A stretch of DNA of 54,869 nt from a virus (Duplodnaviria > Caudoviricetes): positions 1 to 54,869 of the IMG/VR virus record IMGVR_UViG_3300021371_000021, one strand, 5' to 3'. The first letter of the stretch is position 1, and the number at the start of each line of letters is the position of its first letter. Made by a program: the position numbers and the translations under genes. A model generated the notes under the pieces. It was not told the origin of the DNA, searched no databases, and worked only from the letters and a program-made list of their open reading frames with translations. Of the stretch, positions 1 through 54,869 are shown one piece after another.

Positions 1-1
1 T

Positions 2-742
2 ACTGGAGTTCTTACAGGTAAAGTTGCAGCAGACGAAATAATAAACCAAGATATAATTAAAGAAATTTTAGTAGGACAAGCTTCTGAAGAGCTAGGTGTA
101 AGTGTTGATGCAGTAGAAGATGGGATAAAAGGATTAAATAAAGTAAAAGATGCAGTAATTCCCCCCACTGCTTACGGTGTTGACCTTGGAAAAGAACCAA
201 AGATTGGATCGAGTGGAGTAGAACAATTAGATGTTACCGGAGATATGGGTGCTCTTGATACGGTTACTAAAGGCACAAGAATTCCTCCTGCTACTGACAA
301 GGTCAAAAATAAAGGCGTAGGGGCTGACAGTAAAAATAAGGGCGTAGGAGCTGGAGAAATATCTGATAGGGTAATTGGCGAAGGGCTTAAGGGCACAACA
401 CCTCCTCCTGACGATTCACCTAAAGTAGTTATACCTGATACTGCTGTGCCTAAAGGTGATGTACCTGTCCCTAAAGGTGATGAACCTGTCCCTAAAGGAG
501 ACTTACCTGTAGAACAAAGTTCTGGGACTTTTACAGGGGGGATACGGACTTCTCCGGGCGAACTAGTAGACATAGACTATTTCTACGATATAGGAGGTGA
601 GAGCATATTTGCCCCTAAATTAAAATCAAAAGAGCAAGAAGACCCGCTTGCTTACCTATACTCAGGCTACGCAGATGGTGGTATAGTGCAAGATTCTGAG
701 GTGCAACAGTTTATTCAATATTTAATGGGGACAAGAGGTTAG
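2..742 (+). CDS. 5'-truncated putative internal virion protein
   Basis: The frame of the listed 245..742 ORF is open back to position 2 (TGVLTGKVAADEII...). It contains VPKGD repeats and a C-terminal YADGGIV motif, and is co-oriented with the downstream virion genes. Confidence 0.6.
   Translation, partial: TGVLTGKVAADEIINQDIIKEILVGQASEELGVSVDAVEDGIKGLNKVKDAVIPPTAYGVDLGKEPKIGSSGVEQLDVTGDMGALDTVTKGTRIPPATDKVKNKGVGADSKNKGVGAGEISDRVIGEGLKGTTPPPDDSPKVVIPDTAVPKGDVPVPKGDEPVPKGDLPVEQSSGTFTGGIRTSPGELVDIDYFYDIGGESIFAPKLKSKEQEDPLAYLYSGYADGGIVQDSEVQQFIQYLMGTRG
446..510 (+). repeat. 21-bp in-frame tandem repeat (~3 copies, VPKGD[V/E/L]P)
   Basis: gtgcctaaaggtgatgtacct / gtccctaaaggtgatgaacct / gtccctaaaggagacttacct. 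Confidence 0.9.
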
Positions 743-743
743 C

Positions 744-1502
744 ATGGTAGACGCAGTTATCCCAAGGTTTAGAGCAGAGCGAGCCGTAGTTCCGGGCACT
801 TACGACCCTACGCGCAGGCCGGGCAGTAGTGGGCAACGTTATTTTAGCGACATGCGGTATGCAAACCCAAACATGAGCCAGAGAATCTTCGACAAGGAAG
901 CAGAGGGTTACGAAACACAAGCTGACTATGATGCTCGCTACGATACAGCTATGGACGCTGCTATAGACGCTGCTAGGGTAGCTAACACAAAACAGGCAAC
1001 GGGATTGCAAGCACTTAATCTAGCTAACTTAGCTAGGGGTACACGTCCAACAGCTACAAGTACTGCCACTGCTGCGTCTACACAAGTACCTTATTTTCAA
1101 CCTTCAGGCACGGAAACTGATTATGGGGTAAACAGTCTCTATAATTTGCTAGCTGATTATATAAAAGGCACTAAGCTTCAGCCGTATCCGATTGAAGAAG
1201 TCGAAGAAATTACCACAATGGCGCAAGGTGGACTTGCTAGTATAGCTCCTCAAGGTATGTATTTGGGCGGCGCTACTGACGGCATGGCTGATAATATACC
1301 TGCTACTATAAACAATAACCAACCTGCTGCCCTAAGTGATGGAGAGTTTGTCATACCAGCGGATGTAGTAAGTCACTTAGGCAACGGCAATTCTAACGCT
1401 GGTGCAAAACAGTTGTACGGTATGATGGATAAAATACGTAAAGCTCGCACTGGTGATACTAAACAAGGTCGCCAAATAGACGCAAATAAATTTTTAGCTT
1501 GA
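744..1502 (+). CDS. putative internal virion protein
   Basis: C-terminal GATDGMADNIPA...LSDGEFVIPADVV resembles the G-x-G-x-S-D-x-I-P-A-x-L-S-x-G-E-F-V motif of tape-measure/ejection proteins; also has MAQGGLAS. Confidence 0.6.
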   Translation: MVDAVIPRFRAERAVVPGTYDPTRRPGSSGQRYFSDMRYANPNMSQRIFDKEAEGYETQADYDARYDTAMDAAIDAARVANTKQATGLQALNLANLARGTRPTATSTATAASTQVPYFQPSGTETDYGVNSLYNLLADYIKGTKLQPYPIEEVEEITTMAQGGLASIAPQGMYLGGATDGMADNIPATINNNQPAALSDGEFVIPADVVSHLGNGNSNAGAKQLYGMMDKIRKARTGDTKQGRQIDANKFLA

Positions 1503-1512
1503 GGATAGAATT

Positions 1513-2340
1513 ATGGCTGATCCAGTAGGACAACCTGCAAGCACCACAGAATCCCTTTCAAGTTGGGCTGCGCCTTATGTAACTGGGATGCTAGGTAAAG
1601 GAGAAGCTCTTTCTAATATGCCTTATCAAGCATATCAAGGGCCGCTAACTGCAGGGCAATCAGGATTACAGACTCAAGCATTTCAAGGTTTAGCTGGACT
1701 TACACTGCCTACACAGCAGATGGGAGGGTTTAACCCTACAAGCTTTACTTCCGGTACGACAGCTCAAGATTATATGTCGCCGTATGTAAATGCTGCCTTA
1801 GAACCTCAAATAGCAGAGGCGCAGCGACAGGCTGAAATACAACGGGTAGAGAACGCCGGTAGGCTAAGCAAAGCAGGTGCTTATGGTGGGTCACGTCAAG
1901 CTATTATGGAGTCCGAAGGTCAACGTAATTTACTCAGGAACCTAGCTGATATTTACGGTACAGGTATGCAGCAAGCTTATACTCAAGGTATGGGCCAGTT
2001 TAATACTGAACAAAACCGAGCACAGGCAGCGCAAGATTTAACTAATAGATATGGCTTGTCTGCACTTGCTGCACAACAACAAGCAGGAGCAGCGCAACGA
2101 GCAATAGAAAGTCAAGGTATAGCTGCTGATTACGCACAGTTTAAAGAAGAACGAGACGATCCGTTTAAGAAGGTCCAGTACCAGCAGTCATTGCTACAGT
2201 CATTACCAATAGAGTCTGAGCAGGTGGACTATATAGGGCAAAGTGGGCTTGCTGAATTGTTGGGTTACGGTGGTACTCTAGCAGAAATACTAGGGTCAAG
2301 CGGGTTTGATATATTTAATAGATCACAAGCAGGAAAATAA
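1513..2340 (+). CDS. putative DNA transfer/ejection (pilot-like) protein
   Basis: Gln/Ala/Gly-rich with YMSPY and AGAYGGSRQAI motifs typical of podoviral ejection proteins; SD gagga upstream. Confidence 0.6.
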   Translation: MADPVGQPASTTESLSSWAAPYVTGMLGKGEALSNMPYQAYQGPLTAGQSGLQTQAFQGLAGLTLPTQQMGGFNPTSFTSGTTAQDYMSPYVNAALEPQIAEAQRQAEIQRVENAGRLSKAGAYGGSRQAIMESEGQRNLLRNLADIYGTGMQQAYTQGMGQFNTEQNRAQAAQDLTNRYGLSALAAQQQAGAAQRAIESQGIAADYAQFKEERDDPFKKVQYQQSLLQSLPIESEQVDYIGQSGLAELLGYGGTLAEILGSSGFDIFNRSQAGK

Positions 2341-2357
2341 CATAAGAGATCATAGTT

Positions 2358-4187
2358 ATGGCGTATGGAATTGGGCAACAATTAGATGACGCAGGCAAGT
2401 TAAGCATAAAAGAACTTGTTCAATTACAAAGTGTAGACCCTTCGTTAATCTATACACTTGCGTTGCAAGAAAAGCAAAAACTCCAAGCTGCGGCTAGCAA
2501 CCAAGAAGCTCTAGGTATGCAAACTATACCGTCTACAATTACCAGTCAGATGGAAGGTCGTATGCCGGGTGTCCAACAAGCAGCAGCCCGTACTGCTCCA
2601 CGTCCTCAAATGGCGCAAGGTATTTCCGCAAACCCCGCTCAAAACATGCAAGCTGTAGGTGCAGCACAAGGCGGTATTATTGGGTATGCAGAAGGTGGGG
2701 CTACGCAAGATCCAAACTCAGAAGAAGCTCAGCGCCAAAGATATTTACAACTTAAAGCTGCCGAAGCTCAAGCTATACAAACAGGTAATCAATTAGCTTT
2801 ACAAAACATACGACGCGAGCTACGAAATTACGAAGGTAGCACTGCGGCTCAAGCTCCTGCCCCCACTCCCGAAAATACAGACGGTATGGCAGGTGGCGGT
2901 ATTGTGTCTCTTGCAAAAGGAGGGTTTCCTGATTTAAGTGGTGACGGCAAGGTTACCCGTAAAGATATTCTTATGGGCCGTGGTGTAGTGAGTAAACAAG
3001 AAGGCGGAATTGTTGGGTTTGCTGCTGGTGATCTAGTAGGTGGGTTCCCAGAAGGTGAAGATAGTCTGATGGGCTACACAGGACTTATGGATGGTCAGTA
3101 TTATATAAATGGGCAGTTAGTTAGTGAAGCTGTTTATATGGATAGTAAACCAAAAAAAGTAGAAGAAGAAGAGTTTAAGGATTTTAACTTGCCAACAAAC
3201 GCTAAAGAAGTGGCAGATGCTATGGAGGGTATGGCTGACTCTTATAACACTGCCATGATGCCAAAGATTACGGAGGCTATGGTTGAATCTTATACCGACG
3301 AACAAAAAGGTCGCCCTTTCTTAGACAAATTTGGTGAAGCAATTATGGATGTTGTACGACAAAGGCCATCCCAAGAAGCTAGGGATGCAGCTAGTGACGT
3401 TATGGCACAGCCTTTTGCTTCAATAGCAGAAGCAGAAAAAGTAAAAAGCGACCGTGCGCTTGCTACAGCTTCCAGACCTCCAAGTTTTGTTACCGCGCTA
3501 GAAGAAGATAAAGCAGCTAAGGATAAACAGGCGACAGAATTTTTTACTGCTCTTATGCAAGAAAACGCCAACAAGCCAGCGGGCGGTAGGCAAGTAGTAG
3601 CGGAAGAAGTAGAAGAAGTAGAAGAAGTAGACAAAGATGGCAAGTCAAAGCTTGAAGGTTTTATGGACGTGCTTGAGATACTAGGCCGTGGTGCTGGTGC
3701 ATCTAAGGGTTTTGAAGGCTCTAAGATTTTAGAAGAGACTAGAGAAATAAAAGAAGCTGAAGCTGATAGGGCAGCAAGACGTGAAGAACAGCAAATGGTG
3801 CTAGATGCTCGTAGTCTTGAATTAGATGCAAGAAACAAAGCAGCTATGGGTCTGGAGCTTGGGAAGTATGCTGCTGACCTTACAGACATTGCGATTATGG
3901 CATCGGCAGAGTATCAACAGTTAGAAAAGAAGCTCCGTGAAGAAGCTGGTGAAGGACCTTTTAATCTTAAAGGTGACAAATTTGGATTCTTTACCGCTGC
4001 GAATGAAGCTGAAGTAGAGCGTCTGCTGGCTGCACAAATACCTATAATAAGAAATAACATGCTTAAAACCTATCAAAGACTACTCAGTCAATATAGTGGG
4101 ACTGGAGGGCAAAGCAGTGCTGGGGGACAAGGCGGTATAACAGACGCTGTACAAGAGTTTACAACATACCAACCTAGTGGTCAGTAG
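2358..4187 (+). CDS. putative internal virion protein with GG motifs and an EF-hand-like loop
   Basis: Repeated xxxGG(I/V) motifs, DLSGDGKVTRKD loop, helical acidic C-terminus, and position in the ejection gene block. Confidence 0.55.
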   Translation: MAYGIGQQLDDAGKLSIKELVQLQSVDPSLIYTLALQEKQKLQAAASNQEALGMQTIPSTITSQMEGRMPGVQQAAARTAPRPQMAQGISANPAQNMQAVGAAQGGIIGYAEGGATQDPNSEEAQRQRYLQLKAAEAQAIQTGNQLALQNIRRELRNYEGSTAAQAPAPTPENTDGMAGGGIVSLAKGGFPDLSGDGKVTRKDILMGRGVVSKQEGGIVGFAAGDLVGGFPEGEDSLMGYTGLMDGQYYINGQLVSEAVYMDSKPKKVEEEEFKDFNLPTNAKEVADAMEGMADSYNTAMMPKITEAMVESYTDEQKGRPFLDKFGEAIMDVVRQRPSQEARDAASDVMAQPFASIAEAEKVKSDRALATASRPPSFVTALEEDKAAKDKQATEFFTALMQENANKPAGGRQVVAEEVEEVEEVDKDGKSKLEGFMDVLEILGRGAGASKGFEGSKILEETREIKEAEADRAARREEQQMVLDARSLELDARNKAAMGLELGKYAADLTDIAIMASAEYQQLEKKLREEAGEGPFNLKGDKFGFFTAANEAEVERLLAAQIPIIRNNMLKTYQRLLSQYSGTGGQSSAGGQGGITDAVQEFTTYQPSGQ

Positions 4188-4196
4188 GGTAACGCT

Positions 4197-7100
4197 ATGC
4201 CGGTAGTACGTATGCCCAATGGGGATTTAGTACGGTTCCCAAATGAGATGCCTAAAGAACAAATTAGTCAGTTTATCGAGACTAAATTTCCCAATGCTTT
4301 TGATACTCCCAAACCTTCGGTGGGCGATATATTTGACGCTTCTTTAACAAGGGGCGCAGAAAATGTAGCTTCTACTCTACAAGATGATTTGCCTGCATAC
4401 TTAGCTTCTATTTTTGGACAAGATGAGTACGCTGCTGCTCAGATTGAAGAAGGTAGAGCAAGAAGACAAGCAGCTGCTGAAGCATCGCCCGCACAATATG
4501 GCAGCTACAAAGATGTTGAAAGTATAGGCGATGCCGTCGGGTTTGTAGCAGAAAAATTTGGTGAGAACGTACCTATACTTGGTGGATTAGCTGCTTCTGC
4601 GCTTACGGGTGCGGTAGCTGCCCCATTATTAGGAGTAGGAGCGGCAACAGGTGCAGGTATTGCAAGTGCACTTGGTTCTTACTCTCTTATGGCTCCAGAA
4701 TCGTTTGCAGGTATTTATGAGGAAACTGGAACGTTTGCTCCGGGCGCAGCTTCTATCGCTGGCGCAGTTAACTCTGCACTTGAACTGGTTGCTCCTGCAC
4801 AAGTCCTAAGAAGCTTTTCTCCTAGTATGCGTAGTGGCGTTGTTAACGCAGTGCTTAAAAAGTCTGGTATGCGGCCTAGTATTGCAGCTAATGCGGTTAA
4901 AGGAGTAGTTAAAGGTGCAGCTACCGAAGGCACAACTGAAGGTACGCAAGAAGCTGTAAATATAGCAGCAGAAAAGTTTGTCGCTGAAAACCCTTTAATT
5001 TTTGATAGTGAAGACTTTAAACGTATAACTGAGTCCGCTGTTGCTGGTGCTGCAGTAGGGTTACCTCTTGGTGGTGTTGGTGGTGTCGGCAGAGGTATTA
5101 CTGACAGAGGCCAGTTCAAAAAAGATCAGGCTGAAGCAGAATTTGAAGCAGAGTTAGAAGCGCGATTAGCACAAACACCAGAAGAAGAAGTAACGGAAGA
5201 AACGGTTGAAGAAGTTATAACGAGTAGCGAAGCTAAAGCAAAAAATAATAGAGTCGTACCGACAGACGTAAAAGAACTAAAGAAGTGGGGTATGGATAAC
5301 TTAGGTATCGGGCCAACAGCCGCCATATTGAAACCTGATGGGCCTATTGCAGGTAAAGACCTTACTGATCCTCAGCAGAACCAAGAAGTAATAGACGCTA
5401 TAACTGTGTTTAGAGATAAGCTTCCTTTTGACTCTACTCGGCGGCCTAAGTTAGATCAAGCACTAAAGTACTTAGAGGATAATAAAACCATCATTGGCGA
5501 AGCATCATCGGTTGAAGAAACAGTTGACGAGCCAGTAGTTGTACCAGAAGAAAAAGAACAGGCAGCCCCTACTCCTAACGAGGTTAACAAAGAATTAGAA
5601 GCTCTGGAAACAGAAACAGAAACAGAAACAGAAGTAGAAGCGCTAAGAAGAAAGGCGACAGGGTTTCAAACAGAAAAGGATACAACTTACGAGGAAGATG
5701 TTGCTGAGCGTAATGCTGTTGATGCTGCTGAACGGCAAAGAGAGCTTGAAGCTCTACAAGAAGCAGAAGAAGATATTCCTCAAACTAAACCTTTATGGTC
5801 TAAAGATTTGCTTGGCTTCCTTAGTGATAACTTTGCGTTTACGAAAGAAAAGTTTGATGAAGTGCAAAACTTGTCTGAAGATGAAATGCAGAGCTACCTA
5901 GACGTAATAGATGAGGAATATGATAATTTAAAGTTTGATGGCCCTCTTGTTGAGGATACATCTGAATCTATAGCTGAATCTATAGCTGAATCTATAGCTG
6001 ATGATAGTACTGTTGATGAGCCTGCACCTGATGGATCTAACACATTAAAAGATGACGCAGATGCTAAAGTTGTATTTGACCAGTTAGGGATAGACGAAGC
6101 TGGAAGTTTTGAACTTAGTACTGCAGAGTTTAATGCGCGATTAAAAGAAGCAAACGATAGAATAAAGGTAATAGAAGAGGCCGCTAAAAAGGCAAAAGAG
6201 CCGGTAACTAGTAAAACAAAAGACGGGGAGTTTCTTACTCGTAAAGAAGGGGACATCCTTGTAGACGAATCAGCGGAACAGAGGCCGATAACTAAAAGCC
6301 CAACCGCTAAAAAAGATACACCTAAAAAGTTTAGGGTAGGCCAAGACAAACTATTCTATAACAATAAAACATTAGCGCGTCCTGCAGCGGCAGAACTGAA
6401 CGCTTTTAAAGCTGCAAATCCACGTAAAGAAGATGCTAGTACTGGCGCAGAGATACTGGCTAACTACCTAGACGCTTATGATTCCCCAGAGGCAGCATTA
6501 GCTGTTATCGCTGCTGAAGTAAACCCTTCGTACTCAGAGAACACTGGGTTGGTACTTACAACTACACCGGAAGATGCTGCAAAAGCTAAAGCCTATATAA
6601 ATAAAAGTATGGGTAAAGAAGCCAAACAAGCGTTAGCTAATAACGAAAACTTTATTGTTGAAACTTTAGCTGATGTACAACGAAGAAACGCAAAAGTAAA
6701 AGAAGACGAAAAAGCTCGTAAAGTAAGTAAGCTTGGAAGAGATAAAAAAGCAGAAGAACTAAAAGACGTAGGTGCAGGCACTAAGGGCGCTAGAGCTGTA
6801 GCCAAAGAAAAGAAAAAGCTAGTGGGAGAGACACCCAGACAGATAGCTAAACGCATAGACGCCGAGGAAAAAGCGCGACGAGATGAAGAAGCAGAGTCTC
6901 TCGCGGGCCAAAAAGAAGGTACTACTGGTACGATGGGTGCAGAGATAAGAAACGCAGAAAAAATAGCTAGGAGAACAGAAGAGACACTCGCTCAGAAAGC
7001 ACGTTCGGACGAATGGATTGCCTTTGTTGAAAGTTTGCCAACTAAAAACCAAAAAGCTTTTTTAGCCAGTTACAAGAAAATAGCTGATGCTATTGCTGAC

Positions 7101-10100
7101 CCAAAGGTAAAAACTCTTGACGGCAAACCTAAGCCTTCTTTCTTACTTCCTGAGTCTATTCGAGCGCGGGTTATAGCAGAGAATAAAAAAGGTCTTTCTG
7201 CAACACAGAAAAAAAGGTTAGTAAGGTTTGAGGAAAAGTTTCTATTAGTAACTCCTGAGTACCAAGGGCCAAAGCTTGATAAGTCTGCTGAGTTAGATTT
7301 AGCTGATAACAACTTACGTTTTGCTATTCAAGAAGTTATTGATGCTCGTAAGAATCGTGGTGAGGATAAAAATGTAACTTCGCTCATAGAAAAAATAAAA
7401 TCGCTTACTGCTAAAACCAATGTAGCACTAGATGGCCCCACTATAAAAGCAAAAAATTTAGACCCGTTAAAGTTTGAATCTTTGGAAGTGCAGGCAGGAG
7501 TAGAAGGTAAAAGTTTAATTGAAGCTGCTCGATTTGCTGCTAACAACGCTCCTAACAAAGATTTACAGGTCTTGGCATCTGCTTTAGCAAATGAGCTTAA
7601 GCGGCAACAGGATAAAGGGATTTTATTTGATTTTAAAGTTTTGCACGTAGGTAATACAGTTCCTTCGTGGGCAGGTTCACTGACAAGAAACTCTAGGGGT
7701 ATTACTGGTATAACTGACACAACTGTATCTGTAGTGTTAAACGGAGCGGACGTAACAGGCAGAGTTGGCACTAGCTATAAAACCCTTGTGCATGAGTTAT
7801 TTCACGCAGCGACAATGGCTACCATACGTAATAAAAACAACAAAAACACCGCTCAACAAAATGCTGCTGTGCAAGACCTAACAAACCTTAGAGAATTTGT
7901 GCTAAGAAACTACTATACGAATAAAAATAAAAGAAACCTATCGGATATTGAAAAGCAGTTTGCGGAAGGCACTAACAATTTCTTTAAGAATAATGACGAA
8001 TTAGTCACTTGGGCTATGACAAGTCCAGAAGCGGCAGCTTATTTAGAATCCATACCATACGAACGAACAAACGTTTTTTCTGCTTTTGTGCGTATTATGC
8101 GCAAAATGATTGGTCTGCCTGAGTCCGCTGATGGGAACACTGCTTTATCTGAAGCAATACGTGTTACTGAAGTTTTATTAGGTAAGAACGCTGTAAACGC
8201 AGCTATGCGCAAAGTACAAAAAATAGAGGGTGCAGACTTAGCGGCTACTGAGCTACCTAATTTTGCTAGTGGTGCGTATATACCCGGACTAAATACAATA
8301 GTAATAAATACTGTTACAGGATTAAACGAGCATACCCTACTACATGAGTCTGCACACGCAGCTCTTGCTCAGATATTAGATAAGCCTAATCACCCGATTA
8401 CAAAAAAGTTTATGCAATTCTTTGCCGACGTAAAGCCAAAGGTTGGGGATGCTTACGGTGGTACAAACATACAAGAGTTTGCCGCTGAGTTTGTGAGCAA
8501 TGGAGAATTTCAAGCAATACTGCAAAGAATCAAAGCACCAAAAAGTGAAAACATGTTCGTCCGTATTCTTCAAACTATTCTTGAGGCATTCGGTATACGC
8601 AAATCACAAAGTGCTTACGACGTGACGTTAAAGTTTTTAGAAGAGCTGTTAGATGTATCTCAAGGAGTAGAGCCTACACTAGCGGATACCCTATACCTAA
8701 CTAATGAAAACATAGACGAAGTAATAGACGACACAATAAACGACTCTACAGATTCATTCGTAACCAGAAATACTGAGGCTGCGCTCGACACTGTGTCAAA
8801 GATACAAGACGACAAAGCTAGAGTGCTTGCATTAGGTGCTGCTAGCTTAGCTAACATGGATAACATGTACGGAGAAAATTCTCCTAGATACCGCAATAAT
8901 AATCCTTTGCCTATAGGCAGACTAATGTCCTTTATTGAAAGAAAACGTGGAGAAGTCAATAAGGCTATTGATAGGACTAGCAAAAACATTAGGATGATGA
9001 ACAAAGCGGAAAGAAAAGCTACTGCAGCTCAAAAACGAGAGTTTAATGATATTGCTATAGAGGCTCGTCTTGAAAGTGTAGATTTTTTAAAGCCTTTGCC
9101 AAAAAATGCTAGTGCTAAACAAGCGGCTGCGTACAAAAAACTAAACGTCAGATTTAATCGACTGCCTAAACCTATGCAAGCGTCGTATAAAACTTTACGT
9201 AAAGAACTGGACACGTACCTAGAAGAATACGTTGAGCTTATCACTGAGATACTGCCTGAAAGCTCAGCTAGAGAGCTAATGAAAAATTTTGTTAACTTAG
9301 AAGGTGTTGTTGCTTACGTACCTTTTGAACGCACTGGTGAGTATTACTATAGGTTTAAAGACCCTGCTAATTTAGATGCAAAGGGTAACCCAAAAGATAC
9401 GCCTGTAGCCGCAGAGTCTCCAAGAAAAAGAGATATAGCCGTAGCAGCGCTTAAAAAGAAATACGGACAAGATTTTGAAATTAAACAGTACGACAATATT
9501 GATACTATGGGTGTGCCAAAAGGACTACCTGAAGGGCAGTTTGTTACTAAGCTTGTAGGAGAGATGCGGAACAATAATATTGATAGCGCAATAATAGATC
9601 AAGTATATCAGCAGTACGTAGCTATGTTTCCAGAAAAGTCTATTATGCAACAGTTTAAAAAATCTAAAAACTTGCCCGGTATGGATAGAGATATTATCGG
9701 TGCATACTCTAACGTGTCTATTAAATGGGCTAACAAAATAGCGAACACCAGATACAATTCGCAAATTGAAACCGCGATGCAAGAGATAAGAAGGACAGCT
9801 AAAGAATATCACGGCGATAATAAATCCATGATGGCTGCCTCAAAAGCCCTAACAAAACAAGAAGCTTTCTTTTTGAACCCCACAGTAAACCCTATAGCTG
9901 CAGGACTTACTTTTGCTAGCTACTTTGAATACATTTTAGGTAGTTTATCTTCGGCTGTTGTTAACGTAACTGGCTTAGTCTTTATGGTAACACCCATGCT
10001 GGGTGCACGTACTACGTATCCTGAAGCTTTAGCTGCATTACAAGCGGGGGGAAGATTAGCCGCCGGTAAAGCTTGGCGTGACGGAAAACTAGATGGTCCG

Positions 10101-11405
10101 CTAAGCAAGTATAAAAACATGTACACTGAGTTGGATAATCGTGGACTACTCAAGCACACCGTAGCTAGGGAAGCATTGGAACGTGGTAAGACAAAAGGAA
10201 AAGATTTTGATGGTACGTTCTACAAAGCAGTAGAAATATTTTCCACGCCTTTCGCTGCAAGTGAGCGTTTTATGAGAGGAGCTACGGCTATTGCTGCTTA
10301 TGATTTAGCGATGAAAAACGGTATACCTTCTGAGGGGGTGGCTGCAAATAACGAACAGGCAGCTATAGACTTCGCAGCTAAAATGGTTAGGGATGCGCAC
10401 ACTGGCGGTATGGCAGAAACAATGCCACGGTGGATGCAAAATAGTTTTGGTCGTGTTGCGTGGACATTTAAGAACATAGTATTTCAACAAACCTACGTGG
10501 TAGCTACGTCGCTAAAGCAAGCTTTTATAGACTCTGATTTACCACCCGAAGTTAAACGTGCAGCGAGACGGCAGGTTGTAGGAACTTTCGGTCTAAGCTA
10601 CGCGCTACTTGGAGCAAAAGGATTACCTTTCTTTGGTGGTATAACTGTCCTTATGGATATGCTCAACTGGGTTTTTGGCGATGATGAAGAGCCTTACGAT
10701 GCAAGAGTAGAACTCCAAGAAATATTTGGGGATTACTTTTATACCGGCCTTATAGGGTCTGTAGCAAACATAAACATTAGTGAACGTGCAGCTTTAGGTA
10801 GAGATATATTTTATAGAGACGACCCCAAAAGTATTGAAGACTATGGACTTGTCCGTACAATTATGATGGGGCTAACTGGACCAATGGGGTCTTATTTAGT
10901 TGGTGCTGAAAAAGCTATTAGGGACGATCTACCTGCAGGTAGATACGCGTTTGCTGCTGAAGGGTTAACACCTACTTTTGTACGCAACGGCATAAAATCT
11001 TATCGTTATATGGTTGACGGGGCAAGAAATAGAGATGGTGATCCCATAGACACCGACATCAACGCATGGAACTTAATGACACAAGCAATAGGGTTTACCC
11101 CGGCGGACCTTTCAAACACTTATGAACAGCGTTCTTCTGCTAAAAACTTTGAGAATAAAGTACTTGCTAGAAAACAAAATATACTAAACAAGTATAAGAC
11201 CGCGAGAAAGCTAGGCAATAGATCGTTAGAAAGAGAAGCTGTAAAAGAAGCTTTAGCTTTTAGAAGACAGTTCCCTACGCTTATGGATGATACTACTTTA
11301 GAGCGTTCGTACAAAGCTAGTGTGCGTATAGATAGCGAAGACACGATAGCAGGTATTACATTTACTAAAGGTCTACGCTACAGAACAGATGAGTTCTTCG
11401 AGTAA
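4197..11405 (+). CDS. giant internal virion / polyvalent-type protein with two zincin metallopeptidase motifs
   Basis: 2402 aa; Gly/Ala-rich hydrophobic N-terminal segments, acidic linker, HELFH at 7791-7805 and HESAH at 8343-8357, helical C-terminal region; last gene of the + block. Confidence 0.7.
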   Translation: MPVVRMPNGDLVRFPNEMPKEQISQFIETKFPNAFDTPKPSVGDIFDASLTRGAENVASTLQDDLPAYLASIFGQDEYAAAQIEEGRARRQAAAEASPAQYGSYKDVESIGDAVGFVAEKFGENVPILGGLAASALTGAVAAPLLGVGAATGAGIASALGSYSLMAPESFAGIYEETGTFAPGAASIAGAVNSALELVAPAQVLRSFSPSMRSGVVNAVLKKSGMRPSIAANAVKGVVKGAATEGTTEGTQEAVNIAAEKFVAENPLIFDSEDFKRITESAVAGAAVGLPLGGVGGVGRGITDRGQFKKDQAEAEFEAELEARLAQTPEEEVTEETVEEVITSSEAKAKNNRVVPTDVKELKKWGMDNLGIGPTAAILKPDGPIAGKDLTDPQQNQEVIDAITVFRDKLPFDSTRRPKLDQALKYLEDNKTIIGEASSVEETVDEPVVVPEEKEQAAPTPNEVNKELEALETETETETEVEALRRKATGFQTEKDTTYEEDVAERNAVDAAERQRELEALQEAEEDIPQTKPLWSKDLLGFLSDNFAFTKEKFDEVQNLSEDEMQSYLDVIDEEYDNLKFDGPLVEDTSESIAESIAESIADDSTVDEPAPDGSNTLKDDADAKVVFDQLGIDEAGSFELSTAEFNARLKEANDRIKVIEEAAKKAKEPVTSKTKDGEFLTRKEGDILVDESAEQRPITKSPTAKKDTPKKFRVGQDKLFYNNKTLARPAAAELNAFKAANPRKEDASTGAEILANYLDAYDSPEAALAVIAAEVNPSYSENTGLVLTTTPEDAAKAKAYINKSMGKEAKQALANNENFIVETLADVQRRNAKVKEDEKARKVSKLGRDKKAEELKDVGAGTKGARAVAKEKKKLVGETPRQIAKRIDAEEKARRDEEAESLAGQKEGTTGTMGAEIRNAEKIARRTEETLAQKARSDEWIAFVESLPTKNQKAFLASYKKIADAIADPKVKTLDGKPKPSFLLPESIRARVIAENKKGLSATQKKRLVRFEEKFLLVTPEYQGPKLDKSAELDLADNNLRFAIQEVIDARKNRGEDKNVTSLIEKIKSLTAKTNVALDGPTIKAKNLDPLKFESLEVQAGVEGKSLIEAARFAANNAPNKDLQVLASALANELKRQQDKGILFDFKVLHVGNTVPSWAGSLTRNSRGITGITDTTVSVVLNGADVTGRVGTSYKTLVHELFHAATMATIRNKNNKNTAQQNAAVQDLTNLREFVLRNYYTNKNKRNLSDIEKQFAEGTNNFFKNNDELVTWAMTSPEAAAYLESIPYERTNVFSAFVRIMRKMIGLPESADGNTALSEAIRVTEVLLGKNAVNAAMRKVQKIEGADLAATELPNFASGAYIPGLNTIVINTVTGLNEHTLLHESAHAALAQILDKPNHPITKKFMQFFADVKPKVGDAYGGTNIQEFAAEFVSNGEFQAILQRIKAPKSENMFVRILQTILEAFGIRKSQSAYDVTLKFLEELLDVSQGVEPTLADTLYLTNENIDEVIDDTINDSTDSFVTRNTEAALDTVSKIQDDKARVLALGAASLANMDNMYGENSPRYRNNNPLPIGRLMSFIERKRGEVNKAIDRTSKNIRMMNKAERKATAAQKREFNDIAIEARLESVDFLKPLPKNASAKQAAAYKKLNVRFNRLPKPMQASYKTLRKELDTYLEEYVELITEILPESSARELMKNFVNLEGVVAYVPFERTGEYYYRFKDPANLDAKGNPKDTPVAAESPRKRDIAVAALKKKYGQDFEIKQYDNIDTMGVPKGLPEGQFVTKLVGEMRNNNIDSAIIDQVYQQYVAMFPEKSIMQQFKKSKNLPGMDRDIIGAYSNVSIKWANKIANTRYNSQIETAMQEIRRTAKEYHGDNKSMMAASKALTKQEAFFLNPTVNPIAAGLTFASYFEYILGSLSSAVVNVTGLVFMVTPMLGARTTYPEALAALQAGGRLAAGKAWRDGKLDGPLSKYKNMYTELDNRGLLKHTVAREALERGKTKGKDFDGTFYKAVEIFSTPFAASERFMRGATAIAAYDLAMKNGIPSEGVAANNEQAAIDFAAKMVRDAHTGGMAETMPRWMQNSFGRVAWTFKNIVFQQTYVVATSLKQAFIDSDLPPEVKRAARRQVVGTFGLSYALLGAKGLPFFGGITVLMDMLNWVFGDDEEPYDARVELQEIFGDYFYTGLIGSVANINISERAALGRDIFYRDDPKSIEDYGLVRTIMMGLTGPMGSYLVGAEKAIRDDLPAGRYAFAAEGLTPTFVRNGIKSYRYMVDGARNRDGDPIDTDINAWNLMTQAIGFTPADLSNTYEQRSSAKNFENKVLARKQNILNKYKTARKLGNRSLEREAVKEALAFRRQFPTLMDDTTLERSYKASVRIDSEDTIAGITFTKGLRYRTDEFFE
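5607..5633 (+). repeat. 6-bp tandem repeat (gaaaca)n encoding ETETETETE
   Basis: Read directly from the sequence. Confidence 0.9.
5962..6001 (+). repeat. 12-bp tandem repeat (ctgaatctatag x3) encoding ESIA x3
   Basis: Read directly from the sequence. Confidence 0.9.
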
Positions 11406-11406
11406 T

Positions 11407-11601
11407 CTATACTCGCCATACCCTAATACCTTGCACTCCGTCTTCTATAACTATTTTATGCACTGTTTTATATTTTAAACGCTTCGTTGTTTTATGTATT
11501 TTTTCTAGTGCCTTTGGTGGATCAAGACACGGTATAAGAAACGAATACCCCGGCTTAAACTTCTTCCAGTTGATCTGGTAACTCACCTTCTCTATCTGCA
11601 T
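11407..11601 (-). CDS. small conserved phage hypothetical protein
   Basis: W-x4-PGYSFLIP...GIRVWR pattern; ATG at 11601 preferred over TTG at 11610; overlaps the primase 3' end. Confidence 0.7.
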   Translation of the reverse strand: MQIEKVSYQINWKKFKPGYSFLIPCLDPPKALEKIHKTTKRLKYKTVHKIVIEDGVQGIRVWRV

Positions 11602-14470
11602 CTTCAACACTCTCTTCTACAACGTTTTCCATATCTAAGAAGTCTGGATGGCTTGCGTCAAAAACTAAACACCTTACCGGCAAAGACATTAAGTCACTCC
11701 CCTTCGACAGCCTCTTGTTAGTAGGCTTAAGCATTACGCCTGTAGCTTCTAGGGATTCTAATGTGTCCTTGTAATCAATCTGTAGGTCCACACAATCCGC
11801 CTTAAAAGTTTTAGCCGTTATGTACACTAATTTTGTGTCGGGTTCGTACCGCATTAGCAGTGAACCTTTGGGCTGCATCTTTGGGTTTGCTCCGATAGTG
11901 TTACGTTTATCTATGCCGTCCTCTACTACTAGCATGTGATTGTTGTGCCTGTTAATAAAGTCTCCTATAACAGTACTAGGGCTACTTATAGGCGCTAGCG
12001 TATCCACTCTCATTTCTTTAACACTTTTACAAACTTCGTTAAGTATATTTTGTATATCAAAACCGTGACTAACCCCGTCCTCATCTACATGAGTAAGCAG
12101 CCCTAACCTTTGTGCTATAGCTCCGCCTGTTATGTTTACAGCAACTGCAGCAGACCAATTACGCTCCCGTTGAGTTAAGTTTAATTTTCGATCAATGGTA
12201 GCTTGTGTTTTTAGTACTGCTTCTTTTACTTCTTCTAAATGGCCCAGTAACCACTGCATATAAACTTCACCGGCAATGCCATAGTTTTCAATCAATGTAT
12301 GGTCTAGTAAATCTTTGCCTTCCTGCGTAGATATAACAGGCTCATCTAACGGAGGAACCTTAAACTCTAGTAAACGCATCATCTCTCCGTCAGCTTTACT
12401 TTTAAGCACCCCAAGTTTTTCGTAAAACGATGCGTTAGAACTCGCAATAGATAACGTTCTCCAAGTAATAGTATTTTTCCTAAGCTCGTTAGCATTTGCT
12501 TTGGCTTTATCTTTCCCTCTTCCCTGTGAGTACGCATACAATAACTTTGATGCGCTTAGAGGAGGCATGTTAGTTATCTCGTCCATAGTGTTTACTATGT
12601 TATTCAAGAAACCTACCTTTAGTATTTTACCAACGTCCGTATCTTCAGGAGTCCCAAGAAGCATTTCAGGATCGCCAAAAATACTGTTAGCCATACGCAA
12701 TATAGTAGTTTTGCCTGTACCAGAATCTGCGTGAATGAAATTTATTAGCGCCCCTTTCTGCCCAGTAAATTTTAGTAAGGGTGCACCGAAACCGGACAAT
12801 GCACCAAATGCTTGTATCTCTAGCCCCTTCCTTCCGTACAACGAAAAGACTTCTTTCCATTTTTCTAACGTACCTTTAGGTCTAAAATAATCTACCATAT
12901 TAGCTATAGAACTAGCCGGGGGGCTATGGTAAATACCTGTAGCTGTAATTTCTCTATCCCCCACAATAAATTTACTGTCGTTATCCGCCCAACCGAACTG
13001 CTCTCTCATAATGTTTGCCTTGGTTTGCCATTGAAGGTCTTTGATAAAAGTTGATAAATAATTTTGTATAAGTTTTTGCCGAGGTAAGTCTGCTATAACT
13101 CCATGTTTGGCTAGCTCCTTACGCAGCTCAGCTAAATCCGTGACTTGTACATTGGTCATCACAAATTCTTTTATGCCGTCTTTGGGTAAGTGATGTTTGA
13201 TTATGGCAACAAACCCCTGCAACGGGTCTTCCATTAACTTAACTACATACAAAAAATTCTCGTAAACTAGTTTAGGTTTGCTATCCTCGTCTCCATCGCC
13301 CTCCGCTTCTTTATAGATGCCCCCTTCAGCGCCTCTAAAGTATCCTTGAGGTAGCTTTGGTATTTCAATCTCTTCTAAAATTTCATTTTCTACCTCGACG
13401 AAAACTTTACTCGTATCAGCCTTAACTATTACACGGCCTAGAGATATGGGGCTTCTAATCTTTTCCGAATGTACGCACCCTTCGCACCCGCCGGGGTTAT
13501 TTATTTCAAATTCTTTGCACGTATGCGGACCTTTGATTCCTTCTACTTTCTTTTCTACTAGTTCATAGTCGTAATCTGGGTGGCCCTCAGAAAGTTTATG
13601 TATTGCTGTGTCCCTGTCAGAACAAAACTGCGCTACTGATAAAGCGTCAAACCACCGTGGTTCAACAAGAGTAGCCCTGTTCATATAGCAATCTGCGAGT
13701 TGACCGCAACCTTCTCCTTTAAGGCTTCTGCGCATAATCTTAGAGAACAGAGAGTCATTGTTCTGCATAAGGGACTTACTAAGCGCAGACATCTCGTGCT
13801 TAGCCTTTACTACTTGGCCTTCCTCAACTCCAACTATGCCTCGTATTTCCTTAAACGGTATTGGGTCAACAACACTTATAAGTTTGACGGGTTTTTCTTT
13901 TTCATCAGAAGCATCGCCTTTAAAGTTAAAAGAGTTGAGTGGGCGTAATACCCTAGCGCATTCAAACACTTTGGTGTCTATATAGAAGTTGTTATCTATA
14001 CAAAGCTGCCTAAGCTTTTTAGCTACAGGAACCCATTCATCCCTAGGAACATCTTCGGCTAGGGGCCAATAGGCATGTAGTCCATTGCCTGAATTTACTA
14101 ACATGGGTTTTGGTAGCTTGACGGTAGAGCAGAAACTAACTAAAGCCTTTAGTCCCTCAGCTTGGGTTTCATACCCGCCGGGCCTACCAGTTTTATCGTC
14201 TGCTATAGATTTATTTGGCCCGCAATCTATGTCAAGCCAGTACGACTTTAACGATTCAACGTTATCTTGGGTACGGTTCTTGCCGGTTTTAAACTTTGCT
14301 AAGGTAAAAAATACACACCACCTGTCAGCTACATATTTTTCTATCTCTGCGTCTAACTCCTCTCTGGTTTCCACCATAGATTGGCGCGTTGTAGTTTTAC
14401 CTTTAACCGCAAGAAAACCATACCACCCACCCGCAGGGCGAACTAGGGCTATGAGGTCTGTGTTCTCCAT
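11555..14470 (-). CDS. primase-helicase (AEP/RepB-like primase, Cys-rich domain, DUF927/SF3-like P-loop helicase)
   Basis: WLDID and VNSGNGLHAYW primase motifs, Cys cluster (HTC...CEGC), FGW motif, Walker A SGTGKTT, Walker B MDE. Confidence 0.85.
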   Translation of the reverse strand: MENTDLIALVRPAGGWYGFLAVKGKTTTRQSMVETREELDAEIEKYVADRWCVFFTLAKFKTGKNRTQDNVESLKSYWLDIDCGPNKSIADDKTGRPGGYETQAEGLKALVSFCSTVKLPKPMLVNSGNGLHAYWPLAEDVPRDEWVPVAKKLRQLCIDNNFYIDTKVFECARVLRPLNSFNFKGDASDEKEKPVKLISVVDPIPFKEIRGIVGVEEGQVVKAKHEMSALSKSLMQNNDSLFSKIMRRSLKGEGCGQLADCYMNRATLVEPRWFDALSVAQFCSDRDTAIHKLSEGHPDYDYELVEKKVEGIKGPHTCKEFEINNPGGCEGCVHSEKIRSPISLGRVIVKADTSKVFVEVENEILEEIEIPKLPQGYFRGAEGGIYKEAEGDGDEDSKPKLVYENFLYVVKLMEDPLQGFVAIIKHHLPKDGIKEFVMTNVQVTDLAELRKELAKHGVIADLPRQKLIQNYLSTFIKDLQWQTKANIMREQFGWADNDSKFIVGDREITATGIYHSPPASSIANMVDYFRPKGTLEKWKEVFSLYGRKGLEIQAFGALSGFGAPLLKFTGQKGALINFIHADSGTGKTTILRMANSIFGDPEMLLGTPEDTDVGKILKVGFLNNIVNTMDEITNMPPLSASKLLYAYSQGRGKDKAKANANELRKNTITWRTLSIASSNASFYEKLGVLKSKADGEMMRLLEFKVPPLDEPVISTQEGKDLLDHTLIENYGIAGEVYMQWLLGHLEEVKEAVLKTQATIDRKLNLTQRERNWSAAVAVNITGGAIAQRLGLLTHVDEDGVSHGFDIQNILNEVCKSVKEMRVDTLAPISSPSTVIGDFINRHNNHMLVVEDGIDKRNTIGANPKMQPKGSLLMRYEPDTKLVYITAKTFKADCVDLQIDYKDTLESLEATGVMLKPTNKRLSKGSDLMSLPVRCLVFDASHPDFLDMENVVEESVEDADREGELPDQLEEV

Positions 14471-14474
14471 TAAA

Positions 14475-14708
14475 TTATTGCTCCAACTTAGCTATTATTT
14501 TTTGTATTTCTTCAGCTGCTGAAGGTTTAGGAATAGAAATACCCACAAACCAGTTATATACCGCTTGGCGACTAACGTTAAGTTTTTGTGCTACTTCGGT
14601 AACGGGCACATCGTTTTTAATGCACACCGCTCCGAAGTAAACGCCAAGAAGGTTTTTATCGGCAGCCTTATTTAGTTCTACAAATTTTAGGCTATATCCG
14701 TAACTCAT
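14475..14708 (-). CDS. Cro/XRE-like helix-turn-helix protein
   Basis: VTEVAQKLNVSRQAVYNWFVG; ATG at 14708 follows the upstream stop by 5 nt. Confidence 0.8.
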   Translation of the reverse strand: MSYGYSLKFVELNKAADKNLLGVYFGAVCIKNDVPVTEVAQKLNVSRQAVYNWFVGISIPKPSAAEEIQKIIAKLEQ

Positions 14709-14713
14709 TAGGC

Positions 14714-16021
14714 TTATTCGCTCCCCCACTCGTCAATAATAGAAGAAAGGTCTTCTCCGCTAGCTTGAGGTTCTTCTTTCTTTTTCTTGCGTTTCACTGG
14801 TTCCGCAGCCGGTTCTTCGTCGGCAAACGGATCAGGCTCAGGTGCACTCTGGATAGGTACAACATTTGACTCGAAACCATCGTTAGTATCTTCAGCAGTG
14901 AAAGGGCTATCGGAAGAGTTGCCCGCAACAAAGCCATCTTCTTCTGCTTCAAAAGGAGACTCTCGTGATACCTTCGGGGCTAACTTTTTGACCATTACTG
15001 CTTTAAGTCTTAGCGATATGCCGCCGGGACTATTTTGAGTCTTCTTGTAAGGCACGAACTCAACTTGTATATGCACTAAACTCTTGTGCGTCAGTTCAAA
15101 ATCCTTATCAAGTTTGTTGTTTTTTATATCGTATTGGTCAGGGACATCAGTTGGTCCACTTTCGTATGCGGCTTTTATCCTAGAAGTACCTTTATAAGTT
15201 CCTCCGTCTTGCTTTTTAAACGTCATTTTTAGGTCGTCATATTTAGCATATGCTTTATCCGTCTTACGTTTCTCGTCCCAAGCTGTTTTCATTAGGCCAT
15301 ATAGTTCTTTAGCTTGGTCTAGGTCCATTATAAAACCTAGTTCATAGGAAGCTCCGGGCGCATCTGAAGCGCAGGGTACACTGCGATTTTGCTCATCGCT
15401 CCACTTGTATGGTTGGTTTATGCGAGGCCAATCTGCAATTACATTCTTTATTACGTACGTCATATATTGCTCCTTAAAAGGGTTAAGTTCTGCAGCTTCG
15501 TTAAGCTGTTGTATGTTTGTAAGTTCTTCCTGTGTAAGAGGTCGAACGGGTTTGAAATATATCCTAGAAAGGTTTTCTACCTGTGAAAGATATATCTCTG
15601 TCAAAACAGTATGTAGCTGTTCTTTGTTGCTCTTAAGGTAATCCCTGTATTGGTACAGGGTCATCTTGTTAATTGACTTAGCAAACAAACTAGCTCCGCC
15701 AATACGCAAACTACATGCTGTTAATGAGTTCTCTTGTACTAAACTAATAGTTGTATAAAATTTACAGGGCTTACTTTTATACCCGGTTGCACCTTTGATG
15801 TTCTGCACACAATCAATACATCGGGCCGACTCTCTGTCTTCAAGCGGCACACTGGAGTCAGGGGTGTTGGAGTCCGAAGACCAGCACTTAAGCTTGCCTG
15901 AGTGGTCGTAGTAGTTCCTAGACAATAAACCTTCGTTCGTTATTACTGCTTCGACTGAGGTTCTAAGCTCACCTGTACTGGGGTCTATAAAGTGCCCGTC
16001 ATCGGTCCGTAGCCTGTTCAC
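14714..16021 (-). CDS. Cys-domain protein fused to a T7 gp2.5-like ssDNA-binding domain
   Basis: N-terminal CWS...CxxC...C; C-terminal WPRINQP...VEFVPY...GISLRLKAVMV and an acidic tail ending DEWGSE; GTGA overlap with the upstream gene; internal SD plus ATG at 15463. Confidence 0.6.
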   Translation of the reverse strand: MNRLRTDDGHFIDPSTGELRTSVEAVITNEGLLSRNYYDHSGKLKCWSSDSNTPDSSVPLEDRESARCIDCVQNIKGATGYKSKPCKFYTTISLVQENSLTACSLRIGGASLFAKSINKMTLYQYRDYLKSNKEQLHTVLTEIYLSQVENLSRIYFKPVRPLTQEELTNIQQLNEAAELNPFKEQYMTYVIKNVIADWPRINQPYKWSDEQNRSVPCASDAPGASYELGFIMDLDQAKELYGLMKTAWDEKRKTDKAYAKYDDLKMTFKKQDGGTYKGTSRIKAAYESGPTDVPDQYDIKNNKLDKDFELTHKSLVHIQVEFVPYKKTQNSPGGISLRLKAVMVKKLAPKVSRESPFEAEEDGFVAGNSSDSPFTAEDTNDGFESNVVPIQSAPEPDPFADEEPAAEPVKRKKKKEEPQASGEDLSSIIDEWGSE

Positions 16022-16407
16022 TTTTTAGAAGGTTTGCGTACTGAAATTACGTACTTAGTATTAGCTTGCAAACCTTGGGGCAGTACATCGGGATTATCCA
16101 CTAAGAATTCTTTCATGTTGCTGTTGTGAATCCTTTTCTCAAGCAAATGTAAAGCTTCATGTTCATTGATAAACTTATAAAAAGATTCCCAATCGCTAGT
16201 CCAGTAGTTGGACAAAACTCTACGGCTAATAGTTCCTTCTTGCGTCTTTAAGCTGTCTACATTTTGCTCTGAGCATAGCTCTAGCATCTTGTCTGAAATC
16301 TTAGTTTGTATCTCCTTAAGTTTTTTAATCTCGTCTTCTTTCTCTTTGATGGTGTGCCTCAGTTTCATATAATCAGAGGCCATTTTATCTGCAGTTATTT
16401 TAGTCAC
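16018..16407 (-). CDS. conserved phage replication-module hypothetical protein
   Basis: Coiled-coil N-terminus, SLKTQEGT and DWESFYKFI...LLEKRI motifs; SD aggtg before the GTG. Confidence 0.75.
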   Translation of the reverse strand: MTKITADKMASDYMKLRHTIKEKEDEIKKLKEIQTKISDKMLELCSEQNVDSLKTQEGTISRRVLSNYWTSDWESFYKFINEHEALHLLEKRIHNSNMKEFLVDNPDVLPQGLQANTKYVISVRKPSKK

Positions 16408-16437
16408 GTTCGCACCTATTTATTTAAGGGGGTAATG

Positions 16438-16465
16438 AGGATAACACCTCGGTAGACAATGTCAA
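16438..16465 (-). promoter_or_regulatory. sigma70-like promoter TTGACA-16-TATCCT with extended -10 TG
   Basis: Minus strand ttgacattgtctaccgaggtgttatcct, in the 61-bp intergenic gap. Confidence 0.6.
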
Positions 16466-16468
16466 CAG

Positions 16469-18019
16469 TTATTCTATTTCTTTTCGGTAAAGGTCTACGA
16501 TTTTATTGTGGTTTAGTACGTTTGTTTTTAGCATCCCATATAACTTGGCTTCTACTTCGCTACCCTGTATGTGCACGATAGTCATGCTGTGTTTCTGTCC
16601 GGGCCTGTCTATACGTGCGTTTGCTTGTAGATAAGTCTCTACGCTGGTGACTGGGGCGTACCAAATTATTGTGTCTGCTGCTGTTAAAGTAAGCCCATGA
16701 GATGCGGCTTGAGGCTGTATGATAAGCACCTGTGGATCTGGTTTAGTTTGAAAGTCGTCAAATATCTTACTTCTGTTGTTAAGCGAAACTTTTCCAGATA
16801 TTATTTTTGCCGGTACTTTATTCTTGTCTAAAAAATCTTTTAGTAGTTCTATAGTATGAGTAAAAGGCACGAACACTAATACTTTGTGCGGTGCTTCATT
16901 AATAACTTCAAGCACTACATTGAGTCGATTCTTCACATCAAACTGAACTACTTCTTGGTCGTCTGTATAGACCGCGCCACCCGATATTTGTAGGAGTTTA
17001 TTAAGGTTAGTAGCAGCATTTACAGAAGTCACTCGCTCTCCTGCTGCCTGCATAGTCATTCGCTGCTTCAATAATTTGTAGTACTTTTCTTGCTGCGGTG
17101 TAAGAGGAGCTTCACGCTCTACTGAAACCACATCTGGTAAGTCTAAGCATTGGTCCTTTTCAAACCTTATAGCAGGCTGTAAGACATTATGAACTACTTT
17201 ATCCGCGCCGGGTTTAGGTCTCCATATGTGCTGAGCCACCTTATACATGACGGTATCTCTGTAAGGGGTGTAGTACTTAGGCACTCTATGTGGGCTAACT
17301 AACTTAGCTAAGCCATAAGCATCTAATGGTGACTGAGCGGCAGGTGTGCCGGTTAACATCCACAACCTATCTATTTTCTTGCATAGATCGCGCATTATCT
17401 TCCAACGATTAGTCTGTGAATTTTTATACGCGTTAGCTTCGTCTGCTACTATAAGGTCAAAGTTCCCCTCTAGTATTGCGTCTTTTACTACACCAACTCC
17501 ATCAAAGTTAATGATTACAAACTCCGAACCTGCGTTTATTATTTTAGTACGTTGGTTGGATGTACCATAAGCAACTGAACAGCTACGGTGCATAGCAAAC
17601 TTAAACAAGTCTTCTTGCCAAGCAGATTTCATAATAGATAAAGGGCAAACAACTAAGACTCTTTTTATTAGCCCCAGTTTCATTAAGTAATCCGCAGCCC
17701 ATATAACAGACGCAGTTTTTCCTGTACCGGCTTCGTTAAAACAAAAAGCTTTTTTGTACAGGCTAAGGAAGAATGCAGTTTCTTTTTGGTGCTCGAACGG
17801 AGTAAGTTTGCCGGTCCACTGGTAGTCCCTACTCATAGGAGAGGGTACATCTTTTGCCCCTATCTCAGCCAAAGCGGAAGCCGTTTCAAAGTCCCACTTA
17901 ACTGCTACTTCATATAGGCCATTGTGCTCTCTCAGAATTTTACTTTTTTCTATGGCTTCAGTAACCAAATGCGGACGTTTAGTTTTAAGGACAATAGCTT
18001 TATCTTTTACTACCTGCAT
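16469..18019 (-). CDS. SNF2-family (SF2) helicase
   Basis: GTGKT, ADEAN (DExx), LTGTP, HGLTL and QANARIDRPGQ motifs. Confidence 0.9.
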   Translation of the reverse strand: MQVVKDKAIVLKTKRPHLVTEAIEKSKILREHNGLYEVAVKWDFETASALAEIGAKDVPSPMSRDYQWTGKLTPFEHQKETAFFLSLYKKAFCFNEAGTGKTASVIWAADYLMKLGLIKRVLVVCPLSIMKSAWQEDLFKFAMHRSCSVAYGTSNQRTKIINAGSEFVIINFDGVGVVKDAILEGNFDLIVADEANAYKNSQTNRWKIMRDLCKKIDRLWMLTGTPAAQSPLDAYGLAKLVSPHRVPKYYTPYRDTVMYKVAQHIWRPKPGADKVVHNVLQPAIRFEKDQCLDLPDVVSVEREAPLTPQQEKYYKLLKQRMTMQAAGERVTSVNAATNLNKLLQISGGAVYTDDQEVVQFDVKNRLNVVLEVINEAPHKVLVFVPFTHTIELLKDFLDKNKVPAKIISGKVSLNNRSKIFDDFQTKPDPQVLIIQPQAASHGLTLTAADTIIWYAPVTSVETYLQANARIDRPGQKHSMTIVHIQGSEVEAKLYGMLKTNVLNHNKIVDLYRKEIE

Positions 18020-18022
18020 TAG

Positions 18023-18244
18023 TTATTTACCGGCTACTGGTAAAGAACCTAGTTTATCCGACTCTTCTTTTAAATCTATTTGCAACCTTGCAACTTTAAC
18101 TTCTGAGTAGAAAGATTCGTTTACTTGCCCTGCAAGTTTTGTAACCTCTCTGGCTTTACTTATATCCATTGTTCCATTTGCTACTGAAGTAATAGAGCTA
18201 CAAAGAAACTTTCTTAGATCGCCTGTTGTATTAATTGCTGCCAT
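18023..18244 (-). CDS. hypothetical protein
   Basis: SD aggag before the ATG; tightly packed against the helicase gene. Confidence 0.7.
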   Translation of the reverse strand: MAAINTTGDLRKFLCSSITSVANGTMDISKAREVTKLAGQVNESFYSEVKVARLQIDLKEESDKLGSLPVAGK

Positions 18245-18849
18245 TTAGTTTTCTCCTGATGTGGGTTGGTTAGTGCGGTTAGTCTTTTAATGTGTCTATA
18301 AATTGATTTAACAACTTGTATTTTTTCTTTTTCTATAAAATGGTATCCAATACCAAATATAAAAAAATTGCAGTCTACGTTAGAGTACAAATACCTAGGG
18401 TCAGTATACATACCTTCGGTGTTTGTCTGTCTGTAGAAACGCCTTTTGTATTTTTCTTTGTGCATTAAACTATCTATTTTCTTCCTCCATTTGTCAGCGT
18501 CTTCGTAACTTAAAATAGTAGCTTTGTAAAAACGTAAGAACCTTTCCCTTACTTCGTCGTTAAAGCCTTTTCTTGAGGAGTACTTGTTAACCATAATTTC
18601 CCATGCACCTCTCATTATTACAGGTTGATTTTCGTCATCGTAACTACATTTAAACTTTTGTAACATGCGATAACTAAGTCTTCTTATGCTAGGAACATCA
18701 CCTCTGTAGGTGTGCATTGGTACTAACGGTATATCTGGCTTATTACCCCAATGGTTATATTTATTTGCTTCCTTAACAATATCTTCGTAGGAGTACTGTA
18801 TTTCTTCGTCGTTAGCGCAGGGAAGTTTTGCATTAGTTATTGTCTGCAT
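18214..18849 (-). CDS. hypothetical protein (AT-rich, basic/aromatic)
   Basis: 211-aa ORF coupled to the upstream gene by TAATG. Confidence 0.65.
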   Translation of the reverse strand: MQTITNAKLPCANDEEIQYSYEDIVKEANKYNHWGNKPDIPLVPMHTYRGDVPSIRRLSYRMLQKFKCSYDDENQPVIMRGAWEIMVNKYSSRKGFNDEVRERFLRFYKATILSYEDADKWRKKIDSLMHKEKYKRRFYRQTNTEGMYTDPRYLYSNVDCNFFIFGIGYHFIEKEKIQVVKSIYRHIKRLTALTNPHQEKTKWQQLIQQAI

Positions 18850-19136
18850 TACGCTTTCCGTTCACGAGTGCTTTTTTCTGAGACTAACTTGCCTTTTGAG
18901 TTGCGCTTGAACGAACGGTTAGCACCGGCTGATTCTACTTTAGTATTGCCTGAGTTCTTTCCACCCTTAGATATAGCCTTTTTGTGTGCTATGTCTTTAC
19001 CGTCGCCCTTACTGACTTTGCCTTCTTTTGCAGCTTTGCGTCGAGCAGCATTACGTTTTGCGCGGTTCTTCTTTTGCTCTTCTGTACCCTGATACTTAGC
19101 GTACTCAGCTTTGTAGTCTCGTTTTTTAGCGGTCAT
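18849..19136 (-). CDS. small basic HNH-like protein
   Basis: RDYKAEY...GDGKDIAHKKAISKGGKN...ANRS pattern. Confidence 0.6.
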   Translation of the reverse strand: MTAKKRDYKAEYAKYQGTEEQKKNRAKRNAARRKAAKEGKVSKGDGKDIAHKKAISKGGKNSGNTKVESAGANRSFKRNSKGKLVSEKSTRERKA

Positions 19137-19138
19137 AA

Positions 19139-19801
19139 TTATTTCCTATTGTGTTCACATTTAGTTACCGGACAGTACGCACACAGTGGACCCGATACAG
19201 CGTTCCACACATCATACTTTTCCGCAGAAGCTAGAGCCTCTAAAGGTTCATCGAAGGTGGTATATAAAAGCTCGTGCTCGTCTCGTGTATGCACTTTCTT
19301 TACAAACTCATTGCTAACTACGTAAGCTAGCGCAGATTTTATGTATTGCACTTCAGGAAAATAAGTAAAAGTCGCCGCTGCTAATATGTCGAGCTGTGCA
19401 GTATCCGCGTACTTTGCACTTTTTCCGGTCTTGTAGTCTATTAAAAACGCTTTGTCGTGGTTTACTATTACTAGGTCAGCGATACCACGCCACCATACAT
19501 CTCTGGCAAAGAACTTAGTCTTCTTATGTTTTTCTCCGTCATAAGATATACCAAAACGTAATTCACAATGCTTGTCCCCTTCAATGTTAGACAGAGAATC
19601 TAATATCGGATTCATGTAGGAGAATTTTTTAGGGATTTCAATTCCATCTTTAATAAACTCCTCGGCTGCTTTATGAACTTGGTTTCCATACACAAGGGCT
19701 TGACTACCTTTATCCTTCACGTCCTTAGCTACCTTCAAGTGGTAGTATTTTTTAGGGCATTGCTTGAACGTGCTTATACTACTGTAACTCCAAGCTGTCA
19801 T
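19139..19801 (-). CDS. PD-(D/E)xK Cas4/AddB-like exonuclease
   Basis: SYSSISTFKQCP, GNQVH, GIAD, IDYKTG and C-terminal CxxC-x4-C; ATGA coupling at 19801. Confidence 0.85.
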   Translation of the reverse strand: MTAWSYSSISTFKQCPKKYYHLKVAKDVKDKGSQALVYGNQVHKAAEEFIKDGIEIPKKFSYMNPILDSLSNIEGDKHCELRFGISYDGEKHKKTKFFARDVWWRGIADLVIVNHDKAFLIDYKTGKSAKYADTAQLDILAAATFTYFPEVQYIKSALAYVVSNEFVKKVHTRDEHELLYTTFDEPLEALASAEKYDVWNAVSGPLCAYCPVTKCEHNRK

Positions 19802-20085
19802 TTTGAGCAGACCTTTTTTACTACCCATTCCCCGTTCTCGTACACATTTATGTTTTTACATGGCACAAGGTCTAGTGTGGGTAGTGCTATTGTAGATGTC
19901 CAAGGTAATACGAGTGGGGGTAAGCTGAGCTTAGGCAGAGCAGGTAAGTCTATAGGTGAATCACAAACTTGTCTTTGCACTAAAGCCGTTCTTACATTGT
20001 AGTCATGGTCCACCCACACGTATCTACATTCCGCCGTACTTATTTGAGCGAGCAGGCATAGCGTAGCTATAAACAATAATCTCAT
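19798..20085 (-). CDS. small protein with a predicted signal peptide
   Basis: MRLLFIATLCLLAQISTA N-terminus, four Cys in the mature part; ATGA coupling on both sides. Confidence 0.65.
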   Translation of the reverse strand: MRLLFIATLCLLAQISTAECRYVWVDHDYNVRTALVQRQVCDSPIDLPALPKLSLPPLVLPWTSTIALPTLDLVPCKNINVYENGEWVVKKVCSK

Positions 20086-20501
20086 AACAACCCCTGTTTT
20101 ATTAGTTTCTGACGGTTAGCTTCATGTAGCATTGCAATAGTGTCTTTACTCTGCCCGGAGTAGGGTACAGCGAGAAAGTTGTCTACAAGTTCTTTACATA
20201 GCCACTTGTCGTAAACTTTAAAGTCACCTAAGTACCTACCAAACTTACCCTTATCTAAAGTTCTTAGCGTGCAGGTCGTTCCGACTTTGAGGAAGTCTTG
20301 TACAAACTTCTTTGCGAGAAGCCCATGTGCTTTTGTTTCCACAGTTCCTCCGCGAGATTCGGGAGCATCAATGCCAAACAAACGAATCCGACCATTGTTA
20401 CCGCGTACCCAACAACCAAAACCCAAATCAACATCGACATCTACAGTATCTCCATCAATTACACGCACTACCGTACAGTTAAACACATATGGATCACTCA
20501 T
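20082..20501 (-). CDS. thermonuclease (staphylococcal nuclease-like)
   Basis: RVIDGDT, IRLFGIDAPE and KFGRYL motifs; ATG at 20501 with SD chosen over 20621. Confidence 0.9.
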   Translation of the reverse strand: MSDPYVFNCTVVRVIDGDTVDVDVDLGFGCWVRGNNGRIRLFGIDAPESRGGTVETKAHGLLAKKFVQDFLKVGTTCTLRTLDKGKFGRYLGDFKVYDKWLCKELVDNFLAVPYSGQSKDTIAMLHEANRQKLIKQGLL

Positions 20502-20628
20502 CCTCAATCTCCTTGTGGTCTGTTCTGGTATGAGAGCATATAAGACACACATCGAAAGCATCGTAGTAAGGTTTGGTGCATATGGTTTTTGACTCTTCTT
20601 GCATAGGTTCAGCTGTTTCATTTTGCAT
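20494..20628 (-). CDS. 44-aa hypothetical protein (not in ORF track)
   Basis: MQNETAEPMQ...CLICSH...EIEDE; SD ggagga; overlaps both neighbours. Confidence 0.45.
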   Translation of the reverse strand: MQNETAEPMQEESKTICTKPYYDAFDVCLICSHTRTDHKEIEDE

Positions 20629-20740
20629 CTTGCTTCTCCTCCACGTAGTCCTCTAACTTTTCTACTACTTCAGTAAGTCTATGTATAAGTTGCATAACTT
20701 CTTCTACATCTTCTTCGTCTAACTCTATAGTCAATTTCAT
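20618..20740 (-). CDS. 40-aa acidic coiled-coil protein (not in ORF track)
   Basis: MKLTIELDEEDVEEVMQLIHRL...; ATGA coupling to the upstream gene. Confidence 0.6.
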   Translation of the reverse strand: MKLTIELDEEDVEEVMQLIHRLTEVVEKLEDYVEEKQDAK

Positions 20741-20967
20741 TTGTTCTCTTTTATGCCGTGTATTTCTATAATGAGTTCTGCACAATGTATAATCTTCTGT
20801 AGATCAGTTAGACCACCTTTCTTTTTCCACCGTGAAACATACTTAACGATGTTACCCTCAAGCAACGACAAGCCGTTCTTCTCAGCATACTCTGCCGGTT
20901 GGATAGCCATATCCTTGTAATGGTTACCGCCAGTTTGTTTATCAAGTGCGTTTTTCATTAGCGTCAT
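20737..20967 (-). CDS. DUF3310 / SaV-like protein
   Basis: GGNHY...IQP...GNIVKYVSRWKKKGG..DLQK motif. Confidence 0.85.
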   Translation of the reverse strand: MTLMKNALDKQTGGNHYKDMAIQPAEYAEKNGLSLLEGNIVKYVSRWKKKGGLTDLQKIIHCAELIIEIHGIKENK

Positions 20968-21149
20968 TAGTGTAATGCTCCAGTAGTTTCTTCAACTGCA
21001 CCTTCTTCATCCACATAAATGTAGTCGGTGGTATCAGGCCAACTAGCAAGAAGTCCTTCCCATATCTTCTCAGCTTGTCGTAAGTCTTTTATGTCCTGCT
21101 TAAGTATAAGTAGCTCTCTTTTGAGCCTTGCCTTGGTTAGTCTTTTCAT
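20967..21149 (-). CDS. hypothetical protein
   Basis: SD gggag; TAATG coupling to the next gene. Confidence 0.65.
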   Translation of the reverse strand: MKRLTKARLKRELLILKQDIKDLRQAEKIWEGLLASWPDTTDYIYVDEEGAVEETTGALH

Positions 21150-21167
21150 AACTCCCCCCTTAGAATT

Positions 21168-21380
21168 TGGTGCGTACTTCCCTTCTTGGGGTAGGAAGTA
21201 CGACTAACCGTAGCGTGGCTTATTCGGCATGCACATACTGCTGGAGAACGAAGCTTATCTGGCACAAAGGGAGCACCGTGATAACCCGAGTTGGTAAGCT
21301 GTATTGCATACTGTGAGTGTTCTAGGCGTATGAAACCTACCCACCGCTCACTGGGGTTTTGGGGGCGATTGATAACCCCC
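21168..21380 (-). ncRNA. candidate structured RNA in the intergenic region after the polymerase gene
   Basis: Four successive stem-forming domains found by eye; no ORF with an SD in a genome that is otherwise gap-free here. Confidence 0.45.
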
Positions 21381-21385
21381 GTGGT

Positions 21386-23224
21386 CTAACATTCTCCATA
21401 TGAAGCTCCAAACCCCCCTTCGCAGTCCAAAGGTAACCCTTTAGCCCACTCAGGTGTTTGTTTCATGCAACTATATATGTAGCTCATAGCCTGTTCTGCT
21501 TCATCTTCTGGTGCTATACAACCTAACGCATCGTGAACAGTCATAACTACTTTGTACCTTTTAGCCACGAGGAGCAAGTGATGCCCAACGATTAATCTAG
21601 CTAGAGCTTGGCATATATTCTCAACTATTTTACCGCCGTATATCCTAGTAGGTATAACCGATCGACCCTTCTTTACGTCGTACAAAAACTCGTTCCTACC
21701 AGTTTCTTCGTTAGCTTCCATGCGCAAATTAGGATACTTTATGTATAGGCCGTTTGGTAATAGTATTCCCTTTTTACCGTCTACTTTAAGTAGTTGTCGT
21801 GTGCCTATATACTCTGTTTTGTTGTCCATCATTGCATATAGCGACCCTTCGCATCTTCGCCATAACGCAGTAATGTGAGAAGACCGCATCCGATATACCT
21901 TTATAATCCTGCCGCATTCGTTTGACTCAAGAGATACCCCCATAGACTTTAGCTGAGCCTGAAATTTATCCATTCCCATTCCGTAACCGCATCCAAGTAC
22001 CGTAGTCTTACCGACAAAACGTTCTTCTTTTGTAATCTTTTCCTCTGGTTTATCGTAAATCATTGATGCCATGATTTTATATACATCTAAACCTTCACTG
22101 AATGCGTCTAGCAAATTAAACTGCTCAGACAGCCACGCCAGAGTCCTAGCTTCTATTTGAGAAGAGTCACAGTCTAAGAATGTATAACCTTGAGGAGCTA
22201 ACATAGCGTTCTTGAGAATAGAACCACGAGGTAAGTTCTGCATGTTTATCTTATCGGCTCCGCCCCAACGTCCTGTGTGCGCTGCATAGTATTTAAGCGG
22301 TATAGGTAATGACCCCCTGTTACCTATTCCTATAAAGCGTTCTGTCCTAGTCTCTTCAATAGTGGACTTTACCCCTAGCCGTGCACTCACAAGTATCTGG
22401 ACTACTGGGTTCTCGTGTTCCTTTAGTGCTTGGAAAGCTTCATCTGTTTTAGCAAAAGCTAAAGTTTCCTTGCCAGTGGTTGGACTAGTTTTTACAGGGG
22501 GTATTACTCCTTGCGCTTCAAGAAGCTCAGCAAACTGAGGGTTGCTCATTATCTGTTCCCTCTGTACACCGGCCTTGCCTAACCATTCTGCTTTCTTTTC
22601 TTTCAGTTCCTGTAGGTGGTTCTCCAGTAAGAAAGTACCTACTTCTAGTACCGGCTCGGTAAACATCCTCAAGGTCAAGTCTACAAGTTTCAACTCTTCT
22701 ACAGGAAAGCCCTCGTCCATTAAACACTTAAACAACTTAAAGGTTAGCTCAGCATCGTTCTTGCAGTACCCTGCGTAAGCCGTTAGCTCTTGCTCAGAAA
22801 AATCTTTGGTGTGCTTACCCATAGCATCCAGAACTTCTGTGCCTTTTTTGCCTATGTTGTAGTGTTCTGACAGAGCTTTTAAACTACCTCCAACTTGAGT
22901 TCCATGTATTGCCCTAGCCATAGATAGCGTATCGGCTATTCGACTAGGTTTTATATCAAACCGCCAGTTCATAATAGCCATATCGAACATAGCGTTGTGG
23001 GCAACGGTGAGTGAGTTTTTCCAATCAAACTTATTTAAAAATTGTTTTGTATCTTCGTGGTTCCCAGAGAACCAAGTGCTAGAACTAGCACTACTATCAT
23101 CAACGTGTACGGCTACACCGATGACTTCAAACTGTGGGTCTCTGATATACTGTTCAGTTGTAAGCTTGGATAAACTGTAAGCTCTATCGTAATAAGTCTC
23201 AAAGTCTATTGTTAAAATTTTCAT
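21386..23224 (-). CDS. polA: family A DNA polymerase with 3'-5' exonuclease
   Basis: DFETY and AHNAMFD exonuclease motifs; HTGRW, NMQNLP, motif A DSSQIEAR, motif B RFVGKTTVLGCGYG, motif C TVHD. Confidence 0.95.
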   Translation of the reverse strand: MKILTIDFETYYDRAYSLSKLTTEQYIRDPQFEVIGVAVHVDDSSASSSTWFSGNHEDTKQFLNKFDWKNSLTVAHNAMFDMAIMNWRFDIKPSRIADTLSMARAIHGTQVGGSLKALSEHYNIGKKGTEVLDAMGKHTKDFSEQELTAYAGYCKNDAELTFKLFKCLMDEGFPVEELKLVDLTLRMFTEPVLEVGTFLLENHLQELKEKKAEWLGKAGVQREQIMSNPQFAELLEAQGVIPPVKTSPTTGKETLAFAKTDEAFQALKEHENPVVQILVSARLGVKSTIEETRTERFIGIGNRGSLPIPLKYYAAHTGRWGGADKINMQNLPRGSILKNAMLAPQGYTFLDCDSSQIEARTLAWLSEQFNLLDAFSEGLDVYKIMASMIYDKPEEKITKEERFVGKTTVLGCGYGMGMDKFQAQLKSMGVSLESNECGRIIKVYRMRSSHITALWRRCEGSLYAMMDNKTEYIGTRQLLKVDGKKGILLPNGLYIKYPNLRMEANEETGRNEFLYDVKKGRSVIPTRIYGGKIVENICQALARLIVGHHLLLVAKRYKVVMTVHDALGCIAPEDEAEQAMSYIYSCMKQTPEWAKGLPLDCEGGFGASYGEC

Positions 23225-23239
23225 ACTGCCCAGTCCATC

Positions 23240-23533
23240 TTAAGTCTGCCCATCTATTATATCTTCAAGTTCATTCATATTGTTTTCGTTGATAACGATA
23301 GCAGTACCACCGGCTTTGCGGATAGCCTCGATCTCTAAATCTTGTAGGGGTGTAGTCTTGCCTTTACCGGCTTTGCATTCGACAGCTAAAAACTTACCGC
23401 CAAAACAACACACGACATCGGGTACACCACTGCGCCCCATGCCAAACGAGGCAGGGAAGAAATAGTAAATACCGTTAGCTTTCAGTATCTTAACTACTTT
23501 GTCTTTGACTTTCTTTTCAGGAGTTTTTGCCAT
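23240..23533 (-). CDS. VRR-NUC nuclease / Holliday junction resolvase
   Basis: TPE...GVPD...AVECK...TPLQ motif. Confidence 0.9.
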   Translation of the reverse strand: MAKTPEKKVKDKVVKILKANGIYYFFPASFGMGRSGVPDVVCCFGGKFLAVECKAGKGKTTPLQDLEIEAIRKAGGTAIVINENNMNELEDIIDGQT

Positions 23534-23539
23534 TCAGGG

Positions 23540-23568
23540 AGTATAGGGGAAATGGTTTACAGTGTCAA
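23540..23568 (-). promoter_or_regulatory. sigma70 promoter TTGACA-17-TATACT, predicted leaderless transcript
   Basis: Minus strand ttgacactgtaaaccatttcccctatact, then 6 nt, then ATG. Confidence 0.75.
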
Positions 23569-23584
23569 CCCTTTTATTGGGGAC

Positions 23585-23612
23585 AAAAAAAAGCCCCGCA
23601 CAAGGCGAGGCT
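23585..23612 (-). terminator. rho-independent terminator ending the early operon
   Basis: Minus strand agcctcgc-cttgt-gcggggct followed by a T run. Confidence 0.85.
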
Positions 23613-23623
23613 AAAAGGGGTAG

Positions 23624-23645
23624 GAGTTTAGTTTAGACTAAACTG
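23624..23645. repeat. 22-bp palindrome, copy 1 (2 mismatches)
   Basis: gagtttagtttagactaaactg. Confidence 0.9.
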
Positions 23646-23659
23646 TTTCGGTTGGGTTA

Positions 23660-23803
23660 CTATTCTCTTATTCCCCCCTCATCCTGATCTGCAAGATACT
23701 CTTGGTATTGTATCTCAGCTTCGAGGGGGTCTACATAGTCATCTTCCTGCGTCATAAGATAACGGTTAAGGTCTACCATCACTGGGTCTTTATCTCTATT
23801 CAT
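23660..23803 (-). CDS. 47-aa acidic hypothetical protein (not in ORF track)
   Basis: MNRDKDPVMVDLNRYL...; SD gaggag; TGATG coupling. Confidence 0.6.
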   Translation of the reverse strand: MNRDKDPVMVDLNRYLMTQEDDYVDPLEAEIQYQEYLADQDEGGIRE

Positions 23804-24030
23804 CACTTGTTCTCCTCTATTGACCCAAAAATTTTAAGTTCCATTTCCATCCGCTTCGATTCGCGTAACGTCTGCGCGTAGTGATCGGCAATATCATCTT
23901 TATATGTTCGAGCAAGGGGTACTTCTTTTTTCCTCTCGTTCTCCCGCTCTTCAAGAATACCTTTTACCTCCGCTAGCAAACTTTTTAAATCTGCCGTTCT
24001 CCATGTGTTGTAATCCCAATCATCACTCAT
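23803..24030 (-). CDS. hypothetical protein
   Basis: SD aaggag upstream. Confidence 0.7.
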   Translation of the reverse strand: MSDDWDYNTWRTADLKSLLAEVKGILEERENERKKEVPLARTYKDDIADHYAQTLRESKRMEMELKIFGSIEENK

Positions 24031-24056
24031 CGCTTGTTCTCCTTATTGTTTGTGGG

Positions 24057-24920
24057 TTACCAGTCAAACTGACCAAGAATAGAGTCAACCTTAGACTTCA
24101 TGTTTTCACGGATAGCCGGTGAGTCTTTAATCACCTCGATGTCCGCACCTTCCATAGTTCGTTGTAGCATAACCCTAGCTCTATCTAGCTCTGGGTCATT
24201 GGTTACATTGAGATGCCCAAGGAAGTCACATAGTTCTTTCGGATTACTAACAAAGCTATCGTAGAATCTCTTGGGGGTATCATCTTCGTTCTCGGTCAAC
24301 TTACCGCTCATACTAGTAAGCGTAGTGTGCAACCTATCCCAAGCAGTGTTCATTGCGTTCTGAACCTTGCTTTTACTTTCTTCTTCTAGCTCTTGCCTCA
24401 AGTCATCTAAGTCTTGGGCAGGTAAGTCTACGTATGGGTGACCAGTCAGAGGAACCAGTTTAGTTTTCAACTCCCAAGAGTACTTAGCATAGACATCGTT
24501 TACATCTGGGTAGTCTGCTTCTTCAGCCATATCGCCTAGGTAGTTAGCTGAAATCTGCTTGAGCCGGTCATAGTGCTCACAGATGTAATCTCTGCGCCTA
24601 TAGAACTCACTGCTAAGCTTACCGTTCTTCTCACTAAAGTCAGTCTTGAAAGGAAGGTACAGGCTAGTAGAGATCAACCTGTCACCCATATCATCCCAAG
24701 GCAGAGTGCGAACCGAATACTCATTGCGACTTTTGTTGGCATACTTAGTTAGTTCACTTACGTAGTTAGAACCTACCATAAGGTCTTTGATAACCTTGCC
24801 TGCCTTCTTGTCTGCTCGTGCTCTCACAGTCAGATCGTCTGTCTGCTTCTTGTCTATCTTCTTAGCTGTCCATGTGGATATGCTAAGCCTTACTAACATT
24901 GCGCTACTTGAAATACTCAT
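24057..24920 (-). CDS. conserved phage protein, DUF3150-like
   Basis: MLVRLSISTW...TLPW...LNVTNDPEL pattern; SD aaggag; follows the AAA/vWA pair. The family call is tentative. Confidence 0.55.
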   Translation of the reverse strand: MSISSSAMLVRLSISTWTAKKIDKKQTDDLTVRARADKKAGKVIKDLMVGSNYVSELTKYANKSRNEYSVRTLPWDDMGDRLISTSLYLPFKTDFSEKNGKLSSEFYRRRDYICEHYDRLKQISANYLGDMAEEADYPDVNDVYAKYSWELKTKLVPLTGHPYVDLPAQDLDDLRQELEEESKSKVQNAMNTAWDRLHTTLTSMSGKLTENEDDTPKRFYDSFVSNPKELCDFLGHLNVTNDPELDRARVMLQRTMEGADIEVIKDSPAIRENMKSKVDSILGQFDW

Positions 24921-24946
24921 ACTGTTTCTCCTTAAAGGTTAAGTTT

Positions 24947-24968
24947 CAGTTTAGTCTGAACTAAACTG
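24947..24968. repeat. 22-bp palindrome, copy 2
   Basis: cagtttagtctgaactaaactg. Confidence 0.95.
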
Positions 24969-24982
24969 CATGGGTCTTACGG

Positions 24983-25231
24983 TTACTTTTCGGGTCTACC
25001 TGCTAGCTTACATACAGCGTACATAGCACTCGACATTGTTTTAGTCTCGCGTACTGAGTCCTCTGCATCACAGTCATACACATGATGCGTATAGAATGAC
25101 TCTCCACCATTATCGGAGCGCGACCATTTCTTCTGGTATCGTTCACAGTCATCCAGAATGTCATAGACAGCCTGCAGTTGCTCTGTTGACACCACATAGT
25201 GTTTGTCAGTTACCTCCAATATAAACTTCAT
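24983..25231 (-). CDS. hypothetical protein
   Basis: ATGA coupling to the vWA gene. Confidence 0.7.
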   Translation of the reverse strand: MKFILEVTDKHYVVSTEQLQAVYDILDDCERYQKKWSRSDNGGESFYTHHVYDCDAEDSVRETKTMSSAMYAVCKLAGRPEK

Positions 25232-26460
25232 ACTCTTCTCTCCAGTTGAATTGTTTTGCCCACCGGCGCGGTTATCTTACTGTGTGGGTTGTGTATGCCC
25301 CACAACACAGGGCAGTCCCACTTACCCCAACCCATCACTTCACCATCTGTCAGTACAACAGTGGCATCGGGTTTGATCTGCTTCTCACGTAAGTAGTCAG
25401 CAACACAGCTTGGGTCTGTACCTCCTCCACCATGAGGTTTAGTCAGAGTGCGCCAGTTCTTAAAGTTACTGCTTGTATACTCCTCGTGTGCACACACATC
25501 TCCATCCCAGTACATCAGGTGTATCTTGGCTATCTCTAGCTGTGTAGCCATACCCTCTACCTCTGACATACACACCTCAAAGGAATCATCGAAGAACATG
25601 GACCCAGACACATCGGGGGCAACGACCAGTTCTTTGATACACTGTCCCTTCATAATGGGCATCACCAGACCAGTGGTTACCCAGAACCTACGGTCGATGC
25701 GATCGTAAGAAGCATTGACGGGCTTACTACACGTCGCTCGTAGCCAGTGCTTCATCTGCTCGACCCAGTCGATCTTAGGTGCAAGCAGCCCACCAAGTGC
25801 TAGCGCACCCTCACCTTTGCCCTTGCCTGCTTTCTTTGCAGCCATAATACCTTGGCGTATAGCGGAGTTGACCTCTGCCTTGAGTGCTTCTTTCTCCTCG
25901 CTGGACATACCTTTAGCACCTTCCCAGTCATGGTCGTCCAGACCACCAGAGCCACCATCTCCATCGCCACCATCTCCATCGCCATCATCATCCTTATCTT
26001 TCTCGGCATAGATAATGTCAAAGATTTGTTTGATCGCCATACCCTTGAACCTTTCGTCAATAAGACCTACCGGATTACCTTCGGGGTCTTTGGGCATAGC
26101 GACAATCGTTTCCTGTGGGTCCGATGCTACTATGGTCTGGTTAATCCAATAGTCACAGGCTTGGTTCGCAGTACTGGCGCACAACCTATGTAGTTTCTCG
26201 TATATCTCAAGATGCCTACCGGCTTTGTGCCAATTCTCATGCAGGGTAATGAACCCTGCGCCTTTATCCCCCCACTGAAAGATAAAGTCAGGGTTGTACT
26301 TCTCGTCCCTACCGTTCGTACAGGCAGTAGGTACATCCCTTGTGAACTCTCGTGTGCCTGTCATCATGATGGGTCCAAGCTCAACGAACTTATCGCTCCT
26401 CATAATCTCAATGCGTTTACGTTTAAACCTACGTAGCTTTTGATCATCTGTTAGTTCCAT
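25228..26460 (-). CDS. metallopeptidase plus vWA domain protein (DUF2201-like)
   Basis: TACTNG, LHENWH (HExxH), Asp/Gly linker, MIDAS DVSGS...GGGGT...TDG. Confidence 0.85.
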   Translation of the reverse strand: MELTDDQKLRRFKRKRIEIMRSDKFVELGPIMMTGTREFTRDVPTACTNGRDEKYNPDFIFQWGDKGAGFITLHENWHKAGRHLEIYEKLHRLCASTANQACDYWINQTIVASDPQETIVAMPKDPEGNPVGLIDERFKGMAIKQIFDIIYAEKDKDDDGDGDGGDGDGGSGGLDDHDWEGAKGMSSEEKEALKAEVNSAIRQGIMAAKKAGKGKGEGALALGGLLAPKIDWVEQMKHWLRATCSKPVNASYDRIDRRFWVTTGLVMPIMKGQCIKELVVAPDVSGSMFFDDSFEVCMSEVEGMATQLEIAKIHLMYWDGDVCAHEEYTSSNFKNWRTLTKPHGGGGTDPSCVADYLREKQIKPDATVVLTDGEVMGWGKWDCPVLWGIHNPHSKITAPVGKTIQLERRV

Positions 26461-26469
26461 ACGGTTCTC

Positions 26470-27570
26470 CTATAGTAAGTCTTGGTTACGTTCAGCCCAC
26501 TCTGCGAACGCTCGTGAGGTAAAGGCTAGCCTACGCTTAGCATCAGTAGAGTTAGGACCGGCTAGACTCACACCAAAGATCACTTGAAACTCCTCGGTAT
26601 CATAGTCTGCATCGTCCCTGCTTATGTACGTCATGAACGAATCCAAATCTTCCTTGTCCTTGATATGCTCCAGTGCACTGAACGTCAGTACTGCACAAGC
26701 CCCTGCATTCGGGGGCAGTGGGGCTGTCGTTGGGTTAGCTTTGATCTCGCTCCAAGGAGTCATAGACTCATGATGCTGTATGAAATGCGTGATTGAATTA
26801 GCCGCTGATGCACCTACGGTACCAACCAGAGCCGCCTTCAACGCATTGGCTGAGTAGCCATGGCGCGTCTTGACCAAGTTACTTGCAAGCTCCAGTGTCC
26901 TTGGCGTTACCACTGAACCCTGTCCCACAACGTCAGGGTCAAAAATATAGGGGTTGTTTTTCTGTCCGCTGTCTCGGTAAGAAGCCAAGCAGTCAGAGTT
27001 TCTACTCACCCATGCCATGATGATTGGTTCAATGTCGTTGTCAGCCGCCCACACCAACCACTCGTCACTATCTGGTTTACATATCTCAACAAACGAGACG
27101 CGCATTTTACTGTGGGCTTTGAGACTGTCGCCAACCCCATCGCTTTCGAGGTTACCTGTCATGAACACAATGCTACCTTCGGGTAATGGTAGGTCACCCA
27201 GTCGGGGGTCTTTGACTTCCAACAGTGGGTGCAATGTATTCTTCACCTCATCAGAACCTTTGGTGAACTCATCAAGGCATATGATGACCGGCTTACCCTC
27301 GTGCAGTCTGAATCTTGCGTTGGGGTAGTACTGTAGCGTCTTGGTCTGCATATCAGGTATCGGTATAGCACCATCGCCTATGCCCATGTTGGGTACATCA
27401 ATGATTGCATATGGGTAACCAGTTCTACGTGACAGCTCTGCCACAATGCTTGTCTTACCAACGCCCGGCTCACCTGCCAGATAGAATTTGTTACTGGGGT
27501 TACACGCTAGCATTGCCGGTGCTTCCACCAAAGTTACTGTGACACGATCTTCTAGTTTTACATTTTCCAT
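26470..27570 (-). CDS. MoxR-like AAA+ ATPase
   Basis: Walker A GEPGVGKT, Walker B ICLDE, TGN and TPR motifs. Confidence 0.9.
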   Translation of the reverse strand: MENVKLEDRVTVTLVEAPAMLACNPSNKFYLAGEPGVGKTSIVAELSRRTGYPYAIIDVPNMGIGDGAIPIPDMQTKTLQYYPNARFRLHEGKPVIICLDEFTKGSDEVKNTLHPLLEVKDPRLGDLPLPEGSIVFMTGNLESDGVGDSLKAHSKMRVSFVEICKPDSDEWLVWAADNDIEPIIMAWVSRNSDCLASYRDSGQKNNPYIFDPDVVGQGSVVTPRTLELASNLVKTRHGYSANALKAALVGTVGASAANSITHFIQHHESMTPWSEIKANPTTAPLPPNAGACAVLTFSALEHIKDKEDLDSFMTYISRDDADYDTEEFQVIFGVSLAGPNSTDAKRRLAFTSRAFAEWAERNQDLL

Positions 27571-27599
27571 ACTGTACTCCGTTAAGTTTAATTTATGTA

Positions 27600-28676
27600 T
27601 TACAGTTTAGTCTGGACTAAACTGTATGTTGCCCCATAACTGTTTACTGGTTTCTGTGGCAGAGGTATATTCAAATACTTCTGGTTAGGGTTGGGCTTAA
27701 CTTCACCCACTGGTAGTACGACCTCGCTGAGGATGGCATTGGAATACCCTCGCTTCAAAATATCATCTATCGTCTGGTGTATATGTTTGGGGTTGTAGTG
27801 AAACATAGCCTCCCTGTGCACAGTGGACCACGCCTTAGACATCGTCAAAGTAGCGCAGATGTCTAGCATGTCTGCCCAGTCCTCGATAACGTCACTCCGC
27901 ATTATGTTGCAGAAGGTAGACACTGTGTCTGGGTCGGGGAACGAACTCCTGTTTATGTTATACCTAGAGCGGTGAGGGTCGGTATGCTCCCTTACGTGCT
28001 TGTCTATTATCTTGCTGTTGTATTCGTAACCGCTTACCTGAGTATCCGCAGGATAAGCCACCTTCACCATAGCTTTTGCGTACTTCAAGAAAGGTTGGTT
28101 GAGTCTGCGTACCTCATTCATAGCCTTGCGGTTAATCCTATGAACAATCGCTCTCTCAGGTGTTATGGGTAGCCTGTCTTTACCTAGCACTATACTGCTT
28201 TCCCATAAGTGTTTACTGGTTTCCTTGTCAGACATACCTTCTCTAGTCTGGTAGTTCTGGTCAAAGGTTGAATACACACCTGCTCTCGTACTGGGCAGGT
28301 CATATATAGACACACCGCTGTTGTATAGTCCTTTAGGGGCTTCGGCTACACCACCAAAGGGTTGGATGATTGTGTTAATAAACGTTCTGGTGCTTAGTGT
28401 CATATAATCTTCAGCAGAAAGTCTAACTGTTCCATCTGAGTAGAAGTTCACACAGTCTGTCCCGTACAACCTGCATCGTATAACGTCTACCTCTTGACCT
28501 GACTGGTGGGTCTTACCTTTGCGTATAGTCATATGGGTTAGCCGTCTTTCACCCAATGGTCTTTTGCCTGCGTTTTTACCGTTACCTCGGATGGGTACAA
28601 CCCCACGCCAATGTCTCTCAGCCTGTTCGTAATCACGCAATGCCGGTAAACTATCTGTCTTCACATAATATCCCAT
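27600..28676 (-). CDS. early hypothetical protein
   Basis: PIRG...PLGERR...CRLYGTD pattern; ATG at 28676 has SD aaggag. Confidence 0.75.
   Translation of the reverse strand: MGYYVKTDSLPALRDYEQAERHWRGVVPIRGNGKNAGKRPLGERRLTHMTIRKGKTHQSGQEVDVIRCRLYGTDCVNFYSDGTVRLSAEDYMTLSTRTFINTIIQPFGGVAEAPKGLYNSGVSIYDLPSTRAGVYSTFDQNYQTREGMSDKETSKHLWESSIVLGKDRLPITPERAIVHRINRKAMNEVRRLNQPFLKYAKAMVKVAYPADTQVSGYEYNSKIIDKHVREHTDPHRSRYNINRSSFPDPDTVSTFCNIMRSDVIEDWADMLDICATLTMSKAWSTVHREAMFHYNPKHIHQTIDDILKRGYSNAILSEVVLPVGEVKPNPNQKYLNIPLPQKPVNSYGATYSLVQTKL
27603..27624. repeat. 22-bp palindrome, copy 3 (dyad extends over 27601-27626; overlaps the last codons of the CDS)
   Basis: tacagtttagtctggactaaactgta. Confidence 0.95.
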
Positions 28677-28677
28677 A

Positions 28678-28842
28678 CTATTTCTCCTTGTCGTTTGATT
28701 GAATCTCAAGCCATTGCTTAAGATGTTTAGGGTCGTGCTTTGCTAATTCGTCACGTAGTTCTCTCTTGCGGTTAGCCTCCTCTGCTAGTTTGTCGTTACG
28801 CTTGATACGTAGAGCTACCATAGCGTCGATAAAGTTACTCAT
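28678..28842 (-). CDS. hypothetical protein
   Basis: ATG at 28842 with SD gaggag and ATGA coupling. Confidence 0.65.
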   Translation of the reverse strand: MSNFIDAMVALRIKRNDKLAEEANRKRELRDELAKHDPKHLKQWLEIQSNDKEK

Positions 28843-29042
28843 ACGTGTTGCTCCTCTTCTGGCTTCAAAAAGTCCTGTAACAATTTTGGATCTGCACTCC
28901 ACAGCAACCCTGCAATGGCAGTCCAGTCGTTTGTATCGTATCTCGTCATCTCATCACTTGCGTCACGATAAATCTGTTCTACAACTGCGTTCACCAACCT
29001 TTTATGTGCAATAACATTTACGAAGTTAGAGTTACTCATCAT
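28839..29042 (-). CDS. hypothetical protein
   Basis: SD aggag upstream. Confidence 0.65.
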   Translation of the reverse strand: MMSNSNFVNVIAHKRLVNAVVEQIYRDASDEMTRYDTNDWTAIAGLLWSADPKLLQDFLKPEEEQHV

Positions 29043-29244
29043 CGTTCTCCTGATTTAATTTATGTGCTAAGTACGCACCTATAGTTAGTAGCTCGTCCTC
29101 GTTCATATCTAATACCTCAGCGATTGCATCAGATGCTACCACCAGACCTATCCTTGCTATCTCTTCAATAACCAACGAATCAATATCATTGTTAACAGCC
29201 CATTGAGTCCAAGCATCAGTTACTCGCATTTCTTTACTCATCAT
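29032..29244 (-). CDS. hypothetical protein
   Basis: SD aggag before ATG at 29244. Confidence 0.65.
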   Translation of the reverse strand: MMSKEMRVTDAWTQWAVNNDIDSLVIEEIARIGLVVASDAIAEVLDMNEDELLTIGAYLAHKLNQENDDE

Positions 29245-29251
29245 CGTTCTC

Positions 29252-29416
29252 CTATAGAAATACAATTACAGTTAACAACCATACAAACGTAACAACTGCG
29301 ATACCGGCAACACCTACACCAACAGCTAGCAGTGGCTTTACCCACCGCGACGTTCGCGCCCATCGGTACATGTCATGCGGGTCGTGCGTGTTGTATCTGT
29401 CTTTGAAGTCTTTCAT
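29252..29416 (-). CDS. 54-aa predicted membrane protein (not in ORF track)
   Basis: MKDFKDRYNTHDPHDMYRWARTSRWVKPLLAVGVGVAGIAVVTFVWLLTVIVFL; SD ggagg. Confidence 0.7.
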   Translation of the reverse strand: MKDFKDRYNTHDPHDMYRWARTSRWVKPLLAVGVGVAGIAVVTFVWLLTVIVFL

Positions 29417-29436
29417 TAGCCTTCCTCCGTAGGTTG

Positions 29437-29458
29437 CAGTTTAGTCTGGACTAAACTG
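29437..29458. repeat. 22-bp palindrome, copy 4
   Basis: cagtttagtctggactaaactg. Confidence 0.95.
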
Positions 29459-29467
29459 GTTTGGGTG

Positions 29468-29677
29468 TTACCGTTCATAACGCTTGGGATTGATTTGCTT
29501 CACGACATCCAAAGCATCGCTGTTAGTGAACGCCATGTAGCCTTGTTTATGCAGGGGGATAACAGTGTGCTTGTGTTGTCTAGCTACTGCCTCTCCGCAT
29601 TGCAAGCAGGATTGATAGCCTAGGTCTGCTCTAGCAGTGGGGAAGGGGGCATCGCAATAGATACACAGGTTTGTCAT
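29468..29677 (-). CDS. small CxxC...CxxC zinc-finger protein
   Basis: CIYC...RADLGYQSCLQCG; SD ggag. Confidence 0.75.
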   Translation of the reverse strand: MTNLCIYCDAPFPTARADLGYQSCLQCGEAVARQHKHTVIPLHKQGYMAFTNSDALDVVKQINPKRYER

Positions 29678-29705
29678 ACTGTTAGCTCCATGAATAAAAG
29701 GTTAC

Positions 29706-29727
29706 CAGTTTAGTCCAGACTAAACTG
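29706..29727. repeat. 22-bp palindrome, copy 5
   Basis: cagtttagtccagactaaactg (reverse complement of copies 3 and 4). Confidence 0.95.
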
Positions 29728-29766
29728 CTGTCTGAAAGTGAGACGAATTCCCACCAAACAGTATAT

Positions 29767-29795
29767 ATTATATCACGGCTACTATACAATGTCAA
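29767..29795 (-). promoter_or_regulatory. consensus sigma70 promoter TTGACA-17-TATAAT
   Basis: Minus strand ttgacattgtatagtagccgtgatataat, with an A/T-rich tract upstream. Confidence 0.9.
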
Positions 29796-29858
29796 GTGGT
29801 AACGCTCCAAATAAAAAATTAAATTCTGTGCGCTGGGGTAAACATTAACAGTTTGCAA

Positions 29859-30183
29859 TGTTACAAAATGGGGCTTTGTTACATTTGTAAAACAGGTTTG
29901 TAACAATAAACGTAACAATAGAAACGCCCGTAAATACTGGGCTGTGTTACAAAGTTACCTGTATTGTTATAATGTTACATAAAATAATATATATATATAG
30001 GACTCTTGAACTTTGTAACACTGCTAGGACTTTTGCTTTGTTACAAGCTCACTCTATCTAGTATCCCCATACGTTACTTTTAAGACGTAACATTGTAACA
30101 ATACAAGCATTGTTATATATATCATAGGTTTACTTAGCCAAGCTAATGTTACACCTTAGACAAACACTTACATAAACGTAACA
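29859..30183. repeat. GTAACA/TGTTAC iteron array around a (TA)n tract; candidate replication origin
   Basis: 12 exact hexamers in both orientations within 325 bp of non-coding AT-rich DNA. Confidence 0.75.
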
Positions 30184-30323
30184 ATAGGTAGCTAGCTCGT
30201 AAGCTACTATCATAAGAACTACTATCATCTCACGATTGAGATGATATATAAGTAGAGTAGTTAGGGTGGGTGAGTTTGTCAGAAGGGGGGAGGAAGGGGG
30301 GAGGGGAGTAGAAACTCGAGGCG

Positions 30324-30347
30324 AAAAAAAACCGCCCGAAGGCGGTT
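30324..30347 (-). terminator. rho-independent terminator with UUCG loop
   Basis: Minus strand aaccgcc-ttcg-ggcggtt followed by a T run. Confidence 0.9.
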
Positions 30348-30358
30348 TGGTAAGAGAT

Positions 30359-30374
30359 GCGCCCCGAAGGGCGC
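30359..30374 (-). other. C(UUCG)G hairpin just after the stop codon
   Basis: Minus strand gcgccc-ttcg-gggcgc. Confidence 0.8.
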
Positions 30375-30381
30375 GTGAAGG

Positions 30382-31092
30382 TTAAACAAGGGCTGTGAGT
30401 AATTCCGCGACAGTCATTTTTCTCGGCGCGTCGATAAGCTTGCTTCTCTCGATTCGCTCGATCGCGGTTAGCAATGCCATGCGCAACGGTTCGGCTCGCT
30501 TGTCTCTCGATAGATCGGAAAGCTCCTCTTTGATTTCCGTGAGCTTTGATTTGAAAATACCTCGGCAGGTTTCCAAAGCATCGACCTTACCCTGAGCTTC
30601 TTTTTCGGAAGCTTTGTCTTCATTGGCTTTGGCTAAGGCTAGCTCGGCTTTGGCAATTTTTAAGTCGTTAACAACGGCTTTCTGCTCTTCGATGTACTCT
30701 ATCTTTTCTTGTTTGAGTTTATCAACCCGCAATTCCGATTCGGTTTTCTCTTTCGGTTCGACCGGCTCAGGTTTTTTGAGAGTCTTCCCAAAGTAGGCGT
30801 GCTGATAAGCTTGCCAACAAGAAGCGTACTTTGTGTTTACTGCTTGGATAATCGCGGCTAGCTCCTCGGCTTTCTCAAGTGACAGCCCGCATTTATCCGC
30901 GGCTTTCTGCTTTGTTTCTAGCTTGGTGTCCTCTCGGAATGCATTACAGCTGAGTCCGCCGTTAGCCGTCGTGTTGACAGCGTCCTCACCATAGCGATCG
31001 GCTAGCGTTTTCATTACCTCGGCTAATGCCAGCGTTTTGTTCTCATACGTTTCTATTATTATCTTAATCATTTCAGTAGTGAATTTATTCAT
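30382..31092 (-). CDS. monocistronic early coiled-coil protein of unknown function
   Basis: 236 aa, with its own consensus promoter and terminator. Confidence 0.75.
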   Translation of the reverse strand: MNKFTTEMIKIIIETYENKTLALAEVMKTLADRYGEDAVNTTANGGLSCNAFREDTKLETKQKAADKCGLSLEKAEELAAIIQAVNTKYASCWQAYQHAYFGKTLKKPEPVEPKEKTESELRVDKLKQEKIEYIEEQKAVVNDLKIAKAELALAKANEDKASEKEAQGKVDALETCRGIFKSKLTEIKEELSDLSRDKRAEPLRMALLTAIERIERSKLIDAPRKMTVAELLTALV

Positions 31093-31102
31093 AAGCTTGT
31101 AT

Positions 31103-31124
31103 CAGTTTAGTCTAGACTAAACTG
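31103..31124. repeat. 22-bp palindrome, copy 6 (perfect)
   Basis: cagtttagtctagactaaactg equals its own reverse complement. Confidence 0.97.
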
Positions 31125-31163
31125 CGTTCTCCTTTTAAGGTTATGTGGAAGTCCCACGCTTCC

Positions 31164-31192
31164 ATTATAACACATCTATTGGACATTGTCAA
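31164..31192 (-). promoter_or_regulatory. consensus sigma70 promoter TTGACA-17-TATAAT with extended -10 TG
   Basis: Minus strand ttgacaatgtccaatagatgtgttataat. Confidence 0.9.
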
Positions 31193-31463
31193 GTTACCCC
31201 TAAAATACCCCCTTCCCTACCCTAGGACCCCACCCGTGGGGGGGACACCCAATGCCTAGACAAGCAGTACCACTGGCCCATACATAATAATACGCTCATT
31301 ATATCACAACTTTTCACAGTTCTTCTTAACAACTCTATGTAAATCAATGACTTACCCCCACCCCCTTTTTTCTGTACCCGTCTGGCTCGCACCCCACCCC
31401 CTCGCACACAGGAATACCCCCCGTCAAGGGACCCAAACTCCCTATTTCAATCCGTATTATAAT

Positions 31464-31513
31464 TTCCAACCTTCTCCAACCTTTTCCACCCTTTTCAACT
31501 CCTTTCAATTCTC
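31464..31513 (+). repeat. degenerate 10-bp tandem repeat x5
   Basis: ttccaacctt ctccaacctt ttccaccctt ttcaactcct ttcaattctc. Confidence 0.7.
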
Positions 31514-31585
31514 CTTGCGGTATTGCGTCTGCTATGCTAATGCCGTACACTCCGCCCAACACGGTATCACTACCTGCGAAAACAT

Positions 31586-32188
31586 ATGCCCAATGTAAAG
31601 ATCGAACCTACAAAGGACAAACCTCTCCCCTATGATTTGCGTGGGGACAAAGCCACAACTACTTTAGAAAAAATGGCGGTTGCTGGTAACACTGTAGAAC
31701 TACAGGAAGCGTTAGGCGCTGTACTAGACGTGTCTAGTGCTGACCTAGAGAAAGAAAAAAGCCTTATAGAGCAGGCCGTCAAACGCAATAAAGCCAAGAA
31801 CCTATCTAAGCCAAACACAGCTTTTGCTGCAGCAGCATTTCTGCGTACCTATGGACAGCAGTTGGCAATGGATGCAGCCGAGGCACGAGCTGCCATAACT
31901 AACAAGTTAATGGAACTGGCAAATTGCGGTGATGCACGGTATGAGTTAAAAGCACTAGAGTTACTAGGTAAGCACAGTGATATAGGTATATTCACTGAAC
32001 GTAGTGAGATAACTATAAAGTATAAAGATCCTGATGATCTTGAGAATGAGATTAAGGAGCGAGTTAAGCGGTTGCTCAATGCGAATGTGGTAGAGACGGT
32101 GTCTTTAGATGAGTCGCTGGACGACATATTAGATGGGGGCGAAGAAGACGAGGAGGATGAGAATGACGAGCAAGACATCTCCATTTGA
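31586..32188 (+). CDS. putative terminase small subunit
   Basis: Directly upstream of TerL; ELKALELLGKH..IGIF motif; acidic tail. Confidence 0.65.
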   Translation: MPNVKIEPTKDKPLPYDLRGDKATTTLEKMAVAGNTVELQEALGAVLDVSSADLEKEKSLIEQAVKRNKAKNLSKPNTAFAAAAFLRTYGQQLAMDAAEARAAITNKLMELANCGDARYELKALELLGKHSDIGIFTERSEITIKYKDPDDLENEIKERVKRLLNANVVETVSLDESLDDILDGGEEDEEDENDEQDISI

Positions 32189-33698
32189 TAACATCTCTCT
32201 CAAGGACATACCGACTATACTACCCCTGTTGTCGATGGCAGAGCAGGAGCAGTTATTAGCCCAGCTAAGTCACTTAGAGAAACTGAAGCACAAGAGTCTT
32301 GTGCAGGATAAGTTTATTGAGTTTGTTAAATATGTATGGCCTACGTTTATTAGTGGTAGACACCACAGTATTATGGCTGAAGCGTTTGAGCGTGTTGCTA
32401 GTGGGGACTGTAAGCGCCTCATTATTAATATGCCTCCTCGTCATACTAAGTCTGAGTTTGCTAGTTATCTACTGCCTGCTTGGTTTCTGGGAAAGTATCC
32501 ACACAAGAAGGTTATCCAAACGTCGCATACGGCAGAACTGGCGGTAGGTTTCGGACGAAAGGTTCGTAACCTCGTGGACCAAGAGAATTACAACGAGGTG
32601 TTTCCTGAGTTAGCTCTACAAAGTGACTCAAAGGCAGCAGGACGGTGGAACACTAATAAGGGTGGGGATTACTTTGCGATTGGTGTAGGCGGTGCGGTAA
32701 CTGGTAAAGGTGCGGACTTGTTGATTATTGACGACCCACACTCAGAGCAAGAAGCAGCACTGGCTGAGATTAATCCTGACATCTACGACAAGACTTACGA
32801 GTGGTATACATCAGGACCACGACAGAGACTTCAGCCCGGTGGAGCTATTGTAGTGGTAATGACTCGTTGGAGTCTGCGGGATCTGACCGCTAAAGTTATA
32901 AAAGCAGCCGCTCAACGTGGAGGTGACGAGTGGGAAGTCATTGAGTTTCCCGCTATCATGCCGTCAGGCAATCCGCTATGGCCTGAGTTCTGGGCTAAAG
33001 AAGAGCTGTCGGCGCTCCAAGAAGAACTACCGAACAACAAGTGGATGGCGCAGTATCAGCAGAACCCGACATCTGAGGTGTCTGCTATCGTCAAACGTGA
33101 GTGGTGGCAAGTGTGGGAGGAAGAAGACCCACCACCTTGTGAATACATACTGATGGCGTGGGATACAGCATTCGAGAAAAACAGTAGAGCTGACTACTCA
33201 GCTATGACGGTATGGGGTGTGTTCTACCAACCGGATGATGCTGGAGTAACTCAGGCTAATATTATAATGCTCAATGCCTTCCGAGACAGGATGGAGTTCC
33301 CGAAACTCAAGAAGGTAGCTATAGAGCAGTACGACAGTTGGCAACCGGACTCATGTATTGTGGAGAAGAAAGCATCAGGTGCACCACTCATCTACGAGAT
33401 GCGAGCAATGGGTATTCCCGTACAGGAGTTTACGCCGACGCGAGGTAATGACAAAATAACGAGACTTAACTCCGTGTCGGATCTTTTCGCTTCTGGCATG
33501 GTGTGGTCACCGAACAGGCACTGGGCTGAAGAAGTTATTGACGAGGTTGCTAGTTTCCCGGCGGGGGAGCATGATGACTACGTGGATTCTGTGTCACTAG
33601 CCCTGATGCGGTTTAGAAAAGGTGGGTTTATAAGGTTGCCTTCTGATGAAGCAGAGGAAGAGCAATACTTCAAGCAACGTAGAGGCGGGTACTACTAA
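32163..33698 (+). CDS. terL: terminase large subunit
   Basis: MPPRHTKS Walker A, LIIDDPH Walker B, MTRW, WDTA and HDDYVD nuclease motifs. Confidence 0.95.
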   Translation: MTSKTSPFDNISLKDIPTILPLLSMAEQEQLLAQLSHLEKLKHKSLVQDKFIEFVKYVWPTFISGRHHSIMAEAFERVASGDCKRLIINMPPRHTKSEFASYLLPAWFLGKYPHKKVIQTSHTAELAVGFGRKVRNLVDQENYNEVFPELALQSDSKAAGRWNTNKGGDYFAIGVGGAVTGKGADLLIIDDPHSEQEAALAEINPDIYDKTYEWYTSGPRQRLQPGGAIVVVMTRWSLRDLTAKVIKAAAQRGGDEWEVIEFPAIMPSGNPLWPEFWAKEELSALQEELPNNKWMAQYQQNPTSEVSAIVKREWWQVWEEEDPPPCEYILMAWDTAFEKNSRADYSAMTVWGVFYQPDDAGVTQANIIMLNAFRDRMEFPKLKKVAIEQYDSWQPDSCIVEKKASGAPLIYEMRAMGIPVQEFTPTRGNDKITRLNSVSDLFASGMVWSPNRHWAEEVIDEVASFPAGEHDDYVDSVSLALMRFRKGGFIRLPSDEAEEEQYFKQRRGGYY

Positions 33699-36187
33699 TG
33701 GCTATTGAAAAAGGATTGTACGCCATGCCAGAGGGCATGGAAGAAGAAACAAGCGAGTTGGAGATTGAAATCGTCAACCCAGAGATGGTGACCTTAGACG
33801 ACGGCACAGTAGAGATTACGATTGTCCCCGACGCGATGGATACAGATATTGCTAATGCACCGTTCGATGCCAACCTTGCTGAGTACATGGATGATGGTCA
33901 GCTAACTGAGCTGTCGGCTGATCTAGTTGCTGCGGTAGATGATGACATAGGTTCACGACGTGATTGGGCTGAGACTTTTGTAAAAGGTCTTGAAGTCCTA
34001 GGGTTTAGTTACGAAGACAGGACTGAGCCGTGGGAAAACGCCTGTGGTGTATATAGTACAGTATTAGCAGAAGCAGCTATCCGATTCCAAGCGGAAGCAA
34101 TGAGCGAGACGTTCCCAGCAGCCGGTCCAGTGAAGACTAAAATTTTAGGAGAAATTAGTCGGGAAAAAGAAGATGCGGCCTTACGCGTCAAAACAGACAT
34201 GAATTACGAGCTTACAGATGTGATGGTCGAGTATCGCCCTGAACACGAACGTATGCTTTACAGCTTGGGACTCGCAGGATCAGCATTCAAGAAGGTCTAC
34301 TACGATCCTAACATTGGTCGTCAGATTGCTATCTACATCCCCGCAGAAGATATGGTTGTCCCCTACGGAGCCTCTACGTTAGAAGCAGCGGAGCGCGTTA
34401 CTCATATCATGCGTAAGACCAAGAACGAGATGGTCAAACTGCAAGCAGCAGGGTTCTACAGAAACGTAACATTAGGCGATCCGGTCGCATTCTCTACAGA
34501 TATTGAAGAAGCTAAGGCTGAACAAGCTGGAATGTCGGTAACATCGGATGATCGGTACGCTGTATACGAGATTCATGCTGATTTAGTGCTAGATGAAGTG
34601 GATGGAGAGGTTGTTGACGACGAAGATGACCTACAAGTAGCCAAACCTTACGTGGTTACCATCGAAACAGGCACAGGAACGGTGCTTGCAGTACGTCGAA
34701 ACTGGAACCCTGACGATTCTTTGACGCTCAAGCGTCAACATTTTGTTCATTATGTCTATGTTCCGGGCTTTGGCTTCTATGGTCTTGGTTTAATACACAT
34801 TATTGGTGGATATGCAAGGGCCGGAACGTCATTAATCCGTCAATTAGTTGACGCTGGTACACTTTCTAACCTACCGGGCGGTCTAAAATCGCGTGGAATG
34901 CGTGTCACAACGGGTGATACCCCCATTGGGCCGGGTGAATTTAGAGATGTAGACGTACCGAGTGGGTCAATACGGGATAATATCCTGCCATTACCCTATA
35001 AAGAGCCAAGTCAGACGTTACTTGCGCTATTAGACAAGATCACAGAGGAAGGTCGCCGTCTTGGAGCGATCTCTGACATGAACATCTCCGATATGAGCGC
35101 AAATGCGCCAGTTGGAACAACATTAGCTCTACTTGAGCGTACATTGAAGCCAATGGCAGCGGTACAATCTCGCGTCCATTACGCGATGAAGCAGGAATTT
35201 AAGCTTCTTAGAGCGATTATGGCTGAATATGCTCCATTAGAGTACGGTTATGAGCCTGATCGTGGTACTGCCCGCGCCCGCCAAGCGGACTACGCCACGG
35301 TGGAAGTAATTCCTGTCAGCGACCCCAATAGCAGCACGATGGCACAACGAGTTGTGCAGTATCAAACCGTGTTGCAGATGGCACAGGCCACCCCACAAAT
35401 CTACGATCTACCCCAGTTGCACCGTCAGATGATCGAAGTGCTAGGGATCAAGAACGCAGATAAGTTAGTACCTACTGACGACGATATGAAGCCAATAGAT
35501 CCAGTCAGCGAGAATATGAACGCCCTAGTAGGGTCTCCAATGAAAGCCTTTATGTTCCAAGACCATCAGGCACATATAACAACCCACCAAGCCTTTATGC
35601 AAGACCCCATGATTGCTCAAACCATAGGGCAGAATCCAATGGCTAACCAGATTATGGGTGAGCTACAGGCTCATATTGCAGAGCATACTGCTTTCTTATA
35701 TAGACAACAGATAGAGCAGAAGATAGGTGCTCCATTACCGGCTATAGATGAAGAGTTACCGAAAGAGCTAGAGAATCAAATTGCTCAACTACAATCAAAA
35801 GCAGCAATACAGCTTACGCAGACGCATGAACAACAAGCGGCACAGCAACAGGCACAGCAACAGGCACAAGACCCTGTGATTCAAATGAGACAGGAAGAGC
35901 TAAGGCTAGAAGCTGGCGAGCTACAGCGTAAAGCAGCTAAAGATGCGGGAGAGTTGGCGATAGACCAAGGGCGGCTAGAGCTTGATAGAGAAAAAGCAGA
36001 AGCCACAACAGTGCTAGAAGCAAACCGTATATCGTCGCAGAACGACCAAGCTCAAGCTAAGAACGATCAGGCGGAAGCTAAGATTATGGTTGATGCCACT
36101 AAAGCTGCTACTGAAGAACGACGAGACAGAGCTGAAGCCCAACGAGATAGAGATGAAGCGCTCCGTGATAACCGAGAGGATAGATAA
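33698..36187 (+). CDS. portal protein with a long C-terminal coiled-coil barrel
   Basis: Follows TerL; GSAFKKVYYD and FYGLGL motifs; Gln-rich C-terminus. Confidence 0.85.
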   Translation: MAIEKGLYAMPEGMEEETSELEIEIVNPEMVTLDDGTVEITIVPDAMDTDIANAPFDANLAEYMDDGQLTELSADLVAAVDDDIGSRRDWAETFVKGLEVLGFSYEDRTEPWENACGVYSTVLAEAAIRFQAEAMSETFPAAGPVKTKILGEISREKEDAALRVKTDMNYELTDVMVEYRPEHERMLYSLGLAGSAFKKVYYDPNIGRQIAIYIPAEDMVVPYGASTLEAAERVTHIMRKTKNEMVKLQAAGFYRNVTLGDPVAFSTDIEEAKAEQAGMSVTSDDRYAVYEIHADLVLDEVDGEVVDDEDDLQVAKPYVVTIETGTGTVLAVRRNWNPDDSLTLKRQHFVHYVYVPGFGFYGLGLIHIIGGYARAGTSLIRQLVDAGTLSNLPGGLKSRGMRVTTGDTPIGPGEFRDVDVPSGSIRDNILPLPYKEPSQTLLALLDKITEEGRRLGAISDMNISDMSANAPVGTTLALLERTLKPMAAVQSRVHYAMKQEFKLLRAIMAEYAPLEYGYEPDRGTARARQADYATVEVIPVSDPNSSTMAQRVVQYQTVLQMAQATPQIYDLPQLHRQMIEVLGIKNADKLVPTDDDMKPIDPVSENMNALVGSPMKAFMFQDHQAHITTHQAFMQDPMIAQTIGQNPMANQIMGELQAHIAEHTAFLYRQQIEQKIGAPLPAIDEELPKELENQIAQLQSKAAIQLTQTHEQQAAQQQAQQQAQDPVIQMRQEELRLEAGELQRKAAKDAGELAIDQGRLELDREKAEATTVLEANRISSQNDQAQAKNDQAEAKIMVDATKAATEERRDRAEAQRDRDEALRDNREDR

Positions 36188-36429
36188 TGGCTGCTAATGA
36201 TGACGAGGACGATCTTTTACTAGCTGATGGCTTTGATGCGGCCTTTATAGGGACAGGAGAGCGTTGTGGTCACCCGAACATTGCTGTCTATGACAGGGAT
36301 ATGTGTATAGACATACTGGCTAATGATATGCCATACGAAGAAGCAGTAGAGTATTTTGAGTTTAACGTTGCCGGTGCATGGGTAGGAGAACAGACCCCCA
36401 TCTTTGTTGATCTTAAAGAGGAGCGATAA
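36187..36429 (+). CDS. conserved phage hypothetical protein
   Basis: ADGFDAAFIG...EYFEFNVAGAWVGEQTPIF. Confidence 0.75.
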   Translation: MAANDDEDDLLLADGFDAAFIGTGERCGHPNIAVYDRDMCIDILANDMPYEEAVEYFEFNVAGAWVGEQTPIFVDLKEER

Positions 36430-36430
36430 T

Positions 36431-36598
36431 ATGAAGGGTGTTAAACATTACAAAAGAGATGGAACTGAATTTAAAGGTAATACACACAAGATGTCTGATG
36501 GCACTTTGCACAGTGGGAAAAACCATACTAAGGGCAGTGTGAAGTTATTTCACCTAAAAGACCTGTCTGCTACGGCAAAAAAGAAAGCTAAGAGGTAA
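36431..36598 (+). CDS. small basic His-rich protein
   Basis: SD gaggag; HKMSDGTLHSGKNH. Confidence 0.7.
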   Translation: MKGVKHYKRDGTEFKGNTHKMSDGTLHSGKNHTKGSVKLFHLKDLSATAKKKAKR

Positions 36599-36604
36599 CG
36601 GATA

Positions 36605-36802
36605 ATGGCTAAAACCGTCTTTGACGTGCTAACAGATAAACTTACAGACCATAAACGGTCTAGCGAAGAATTTGTACGGTCCGGTGCAGCTAAAGACTAC
36701 GCCGCGTATAAAGAAGTGTGTGGTGTGCTTCGGGGTCTGGACACCGCGCTACGTGAAATAAATGACCTCTCGCGTAACTATATGGAAGAAACCGATGACT
36801 GA
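36605..36802 (+). CDS. hypothetical protein (portal-GroES interval)
   Basis: SD gaggt; DYAAYKEVCG..RGL motif. Confidence 0.75.
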   Translation: MAKTVFDVLTDKLTDHKRSSEEFVRSGAAKDYAAYKEVCGVLRGLDTALREINDLSRNYMEETDD

Positions 36803-37202
36803 ACCAACAGCTCTTGAGAAGAAGCGACAAGAAAAGATAGACGAGATGAAAATATCCGAGGAAGACATGGATGCTTACATCCCTAAACCTGTAGGTTACC
36901 GGGTGCTTGTAGCACTCCCAAACGTAGAGGAGACGTACTCTAGCGGTATTATCAAAGCTGCTAAGACAGTGCACGAAGAGTACATTCTTTCTACTATTGG
37001 AGCTGTAGTGGATATGGGCGACGAGGCTTACAGCGATAAAGAACGATTCACAAACGGACCGTGGTGTAAGGTTGGGGACTATGTAATGTTCCGAGCTAAC
37101 ACTGGAACACGGTTTAAACTAGGCAACCAAGAGTATCGTCTGATGAACGATGATTCTATTGAAGCGGTTGTCGCCAATCCGAGAGCCATCACTCGTGCGT
37201 GA
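36795..37202 (+). CDS. groES: GroES-like co-chaperonin
   Basis: PVGYRVLV, SGII, KVGDYVMF and LMNDDSIEAVV motifs. Confidence 0.85.
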   Translation: MTEPTALEKKRQEKIDEMKISEEDMDAYIPKPVGYRVLVALPNVEETYSSGIIKAAKTVHEEYILSTIGAVVDMGDEAYSDKERFTNGPWCKVGDYVMFRANTGTRFKLGNQEYRLMNDDSIEAVVANPRAITRA

Positions 37203-37212
37203 GGAATAGACT

Positions 37213-38265
37213 ATGCCAATGCAACAAGTAGAGTATGAATTTCCAGACCCTGATAAAATTGACGCTGCTGCTGAAGTAGAAGTAGCCGAAGAGGAAACAA
37301 CTCCTGATGTAGAAGTAGAAGGGGCTGTAGGTCGAGAAGAGCTTCAGAAACCGGGTCAGAAGAAAAACGTAATAAAAGATGGTGAGGTTGAAGTTGAAGT
37401 AGTAGACGACACTCCACCTGCGGATCGCAATAGAAAGCCCTCAGATCCTCCTGAAGAGGTAACTAACGAGGAGTTGGAAAATTACTCTGAAAAGGTTAAG
37501 AAGCGCATACAGCACTTCAGTAAGGGCTATCACGATGAGCGGCGTGTAAAAGAACAGGCTCTACGTGAGAAAGAAGAAGCTATTGCTTATGCCAAAACAC
37601 TCGTAAAGGAAAATGAACGCCTTACGGGTACAGTTACTAAAAACCAGAGCGTAATGCTTGAGCAAGCTAAGCAAACGGTTGCGCAAGAATTAGCAGTAGC
37701 TAAAAAACAATATAAAGAAGCCTATGAGTCTGGAGACTCTGATGCTATTGTAGAGGCTCAAGAAGCTATTGCTACAGCTAAGATACGATCTGATAAAGTA
37801 GAAAGTTTTAAACCTCCTGCTTTACAACAAGAAGAAACTGCTGTACAAGTTCCTGAACAAACGGCTGAAACCCAAACAGTACGCGATAAACGTGCTGGAG
37901 AGTGGGCAGCAGAAAATACGTGGTTTGGCGAACAAACCCCCGATGGGTTAGAAATGACCGCATTTGCGCTAGGGATGGACGCTAGACTTAAAAAAGAGGG
38001 TATAGACCCTCAATCAGATGAATACTACGAGAAGATTGATTCTCGTATGCGTCAGGTCTTTCCTGACCAGTTTGACGAGAGTATCGAAGACGAACCAGAG
38101 GAACCAAAGAGGAAGCAAAGTAATGTGGTTGCCCCCGCTACGCGGAGCACAGCACCTAAGAAGGTGCGACTAACGCAAACACAGATAGCTTTAGCCAACA
38201 AACTAGGAGTATCTCTAGCTGATTACGCCCAACAGGTTGCTGAATTAATGAGGAAACAAGGCTGA
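37213..38265 (+). CDS. putative capsid scaffolding protein
   Basis: Acidic coiled-coil protein upstream of the capsid genes; C-terminal VRLTQTQIALANKLGV. Confidence 0.65.
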   Translation: MPMQQVEYEFPDPDKIDAAAEVEVAEEETTPDVEVEGAVGREELQKPGQKKNVIKDGEVEVEVVDDTPPADRNRKPSDPPEEVTNEELENYSEKVKKRIQHFSKGYHDERRVKEQALREKEEAIAYAKTLVKENERLTGTVTKNQSVMLEQAKQTVAQELAVAKKQYKEAYESGDSDAIVEAQEAIATAKIRSDKVESFKPPALQQEETAVQVPEQTAETQTVRDKRAGEWAAENTWFGEQTPDGLEMTAFALGMDARLKKEGIDPQSDEYYEKIDSRMRQVFPDQFDESIEDEPEEPKRKQSNVVAPATRSTAPKKVRLTQTQIALANKLGVSLADYAQQVAELMRKQG

Positions 38266-38723
38266 TGACTGATTCAAAAGGTACAAATAGAGTAGACCGC
38301 GAACTACAAACGCGAGAGAAGAAAACCCGACGGCAAGCATGGAAAAGGCCAGAGCTTTTACCTGACCCTATCCCGCAAGAAGGTTGGACCTTTCACTGGG
38401 TTCGTGTGAGTACTAATGGACAGGCCGATCCTACGAATGTTTCTTCAAAGTTACGAGAAGGTTGGGAGCCGTGCAAAGCCTCAGACCACCCTGAGATTCA
38501 GTTGGTGAGTATTGAGAATGATCGCTTTAAGGACAACGTCGTTATGGGCGGACTTATGCTTTGTAAAGCACCCAAGGAACTTGTTGAAGAACGTAACGCT
38601 TTCTATAAAGATACAAACGAAGCGCAAATACGTTCCGTAGACAACAACTTAATGCGGGAGTCAGACCCTAGAATGCCTATGTTTAATGAAAGGTCTTCTA
38701 AGGTTACTTTCGGTAAAGGATAA
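38265..38723 (+). CDS. conserved head-module hypothetical protein
   Basis: FHWVRV...KLREGWEP...GGLMLCK. Confidence 0.75.
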   Translation: MTDSKGTNRVDRELQTREKKTRRQAWKRPELLPDPIPQEGWTFHWVRVSTNGQADPTNVSSKLREGWEPCKASDHPEIQLVSIENDRFKDNVVMGGLMLCKAPKELVEERNAFYKDTNEAQIRSVDNNLMRESDPRMPMFNERSSKVTFGKG

Positions 38724-38738
38724 TCTTAGGAGATTAAA

Positions 38739-39344
38739 ATGGCTACTACAGCTACCCCCTATGGGCTACGGCCTATAAACGAGGTGAGCGGTACTCCCTA
38801 CGCGGGAGCCACTCGCAAGCTGCCTATAGCATCTGGTTACGGTACTAACATCTTTTACGGCTCTATTGTCGTAATTGCTGCTGACGGTACTATTCAACTG
38901 ATGACTGATATAGGCTCACAAGCAGATCAGTTCCCTGTCGGCACAGTCGGCGTGTTCATGGGCTGTTCTTATACAGATGCAACGCTTGGTTTTGTTAACC
39001 GTCAAATGTGGCCCGCTAGTCAAGTCGCTGCTGACGCACAAGCATTCATCGTAGATGACCCTAACGTAGCATTCCAGATGCAAGCTGATGGAGCGGTAGC
39101 GCAAGCTGCCCTTGGTCGAAATGCACCTTTAGCTAACGTACAATCGACAACTACTGGTAGTACTATTACTGGTAACTCGAATGTTGCGCTAGACGCTACA
39201 GTAGCATCTACTAGTGGTATTGCTCTTCGTATCGTTGACTTTGTTGACGCTCCGGGCAGTGCTGTTGGAGATGCTTTTACGGATGTGATTGTTAAGTTCA
39301 ACCCAATAGCGCATTCATACACTAACCCAACCGGTACGGCTTAA
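38739..39344 (+). CDS. putative capsid decoration/cement protein
   Basis: PYGLRP...GVFMGC...DDP; strong SD; immediately before the capsid gene. Confidence 0.6.
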   Translation: MATTATPYGLRPINEVSGTPYAGATRKLPIASGYGTNIFYGSIVVIAADGTIQLMTDIGSQADQFPVGTVGVFMGCSYTDATLGFVNRQMWPASQVAADAQAFIVDDPNVAFQMQADGAVAQAALGRNAPLANVQSTTTGSTITGNSNVALDATVASTSGIALRIVDFVDAPGSAVGDAFTDVIVKFNPIAHSYTNPTGTA

Positions 39345-39356
39345 GGAGACTGACTA

Positions 39357-40268
39357 ATGGCTATTTCACGAGCGCAACTCCTCAAGGAACTACTACCGGG
39401 TTTGAATGCCCTGTTTGGCCTTGAGTACGCACGATATGGTGAGGAGACTAAAGAAATCTTTGAAACAGAGACTTCTGACCGCTCCTTTGAAGAAGAAGTG
39501 AAGTTATCAGGTTTTGGTGCTGCCCCAGTTAAAACTGAAGGTGCTGCCATTTCTTACGATAACGCACAAGAGACCTACACAGCCCGATACGTCAATGAGA
39601 CGATTGCTATGGGTTTCTCACTAACCGAAGAGGCTATTGAGGACAACCTGTACGATTCGCTTTCAGCGCGTTATACAAAGGCACTAGCTAGAGCAATGGC
39701 TTACACCAAGCAAGTTAAAGGTGCGACTATTCTCAACACTGGTTTTGCTGGCGGACCCACTTATGGTGACGGCCAGACTTTGTTCTCAACGGCTCATCCA
39801 CTAGTTTCTGGTGGAACTAACGCAAACACTCCAGCGACTGGCGTTGACTTAAACGAGACTTCTTTGGAAGCAGCGGTTATTTCAATAGCAGCATGGACTG
39901 ATGAGCGTGGTCTTTTGATTGCAGCTAAACCTCGTAAGCTTGTTATCCCACCAGCGTTGCAATTCGTTGCTACACGTTTGATGGATACTGAGCTAAGAGT
40001 CGGCACTGCTGACAACGACATCAACGCAATCCGCAACAACGGTACAGTGCCAGAGGGTTATACAGTTAATAACTACCTCACTGACGGTAATGCGTGGTTC
40101 TTGATGACTGACGTTCCTAACGGATTGAAGCACTTCATCCGTACACCGATGACTACATCTATGGATGCGGACTTCGACACAGGGAACAGCCGATATAAGG
40201 CTCGTGAGCGATACAGCTTCGGCGTATCTGACCCACTGGGCGTTTACGGTTCACCGGGTGCTACATAA
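39357..40268 (+). CDS. major capsid protein (Mu gpT-like)
   Basis: MAISRAQLLKELLPGL...TEEAIED...PRKLVIPPAL...ERYSFG; SD aaggag; terminator follows. Confidence 0.9.
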   Translation: MAISRAQLLKELLPGLNALFGLEYARYGEETKEIFETETSDRSFEEEVKLSGFGAAPVKTEGAAISYDNAQETYTARYVNETIAMGFSLTEEAIEDNLYDSLSARYTKALARAMAYTKQVKGATILNTGFAGGPTYGDGQTLFSTAHPLVSGGTNANTPATGVDLNETSLEAAVISIAAWTDERGLLIAAKPRKLVIPPALQFVATRLMDTELRVGTADNDINAIRNNGTVPEGYTVNNYLTDGNAWFLMTDVPNGLKHFIRTPMTTSMDADFDTGNSRYKARERYSFGVSDPLGVYGSPGAT

Positions 40269-40286
40269 GCAACAGGTGATTAGATT

Positions 40287-40310
40287 AGGGAGCTTCGGCT
40301 CCCTTTTCTT
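40287..40310 (+). terminator. rho-independent terminator
   Basis: agggagc-ttcg-gctccct-tttctt. Confidence 0.9.
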
Positions 40311-40324
40311 TGTCTGAGTTTTAT

Positions 40325-40355
40325 TTGTACATATTATAAATAAGTGGTATATACT
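40325..40355 (+). promoter_or_regulatory. putative sigma70 promoter TTGTAC-17-TATATA (or TATACT)
   Basis: ttgtacatattataaataagtggtatatact, located after the terminator. Confidence 0.55.
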
Positions 40356-40361
40356 CTCTTA

Positions 40362-40440
40362 AATCGGGGCTAACCCGCGAACTCTGACCGTCCCCGACGG
40401 ACTACATGCAGACAGATTCGCTAAACTCGCATGTGAGGAC
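40362..40440 (+). ncRNA. structured RNA downstream of the capsid gene, probably the Mu-gpT-DE motif
   Basis: Three interleaved pairings, and a position just after a Mu gpT-like capsid gene. The family name is recalled from context, not from a covariance search. Confidence 0.55.
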
Positions 40441-40446
40441 TTTCAA

Positions 40447-41049
40447 ATGGCTAGAACAACTTTCTCTGGGCCGGTACGATCACTTAATGGTTTTGTTTCC
40501 GCTGGACCGGGTTCAGCTTCTTTAATAACTGCCAACAATACAACAACGGCTTTGTCTATATTCCCTACCCCTACAGTAGATGCTAATGGCAACCCTACTG
40601 GAGCAGTAACTCCGGGTAACGCGGGTGTAGTAAATGTCTATAACTCAAACAATGCCGCAGGTGCAGGACAACTTACACTTCCTGCGATTCTATCTGTTGC
40701 ACCTTCAAGCACTACTCCTGCAACTGATCCTACATCGCCTGACCAACAGAACCAGCTTGGCGCACAGATTGTGGTTATCAGTGCATTTGACTTAGCTAAT
40801 AACTTAGTTATCAAGCCTTCTGGAACGGATGTATTCACTGGCTATGCAACGTCTGTAGACGCTAACGGTTTGACTAAGACTTTCTTAGCTACACCTAACG
40901 ACACTACATTCACTTGGAATGGCGGTACTACTGGTGGTGACATAGATAGCATGATTACATGCACAGCCGTTTCTGCGGGAACATGGTATGTCCAAGCTGT
41001 TTGCTTCGGCGCTAGCGCGGGTGCAGGTGCTACTCCATTTAGTGCTTAA
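40447..41049 (+). CDS. putative virion structural protein
   Basis: MARTTFSGPVRSLNGF N-terminus; Thr/Gly/Ala-rich; ends ATPFSA. Confidence 0.65.
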   Translation: MARTTFSGPVRSLNGFVSAGPGSASLITANNTTTALSIFPTPTVDANGNPTGAVTPGNAGVVNVYNSNNAAGAGQLTLPAILSVAPSSTTPATDPTSPDQQNQLGAQIVVISAFDLANNLVIKPSGTDVFTGYATSVDANGLTKTFLATPNDTTFTWNGGTTGGDIDSMITCTAVSAGTWYVQAVCFGASAGAGATPFSA

Positions 41050-41071
41050 TATAAACTATAAGGAGTAAATC

Positions 41072-41491
41072 ATGGCTGATACGCTAACGACGCAAATCAT
41101 ACAGGATGGCGGTCGCACAGCTATTATTAGGGGTAATGTAGCGGTAGGTAATACTGACGTTGTTACTTCTGTACTAGTTGATGTGTCTAGCCTTTCAAAT
41201 GACCCTATAACGGGTCAAGCCTGTATAGCAGCTACTGTACAAGCGGCCACTTATGCAAGCAAAGGAGTGGCTGTCACCTTAGCATTTGATGCGACTACTG
41301 ATGTTCCTATCTTTACACTTCCAGCGGATTGGACAGAGCAGTATGACTTTACTGACTTTGGTATTCCTAACCCCGGAACTTTCGGAACAGCAGGTAATAC
41401 GGGTGATATTGTAGCGACTACAATAAGCCCAGCAGCGGGAGATTCGTACTCTTTTATTCTTACGGTGTCTAAAGTTTATGCCAGCGCCTAA
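41072..41491 (+). CDS. putative virion structural protein
   Basis: SD aaggag; beta-rich composition; DFTDFG..N...G.TGDI motif. Confidence 0.6.
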   Translation: MADTLTTQIIQDGGRTAIIRGNVAVGNTDVVTSVLVDVSSLSNDPITGQACIAATVQAATYASKGVAVTLAFDATTDVPIFTLPADWTEQYDFTDFGIPNPGTFGTAGNTGDIVATTISPAAGDSYSFILTVSKVYASA

Positions 41492-41774
41492 GAAAAAGGG
41501 GACTATGAAAGGCCACACCATTAAAGGTGGTCAGAAGCGTCCAACTAAGTCTGGTGCAGGTATGACTAAGAAGGGTGTGGCTAAATACCGTAGGGACAAC
41601 CCCGGCTCTAAACTTAAGACAGCCGTTACGGGTGAAGTGAAGAAGGGCAGCAAGGACGCAAAGCGGCGTAAGTCTTTCTGTGCGCGTTCTGCTGGTCAGA
41701 TGAAAAAATTTCCAAAAGCAGCTAAAGACCCTAACTCTAGGCTGCGTCAAGCCAGAAAACGGTGGAAGTGTTAG
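41478..41774 (+). CDS. small basic protein, DUF6321-like
   Basis: RRKSFCAR...DPNSR...RWKC. Confidence 0.7.
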   Translation: MPAPKKKGTMKGHTIKGGQKRPTKSGAGMTKKGVAKYRRDNPGSKLKTAVTGEVKKGSKDAKRRKSFCARSAGQMKKFPKAAKDPNSRLRQARKRWKC

Positions 41775-41815
41775 CGCTTATTAAGCTGATAAAGTTAAAT
41801 GGTAGGAGAATAGAC

Positions 41816-42229
41816 ATGCCGACAAAACCTAAACCAATACCACGGGAAAGAAAATCGGGTAAAGACTTTAAAATAGGTGAGGCTCCAAGTAGGTTTAAAA
41901 AAGGGCTTACTCCAAAAAGAAAAAAAGTTAGGGGGGAACGAAGATCGTCACCAACGCCACCATTGTCAGCACCAACACCGCTTAATAAAATAGAACGACC
42001 AGAAAAAAAGAAACGTAAAAAAACTTTTAAAGAAGCTAATGCGGACTTAAAAAAGAGACAAGAAGGGTTAAAAATAAGGAACATGGTTCGTGATGCTATG
42101 GGGAGTAAGTTAGATGACCCTAACACAAGAGTAGAAATAGATGGTAAAGAGGCTAAAGGTCTTAAAAAGGGTGGCAAAATTCGTGGCTACGGTTTAGCTC
42201 GTGGCGGCAAAGTTTGTAAGATGCGCTAA
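41816..42229 (+). CDS. Lys/Arg-rich protein
   Basis: SD aggag before ATG at 41816; ends LKKGGKIRGYGLARGGKVCKMR. Confidence 0.7.
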   Translation: MPTKPKPIPRERKSGKDFKIGEAPSRFKKGLTPKRKKVRGERRSSPTPPLSAPTPLNKIERPEKKKRKKTFKEANADLKKRQEGLKIRNMVRDAMGSKLDDPNTRVEIDGKEAKGLKKGGKIRGYGLARGGKVCKMR

Positions 42230-42807
42230 TGCCTAGTAAAACGAAGAAACAAGCAAATTTTATGGCAGCGGTAGCTAATAACCCTAAGTTTGCCAAGAAA
42301 GCTGGGGTTCCACAAAGTGTAGGTAAAGATTTTGCTAAAGCAGATAAAGGAAGAACCTTTAAGGAGGGTGGTATGCCGGGTATGATGAAAGATAAAAGAA
42401 CCATGCGTAATTTAGACGATGAGATGTATCGAATCCGCAACAGAACAGGCAGTAACACTGACGCAGAACGAAGGCGAATTAACCGAGAAAAGGATTTTGA
42501 AAAAAATCAAATGGCTGGCATGAACATGGGCGGCAAGGTTAAAGGGTACATGAAAGGCGGTAAAACGCAGGGATACAATGACCGACTAGACGAGTCTATG
42601 GGTGCTAGAAACGGTAAAAAATCTCAAGGCATGACCTCTCGCAGAAATGAAAGTAAAGGCATGGAAAAGTCTATGGGTAAAGGCGCATATTCTGGGGCTT
42701 CTACTATGATGAAAAAAGGCGGTAAGGTTGGTAAAAGTAAGAGCAGCGCTTCCAGCCGTGCTGACGGTATTGCTGTAAAAGGGCATACTAAAGGACGAAT
42801 GGTTTAA
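42229..42807 (+). CDS. Lys/Met/Gly-rich protein with repeated xxxGG motifs
   Basis: MPSKTKKQANFMAAVANNPKFAKK...RADGIAVKGHTKGRMV. Confidence 0.75.
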   Translation: MPSKTKKQANFMAAVANNPKFAKKAGVPQSVGKDFAKADKGRTFKEGGMPGMMKDKRTMRNLDDEMYRIRNRTGSNTDAERRRINREKDFEKNQMAGMNMGGKVKGYMKGGKTQGYNDRLDESMGARNGKKSQGMTSRRNESKGMEKSMGKGAYSGASTMMKKGGKVGKSKSSASSRADGIAVKGHTKGRMV

Positions 42808-42821
42808 TTGAGGAGAATATT

Positions 42822-42944
42822 ATGGGAATTGGATTATTTGGACAGCCAGATGGTAAAGATGAAGTTGTTGAAGAAGCTCCTAAAACAGCTCCTAAAAAAG
42901 CTGAAGAGCCTGTTGTAGAAGTAGAAGACGACTCAGAGGAGTAG
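42822..42944 (+). CDS. 40-aa acidic peptide (not in ORF track)
   Basis: SD gaggag; MGIGLFGQPDGKDEVVEE...DDSEE. Confidence 0.6.
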   Translation: MGIGLFGQPDGKDEVVEEAPKTAPKKAEEPVVEVEDDSEE

Positions 42945-42950
42945 TTCTCT

Positions 42951-43136
42951 ATGATGGCATGTAAAGGCATGGGTGCAATAAACCCAGCTAAACGTCCTAC
43001 TGCACTTAAAAAAGGCGGGTCTGTAAAGGATGCTTGTTATCGCAAGGTGAAGGCTCAGTATAAGGTCTTCCCTTCCGCGTATGCGTCAGGTGCTATTGCT
43101 AAGTGCAGGAAGAAGAAAGCCAGTGGCCGTTCGTAA
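42951..43136 (+). CDS. small basic protein
   Basis: SD gaggag; DACYRKVK...PSAYASGA. Confidence 0.7.
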   Translation: MMACKGMGAINPAKRPTALKKGGSVKDACYRKVKAQYKVFPSAYASGAIAKCRKKKASGRS

Positions 43137-43401
43137 AACTGCCAAAGGCGCAGCCTTAAAGCGTTGGTTCAAGGAAGACTGGAAGGACGTAAAGACAGGT
43201 AAAGCCTGTGGGCGCAAGAAAGGAGACAAACGGGGAACGCCGTACTGTAGACCCACAAAAAGGGTTTCTAGTAAAACACCTAAGACATCTGGTGAAATGA
43301 CAGCGGCACAAAAGAAGTCTCGTATAGCGCAGAAGAAACGACTAGGCCAACCAGCAGGTAAACCTAGACGAGTCACTCCGCTGAAAAGGAAAAAGAAATA
43401 A
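43123..43401 (+). CDS. small basic protein, DUF5872-like
   Basis: LKRWFKEDW...CGR...PYCRP; GTG start at 43123 inferred. Confidence 0.65.
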   Translation: MAVRKTAKGAALKRWFKEDWKDVKTGKACGRKKGDKRGTPYCRPTKRVSSKTPKTSGEMTAAQKKSRIAQKKRLGQPAGKPRRVTPLKRKKK

Positions 43402-44105
43402 TGGCTGTATCTGGCACTACTACATTTAACATGGAGTTCACAGAGATCGCTGAAGAGGCGTTTGAACGTGCCGGTAGGGAGCTACACTCTGGCTACGATC
43501 TACGCACAGCGCGTCGCTCTATGAATCTACTGACTATTGAGTGGGCTAATCGTGGCGTTAATATGTGGACGATTGAGGAGGGGTTTGTAAACCTTGTTCA
43601 AGGCACAGCGACTTATGACCTACCCGCCAATACTATTGATTTGATAGAGCAGTTTATCCGCACCAGTGAGGGTAATGCAGTTACTCAGACTGACTTAAAC
43701 CTTTCGCGTATCAGTGTAGATACTTACTCCTCTGTTCCTAATAAGTTAACTCAGGGTCGCCCCATACAAGCATGGGTTGATCGTAAGACAGACAATCCGC
43801 AGATTACCGTATGGCCTGTACCAAACCAAGGTACGGCGCTCGAACCTTTTTATGTGCTTAGATACTACCGTCTTAAACGTATTGATGATGCAGGGACGGG
43901 CGTTAACACAGCCGATATGCCCTTTCGTTTCTTCCCTGCGCTTGTAGCAGGTCTAGCATACTACTTGGCTACTAAGATACCGGAGGGCATGGCACGGCTG
44001 GAAATGCTCAAAGCACAGTATGATGAACAGTATACGTTAGCTGCGGGAGAGGATAGAGAAAAGGCTTCTGAAATGCTTATACCTCGCTTGTATGGACCTA
44101 GGTAA
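43401..44105 (+). CDS. putative head-tail adaptor
   Basis: TARRSMNLL..EWANRG, QGRP, VWPVP and GLAYYLA motifs. Confidence 0.65.
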   Translation: MAVSGTTTFNMEFTEIAEEAFERAGRELHSGYDLRTARRSMNLLTIEWANRGVNMWTIEEGFVNLVQGTATYDLPANTIDLIEQFIRTSEGNAVTQTDLNLSRISVDTYSSVPNKLTQGRPIQAWVDRKTDNPQITVWPVPNQGTALEPFYVLRYYRLKRIDDAGTGVNTADMPFRFFPALVAGLAYYLATKIPEGMARLEMLKAQYDEQYTLAAGEDREKASEMLIPRLYGPR

Positions 44106-44107
44106 CT

Positions 44108-44419
44108 ATGAGCCAGAAATTTGCATCAGGCCAAAATGCGTTAGCAGAGTGCGACGTATGTGGGTTTCAGTATAGGCTAAGGCAGTTAAAACCTCTGGTT
44201 ATTAAGGCAGTGGTTACAGGAATTAAGGCTTGTCCAGAGTGTTGGAACCCTGACCAGCCGCAGTTAAGTTTAGGGACATTTGTAATAAATGACCCACAGG
44301 CAATACGAGACCCAAGACCAGACTTTACAGGTTACCCTGCAAGTCGAGCGAGATTACAGCCGGTAGACCCACTCTTTGCGTTTGGGAAAATAGGGTTAGT
44401 AACAATAGTTATAACATAG
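44108..44419 (+). CDS. CxxC...CxxC zinc-binding protein
   Basis: CDVCGF...CPECW...DPQAIRDPRPD. Confidence 0.75.
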   Translation: MSQKFASGQNALAECDVCGFQYRLRQLKPLVIKAVVTGIKACPECWNPDQPQLSLGTFVINDPQAIRDPRPDFTGYPASRARLQPVDPLFAFGKIGLVTIVIT

Positions 44420-44431
44420 AGGTATAACACA

Positions 44432-44608
44432 ATGGCTAAAGAAAAAGGAATGAAGATACACAAGATGAGTGGGGTTAAAGAGTATGATCCCGGCACTACT
44501 GTTAACTCGCCAGAGCAATCCTCTGGTACTGTTAAGACAAGCGGTATAAAGATACGTGGTACAGGTGCAGCAACCAAAGGTACTATGGCTCGTGGGCCAA
44601 TGGCGTAG
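44432..44608 (+). CDS. 58-aa basic protein (listed only as its antisense ORF)
   Basis: SD gaggt; ends KIRGTGAATKGTMARGPMA. Confidence 0.7.
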   Translation: MAKEKGMKIHKMSGVKEYDPGTTVNSPEQSSGTVKTSGIKIRGTGAATKGTMARGPMA

Positions 44609-44618
44609 GGAGTTTTAG

Positions 44619-45251
44619 GTGAATTACACCGAGCTTAAAGCAAACATACAGGATGTATGCGAACAGACGTTTACGGACGACCAGTTGGCTATGTTTACTG
44701 AGCAAGCAGAGCAACTTATTTTTTCTACTGTTGACCTTCCTGCGTTACGTGCGAACCAGACGGGTAATATAACCGGCGGTAATCAGTATCTCACGATGCC
44801 TACAGGCATGTTGTATGTGTATTCTTTAGCGGTTATTGATCCTACTAGTGCGGAGTATCACTATTTAATTAACAAAGACCCTAGCTTTATACGAGAAGCT
44901 TACCCTGTTGCAGCTACACAAGGGCGACCACAGCACTATGGTATCTTTAGTCAGACTAGTTTTATCGTAGGGCCAACGCCTAATGTTACGTATGTTGCCG
45001 AGTTGCATTATGGTAAATACCCTACCAGCATTGTTACTGCTGGAACTACGTGGTTAGGCGATCAGTTTGATTCTGCGCTATTAAATGGGGCTTTAGTTCA
45101 AGCAATACGATTTCAGAAGGGTGAAGCTGATATGGTAGCGTTGTATGAAAAAATGTATATCGACGCTTTGACGTTGTTGAAAAACTTAGGTGATGGCAAA
45201 TTAGAAACCGACGCTTATCGTAACGGCGTTGTTCGCGTACCAGTAAGATAG
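44619..45251 (+). CDS. putative tail tubular protein A / adaptor
   Basis: MNYTELK...GRPQHY...VGPTP...TWL...LLNGAL. Confidence 0.65.
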   Translation: MNYTELKANIQDVCEQTFTDDQLAMFTEQAEQLIFSTVDLPALRANQTGNITGGNQYLTMPTGMLYVYSLAVIDPTSAEYHYLINKDPSFIREAYPVAATQGRPQHYGIFSQTSFIVGPTPNVTYVAELHYGKYPTSIVTAGTTWLGDQFDSALLNGALVQAIRFQKGEADMVALYEKMYIDALTLLKNLGDGKLETDAYRNGVVRVPVR

Positions 45252-45259
45252 GATAACTT

Positions 45260-45547
45260 ATGTTAAGTGCAGTAGGTGGAGTAGAAGTAGGAATAGCAAC
45301 AACTTCAGCAGTTTCAGGGCGCGGATTTACCCCCGAAGAGCTGGCTGAACATGCGATAAACGAGGTTATCTCCATCGGGAATAACTCACACCCTGTAATA
45401 CAGGCGCAAGCAGAAGCATTTAGAGATGACATCAGAGCCGTAATGGTTAATTATTTACGTCAAGCGGTGGCTTCTCACAACACCACATTAATCAACCGTT
45501 TTCGGGATGCGGGGCATCCAGAATTAGTGAAACTACTAGAGGTCTAA
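45260..45547 (+). CDS. conserved hypothetical protein
   Basis: RGFTPEELA...HPVIQAQAEAF. Confidence 0.7.
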   Translation: MLSAVGGVEVGIATTSAVSGRGFTPEELAEHAINEVISIGNNSHPVIQAQAEAFRDDIRAVMVNYLRQAVASHNTTLINRFRDAGHPELVKLLEV

Positions 45548-45548
45548 C

Positions 45549-46001
45549 ATGGCAATTACAATCACAACTGCAATGCCCACATCGTTCAAAGTTGAGTTGT
45601 TGAAGGGTTTACATAACTTCTCTGCGGCAAGTAACCGTTTTAAAATGGCGCTTTTCAAAGCTACTGCTTCAGGCAGTGGTACATTTGGTGCGGCGACTAC
45701 TAACTATTCTCAGATGGGTGCTGACGAGTTACCTACTGCGACAGGATACACACAACTCGGTAAGCTCCTTACCTCTGTGACTCCTACAGCGGACGGTACA
45801 ACAGCAATTACTAATTTTAGTTCTGTAACGTGGACTTCTTCTAGCTTTACGACATCAGGTGCTTTGATTTATGACACAGGCGATTCTAATTCTGCTTGTG
45901 CGGTACTTAGCTTTGGTGGTGACCAGACAGTAAGCTCCGGTGATTTTCAGATACAATTCCCGTCAGCAGCGGCAGCTACGGCTATTATCCGTATTGCCTA
46001 A
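45549..46001 (+). CDS. putative tail structural protein
   Basis: SFKVELLKG.H...GALIY...VLSFGGD...F.IQFP. Confidence 0.65.
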   Translation: MAITITTAMPTSFKVELLKGLHNFSAASNRFKMALFKATASGSGTFGAATTNYSQMGADELPTATGYTQLGKLLTSVTPTADGTTAITNFSSVTWTSSSFTTSGALIYDTGDSNSACAVLSFGGDQTVSSGDFQIQFPSAAAATAIIRIA

Positions 46002-46014
46002 GTAGGGAAGTGCC

Positions 46015-46803
46015 ATGAGCGGATGGGGTCAACGTCCTTGGGGGTTTAACGGATGGGGTGGAGAAGCTTCTAAAGTTTTACACCTAGGCGCAACATGGGG
46101 CGCTCGTGGATGGGGCGACGAAGGCTGGGGTGCTAATGGCATTGCAGTAGTAGGAACTGGGCAAGTCGGTTCTGTTACCCCTGCTTACGGACGTGTAGTT
46201 GTTGCTACCGGCGTTGCGGCTACAGGCGCGATAGGTACAGTAACTTTAGATTATACAGGGCTTGTTACCCTTACAGGGGTAGGAGCTACAGGCGCAATAG
46301 GCACAGTTAGCACTGTTGCAGCCTTTGATTTAACAGGAGTATCGGGTACAGGTTTAATAGGGGACTTCACGGTAGGGGTAAATGAGTTTAATATCCCAAC
46401 AGGAGTCAGTGCTACAGGAGCAATAGGAACAGTTTCATTTAGTATAGGTAGCGTGTTTACCGTACCAAGTGGAGTAGCGGGGGCAGGGGCAGTAGGAACT
46501 GTAACCCCAACATACAACTGGAATTATACTGTTACCGGAGTAGTTGGAACAGGTACAGTAGGAACGATTACATCAACAGTAGTTTTAAATGTGGGCGGAG
46601 TTCCCGCCGCACAAGGTGTAGTAGGAAACGTAACAAACACAAGAAGTTCTAATGTTATTCCTATTGGGGTTGTTGGGACAGGTGCAGTAGGAACAGTAAC
46701 GAGATCAGGCTGGACTGCAATAAATACTTCACAAACACCGAACTGGGTTGGAGTAGACAGTTCACAAACCCCTAACTGGGTAGACATAGACACAGCAGCA
46801 TAG
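46015..46803 (+). CDS. putative fibre protein with WG and TGVxATGxxGTV repeats
   Basis: Repetitive Gly/Val/Thr sequence; terminal SQTPNWV repeats. Confidence 0.65.
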   Translation: MSGWGQRPWGFNGWGGEASKVLHLGATWGARGWGDEGWGANGIAVVGTGQVGSVTPAYGRVVVATGVAATGAIGTVTLDYTGLVTLTGVGATGAIGTVSTVAAFDLTGVSGTGLIGDFTVGVNEFNIPTGVSATGAIGTVSFSIGSVFTVPSGVAGAGAVGTVTPTYNWNYTVTGVVGTGTVGTITSTVVLNVGGVPAAQGVVGNVTNTRSSNVIPIGVVGTGAVGTVTRSGWTAINTSQTPNWVGVDSSQTPNWVDIDTAA

Positions 46804-46812
46804 GACTAAATT

Positions 46813-47823
46813 ATGGCAACTTATGTAAACAATCTACGATTAAAAGAAATTACCACGGGTGATGAGGACGGTACTTGGGGGACTAGTACTAACACTAACC
46901 TTGAACTAATTACTGATGGTTTTAGCTACGGTACAAAACAACTGTCTAGCGATGCTAATCAAACCTTTACCATGCCTGACGGTACTGCGGACGCTACTCG
47001 TGGCTTTTATCTAAAGCTTACTTCAGCAGGTTCGCTTACAGCTACACGAACGGTAACACTTGGGCCAAACACCGTATCTAAAGTGTGGCTGATTGAGAAT
47101 TCTACGACCGGCGGTCAGATCATCACAATCAAACAGGGGTCGGGCGCTACCATTAATATAGCCAACGGCTCTAAAACTATGGTTATTACGGATGGTGCAG
47201 GAGCAGGTGCTGCGGTATTTAACGCTAACCCTTCAGAAGCTGGGGCAGGTACGGTTACTTCGGTCGCAGGTACAGGCACAGTCAACGGGGTTACTCTTAG
47301 CGGCACAGTTACTTCATCAGGTAATTTAACGCTGGGTGGTACGTTATCCGGGGTCGATCTTTCCTCACAGATTACAGGCACATTACCTGTCGCTAATGGC
47401 GGTACAGGCGCAACCAGTATGGCTGCTAACAATGTGATCTTGGGCAATGGCACATCAGCCGTACAGGTTGTTGCACCGGGAACATCAGGTAACGTCCTAA
47501 AGTCTAACGGAAGCACATGGACATCAGCAGCAGAAGCCGCAGGTTATCCAGCTCCAACACTACAAGGTACAAGCGTTACGGCTACCTCAGCTTCGTTCTT
47601 AGTTGCTACAGCAGGGTCGATAACAATTACTTTGCCAGCTAGTCCATCAGCAGGAGATTATGTAGTCATTAAGGACGGCACAGGTGCAGCAGCGACAACT
47701 AACTTCACGGTTGCTCGTAACGGCTCTAACATAGCCAGTTCAGCTACTGACCTTACTTTCGATAAGAATTTTGCCGAAATCGTGATGACCTACATCAATG
47801 GGACGATTGGCTGGAGTGTGTAA
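46813..47823 (+). CDS. putative tail fibre protein
   Basis: TWGTSTNTNL N-terminus, GTLPVANGGTG, and ITLPASPSAGD...TVARNG C-terminal domain. Confidence 0.75.
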   Translation: MATYVNNLRLKEITTGDEDGTWGTSTNTNLELITDGFSYGTKQLSSDANQTFTMPDGTADATRGFYLKLTSAGSLTATRTVTLGPNTVSKVWLIENSTTGGQIITIKQGSGATINIANGSKTMVITDGAGAGAAVFNANPSEAGAGTVTSVAGTGTVNGVTLSGTVTSSGNLTLGGTLSGVDLSSQITGTLPVANGGTGATSMAANNVILGNGTSAVQVVAPGTSGNVLKSNGSTWTSAAEAAGYPAPTLQGTSVTATSASFLVATAGSITITLPASPSAGDYVVIKDGTGAAATTNFTVARNGSNIASSATDLTFDKNFAEIVMTYINGTIGWSV

Positions 47824-50349
47824 ATGTCTACTCTTTCAGAGCTTTTTCCATCTGGGGGAACCCAGAATAATATAGAGTTTGTCGCTCAAGGGACGTTGGC
47901 TAATGGTCAGACTGTCGCTCTACGCAGTGATGGTAAGGTTGAGGCTGTTGCGGGTCAGTCAGGTAGTGTTGGAACCAAGGTGGTATTTGAGGCGGCAGTT
48001 TCGCAAGAGATTGGTGGAACTTATGACTCTGCTAACAACAAAGTTGTTCTAATCTATCGAGATGATGGCAATAGTTATTACGGCACTGCTATTGTTGGAA
48101 CCGTTTCAGGCACTGCAATAACTTTTGGTTCAGCGGTTGTGTTTAATTCGGGAACTGCTTTTCAGATGGACATAACCTTTGACTCTAACGTCAATAAGGT
48201 AGTTATAGGGTTTCGAGACGGTGGTAACGGAAATGCGGGAACAGGCATCGTCGGCACTGTATCTGGAACAAGTATATCTTTTGGCTCTAAATATGTGTTT
48301 ATAAGCTCTTGCCAATATGTAGCGGCTACTTTTGATTCCAATTCTAATAAAGTTGTTTTTGGGTACAGACATCATACAACTGATTACGCAATGGCGATAG
48401 TCGCGACGGTGTCAGGAACAGCTATATCGTATGGCTCAGAAGCCACTGCTCATTCGGTTAGTTCAGCTTTTAACGGTGCAACTTTTGATTCCAACAGTAA
48501 CAAAGTAGTACTGACTTGCCGTCAAGCTACTGACGGGGCTGGAGTAGCTGTTGTCGGAACGGTTTCTGGTACATCTATTTCTTTTGGGACAGCCGTTACT
48601 TATGTTGCTTCTCTTCAAAGCTCTGCTACATATCGCCCAACCTTTGATTCCAATTCTAATAAAGTTGTAATTGGTTACTCTGATTCAGGTAACTCTAATT
48701 ATGGTACTGCGATAGTTGGAACAGTAAGTGGAACTAGTATTAGTTTTGGCACACCTGTTGTTTTTGATGGCGCGGGTAATGCTTTATATATAGCAACCGT
48801 GTTTGATTCAGTGTCAAACAAAATAGTTATATCCTATAGAGATGACAGCGTTTCAAACTCTGGTACAGTAATCACAGGTACAGTGAGCGGTACGTCAATT
48901 AGTTTTAGTGGACAACAAGTATACAACTCATCAAGCACTGCTATAGCCGCAGTCTTTGATGTAAACGCTAATGCCACTGTTTCTGCATACTACGACGGAA
49001 CAAACTCAAACTACGGCACAGCCTCTGTCACCAAAACTGCTTTTACCAACGCCTCCTCTTTTATCGGTATAACCAACGCTGCTATATCTTCGGGAGCCAC
49101 GGGCGAAGTCGCTGTTAAAGGTGGGCTTTCTACTACGGCGGAGGTGCAAGACTCGCCACCCACTTTAGGGGCACAATCGACTATAACAACTAACGGTTAT
49201 TACATAAATAGTGCATACGATTCCACGACTAAAAACACTGTCTTTTCATATTATGACGCTAGTAATAGCGGATATGGCACAGCTAGAGTTGCGTCCATAT
49301 CTGGCACTACTATTACTTATGGAACGCCTGTGGTTTACGATAGTGCAGGTAATGCTACTTGGGGAGTCGTTGCGTATGACTCTAATACCAATAGAATAGT
49401 TATTGCTTACCGAGGCGCACCTAGCTATTACCCCTATGCTGTAGTTGGTACAGTTAGTGGCACATCAATAAGCTTTGGCACTCCTGTAGCCATAGAAAAT
49501 ATTGCGGGTACTGGCATGGCAATAAGCTTTGATTCTTCTGCTAACAAAGTTGTCATCGCTTATAGAGATAACGGCGGTGGAGGTAAGGTTGTGGTTGGTA
49601 CGCCTAGCGGAACATCCATTAGTTTTGGTTCTATTGTGCAATTTGCTTCTAATGTAAATAACGCTACCCTTGGTTTGGCATACGATTCGACGAACAATAA
49701 AACGGTTTTGGTTTATGCAGATGCCAGTGCTATTGGTAAGCCAACAGCCCGTGTAGGTACAATTAGCGGAACATCCATTAGTTTTGGTAGTGCTGTAGTT
49801 ATTAGTTCAGATAATGTTGCACATATGTCTCTTACTTTTGATCCGAGTTCTGGCAAAGTTGTCGTATCTTATAATGTCTCTAGTCGATCTTATGTAGGAA
49901 CAGTTAGTGGTACATCAATAAGCTTTGGCTCTGTCGTAACGTACAATGCAGGAGTTTCGGCAGACGTTAACTATTTAACGGTCGATACGGTTACTAATAA
50001 TGTCGTTCTTTTTTTTGAAGACAGTGCAACCAATGGCGCATATGTTTACGGAACTATATCGGGAACTTCTATAGCGTGGTCAACACCTGCGGATGTAAAT
50101 TCGGTTAGGATTTCTTACGGAGGAATTTCTTTTAACGTTGACAGCAAGCTTACTATAATGGGTTATCGACAAGATTCTCCTCTAGGCGGGTTTGTTACTC
50201 CTCTATCTTTAAGCACTATTTCAGAACCTTTCACCATAGGCTCCAATTACTTCGTCCAAGATGACGGAACCCTAGGTACGACCTCTTCTTCAAATAAAGC
50301 TGGCAAAGCCATCTCAACCACAGCCCTAAACTTGGTGGACCCAACATGA
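47824..50349 (+). CDS. tail spike/fibre paralog A with two beta-repeat (propeller-like) arrays
   Basis: Repeated FDSNSNKVVI...GTVSGTSISFG units of about 50 aa. Confidence 0.7.
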   Translation: MSTLSELFPSGGTQNNIEFVAQGTLANGQTVALRSDGKVEAVAGQSGSVGTKVVFEAAVSQEIGGTYDSANNKVVLIYRDDGNSYYGTAIVGTVSGTAITFGSAVVFNSGTAFQMDITFDSNVNKVVIGFRDGGNGNAGTGIVGTVSGTSISFGSKYVFISSCQYVAATFDSNSNKVVFGYRHHTTDYAMAIVATVSGTAISYGSEATAHSVSSAFNGATFDSNSNKVVLTCRQATDGAGVAVVGTVSGTSISFGTAVTYVASLQSSATYRPTFDSNSNKVVIGYSDSGNSNYGTAIVGTVSGTSISFGTPVVFDGAGNALYIATVFDSVSNKIVISYRDDSVSNSGTVITGTVSGTSISFSGQQVYNSSSTAIAAVFDVNANATVSAYYDGTNSNYGTASVTKTAFTNASSFIGITNAAISSGATGEVAVKGGLSTTAEVQDSPPTLGAQSTITTNGYYINSAYDSTTKNTVFSYYDASNSGYGTARVASISGTTITYGTPVVYDSAGNATWGVVAYDSNTNRIVIAYRGAPSYYPYAVVGTVSGTSISFGTPVAIENIAGTGMAISFDSSANKVVIAYRDNGGGGKVVVGTPSGTSISFGSIVQFASNVNNATLGLAYDSTNNKTVLVYADASAIGKPTARVGTISGTSISFGSAVVISSDNVAHMSLTFDPSSGKVVVSYNVSSRSYVGTVSGTSISFGSVVTYNAGVSADVNYLTVDTVTNNVVLFFEDSATNGAYVYGTISGTSIAWSTPADVNSVRISYGGISFNVDSKLTIMGYRQDSPLGGFVTPLSLSTISEPFTIGSNYFVQDDGTLGTTSSSNKAGKAISTTALNLVDPT

Positions 50350-52178
50350 GTAATTTAAGCGATTTATTACCCAGCGGTGCTGGAGGCAAGTCTTTTAATT
50401 TTGTAGCGAGTGGGACGTTAGCTAACGGTCAGACGGTAGGTCTAAGGTCGGATGGTAAGGTTGAGGCTATTACGGGGACATCGACAGATATAGGCACAAA
50501 ATCTGCTGCAATTTTTTCAAGCACGAGTTATTACGGCACTTCTGCTTATGATATTAACAGCGATAGGTACGTCATAGTATTTATAAATTCTAGTGGTTAT
50601 CCCACTGCTGTGGTTGCACAACTTACAGGAACAACGTTTACCTTTGGAACGCCTGTCGTTTGGCAAAGTGCCGGTGCGTCCTATATGAATGCAATTTATC
50701 ACCCCGATGAAAACAAAGTGGTTGTTTTTTACATGACTCAATTAGGCGGTGCAGATTTCTCAGGTACAGGGATTGTCGGTAATGTCACAGCAGGGAGCAA
50801 CTCAATTGCATTTGGCACTGCTGTTTCTTGGATGACAAAATCAAATAACGCTTGGTCAATGGCATACGACACAACCGCCGATAGAATTGTTGGTCACTAT
50901 TATGACAATGGAAATAATAACTATCTGTATGGCGTAGTCGCAGCAGTTTCAGGAACAACAATTACGTTTGGCACACCCGTTGTTGTCCGATCAGTAGCTT
51001 ATCACTCTTATGGTGGTACTGTTTATGATGCCTATCGAAACAAAACAATATATGTGTATGCTCAAGATACTGATAGTCAAGCTTACGCTGGAATTGGTAC
51101 GGTCAATGCGGGTTCTAACAGCATTTCTTATACAACAGCGCAAGCAGTAGGTAATCAACAGCAGAGAACTCAATTAACTTACGATCCAGTTTCTTATAAA
51201 ACTGTAGACTTATATGTAGTCGTTGGTGCTTTAGCAACAACAAAGTATAGGGTCATTACAAACAGCGGGACTTCTTTAACTTTTGGTGCAGAGACAGCAG
51301 CTTTTTCTGAAAGTGCTAATATTATTTTATATAGGCAAGTGTATGACGTAACCAATGCTCACATTGTACAACCGTATGTTGATAACTCAGACACTACGCC
51401 CGGTAATTTTGGAATTGTTTATCGAACAGGAACTATTTCTGGAGACACTGTTACTTATTCTGATAAAACTGATTTAGGTATTGCTAGTGATTTTTATGGT
51501 GGGGCAGATGGCTTGTCTTGCGATCAATCCAACGCAAAATTTGTTCAACCATTTAGAGACGCTACTGACAGTAATTACCCTAAAGCTGTTGCTTTTACAG
51601 CAGGTGCAACCAACGTCTCTTCCTTCGTTGGCATCACCGAAGCCGCTATAGCTAACACAGCCACAGGTACAGTCACCTTGCAGGGTGGTATAAACACTAC
51701 GGCTATTACTAATACGGCAACTACAACCTTTGCTATTACGGTGGCTAATCCCGGCTCTGGAAACAAGTACTACATAGATGGTGCGTTACAAGCGACAGTC
51801 AGCTTGAGCGAAGGCAGAACGTATAAGTTTGACCAATCCGACGGGACTAACGGAGGACATCCGTTACGTTTCTCCACAACTTCTGACGGTACGCATGGTG
51901 GTGGTTCGGAATACACAACAGGCGTTACAGTAGTGGGAGTGCCCGGAAACGCAGGAGCTTACACACAGATAGTCGTGGCGATAGGCGCACCAACCCTGTA
52001 CTACTATTGCACTGCCCATAGCGGCATGGGTGGCACGGCTAACACGCCAGACGATGCTCGTTTTACGGTAGGCTCTACCTACTACGTTCAGGATGACGGC
52101 ACACTGGGTACTGGCTCAACTTCTATCGTCGCTGGTGAAGCCCTCTCAGCCACAAGCATTAATCTGGTGAATACATGA
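50346..52178 (+). CDS. tail spike/fibre paralog B with one repeat array and a cupredoxin-like domain
   Basis: Termini shared with paralogs A and C; GHP...YYYCTAHSGMG. Confidence 0.7.
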   Translation: MSNLSDLLPSGAGGKSFNFVASGTLANGQTVGLRSDGKVEAITGTSTDIGTKSAAIFSSTSYYGTSAYDINSDRYVIVFINSSGYPTAVVAQLTGTTFTFGTPVVWQSAGASYMNAIYHPDENKVVVFYMTQLGGADFSGTGIVGNVTAGSNSIAFGTAVSWMTKSNNAWSMAYDTTADRIVGHYYDNGNNNYLYGVVAAVSGTTITFGTPVVVRSVAYHSYGGTVYDAYRNKTIYVYAQDTDSQAYAGIGTVNAGSNSISYTTAQAVGNQQQRTQLTYDPVSYKTVDLYVVVGALATTKYRVITNSGTSLTFGAETAAFSESANIILYRQVYDVTNAHIVQPYVDNSDTTPGNFGIVYRTGTISGDTVTYSDKTDLGIASDFYGGADGLSCDQSNAKFVQPFRDATDSNYPKAVAFTAGATNVSSFVGITEAAIANTATGTVTLQGGINTTAITNTATTTFAITVANPGSGNKYYIDGALQATVSLSEGRTYKFDQSDGTNGGHPLRFSTTSDGTHGGGSEYTTGVTVVGVPGNAGAYTQIVVAIGAPTLYYYCTAHSGMGGTANTPDDARFTVGSTYYVQDDGTLGTGSTSIVAGEALSATSINLVNT

Positions 52179-54751
52179 GCAATCTAAGCGAGTTACTCCC
52201 AGCGGGGAGCAGTGTAAAAAGTGCAGACTTCGTGGCCCAAGGCACGTTAGCCAGTGGTGTCACGGTAGCACTTAGGTCAGATGGGAAGGTTGAGGCTATT
52301 AGTGCTGGTACACAAGTGATTGGTTCGACAACGGATATTGACACAGGAAATACAAGATATATTAGAGGTTGTTACGACACGACAAATAATAAAGTTGTTG
52401 TTGCTTATGTTGATCTTGGCGGCAGTAGTTACGGCAGAGCTAGAGTGGGTACGGTTAGCGGATCGTCTATTACTTTTGGTTCTGAAGCTACTTTTCGTTC
52501 TGCTAGTGTTGAAAGCATATCAATGTGTTTTGATAGCGGAAGTAGCAAGGTTCTAATTTTTTACAAAGACGATGGCAATTCGGGGTATGGTACAGGTATT
52601 GTCGGAACGGTAAGTGGAACCAGCATTAGCTTTGGCTCGGCAGCAGTGTTTAACTCTGCCTCTACAGGGGCTACAGGAAATAGTGCTATCGCCTGTACTT
52701 ATGAACCTAATCGAAACGCAACAGCTATTTTTTATCGGGATAACGGAGACAGTTCAAAAGGTAATGCTAATGTCGCTATTGTAAGTGGTACTAATCTTTA
52801 TTATGGCTCTGAAGTTAACTTCACCTCTGGTGGTGCTACAGATAACTACATTTCAGCTTGTACTAATACGACAGATAATACTGTAAATGTTGTATGGGTT
52901 GATCCTTCAACTAGCGATTACTTGCAAATAAAGATAGCAACAATCCCAGCTAACTATGTAATCTCTTTCGGTGCAAGCATAGTGGTTAACAATGCGGCAA
53001 GCATCGAATCTGCTGTTGTTTATGATTCTGCTAACAACAAAGTAGTTGTGGGATGGTCGGACGTAAGTAATTCTTATTATGGTAAGTCTAAAGTAGGTAC
53101 GTCTAACGGTTCAACGGGAATGACCTTTGGTACTGCGACTACATTTAGTTCAGCATATACTCAATACATGTCAGGTTCTTTTGATTCCACACAAAACAAA
53201 GTCACATTCGCTTACACCGATGTTGCAGATTCTTATAAAGGTAAAGCCTCTACAGGCACTGTGTCAGGGACTAGCATATCTTTTACTGATCCAGTTACTT
53301 TGTATTCAGGTGGAACGGTTCTTTTAAATAACTTAGTGTTTGATCCCGATACGGCATCATTTGTGTATTCTAATCGCGCTAACCCCAACTACTCCGCTCG
53401 TTCTCTTGTCTATAAACAAGGCACAGCACCCAACGCCACATCCTTCATCGGCATCACAGACCAAGCCATATCAAGCGCGGCTACAGGCAAGGTGGTATGT
53501 AAAGGTGGTGCTATAACGAATACGGGATTGATACCTTTCGCCCCTACAGGTGGCACACCTGTTACTGTTTTAGCAGGAGCAAGCTATTGGAGGGCTGTTA
53601 CTTACGACACTAACTCAAATAAAATAGTTATTGCTACGAGAGACGATGATGGGAGTAATGCTGGAGTAGCTTTTGTCGGTACTGTATCAGGGACTTCTAT
53701 ATCGTTCGGTAGTAAAGTAACTTTTTCCGCAGGTGCAAATGCGTATTACGCAATATGTTTTGATTCTTCTAATAACAAAGTTGTAATCGTGTACCGCGAT
53801 AACAATAATTCAAACTACGGCACAGCTATTGTAGGGACTGTTAGTGGCACAAGTATTTCTTTTGGTTCACCTGCTGTTTTTGAATCTGGAGCGATTGCAA
53901 GCGTTACTTGTGCGTTTGATTCTTCTAATAACAAAGTTGTAATTGCGTATGAAGATGACCAAGGCAATCACTACGGAAAGGCAGTCGTTGGGACGGTCAG
54001 CGGCACAAGTATTTCATTTGGTTCAGCAGTAACTTTCTTTGCAAGCTGGTCATATGATTTTCAAGCTGTTTTTGATTCTAACGCAAACAAAGTTGTTATT
54101 GCTTTTATTGATTATGATACTGGAGATTACTCAAGAGATGGTAAGGCTATAGTCGGTACAGTTAGCGGTACAAGTATTTCATTTGGCTCTGCTGTATTAT
54201 TTAAATTAGATATAGAGTATCCATCGATAGCTTTTGATTCTTCTAATAACAAAGTAGTTATAGCTTATGGAGCTACTGCTGCAACGCCTGATACGGGGAA
54301 TGCAATTGTTGGAACAGTAAGTGGCACGAGCATATCGTTTGGTGCAGAAACTATATTTCAGTCAAATGACGTTACTTATAAATCTTGTGTTTTTGATTCT
54401 TCTAAGTCTCAAATAGTAATTTCTTATCAACACAACGATAATGCTAATAAAGGCACAGTTATTACTGGAACAGTAAGTGGTACTTCTATTTCTTTTGGTT
54501 CATCCTATATTTTTGATGCGGACTCTATTAGATACGTAGCAAGTGTATTTGACCCAGATGCTAATAAAACTATAACTAGCTACGGTGAAGCAACCACGGA
54601 TGCAGGTAAAGCAGTAGTAATTGATCTTTCTTCTGCCCTTACACCCAACACTGCCTACTTCGTACAGGACGATGGTACAATATCAACTTCTAGTACTAGC
54701 ACGAAAGCAGGTACTGCTCTTTCAACAACTTCACTTTTAATTACAGGATAG
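52175..54751 (+). CDS. tail spike/fibre paralog C with two beta-repeat arrays
   Basis: Same architecture as paralog A. Confidence 0.7.
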   Translation: MSNLSELLPAGSSVKSADFVAQGTLASGVTVALRSDGKVEAISAGTQVIGSTTDIDTGNTRYIRGCYDTTNNKVVVAYVDLGGSSYGRARVGTVSGSSITFGSEATFRSASVESISMCFDSGSSKVLIFYKDDGNSGYGTGIVGTVSGTSISFGSAAVFNSASTGATGNSAIACTYEPNRNATAIFYRDNGDSSKGNANVAIVSGTNLYYGSEVNFTSGGATDNYISACTNTTDNTVNVVWVDPSTSDYLQIKIATIPANYVISFGASIVVNNAASIESAVVYDSANNKVVVGWSDVSNSYYGKSKVGTSNGSTGMTFGTATTFSSAYTQYMSGSFDSTQNKVTFAYTDVADSYKGKASTGTVSGTSISFTDPVTLYSGGTVLLNNLVFDPDTASFVYSNRANPNYSARSLVYKQGTAPNATSFIGITDQAISSAATGKVVCKGGAITNTGLIPFAPTGGTPVTVLAGASYWRAVTYDTNSNKIVIATRDDDGSNAGVAFVGTVSGTSISFGSKVTFSAGANAYYAICFDSSNNKVVIVYRDNNNSNYGTAIVGTVSGTSISFGSPAVFESGAIASVTCAFDSSNNKVVIAYEDDQGNHYGKAVVGTVSGTSISFGSAVTFFASWSYDFQAVFDSNANKVVIAFIDYDTGDYSRDGKAIVGTVSGTSISFGSAVLFKLDIEYPSIAFDSSNNKVVIAYGATAATPDTGNAIVGTVSGTSISFGAETIFQSNDVTYKSCVFDSSKSQIVISYQHNDNANKGTVITGTVSGTSISFGSSYIFDADSIRYVASVFDPDANKTITSYGEATTDAGKAVVIDLSSALTPNTAYFVQDDGTISTSSTSTKAGTALSTTSLLITG

Positions 54752-54755
54752 GACT

Positions 54756-54869
54756 ATGAAAACGATAGTAGACACTGCAACCAATACTAGCAAATACCTC
54801 GTGGCTGATGACTACGGTATTAACGTGACTGCCGACAACATCGAGATGGGCGATCCGTCTGCCTTAGAC
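54756..54869 (+). CDS. 3'-truncated hypothetical tail-module protein
   Basis: MKTIVDTATNTSKYLVADD... is open to the end of the window. Confidence 0.6.
   Translation, partial: MKTIVDTATNTSKYLVADDYGINVTADNIEMGDPSALD

Follow-up and report, generated by a model that had tools for sequence, protein, structure and literature searches.

Repeated palindromes in the early operon of an apparently lytic aquatic phage clade co-vary with the first early gene

The first early gene, here called X, and the type of a short palindrome repeated along the early operon co-vary across related loci of an uncultivated aquatic phage clade. This co-variation points to an undescribed regulator-and-binding-site system, in which X is proposed to be the palindrome-specific partner. 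The window analysed was an entire virus record (IMGVR_UViG_3300021371_000021; 54,869 nucleotides), to which all coordinates below refer. No description of the clade or of the system was found in the literature searched, and megablast detected no cultured phage matching the region.

Using the pattern CAGTTTAGT-N4-ACTAAACTG and allowing at most 3 mismatches, we obtained exactly 6 matches in the 54.9-kb record, and 100 dinucleotide-preserving shuffles of the record gave a mean of 0.09 matches and a maximum of 1. The scan reproduced all six copies, coordinates and central tetranucleotides listed in a sequence-only reading that preceded this work. The arms were the same in every copy except copy 1, which has one mismatch (first base G), while the central tetranucleotides, read on the plus strand from 23624 to 31103, were TTAG, CTGA, CTGG, CTGG, CCAG and CTAG. 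The bare half-site AGTTTAGT had just 3 extra occurrences. Since the scanned stretch is the whole record, there is no further copy in the genome, as the earlier reading had also claimed for full copies.

As summarized in Table 1, all genes of the palindrome region lie on the minus strand, and 6/6 copies are intergenic among these early genes: two are located in the leaders of sigma-70 promoters, three are intercistronic and one stands immediately ahead of the operon terminator. Our promoter and terminator scan thus agreed with the earlier placement of the copies at gene junctions from the first promoter down to the terminator, two of them near promoters. In the leader of X the order is AAGGAG, copy 6 and the ATG of X. 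The early operon body encodes a DksA-like zinc-finger protein, g1, a MoxR-like ATPase, a DUF2201/VWA protein, g3 and small ORFs. The intrinsic-terminator scan flagged the copy at 31103 alone; the hit is on the plus (antisense) strand, and its stem has just 3 G-C pairs. No T-run stands behind any minus-strand copy, so none was classed as an intrinsic terminator. Neither an integrase nor a CI-type gene was found in the phage, which appears to be lytic. The matches of the 2402-aa protein are to DarB-like and ejection-protein families and not to a virion RNA polymerase, so the idea of N4-type hairpin promoters was dropped.

Table 1. Palindrome copies and early-region features of the virus record
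Feature	Coordinates	Strand	Remarks
Promoter P1	31164..31192	-	TTGACA-17-TATAAT with TG, 12/12, extended -10; drives X
Promoter P2	29767..29795	-	TTGACA-17-TATAAT with TG, 12/12, extended -10; drives main early operon
Promoter P3	23540..23568	-	sigma-70-like, 11/12; after early-operon terminator
Gene X	30382..31092	-	first early gene, 236 aa
Intrinsic terminator after X	30329..30348	-	
Early operon body	23660..29677	-	
DksA-like zinc-finger gene	29468-29677	-	
g1	27600-28709	-	as listed TTG ORF; ATG form ends nearby
MoxR-like ATPase gene	26470-27570	-	
Intrinsic terminator closing early operon	23592..23612	-	followed by P3 and the VRR-NUC and DNA polymerase module
Palindrome copy 1	23624..23645	.	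one terminal mismatch; 11 nt upstream of early-operon terminator (minus strand)
Palindrome copy 2	24947..24968	.	intercistronic, 24983-25231 on one side, 24057-24920 on the other
Palindrome copy 3	27603..27624	.	intercistronic, g1 and MoxR-like ATPase gene
Palindrome copy 4	29437..29458	.	intercistronic, 29468-29677 and 29252-29416
Palindrome copy 5	29706..29727	.	P2 leader, 40 nt past -10; upstream of DksA-like zinc-finger gene
Palindrome copy 6	31103..31124		CAGTTTAGT-CTAG-ACTAAACTG; gene X leader, 40 nt past P1 -10

Across 596 Gb of bacterial genome sequence, 16 occurrences of the pattern were found, each a single one, against about 9 calculated by chance; thus the palindrome is no host repeat family, and the spread of copies along a host chromosome that the sequence-only reading had named as contrary evidence was not seen. 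Four viral contigs carry one exact copy apiece and were for this reason not counted as relatives.

The palindrome arrangement in the early operon is a family-wide feature. Loci were found by an alignment-based ATPase search (a single-protein ATPase search found none). Of 81 related loci, 52 have their own repeated palindrome, defined as a family of at least 3 copies, in the same operon, compared with 0/81 shuffled controls, which bears out the earlier suggestion of a dedicated early cis-element system. The palindrome sequence varies from phage to phage at orthologous junctions. Within a phage, the arms are constant and the centre is variable (6/6 copies in the record, 10/10 in L076 and 9/9 in L087), which indicates that the sequence itself is under selection, beyond mere pairing. 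Arm spacing is fixed in 44 of the 52 palindrome loci and shows one-base variation in 8, including the record by way of an alternative register of copy 1. In one relative (L110) all 5 copies are N5 at junctions where the record and L109 have N4, that is, a concerted shift.

Of 313 copies counted family-wide, 302 are found upstream of the VRR-NUC gene, and in two complete genomes the copies fall inside 8.9-18.8 kb (18/18, G005) and 12.1-19.7 kb (10/12, G006). Perfect copies are intergenic in 220 of 255 cases, in a region with 78% coding sequence. Over 59 distinct contexts of promoter plus palindrome, the palindrome starts 26-79 nt past the -10 element and never overlaps the promoter; given this range, the exact 40-nt promoter-to-site offset of the record was rejected as a family rule. 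At 27 of 84 terminators, a palindrome copy follows 2-60 nt downstream of the T-tract. Both the copy number at orthologous junctions and the gene content between copies differ among relatives. No repeated palindrome was found in KPP25.

The relation between site and first gene, the latter taken from promoter-plus-palindrome to terminator, was examined across these loci. The first gene belongs to family c10 in 30/30 loci with TAAC/TCAC-type sites and X called, and other site types come with other first-gene families, namely c79 (3 loci), c160 (2 loci) and c820, c330 and c310 (1 locus each). Within the c10 loci, X identity predicted sameness of site with an AUC of 0.83-0.88, compared with 0.47-0.75 for 7 other shared genes. 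The Mantel rho between palindrome type and X was -0.62 (p=0.0002; 29 loci, 5000 permutations), a correlative measure taken on loci that are related to one another. In partial Mantel tests on the same loci and with the same number of permutations, X kept its signal when the ATPase was controlled for (-0.59, p=0.0002), while the ATPase had none when X was controlled for (0.06, p=0.72). Site class changes 11 times on the X tree, where the minimum possible is 10 and 300 shuffles never fell below 13, and 13 times on the ATPase tree, where shuffles went down to 11. In addition, AGTTTAG..CTAAACT sites were present in 15 of 17 metagenome loci carrying the record-type X. These results indicated that the palindrome type co-varies with X across relatives. 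Two binding-protein candidates had been named beforehand. X co-varies with the palindrome in both family and sequence, while the HTH gene at 14475-14729 is retained at 44-51% identity in 5/5 complete relatives whatever their palindrome type.

X is an orphan protein, for which Pfam and PHROG gave no match and the protein atlas gave no usable match in the case of the record's X. For c10, the atlas leads DUF3102 (0.83) and a Streptomyces phage repressor family (0.81) were set aside as weak and of a grade often due to chance, the other matches being the family's own viral clusters. The predicted structure (pLDDT 89.5) has a helical N-domain (residues 1-101; modelled alone, pLDDT 86.6), a linker, an antiparallel helical hairpin (118-217) and a short C-terminal helix. 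Fold searches with the whole model matched the helical hairpin alone, at Z 10-12, which is ordinary for long helices, and searches with the N-domain alone gave no clear neighbour (best Z 5.3, Foldseek E at least 2). Profile searches of solved structures returned nothing for the N-domains, and for the C-terminal half they gave coiled-coil-type rows alone. The model places a helix at 58-67, a 4-residue turn and a helix at 72-88, with homeodomain rows only at a Foldseek E of about 3; an HTH-like signature picked out by eye found no backing in any search. The long helical hairpin could mediate oligomerisation. The N-domain is the part of X that is conserved throughout the 16 aligned family members, which have one half-site in common, and the net charge of X is -2, so the protein is not basic. 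By hhalign, c160 was related neither to c10 nor to the X proteins of L076 or L096, and the first early gene of a Rhizobium phage was unrelated to c160 and c10; the score of c160 with c79 was 1.6%, though their KCG[LM]S motifs were paired.

We regard it as an even call that the palindromes are sequence-specific sites, most likely duplex-DNA operators for X, that would shut off or insulate early transcription. X would be made from its own consensus promoter, with the palindrome in its leader giving autoregulation; as X accumulated, it would fill the sites past the early promoters, between cistrons and beside terminators, and host RNA polymerase moving through the early operon would be blocked or insulated by site-bound X. 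By analogy, this would be a symmetric version of the mycobacteriophage stoperators in an apparently lytic phage. From the comparative data we infer binding of X to the palindromes, DNA and not RNA as the target, action as a dimer, and repression or a roadblock. Points that weigh against this reading are the position of the sites clear of the promoters, the one-base spacing variation in some loci, the lack of a Pfam or PHROG match and of a clear structural neighbour for X, and its negative net charge. Among the three options of the sequence-only reading, sites for a phage protein are the best supported, given the co-variation of X, although the accompanying idea of genome-entry control found no support.

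Distinctly less probable, in our judgement, is that the palindromes act as mRNA hairpins, to which X or another phage factor would bind upstream of the ribosome-binding site so that translation is repressed or tuned, or the transcript is protected or processed. X co-variation would fit this equally well, and a protein that is not basic and lacks a recognisable DNA-binding fold would also suit it. The copies tend to lie just upstream of ribosome-binding sites, with a Shine-Dalgarno (SD) sequence plus start codon at most 80 nt from 196 of 324 intergenic copies (median 12 nt), and in the record's X family (the record, L109, L110, L111, L119 and L123) the site lies between GGAG and the ATG of X; this conserved GGAG-N4-palindrome-N10-ATG leader suggests a hairpin that would join the SD and AUG. 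All copies of the record are transcribed and would fold with 9-bp stems at -8.4 kcal/mol (copy 1: -6.4), and the one-base spacing variation seen in some loci would suit this reading. Against these points, among 201 mismatched arm pairs, 165 of them at the outermost base, G.U was not preferred on the mRNA strand (G.T 29 versus A.C 44, p=0.10). The central base on that strand was A in 173 and T in 154 copies (p=0.32), and G in 11 and C in 7, and the asymmetric centres CAAA and TTTG were found in both orientations. The stem sequence is always conserved and the loop never, and the concerted N4-to-N5 change is not expected of a free loop. Over 480 copies the median RNA hairpin energy was -5.4 kcal/mol, with 28% weaker than -3, and one locus (L064) has 18 copies with a median of only -2.7. 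Moreover, copies are found beyond the T-tract of terminators, and 35/255 perfect and 95/199 one-mismatch copies lie inside ORFs. The lack of G.U bias, the symmetric centre, the concerted spacing, the weak hairpins and the post-terminator copies together favour a symmetric protein reading duplex DNA over an RNA hairpin.

The palindromes could also be recombination joints, that is, short identical boundary sequences permitting the exchange of early gene cassettes, as the sequence-only reading had offered as an option; we consider this improbable. Variable gene content between copies would suit such exchange, and some homology breakpoints that separate the record from L109, L110 or L029 are no more than about 15 nt away from a copy (29422-29428, 23653 and 31104), but others lie away from copies (28837-29238, 30324-30339 and 27492), and homology would break in intergenic DNA anyway, which leaves this option weak and confounded. 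Nor would it explain a variable centre with constant arms, uniform spacing and the tracking of X, and relatives with unlike palindromes could not recombine there.

Lower still we rate purely structural mRNA stem-loops for host enzymes, serving RNase III-type processing or stabilisation with no phage-specific reader. The topology is T7-like, with sites past promoters and between early cistrons, and the record's hairpins are moderately stable, but the stems are at most 9 bp, whereas RNase III requires roughly two helical turns in its substrates. Within any phage there are no compensatory changes, the arms being identical beyond merely complementary, and arm mismatches fail to preserve pairing; a host enzyme also leaves the co-variation of site and phage gene unexplained, and Rfam held no relevant family for the palindrome. 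The earlier option of RNase III-like stem-loops is therefore disfavoured by the mismatches, the centre symmetry, the weak energies and the post-terminator copies. Least probable of all are REP- or MITE-like mobile palindromes spread by X as an enzyme: many identical copies, variable in number at orthologous junctions and linked to one gene, would fit, but the copies inspected have no target-site duplications or flanking repeat structure, they are confined to one operon and never multi-copy in the bacterial genomes, and an alignment of 33 c10 X proteins has one invariant residue (Trp) and two nearly invariant ones, hence no plausible catalytic set.

The operator reading can be set beside known systems. 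Lambda Cro and CI are classical HTH dimers, and their OR and OL operators overlap promoters. By analogy with them, a first early product would act on six pseudo-palindromic early sites to lower early transcription, that of its own gene included, and the palindromes are likewise dyad-symmetric, with conserved half-sites and mostly fixed spacing; they differ in lying past the -10 element, between cistrons and beside terminators. The early RNase III sites of T7 are long irregular hairpins (about 20 bp) of differing sequence that are read by a host enzyme. They too punctuate a polycistronic early transcript, after promoters and between cistrons, whereas the palindromes described here are short, have the same sequence within a phage, show no sign of selection for RNA pairing and are tied to a gene of the phage. 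The Rhizobium phage RHph_TM3_14A, distantly related to the record's phage (DNA polymerase 35% identical), has a palindrome GTTACC-N6-GGTAAC with 38 copies at up to 1 mismatch, which is spread over its whole 60.9-kb genome, unlike the early-operon palindromes of the record.

Among known systems, a close parallel is offered by the Cluster A mycobacteriophages (L5, Bxb1), in which repressor distance tracks stoperator motif distance over up to about 30 sites (PMC6550527) and stoperators halt elongation (PMC9283540). Many copies of a short site, recognised by one phage protein, are placed mainly in small gaps between genes within transcribed regions, and motif and phage protein diverge together, as site and X, the putative binder, do here. 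Stoperators are genome-wide, monomer-bound, asymmetric sites that follow the direction of transcription and are tied to prophage immunity, while the palindromes are dyad-symmetric with no orientation bias and are present only in the early operon of a phage with no integrase or CI-type gene found. The partner protein here also has no recognisable family or fold, unlike the Cluster A immunity repressor. The Cluster O mycobacteriophage repeat TGTTCGG-N3-CCGAACA has invariant inverted repeats, a variable A/T-rich centre and tens of copies, many of them intergenic, with no meaningful orientation, no lysogeny and unknown function (PMC4351075). It resembles our sites in its invariant arms around a variable centre and its many intergenic copies, yet it is genome-wide, about one third coding and given no partner, compared with one operon and a co-varying gene here. 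Like the repeat of the Rhizobium phage, the 22-bp repeat of T1 and Stevie is a short repeated motif of unknown role in phages that are lytic or poorly understood (PMC4319613); it is asymmetric and oriented, whereas the palindromes are symmetric.

More speculatively, and rather doubtful in our view, this 55-63 kb uncultivated aquatic, apparently lytic clade may harbour an immunity-group-like specificity system, made of orphan X proteins and cognate palindromes, with many specificity switches driven by competition during co-infection. Such a system would combine a fast-evolving X of unrecognised fold with palindromes at nearly every early-operon boundary, and its switches would include swaps among proteins that share no detectable similarity. 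Once a phage is resident, its X would shut down the early operon of any same-type phage that enters, so that superinfection would be excluded without lysogeny.

If the proposed system is real, it would provide a compact orthogonal toolbox of at least 5 protein/site specificities with symmetric sites of 15-22 bp in one conserved operon architecture, and with a recognition domain that matches no known fold. The co-variation table predicts protein/site pairs, which can therefore be tested with synthetic genes though no member of the clade is cultured. Stoperator-like punctuation would then not be peculiar to temperate actinophages but would extend to uncultivated aquatic phages that are abundant, and there it would set the switch from early to middle expression and perhaps exclusion between relatives.

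Using a pattern search with CAGTTTAGT-N4-ACTAAACTG, we examined the six 22-bp palindromes that the sequence-only reading had described, and all proved real: with up to three mismatches allowed, matches were obtained only at the six positions listed in the table, no seventh copy was present within the whole window, and the chance expectation in shuffled sequence was a mean of 0.09 matches. Since the window is the complete IMG/VR record, which is linear and estimated to be 88% complete, the assembled genome has no copies beyond these six. The palindrome does not represent a repeat of host chromosomes, as 596 Gb of bacterial genomes yielded 16 isolated copies versus ~9 calculated by chance.

The minus strand carries every gene from 31092 down to 11555. 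A promoter scan, which also located the terminators, revealed two early units. In the direction of the minus strand, unit 1 consists of promoter P1, a palindrome, the first early gene (X) and a terminator. Unit 2 begins with promoter P2, a palindrome, a DksA-like zinc-finger gene, a second palindrome, small ORFs and the operon gene g1; it continues with a palindrome, a MoxR-like ATPase, a DUF2201/VWA protein, a small ORF, a palindrome and the operon gene g3, and ends with small ORFs, a palindrome and a terminator. Downstream of this terminator lie promoter P3 and then the VRR-NUC and DNA polymerase module. Neither an integrase nor a CI-type repressor was found among the window genes, and an SU10-type adaptor is among those with structural roles, which makes a lytic podophage probable. 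Its nearest cultured relatives are distant, the DNA polymerase being 35% identical to that of Rhizobium phage RHph_TM3_14A. The structural module also contains a Cpn10 (GroES)-like gene, and the C-terminal third of a 2402-aa protein matches DarB-like and ejection-protein PHROGs.

Coordinates of features in the window and in two related loci
Feature	Position	Strand	Remark
P1	31192-31164	minus	perfect sigma-70 match, extended -10
P2	29795-29767	minus	perfect sigma-70 match, extended -10
P3	23568-23540	minus	11/12 promoter match
Intrinsic terminators	30348-30329; 23612-23592	minus	same scan as promoters
Palindrome copies	23624 (one mismatch); 24947; 27603; 29437; 29706; 31103		pattern search, ≤3 mismatches
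Gene X	30382-31092	minus	
GGAG-N4-palindrome-N10-ATG	31093-31140		
GGGA stem-loops	~31145-31160 (after P1); ~29738-29754 (after P2)	minus	also in leaders of L029-L108
TGTAACA cluster	29859-30153		
Second palindrome	30223-30246		
HTH gene	14475-14729		
2402-aa protein	4197-11405		
Cpn10 (GroES)-like gene	36762-37202		
SU10-type adaptor	44619-45251		
GTAAC cluster in L029	1668-2107		same position as TGTAACA cluster
Palindromes in L110	1729; 3555; 3847; 6018; 8660		5-nt centre, 9-bp arms of the window

The ATPase of the window has many metagenomic relatives, and an alignment-based scan with this protein was used to fetch 80 related viral loci (81 counting the window). De novo discovery detected palindrome families with three or more copies in 52/81 loci, versus 0/81 shuffled ones, each phage having its own version of the sequence. 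The most frequent was (C)CTAACA-N-TGTTAG(G); further types were CCTCACA, TGTAACA, AACCTACA, ACCTAGAA, GCGTACGG-N3, AGATATCT-N2-AGATATCT and CCCTAACG-CGTTAGGG, and AGTTTAGT arms were common to the window and locus L029. The architecture is the same throughout. Copies occur in early-promoter leaders (77 promoter matches, yielding 59 distinct contexts that have a copy within 120 nt), between cistrons and beside terminators, with a copy 0 to 41 nt upstream of the terminator in 30/84 and on both sides in 4/84. Although the region is 78% coding, 220 of 255 perfect copies were intergenic, and 302/313 copies lay upstream of the VRR-NUC gene; because the loci are mutually related, these counts do not represent independent events. 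Of the complete relatives, G005 (63 kb) has its 18 copies all inside 8.9 to 18.8 kb and G006 has 10/12 inside 12.1 to 19.7 kb; G007 gave zero matches to the searched pattern because its sites use different spacing. Separately, RHph_TM3_14A (L126; MN988472.1) carries GTTACC-N6-GGTAAC 38 times (≤1 mismatch) throughout its 60.9-kb genome, with 0 matches for the backwards-read control, and nothing comparable was found in Pseudomonas phage KPP25.

Next to be considered is the gene that co-varies with the palindrome. According to the gene maps, the gene that opens the early region has palindromes on its flanks and then a terminator, and it is the sole gene that is always present yet switches family with the palindrome; 14 loci lacked the X region. 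Protein cluster c10 accompanied 30/30 TAAC/TCAC-type loci in which X was called, c79 paired with AACCTACA and AACCTAGAAT (3 loci), c160 with AGTTTAGT (the window and L029), c820 with GCGTACGG, c330 with AGATATCT and c310 with TCTAGGCAC. By hhalign, c79 is a remote offshoot of c10 (95.7%), and no relation between c160 and c10 was detectable. Within the c10 phages, X identity predicted palindrome sameness with an AUC of 0.83 to 0.88, seven other shared genes doing so far less well (0.47 to 0.75). The Mantel correlation of X with the palindrome was -0.62 (p=0.0002) and -0.59 with the ATPase controlled, versus 0.06 (p=0.72) for the ATPase with X controlled. Palindrome classes required 11 changes on the X tree (minimum possible 10; 300 shuffles all ≥13). 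For the ATPase tree the number was 13, and shuffled classes gave as few as 11. A metagenome scan for window-type X returned 17 loci (L112 apparently being the same contig as L029), 15 of which had AGTTTAG..CTAAACT palindromes, the other two being short contigs. The other candidate partner named earlier, the HTH gene, is 44 to 51% identical in 5/5 complete relatives, whatever their palindrome type. In L093, L062, L049 and L108, the c10 X gene is present twice, and each copy has a separate terminator and separate palindromes on its flanks.

X itself was assigned to no Pfam or PHROG family; its cluster representatives among 1.84 billion proteins number only 29, none with a family. In its confident AlphaFold model (pLDDT 89.5), a helical N-domain (1-101) is joined by a linker to an antiparallel helical hairpin (118-156 and 160-217), and a short C-terminal helix follows. 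Conservation is concentrated in the N-domain and the hairpin region diverges (all 16 aligned half-site-sharing members). Fold searches with the whole model matched the helical hairpin only, and the N-domain alone (pLDDT 86.6, pTM 0.82) gave no clear fold neighbour (best Z 5.3); its predicted secondary structure would allow a helix-turn-helix. A single residue is invariant in the c10 alignment, which argues against X being an enzyme.

Several independent results point to duplex DNA as the putative recognition target. Action of the palindromes at the RNA level retains about a quarter of the probability. On the RNA side, the window hairpins are respectable as RNA (-8.4 kcal/mol), copies cluster directly 5' of ribosome-binding sites, six loci with the window's X family (the window, L109, L110, L111, L119 and L123) have the site between GGAG and the start codon of X, and X is not basic, which was counted toward RNA. 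On the DNA side, imperfect copies showed no G.U preference on the mRNA strand (29 G.U versus 44 A.C, p=0.10), and of 201 arm mismatches, 165 affected just the outermost base. At the centre A/T is preferred, with no strand asymmetry (A 173, T 154, G 11, C 7), the asymmetric centres CAAA and TTTG were seen in both orientations, and spacing is fixed within 44/52 loci. At orthologous junctions, L110 (X 76% identical to that of the window) has a 5-nt centre in each of its five copies, whereas the window and L109 (X 88% identical) have 4-nt centres. In addition, 27/84 terminators (a third) have a copy 2 to 60 nt downstream, just past the T-tract and out of reach of the terminated RNA, and such copies count toward DNA. 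Many copies are also feeble as RNA (median -5.4 kcal/mol; 28% of 480 weaker than -3). RNase III-type structural sites that process or stabilise the transcript are an unlikely primary role, as are recombination joints for exchanging early gene cassettes, both raised by the sequence-only reading, and mobile palindromes. Members of this X family have their sole Shine-Dalgarno-like GGAG upstream of the palindrome, so X translation may need an RNA hairpin that brings the Shine-Dalgarno sequence and AUG together.

Other elements were observed near the early promoters. The non-coding stretch between the X terminator and P2 holds, within 295 bp, 9 of the 12 TGTAACA heptamers of the window. They surround an AT-rich tract and point in either direction, and the genome-wide heptamer count is at chance level; in L029, 13/44 GTAAC motifs fall within 440 bp. 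The cluster could be a replication origin or a site array of a second regulator, and its motif is one base off the CTAACA half-site of c10-type relatives. The same stretch contains a second perfect palindrome, TATCATCTCA-ATCG-TGAGATGATA, kept in L109 and L110, where a TAACAATGCTTGTATTGTTA palindrome lies downstream of it; the TAACAATGCTTGTATTGTTA sequence is also readable in this stretch on the minus strand of the window. A short GGGA-containing stem-loop (e.g., GTGGGACTTCCAC and GTGGGAATTCGTCTCAC) is located after the -10 of early promoters, with GGGA within 25 nt in 40/110 distinct leaders versus 5/110 control segments. Its stem sequences vary between phages with pairing kept, and a role as 5' stabiliser or as nut/boxB-like element is possible.

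We read the palindromes as putative operators for X. Of known systems, the stoperators of Cluster A mycobacteriophages (PMC6550527; PMC9283540) come closest in logic, with differences in phage lifestyle, protein family, and the symmetry and distribution of the sites; the nearest look-alike in sequence form is the Cluster O palindrome, which has no known partner (PMC4351075). As operator-binding protein, X would be produced at once from P1 and would limit its own synthesis via the site in its own leader. It would next bind at the sites downstream of each early promoter, in the gaps between cistrons and next to terminators, and there halt or insulate the RNA polymerase of the host.
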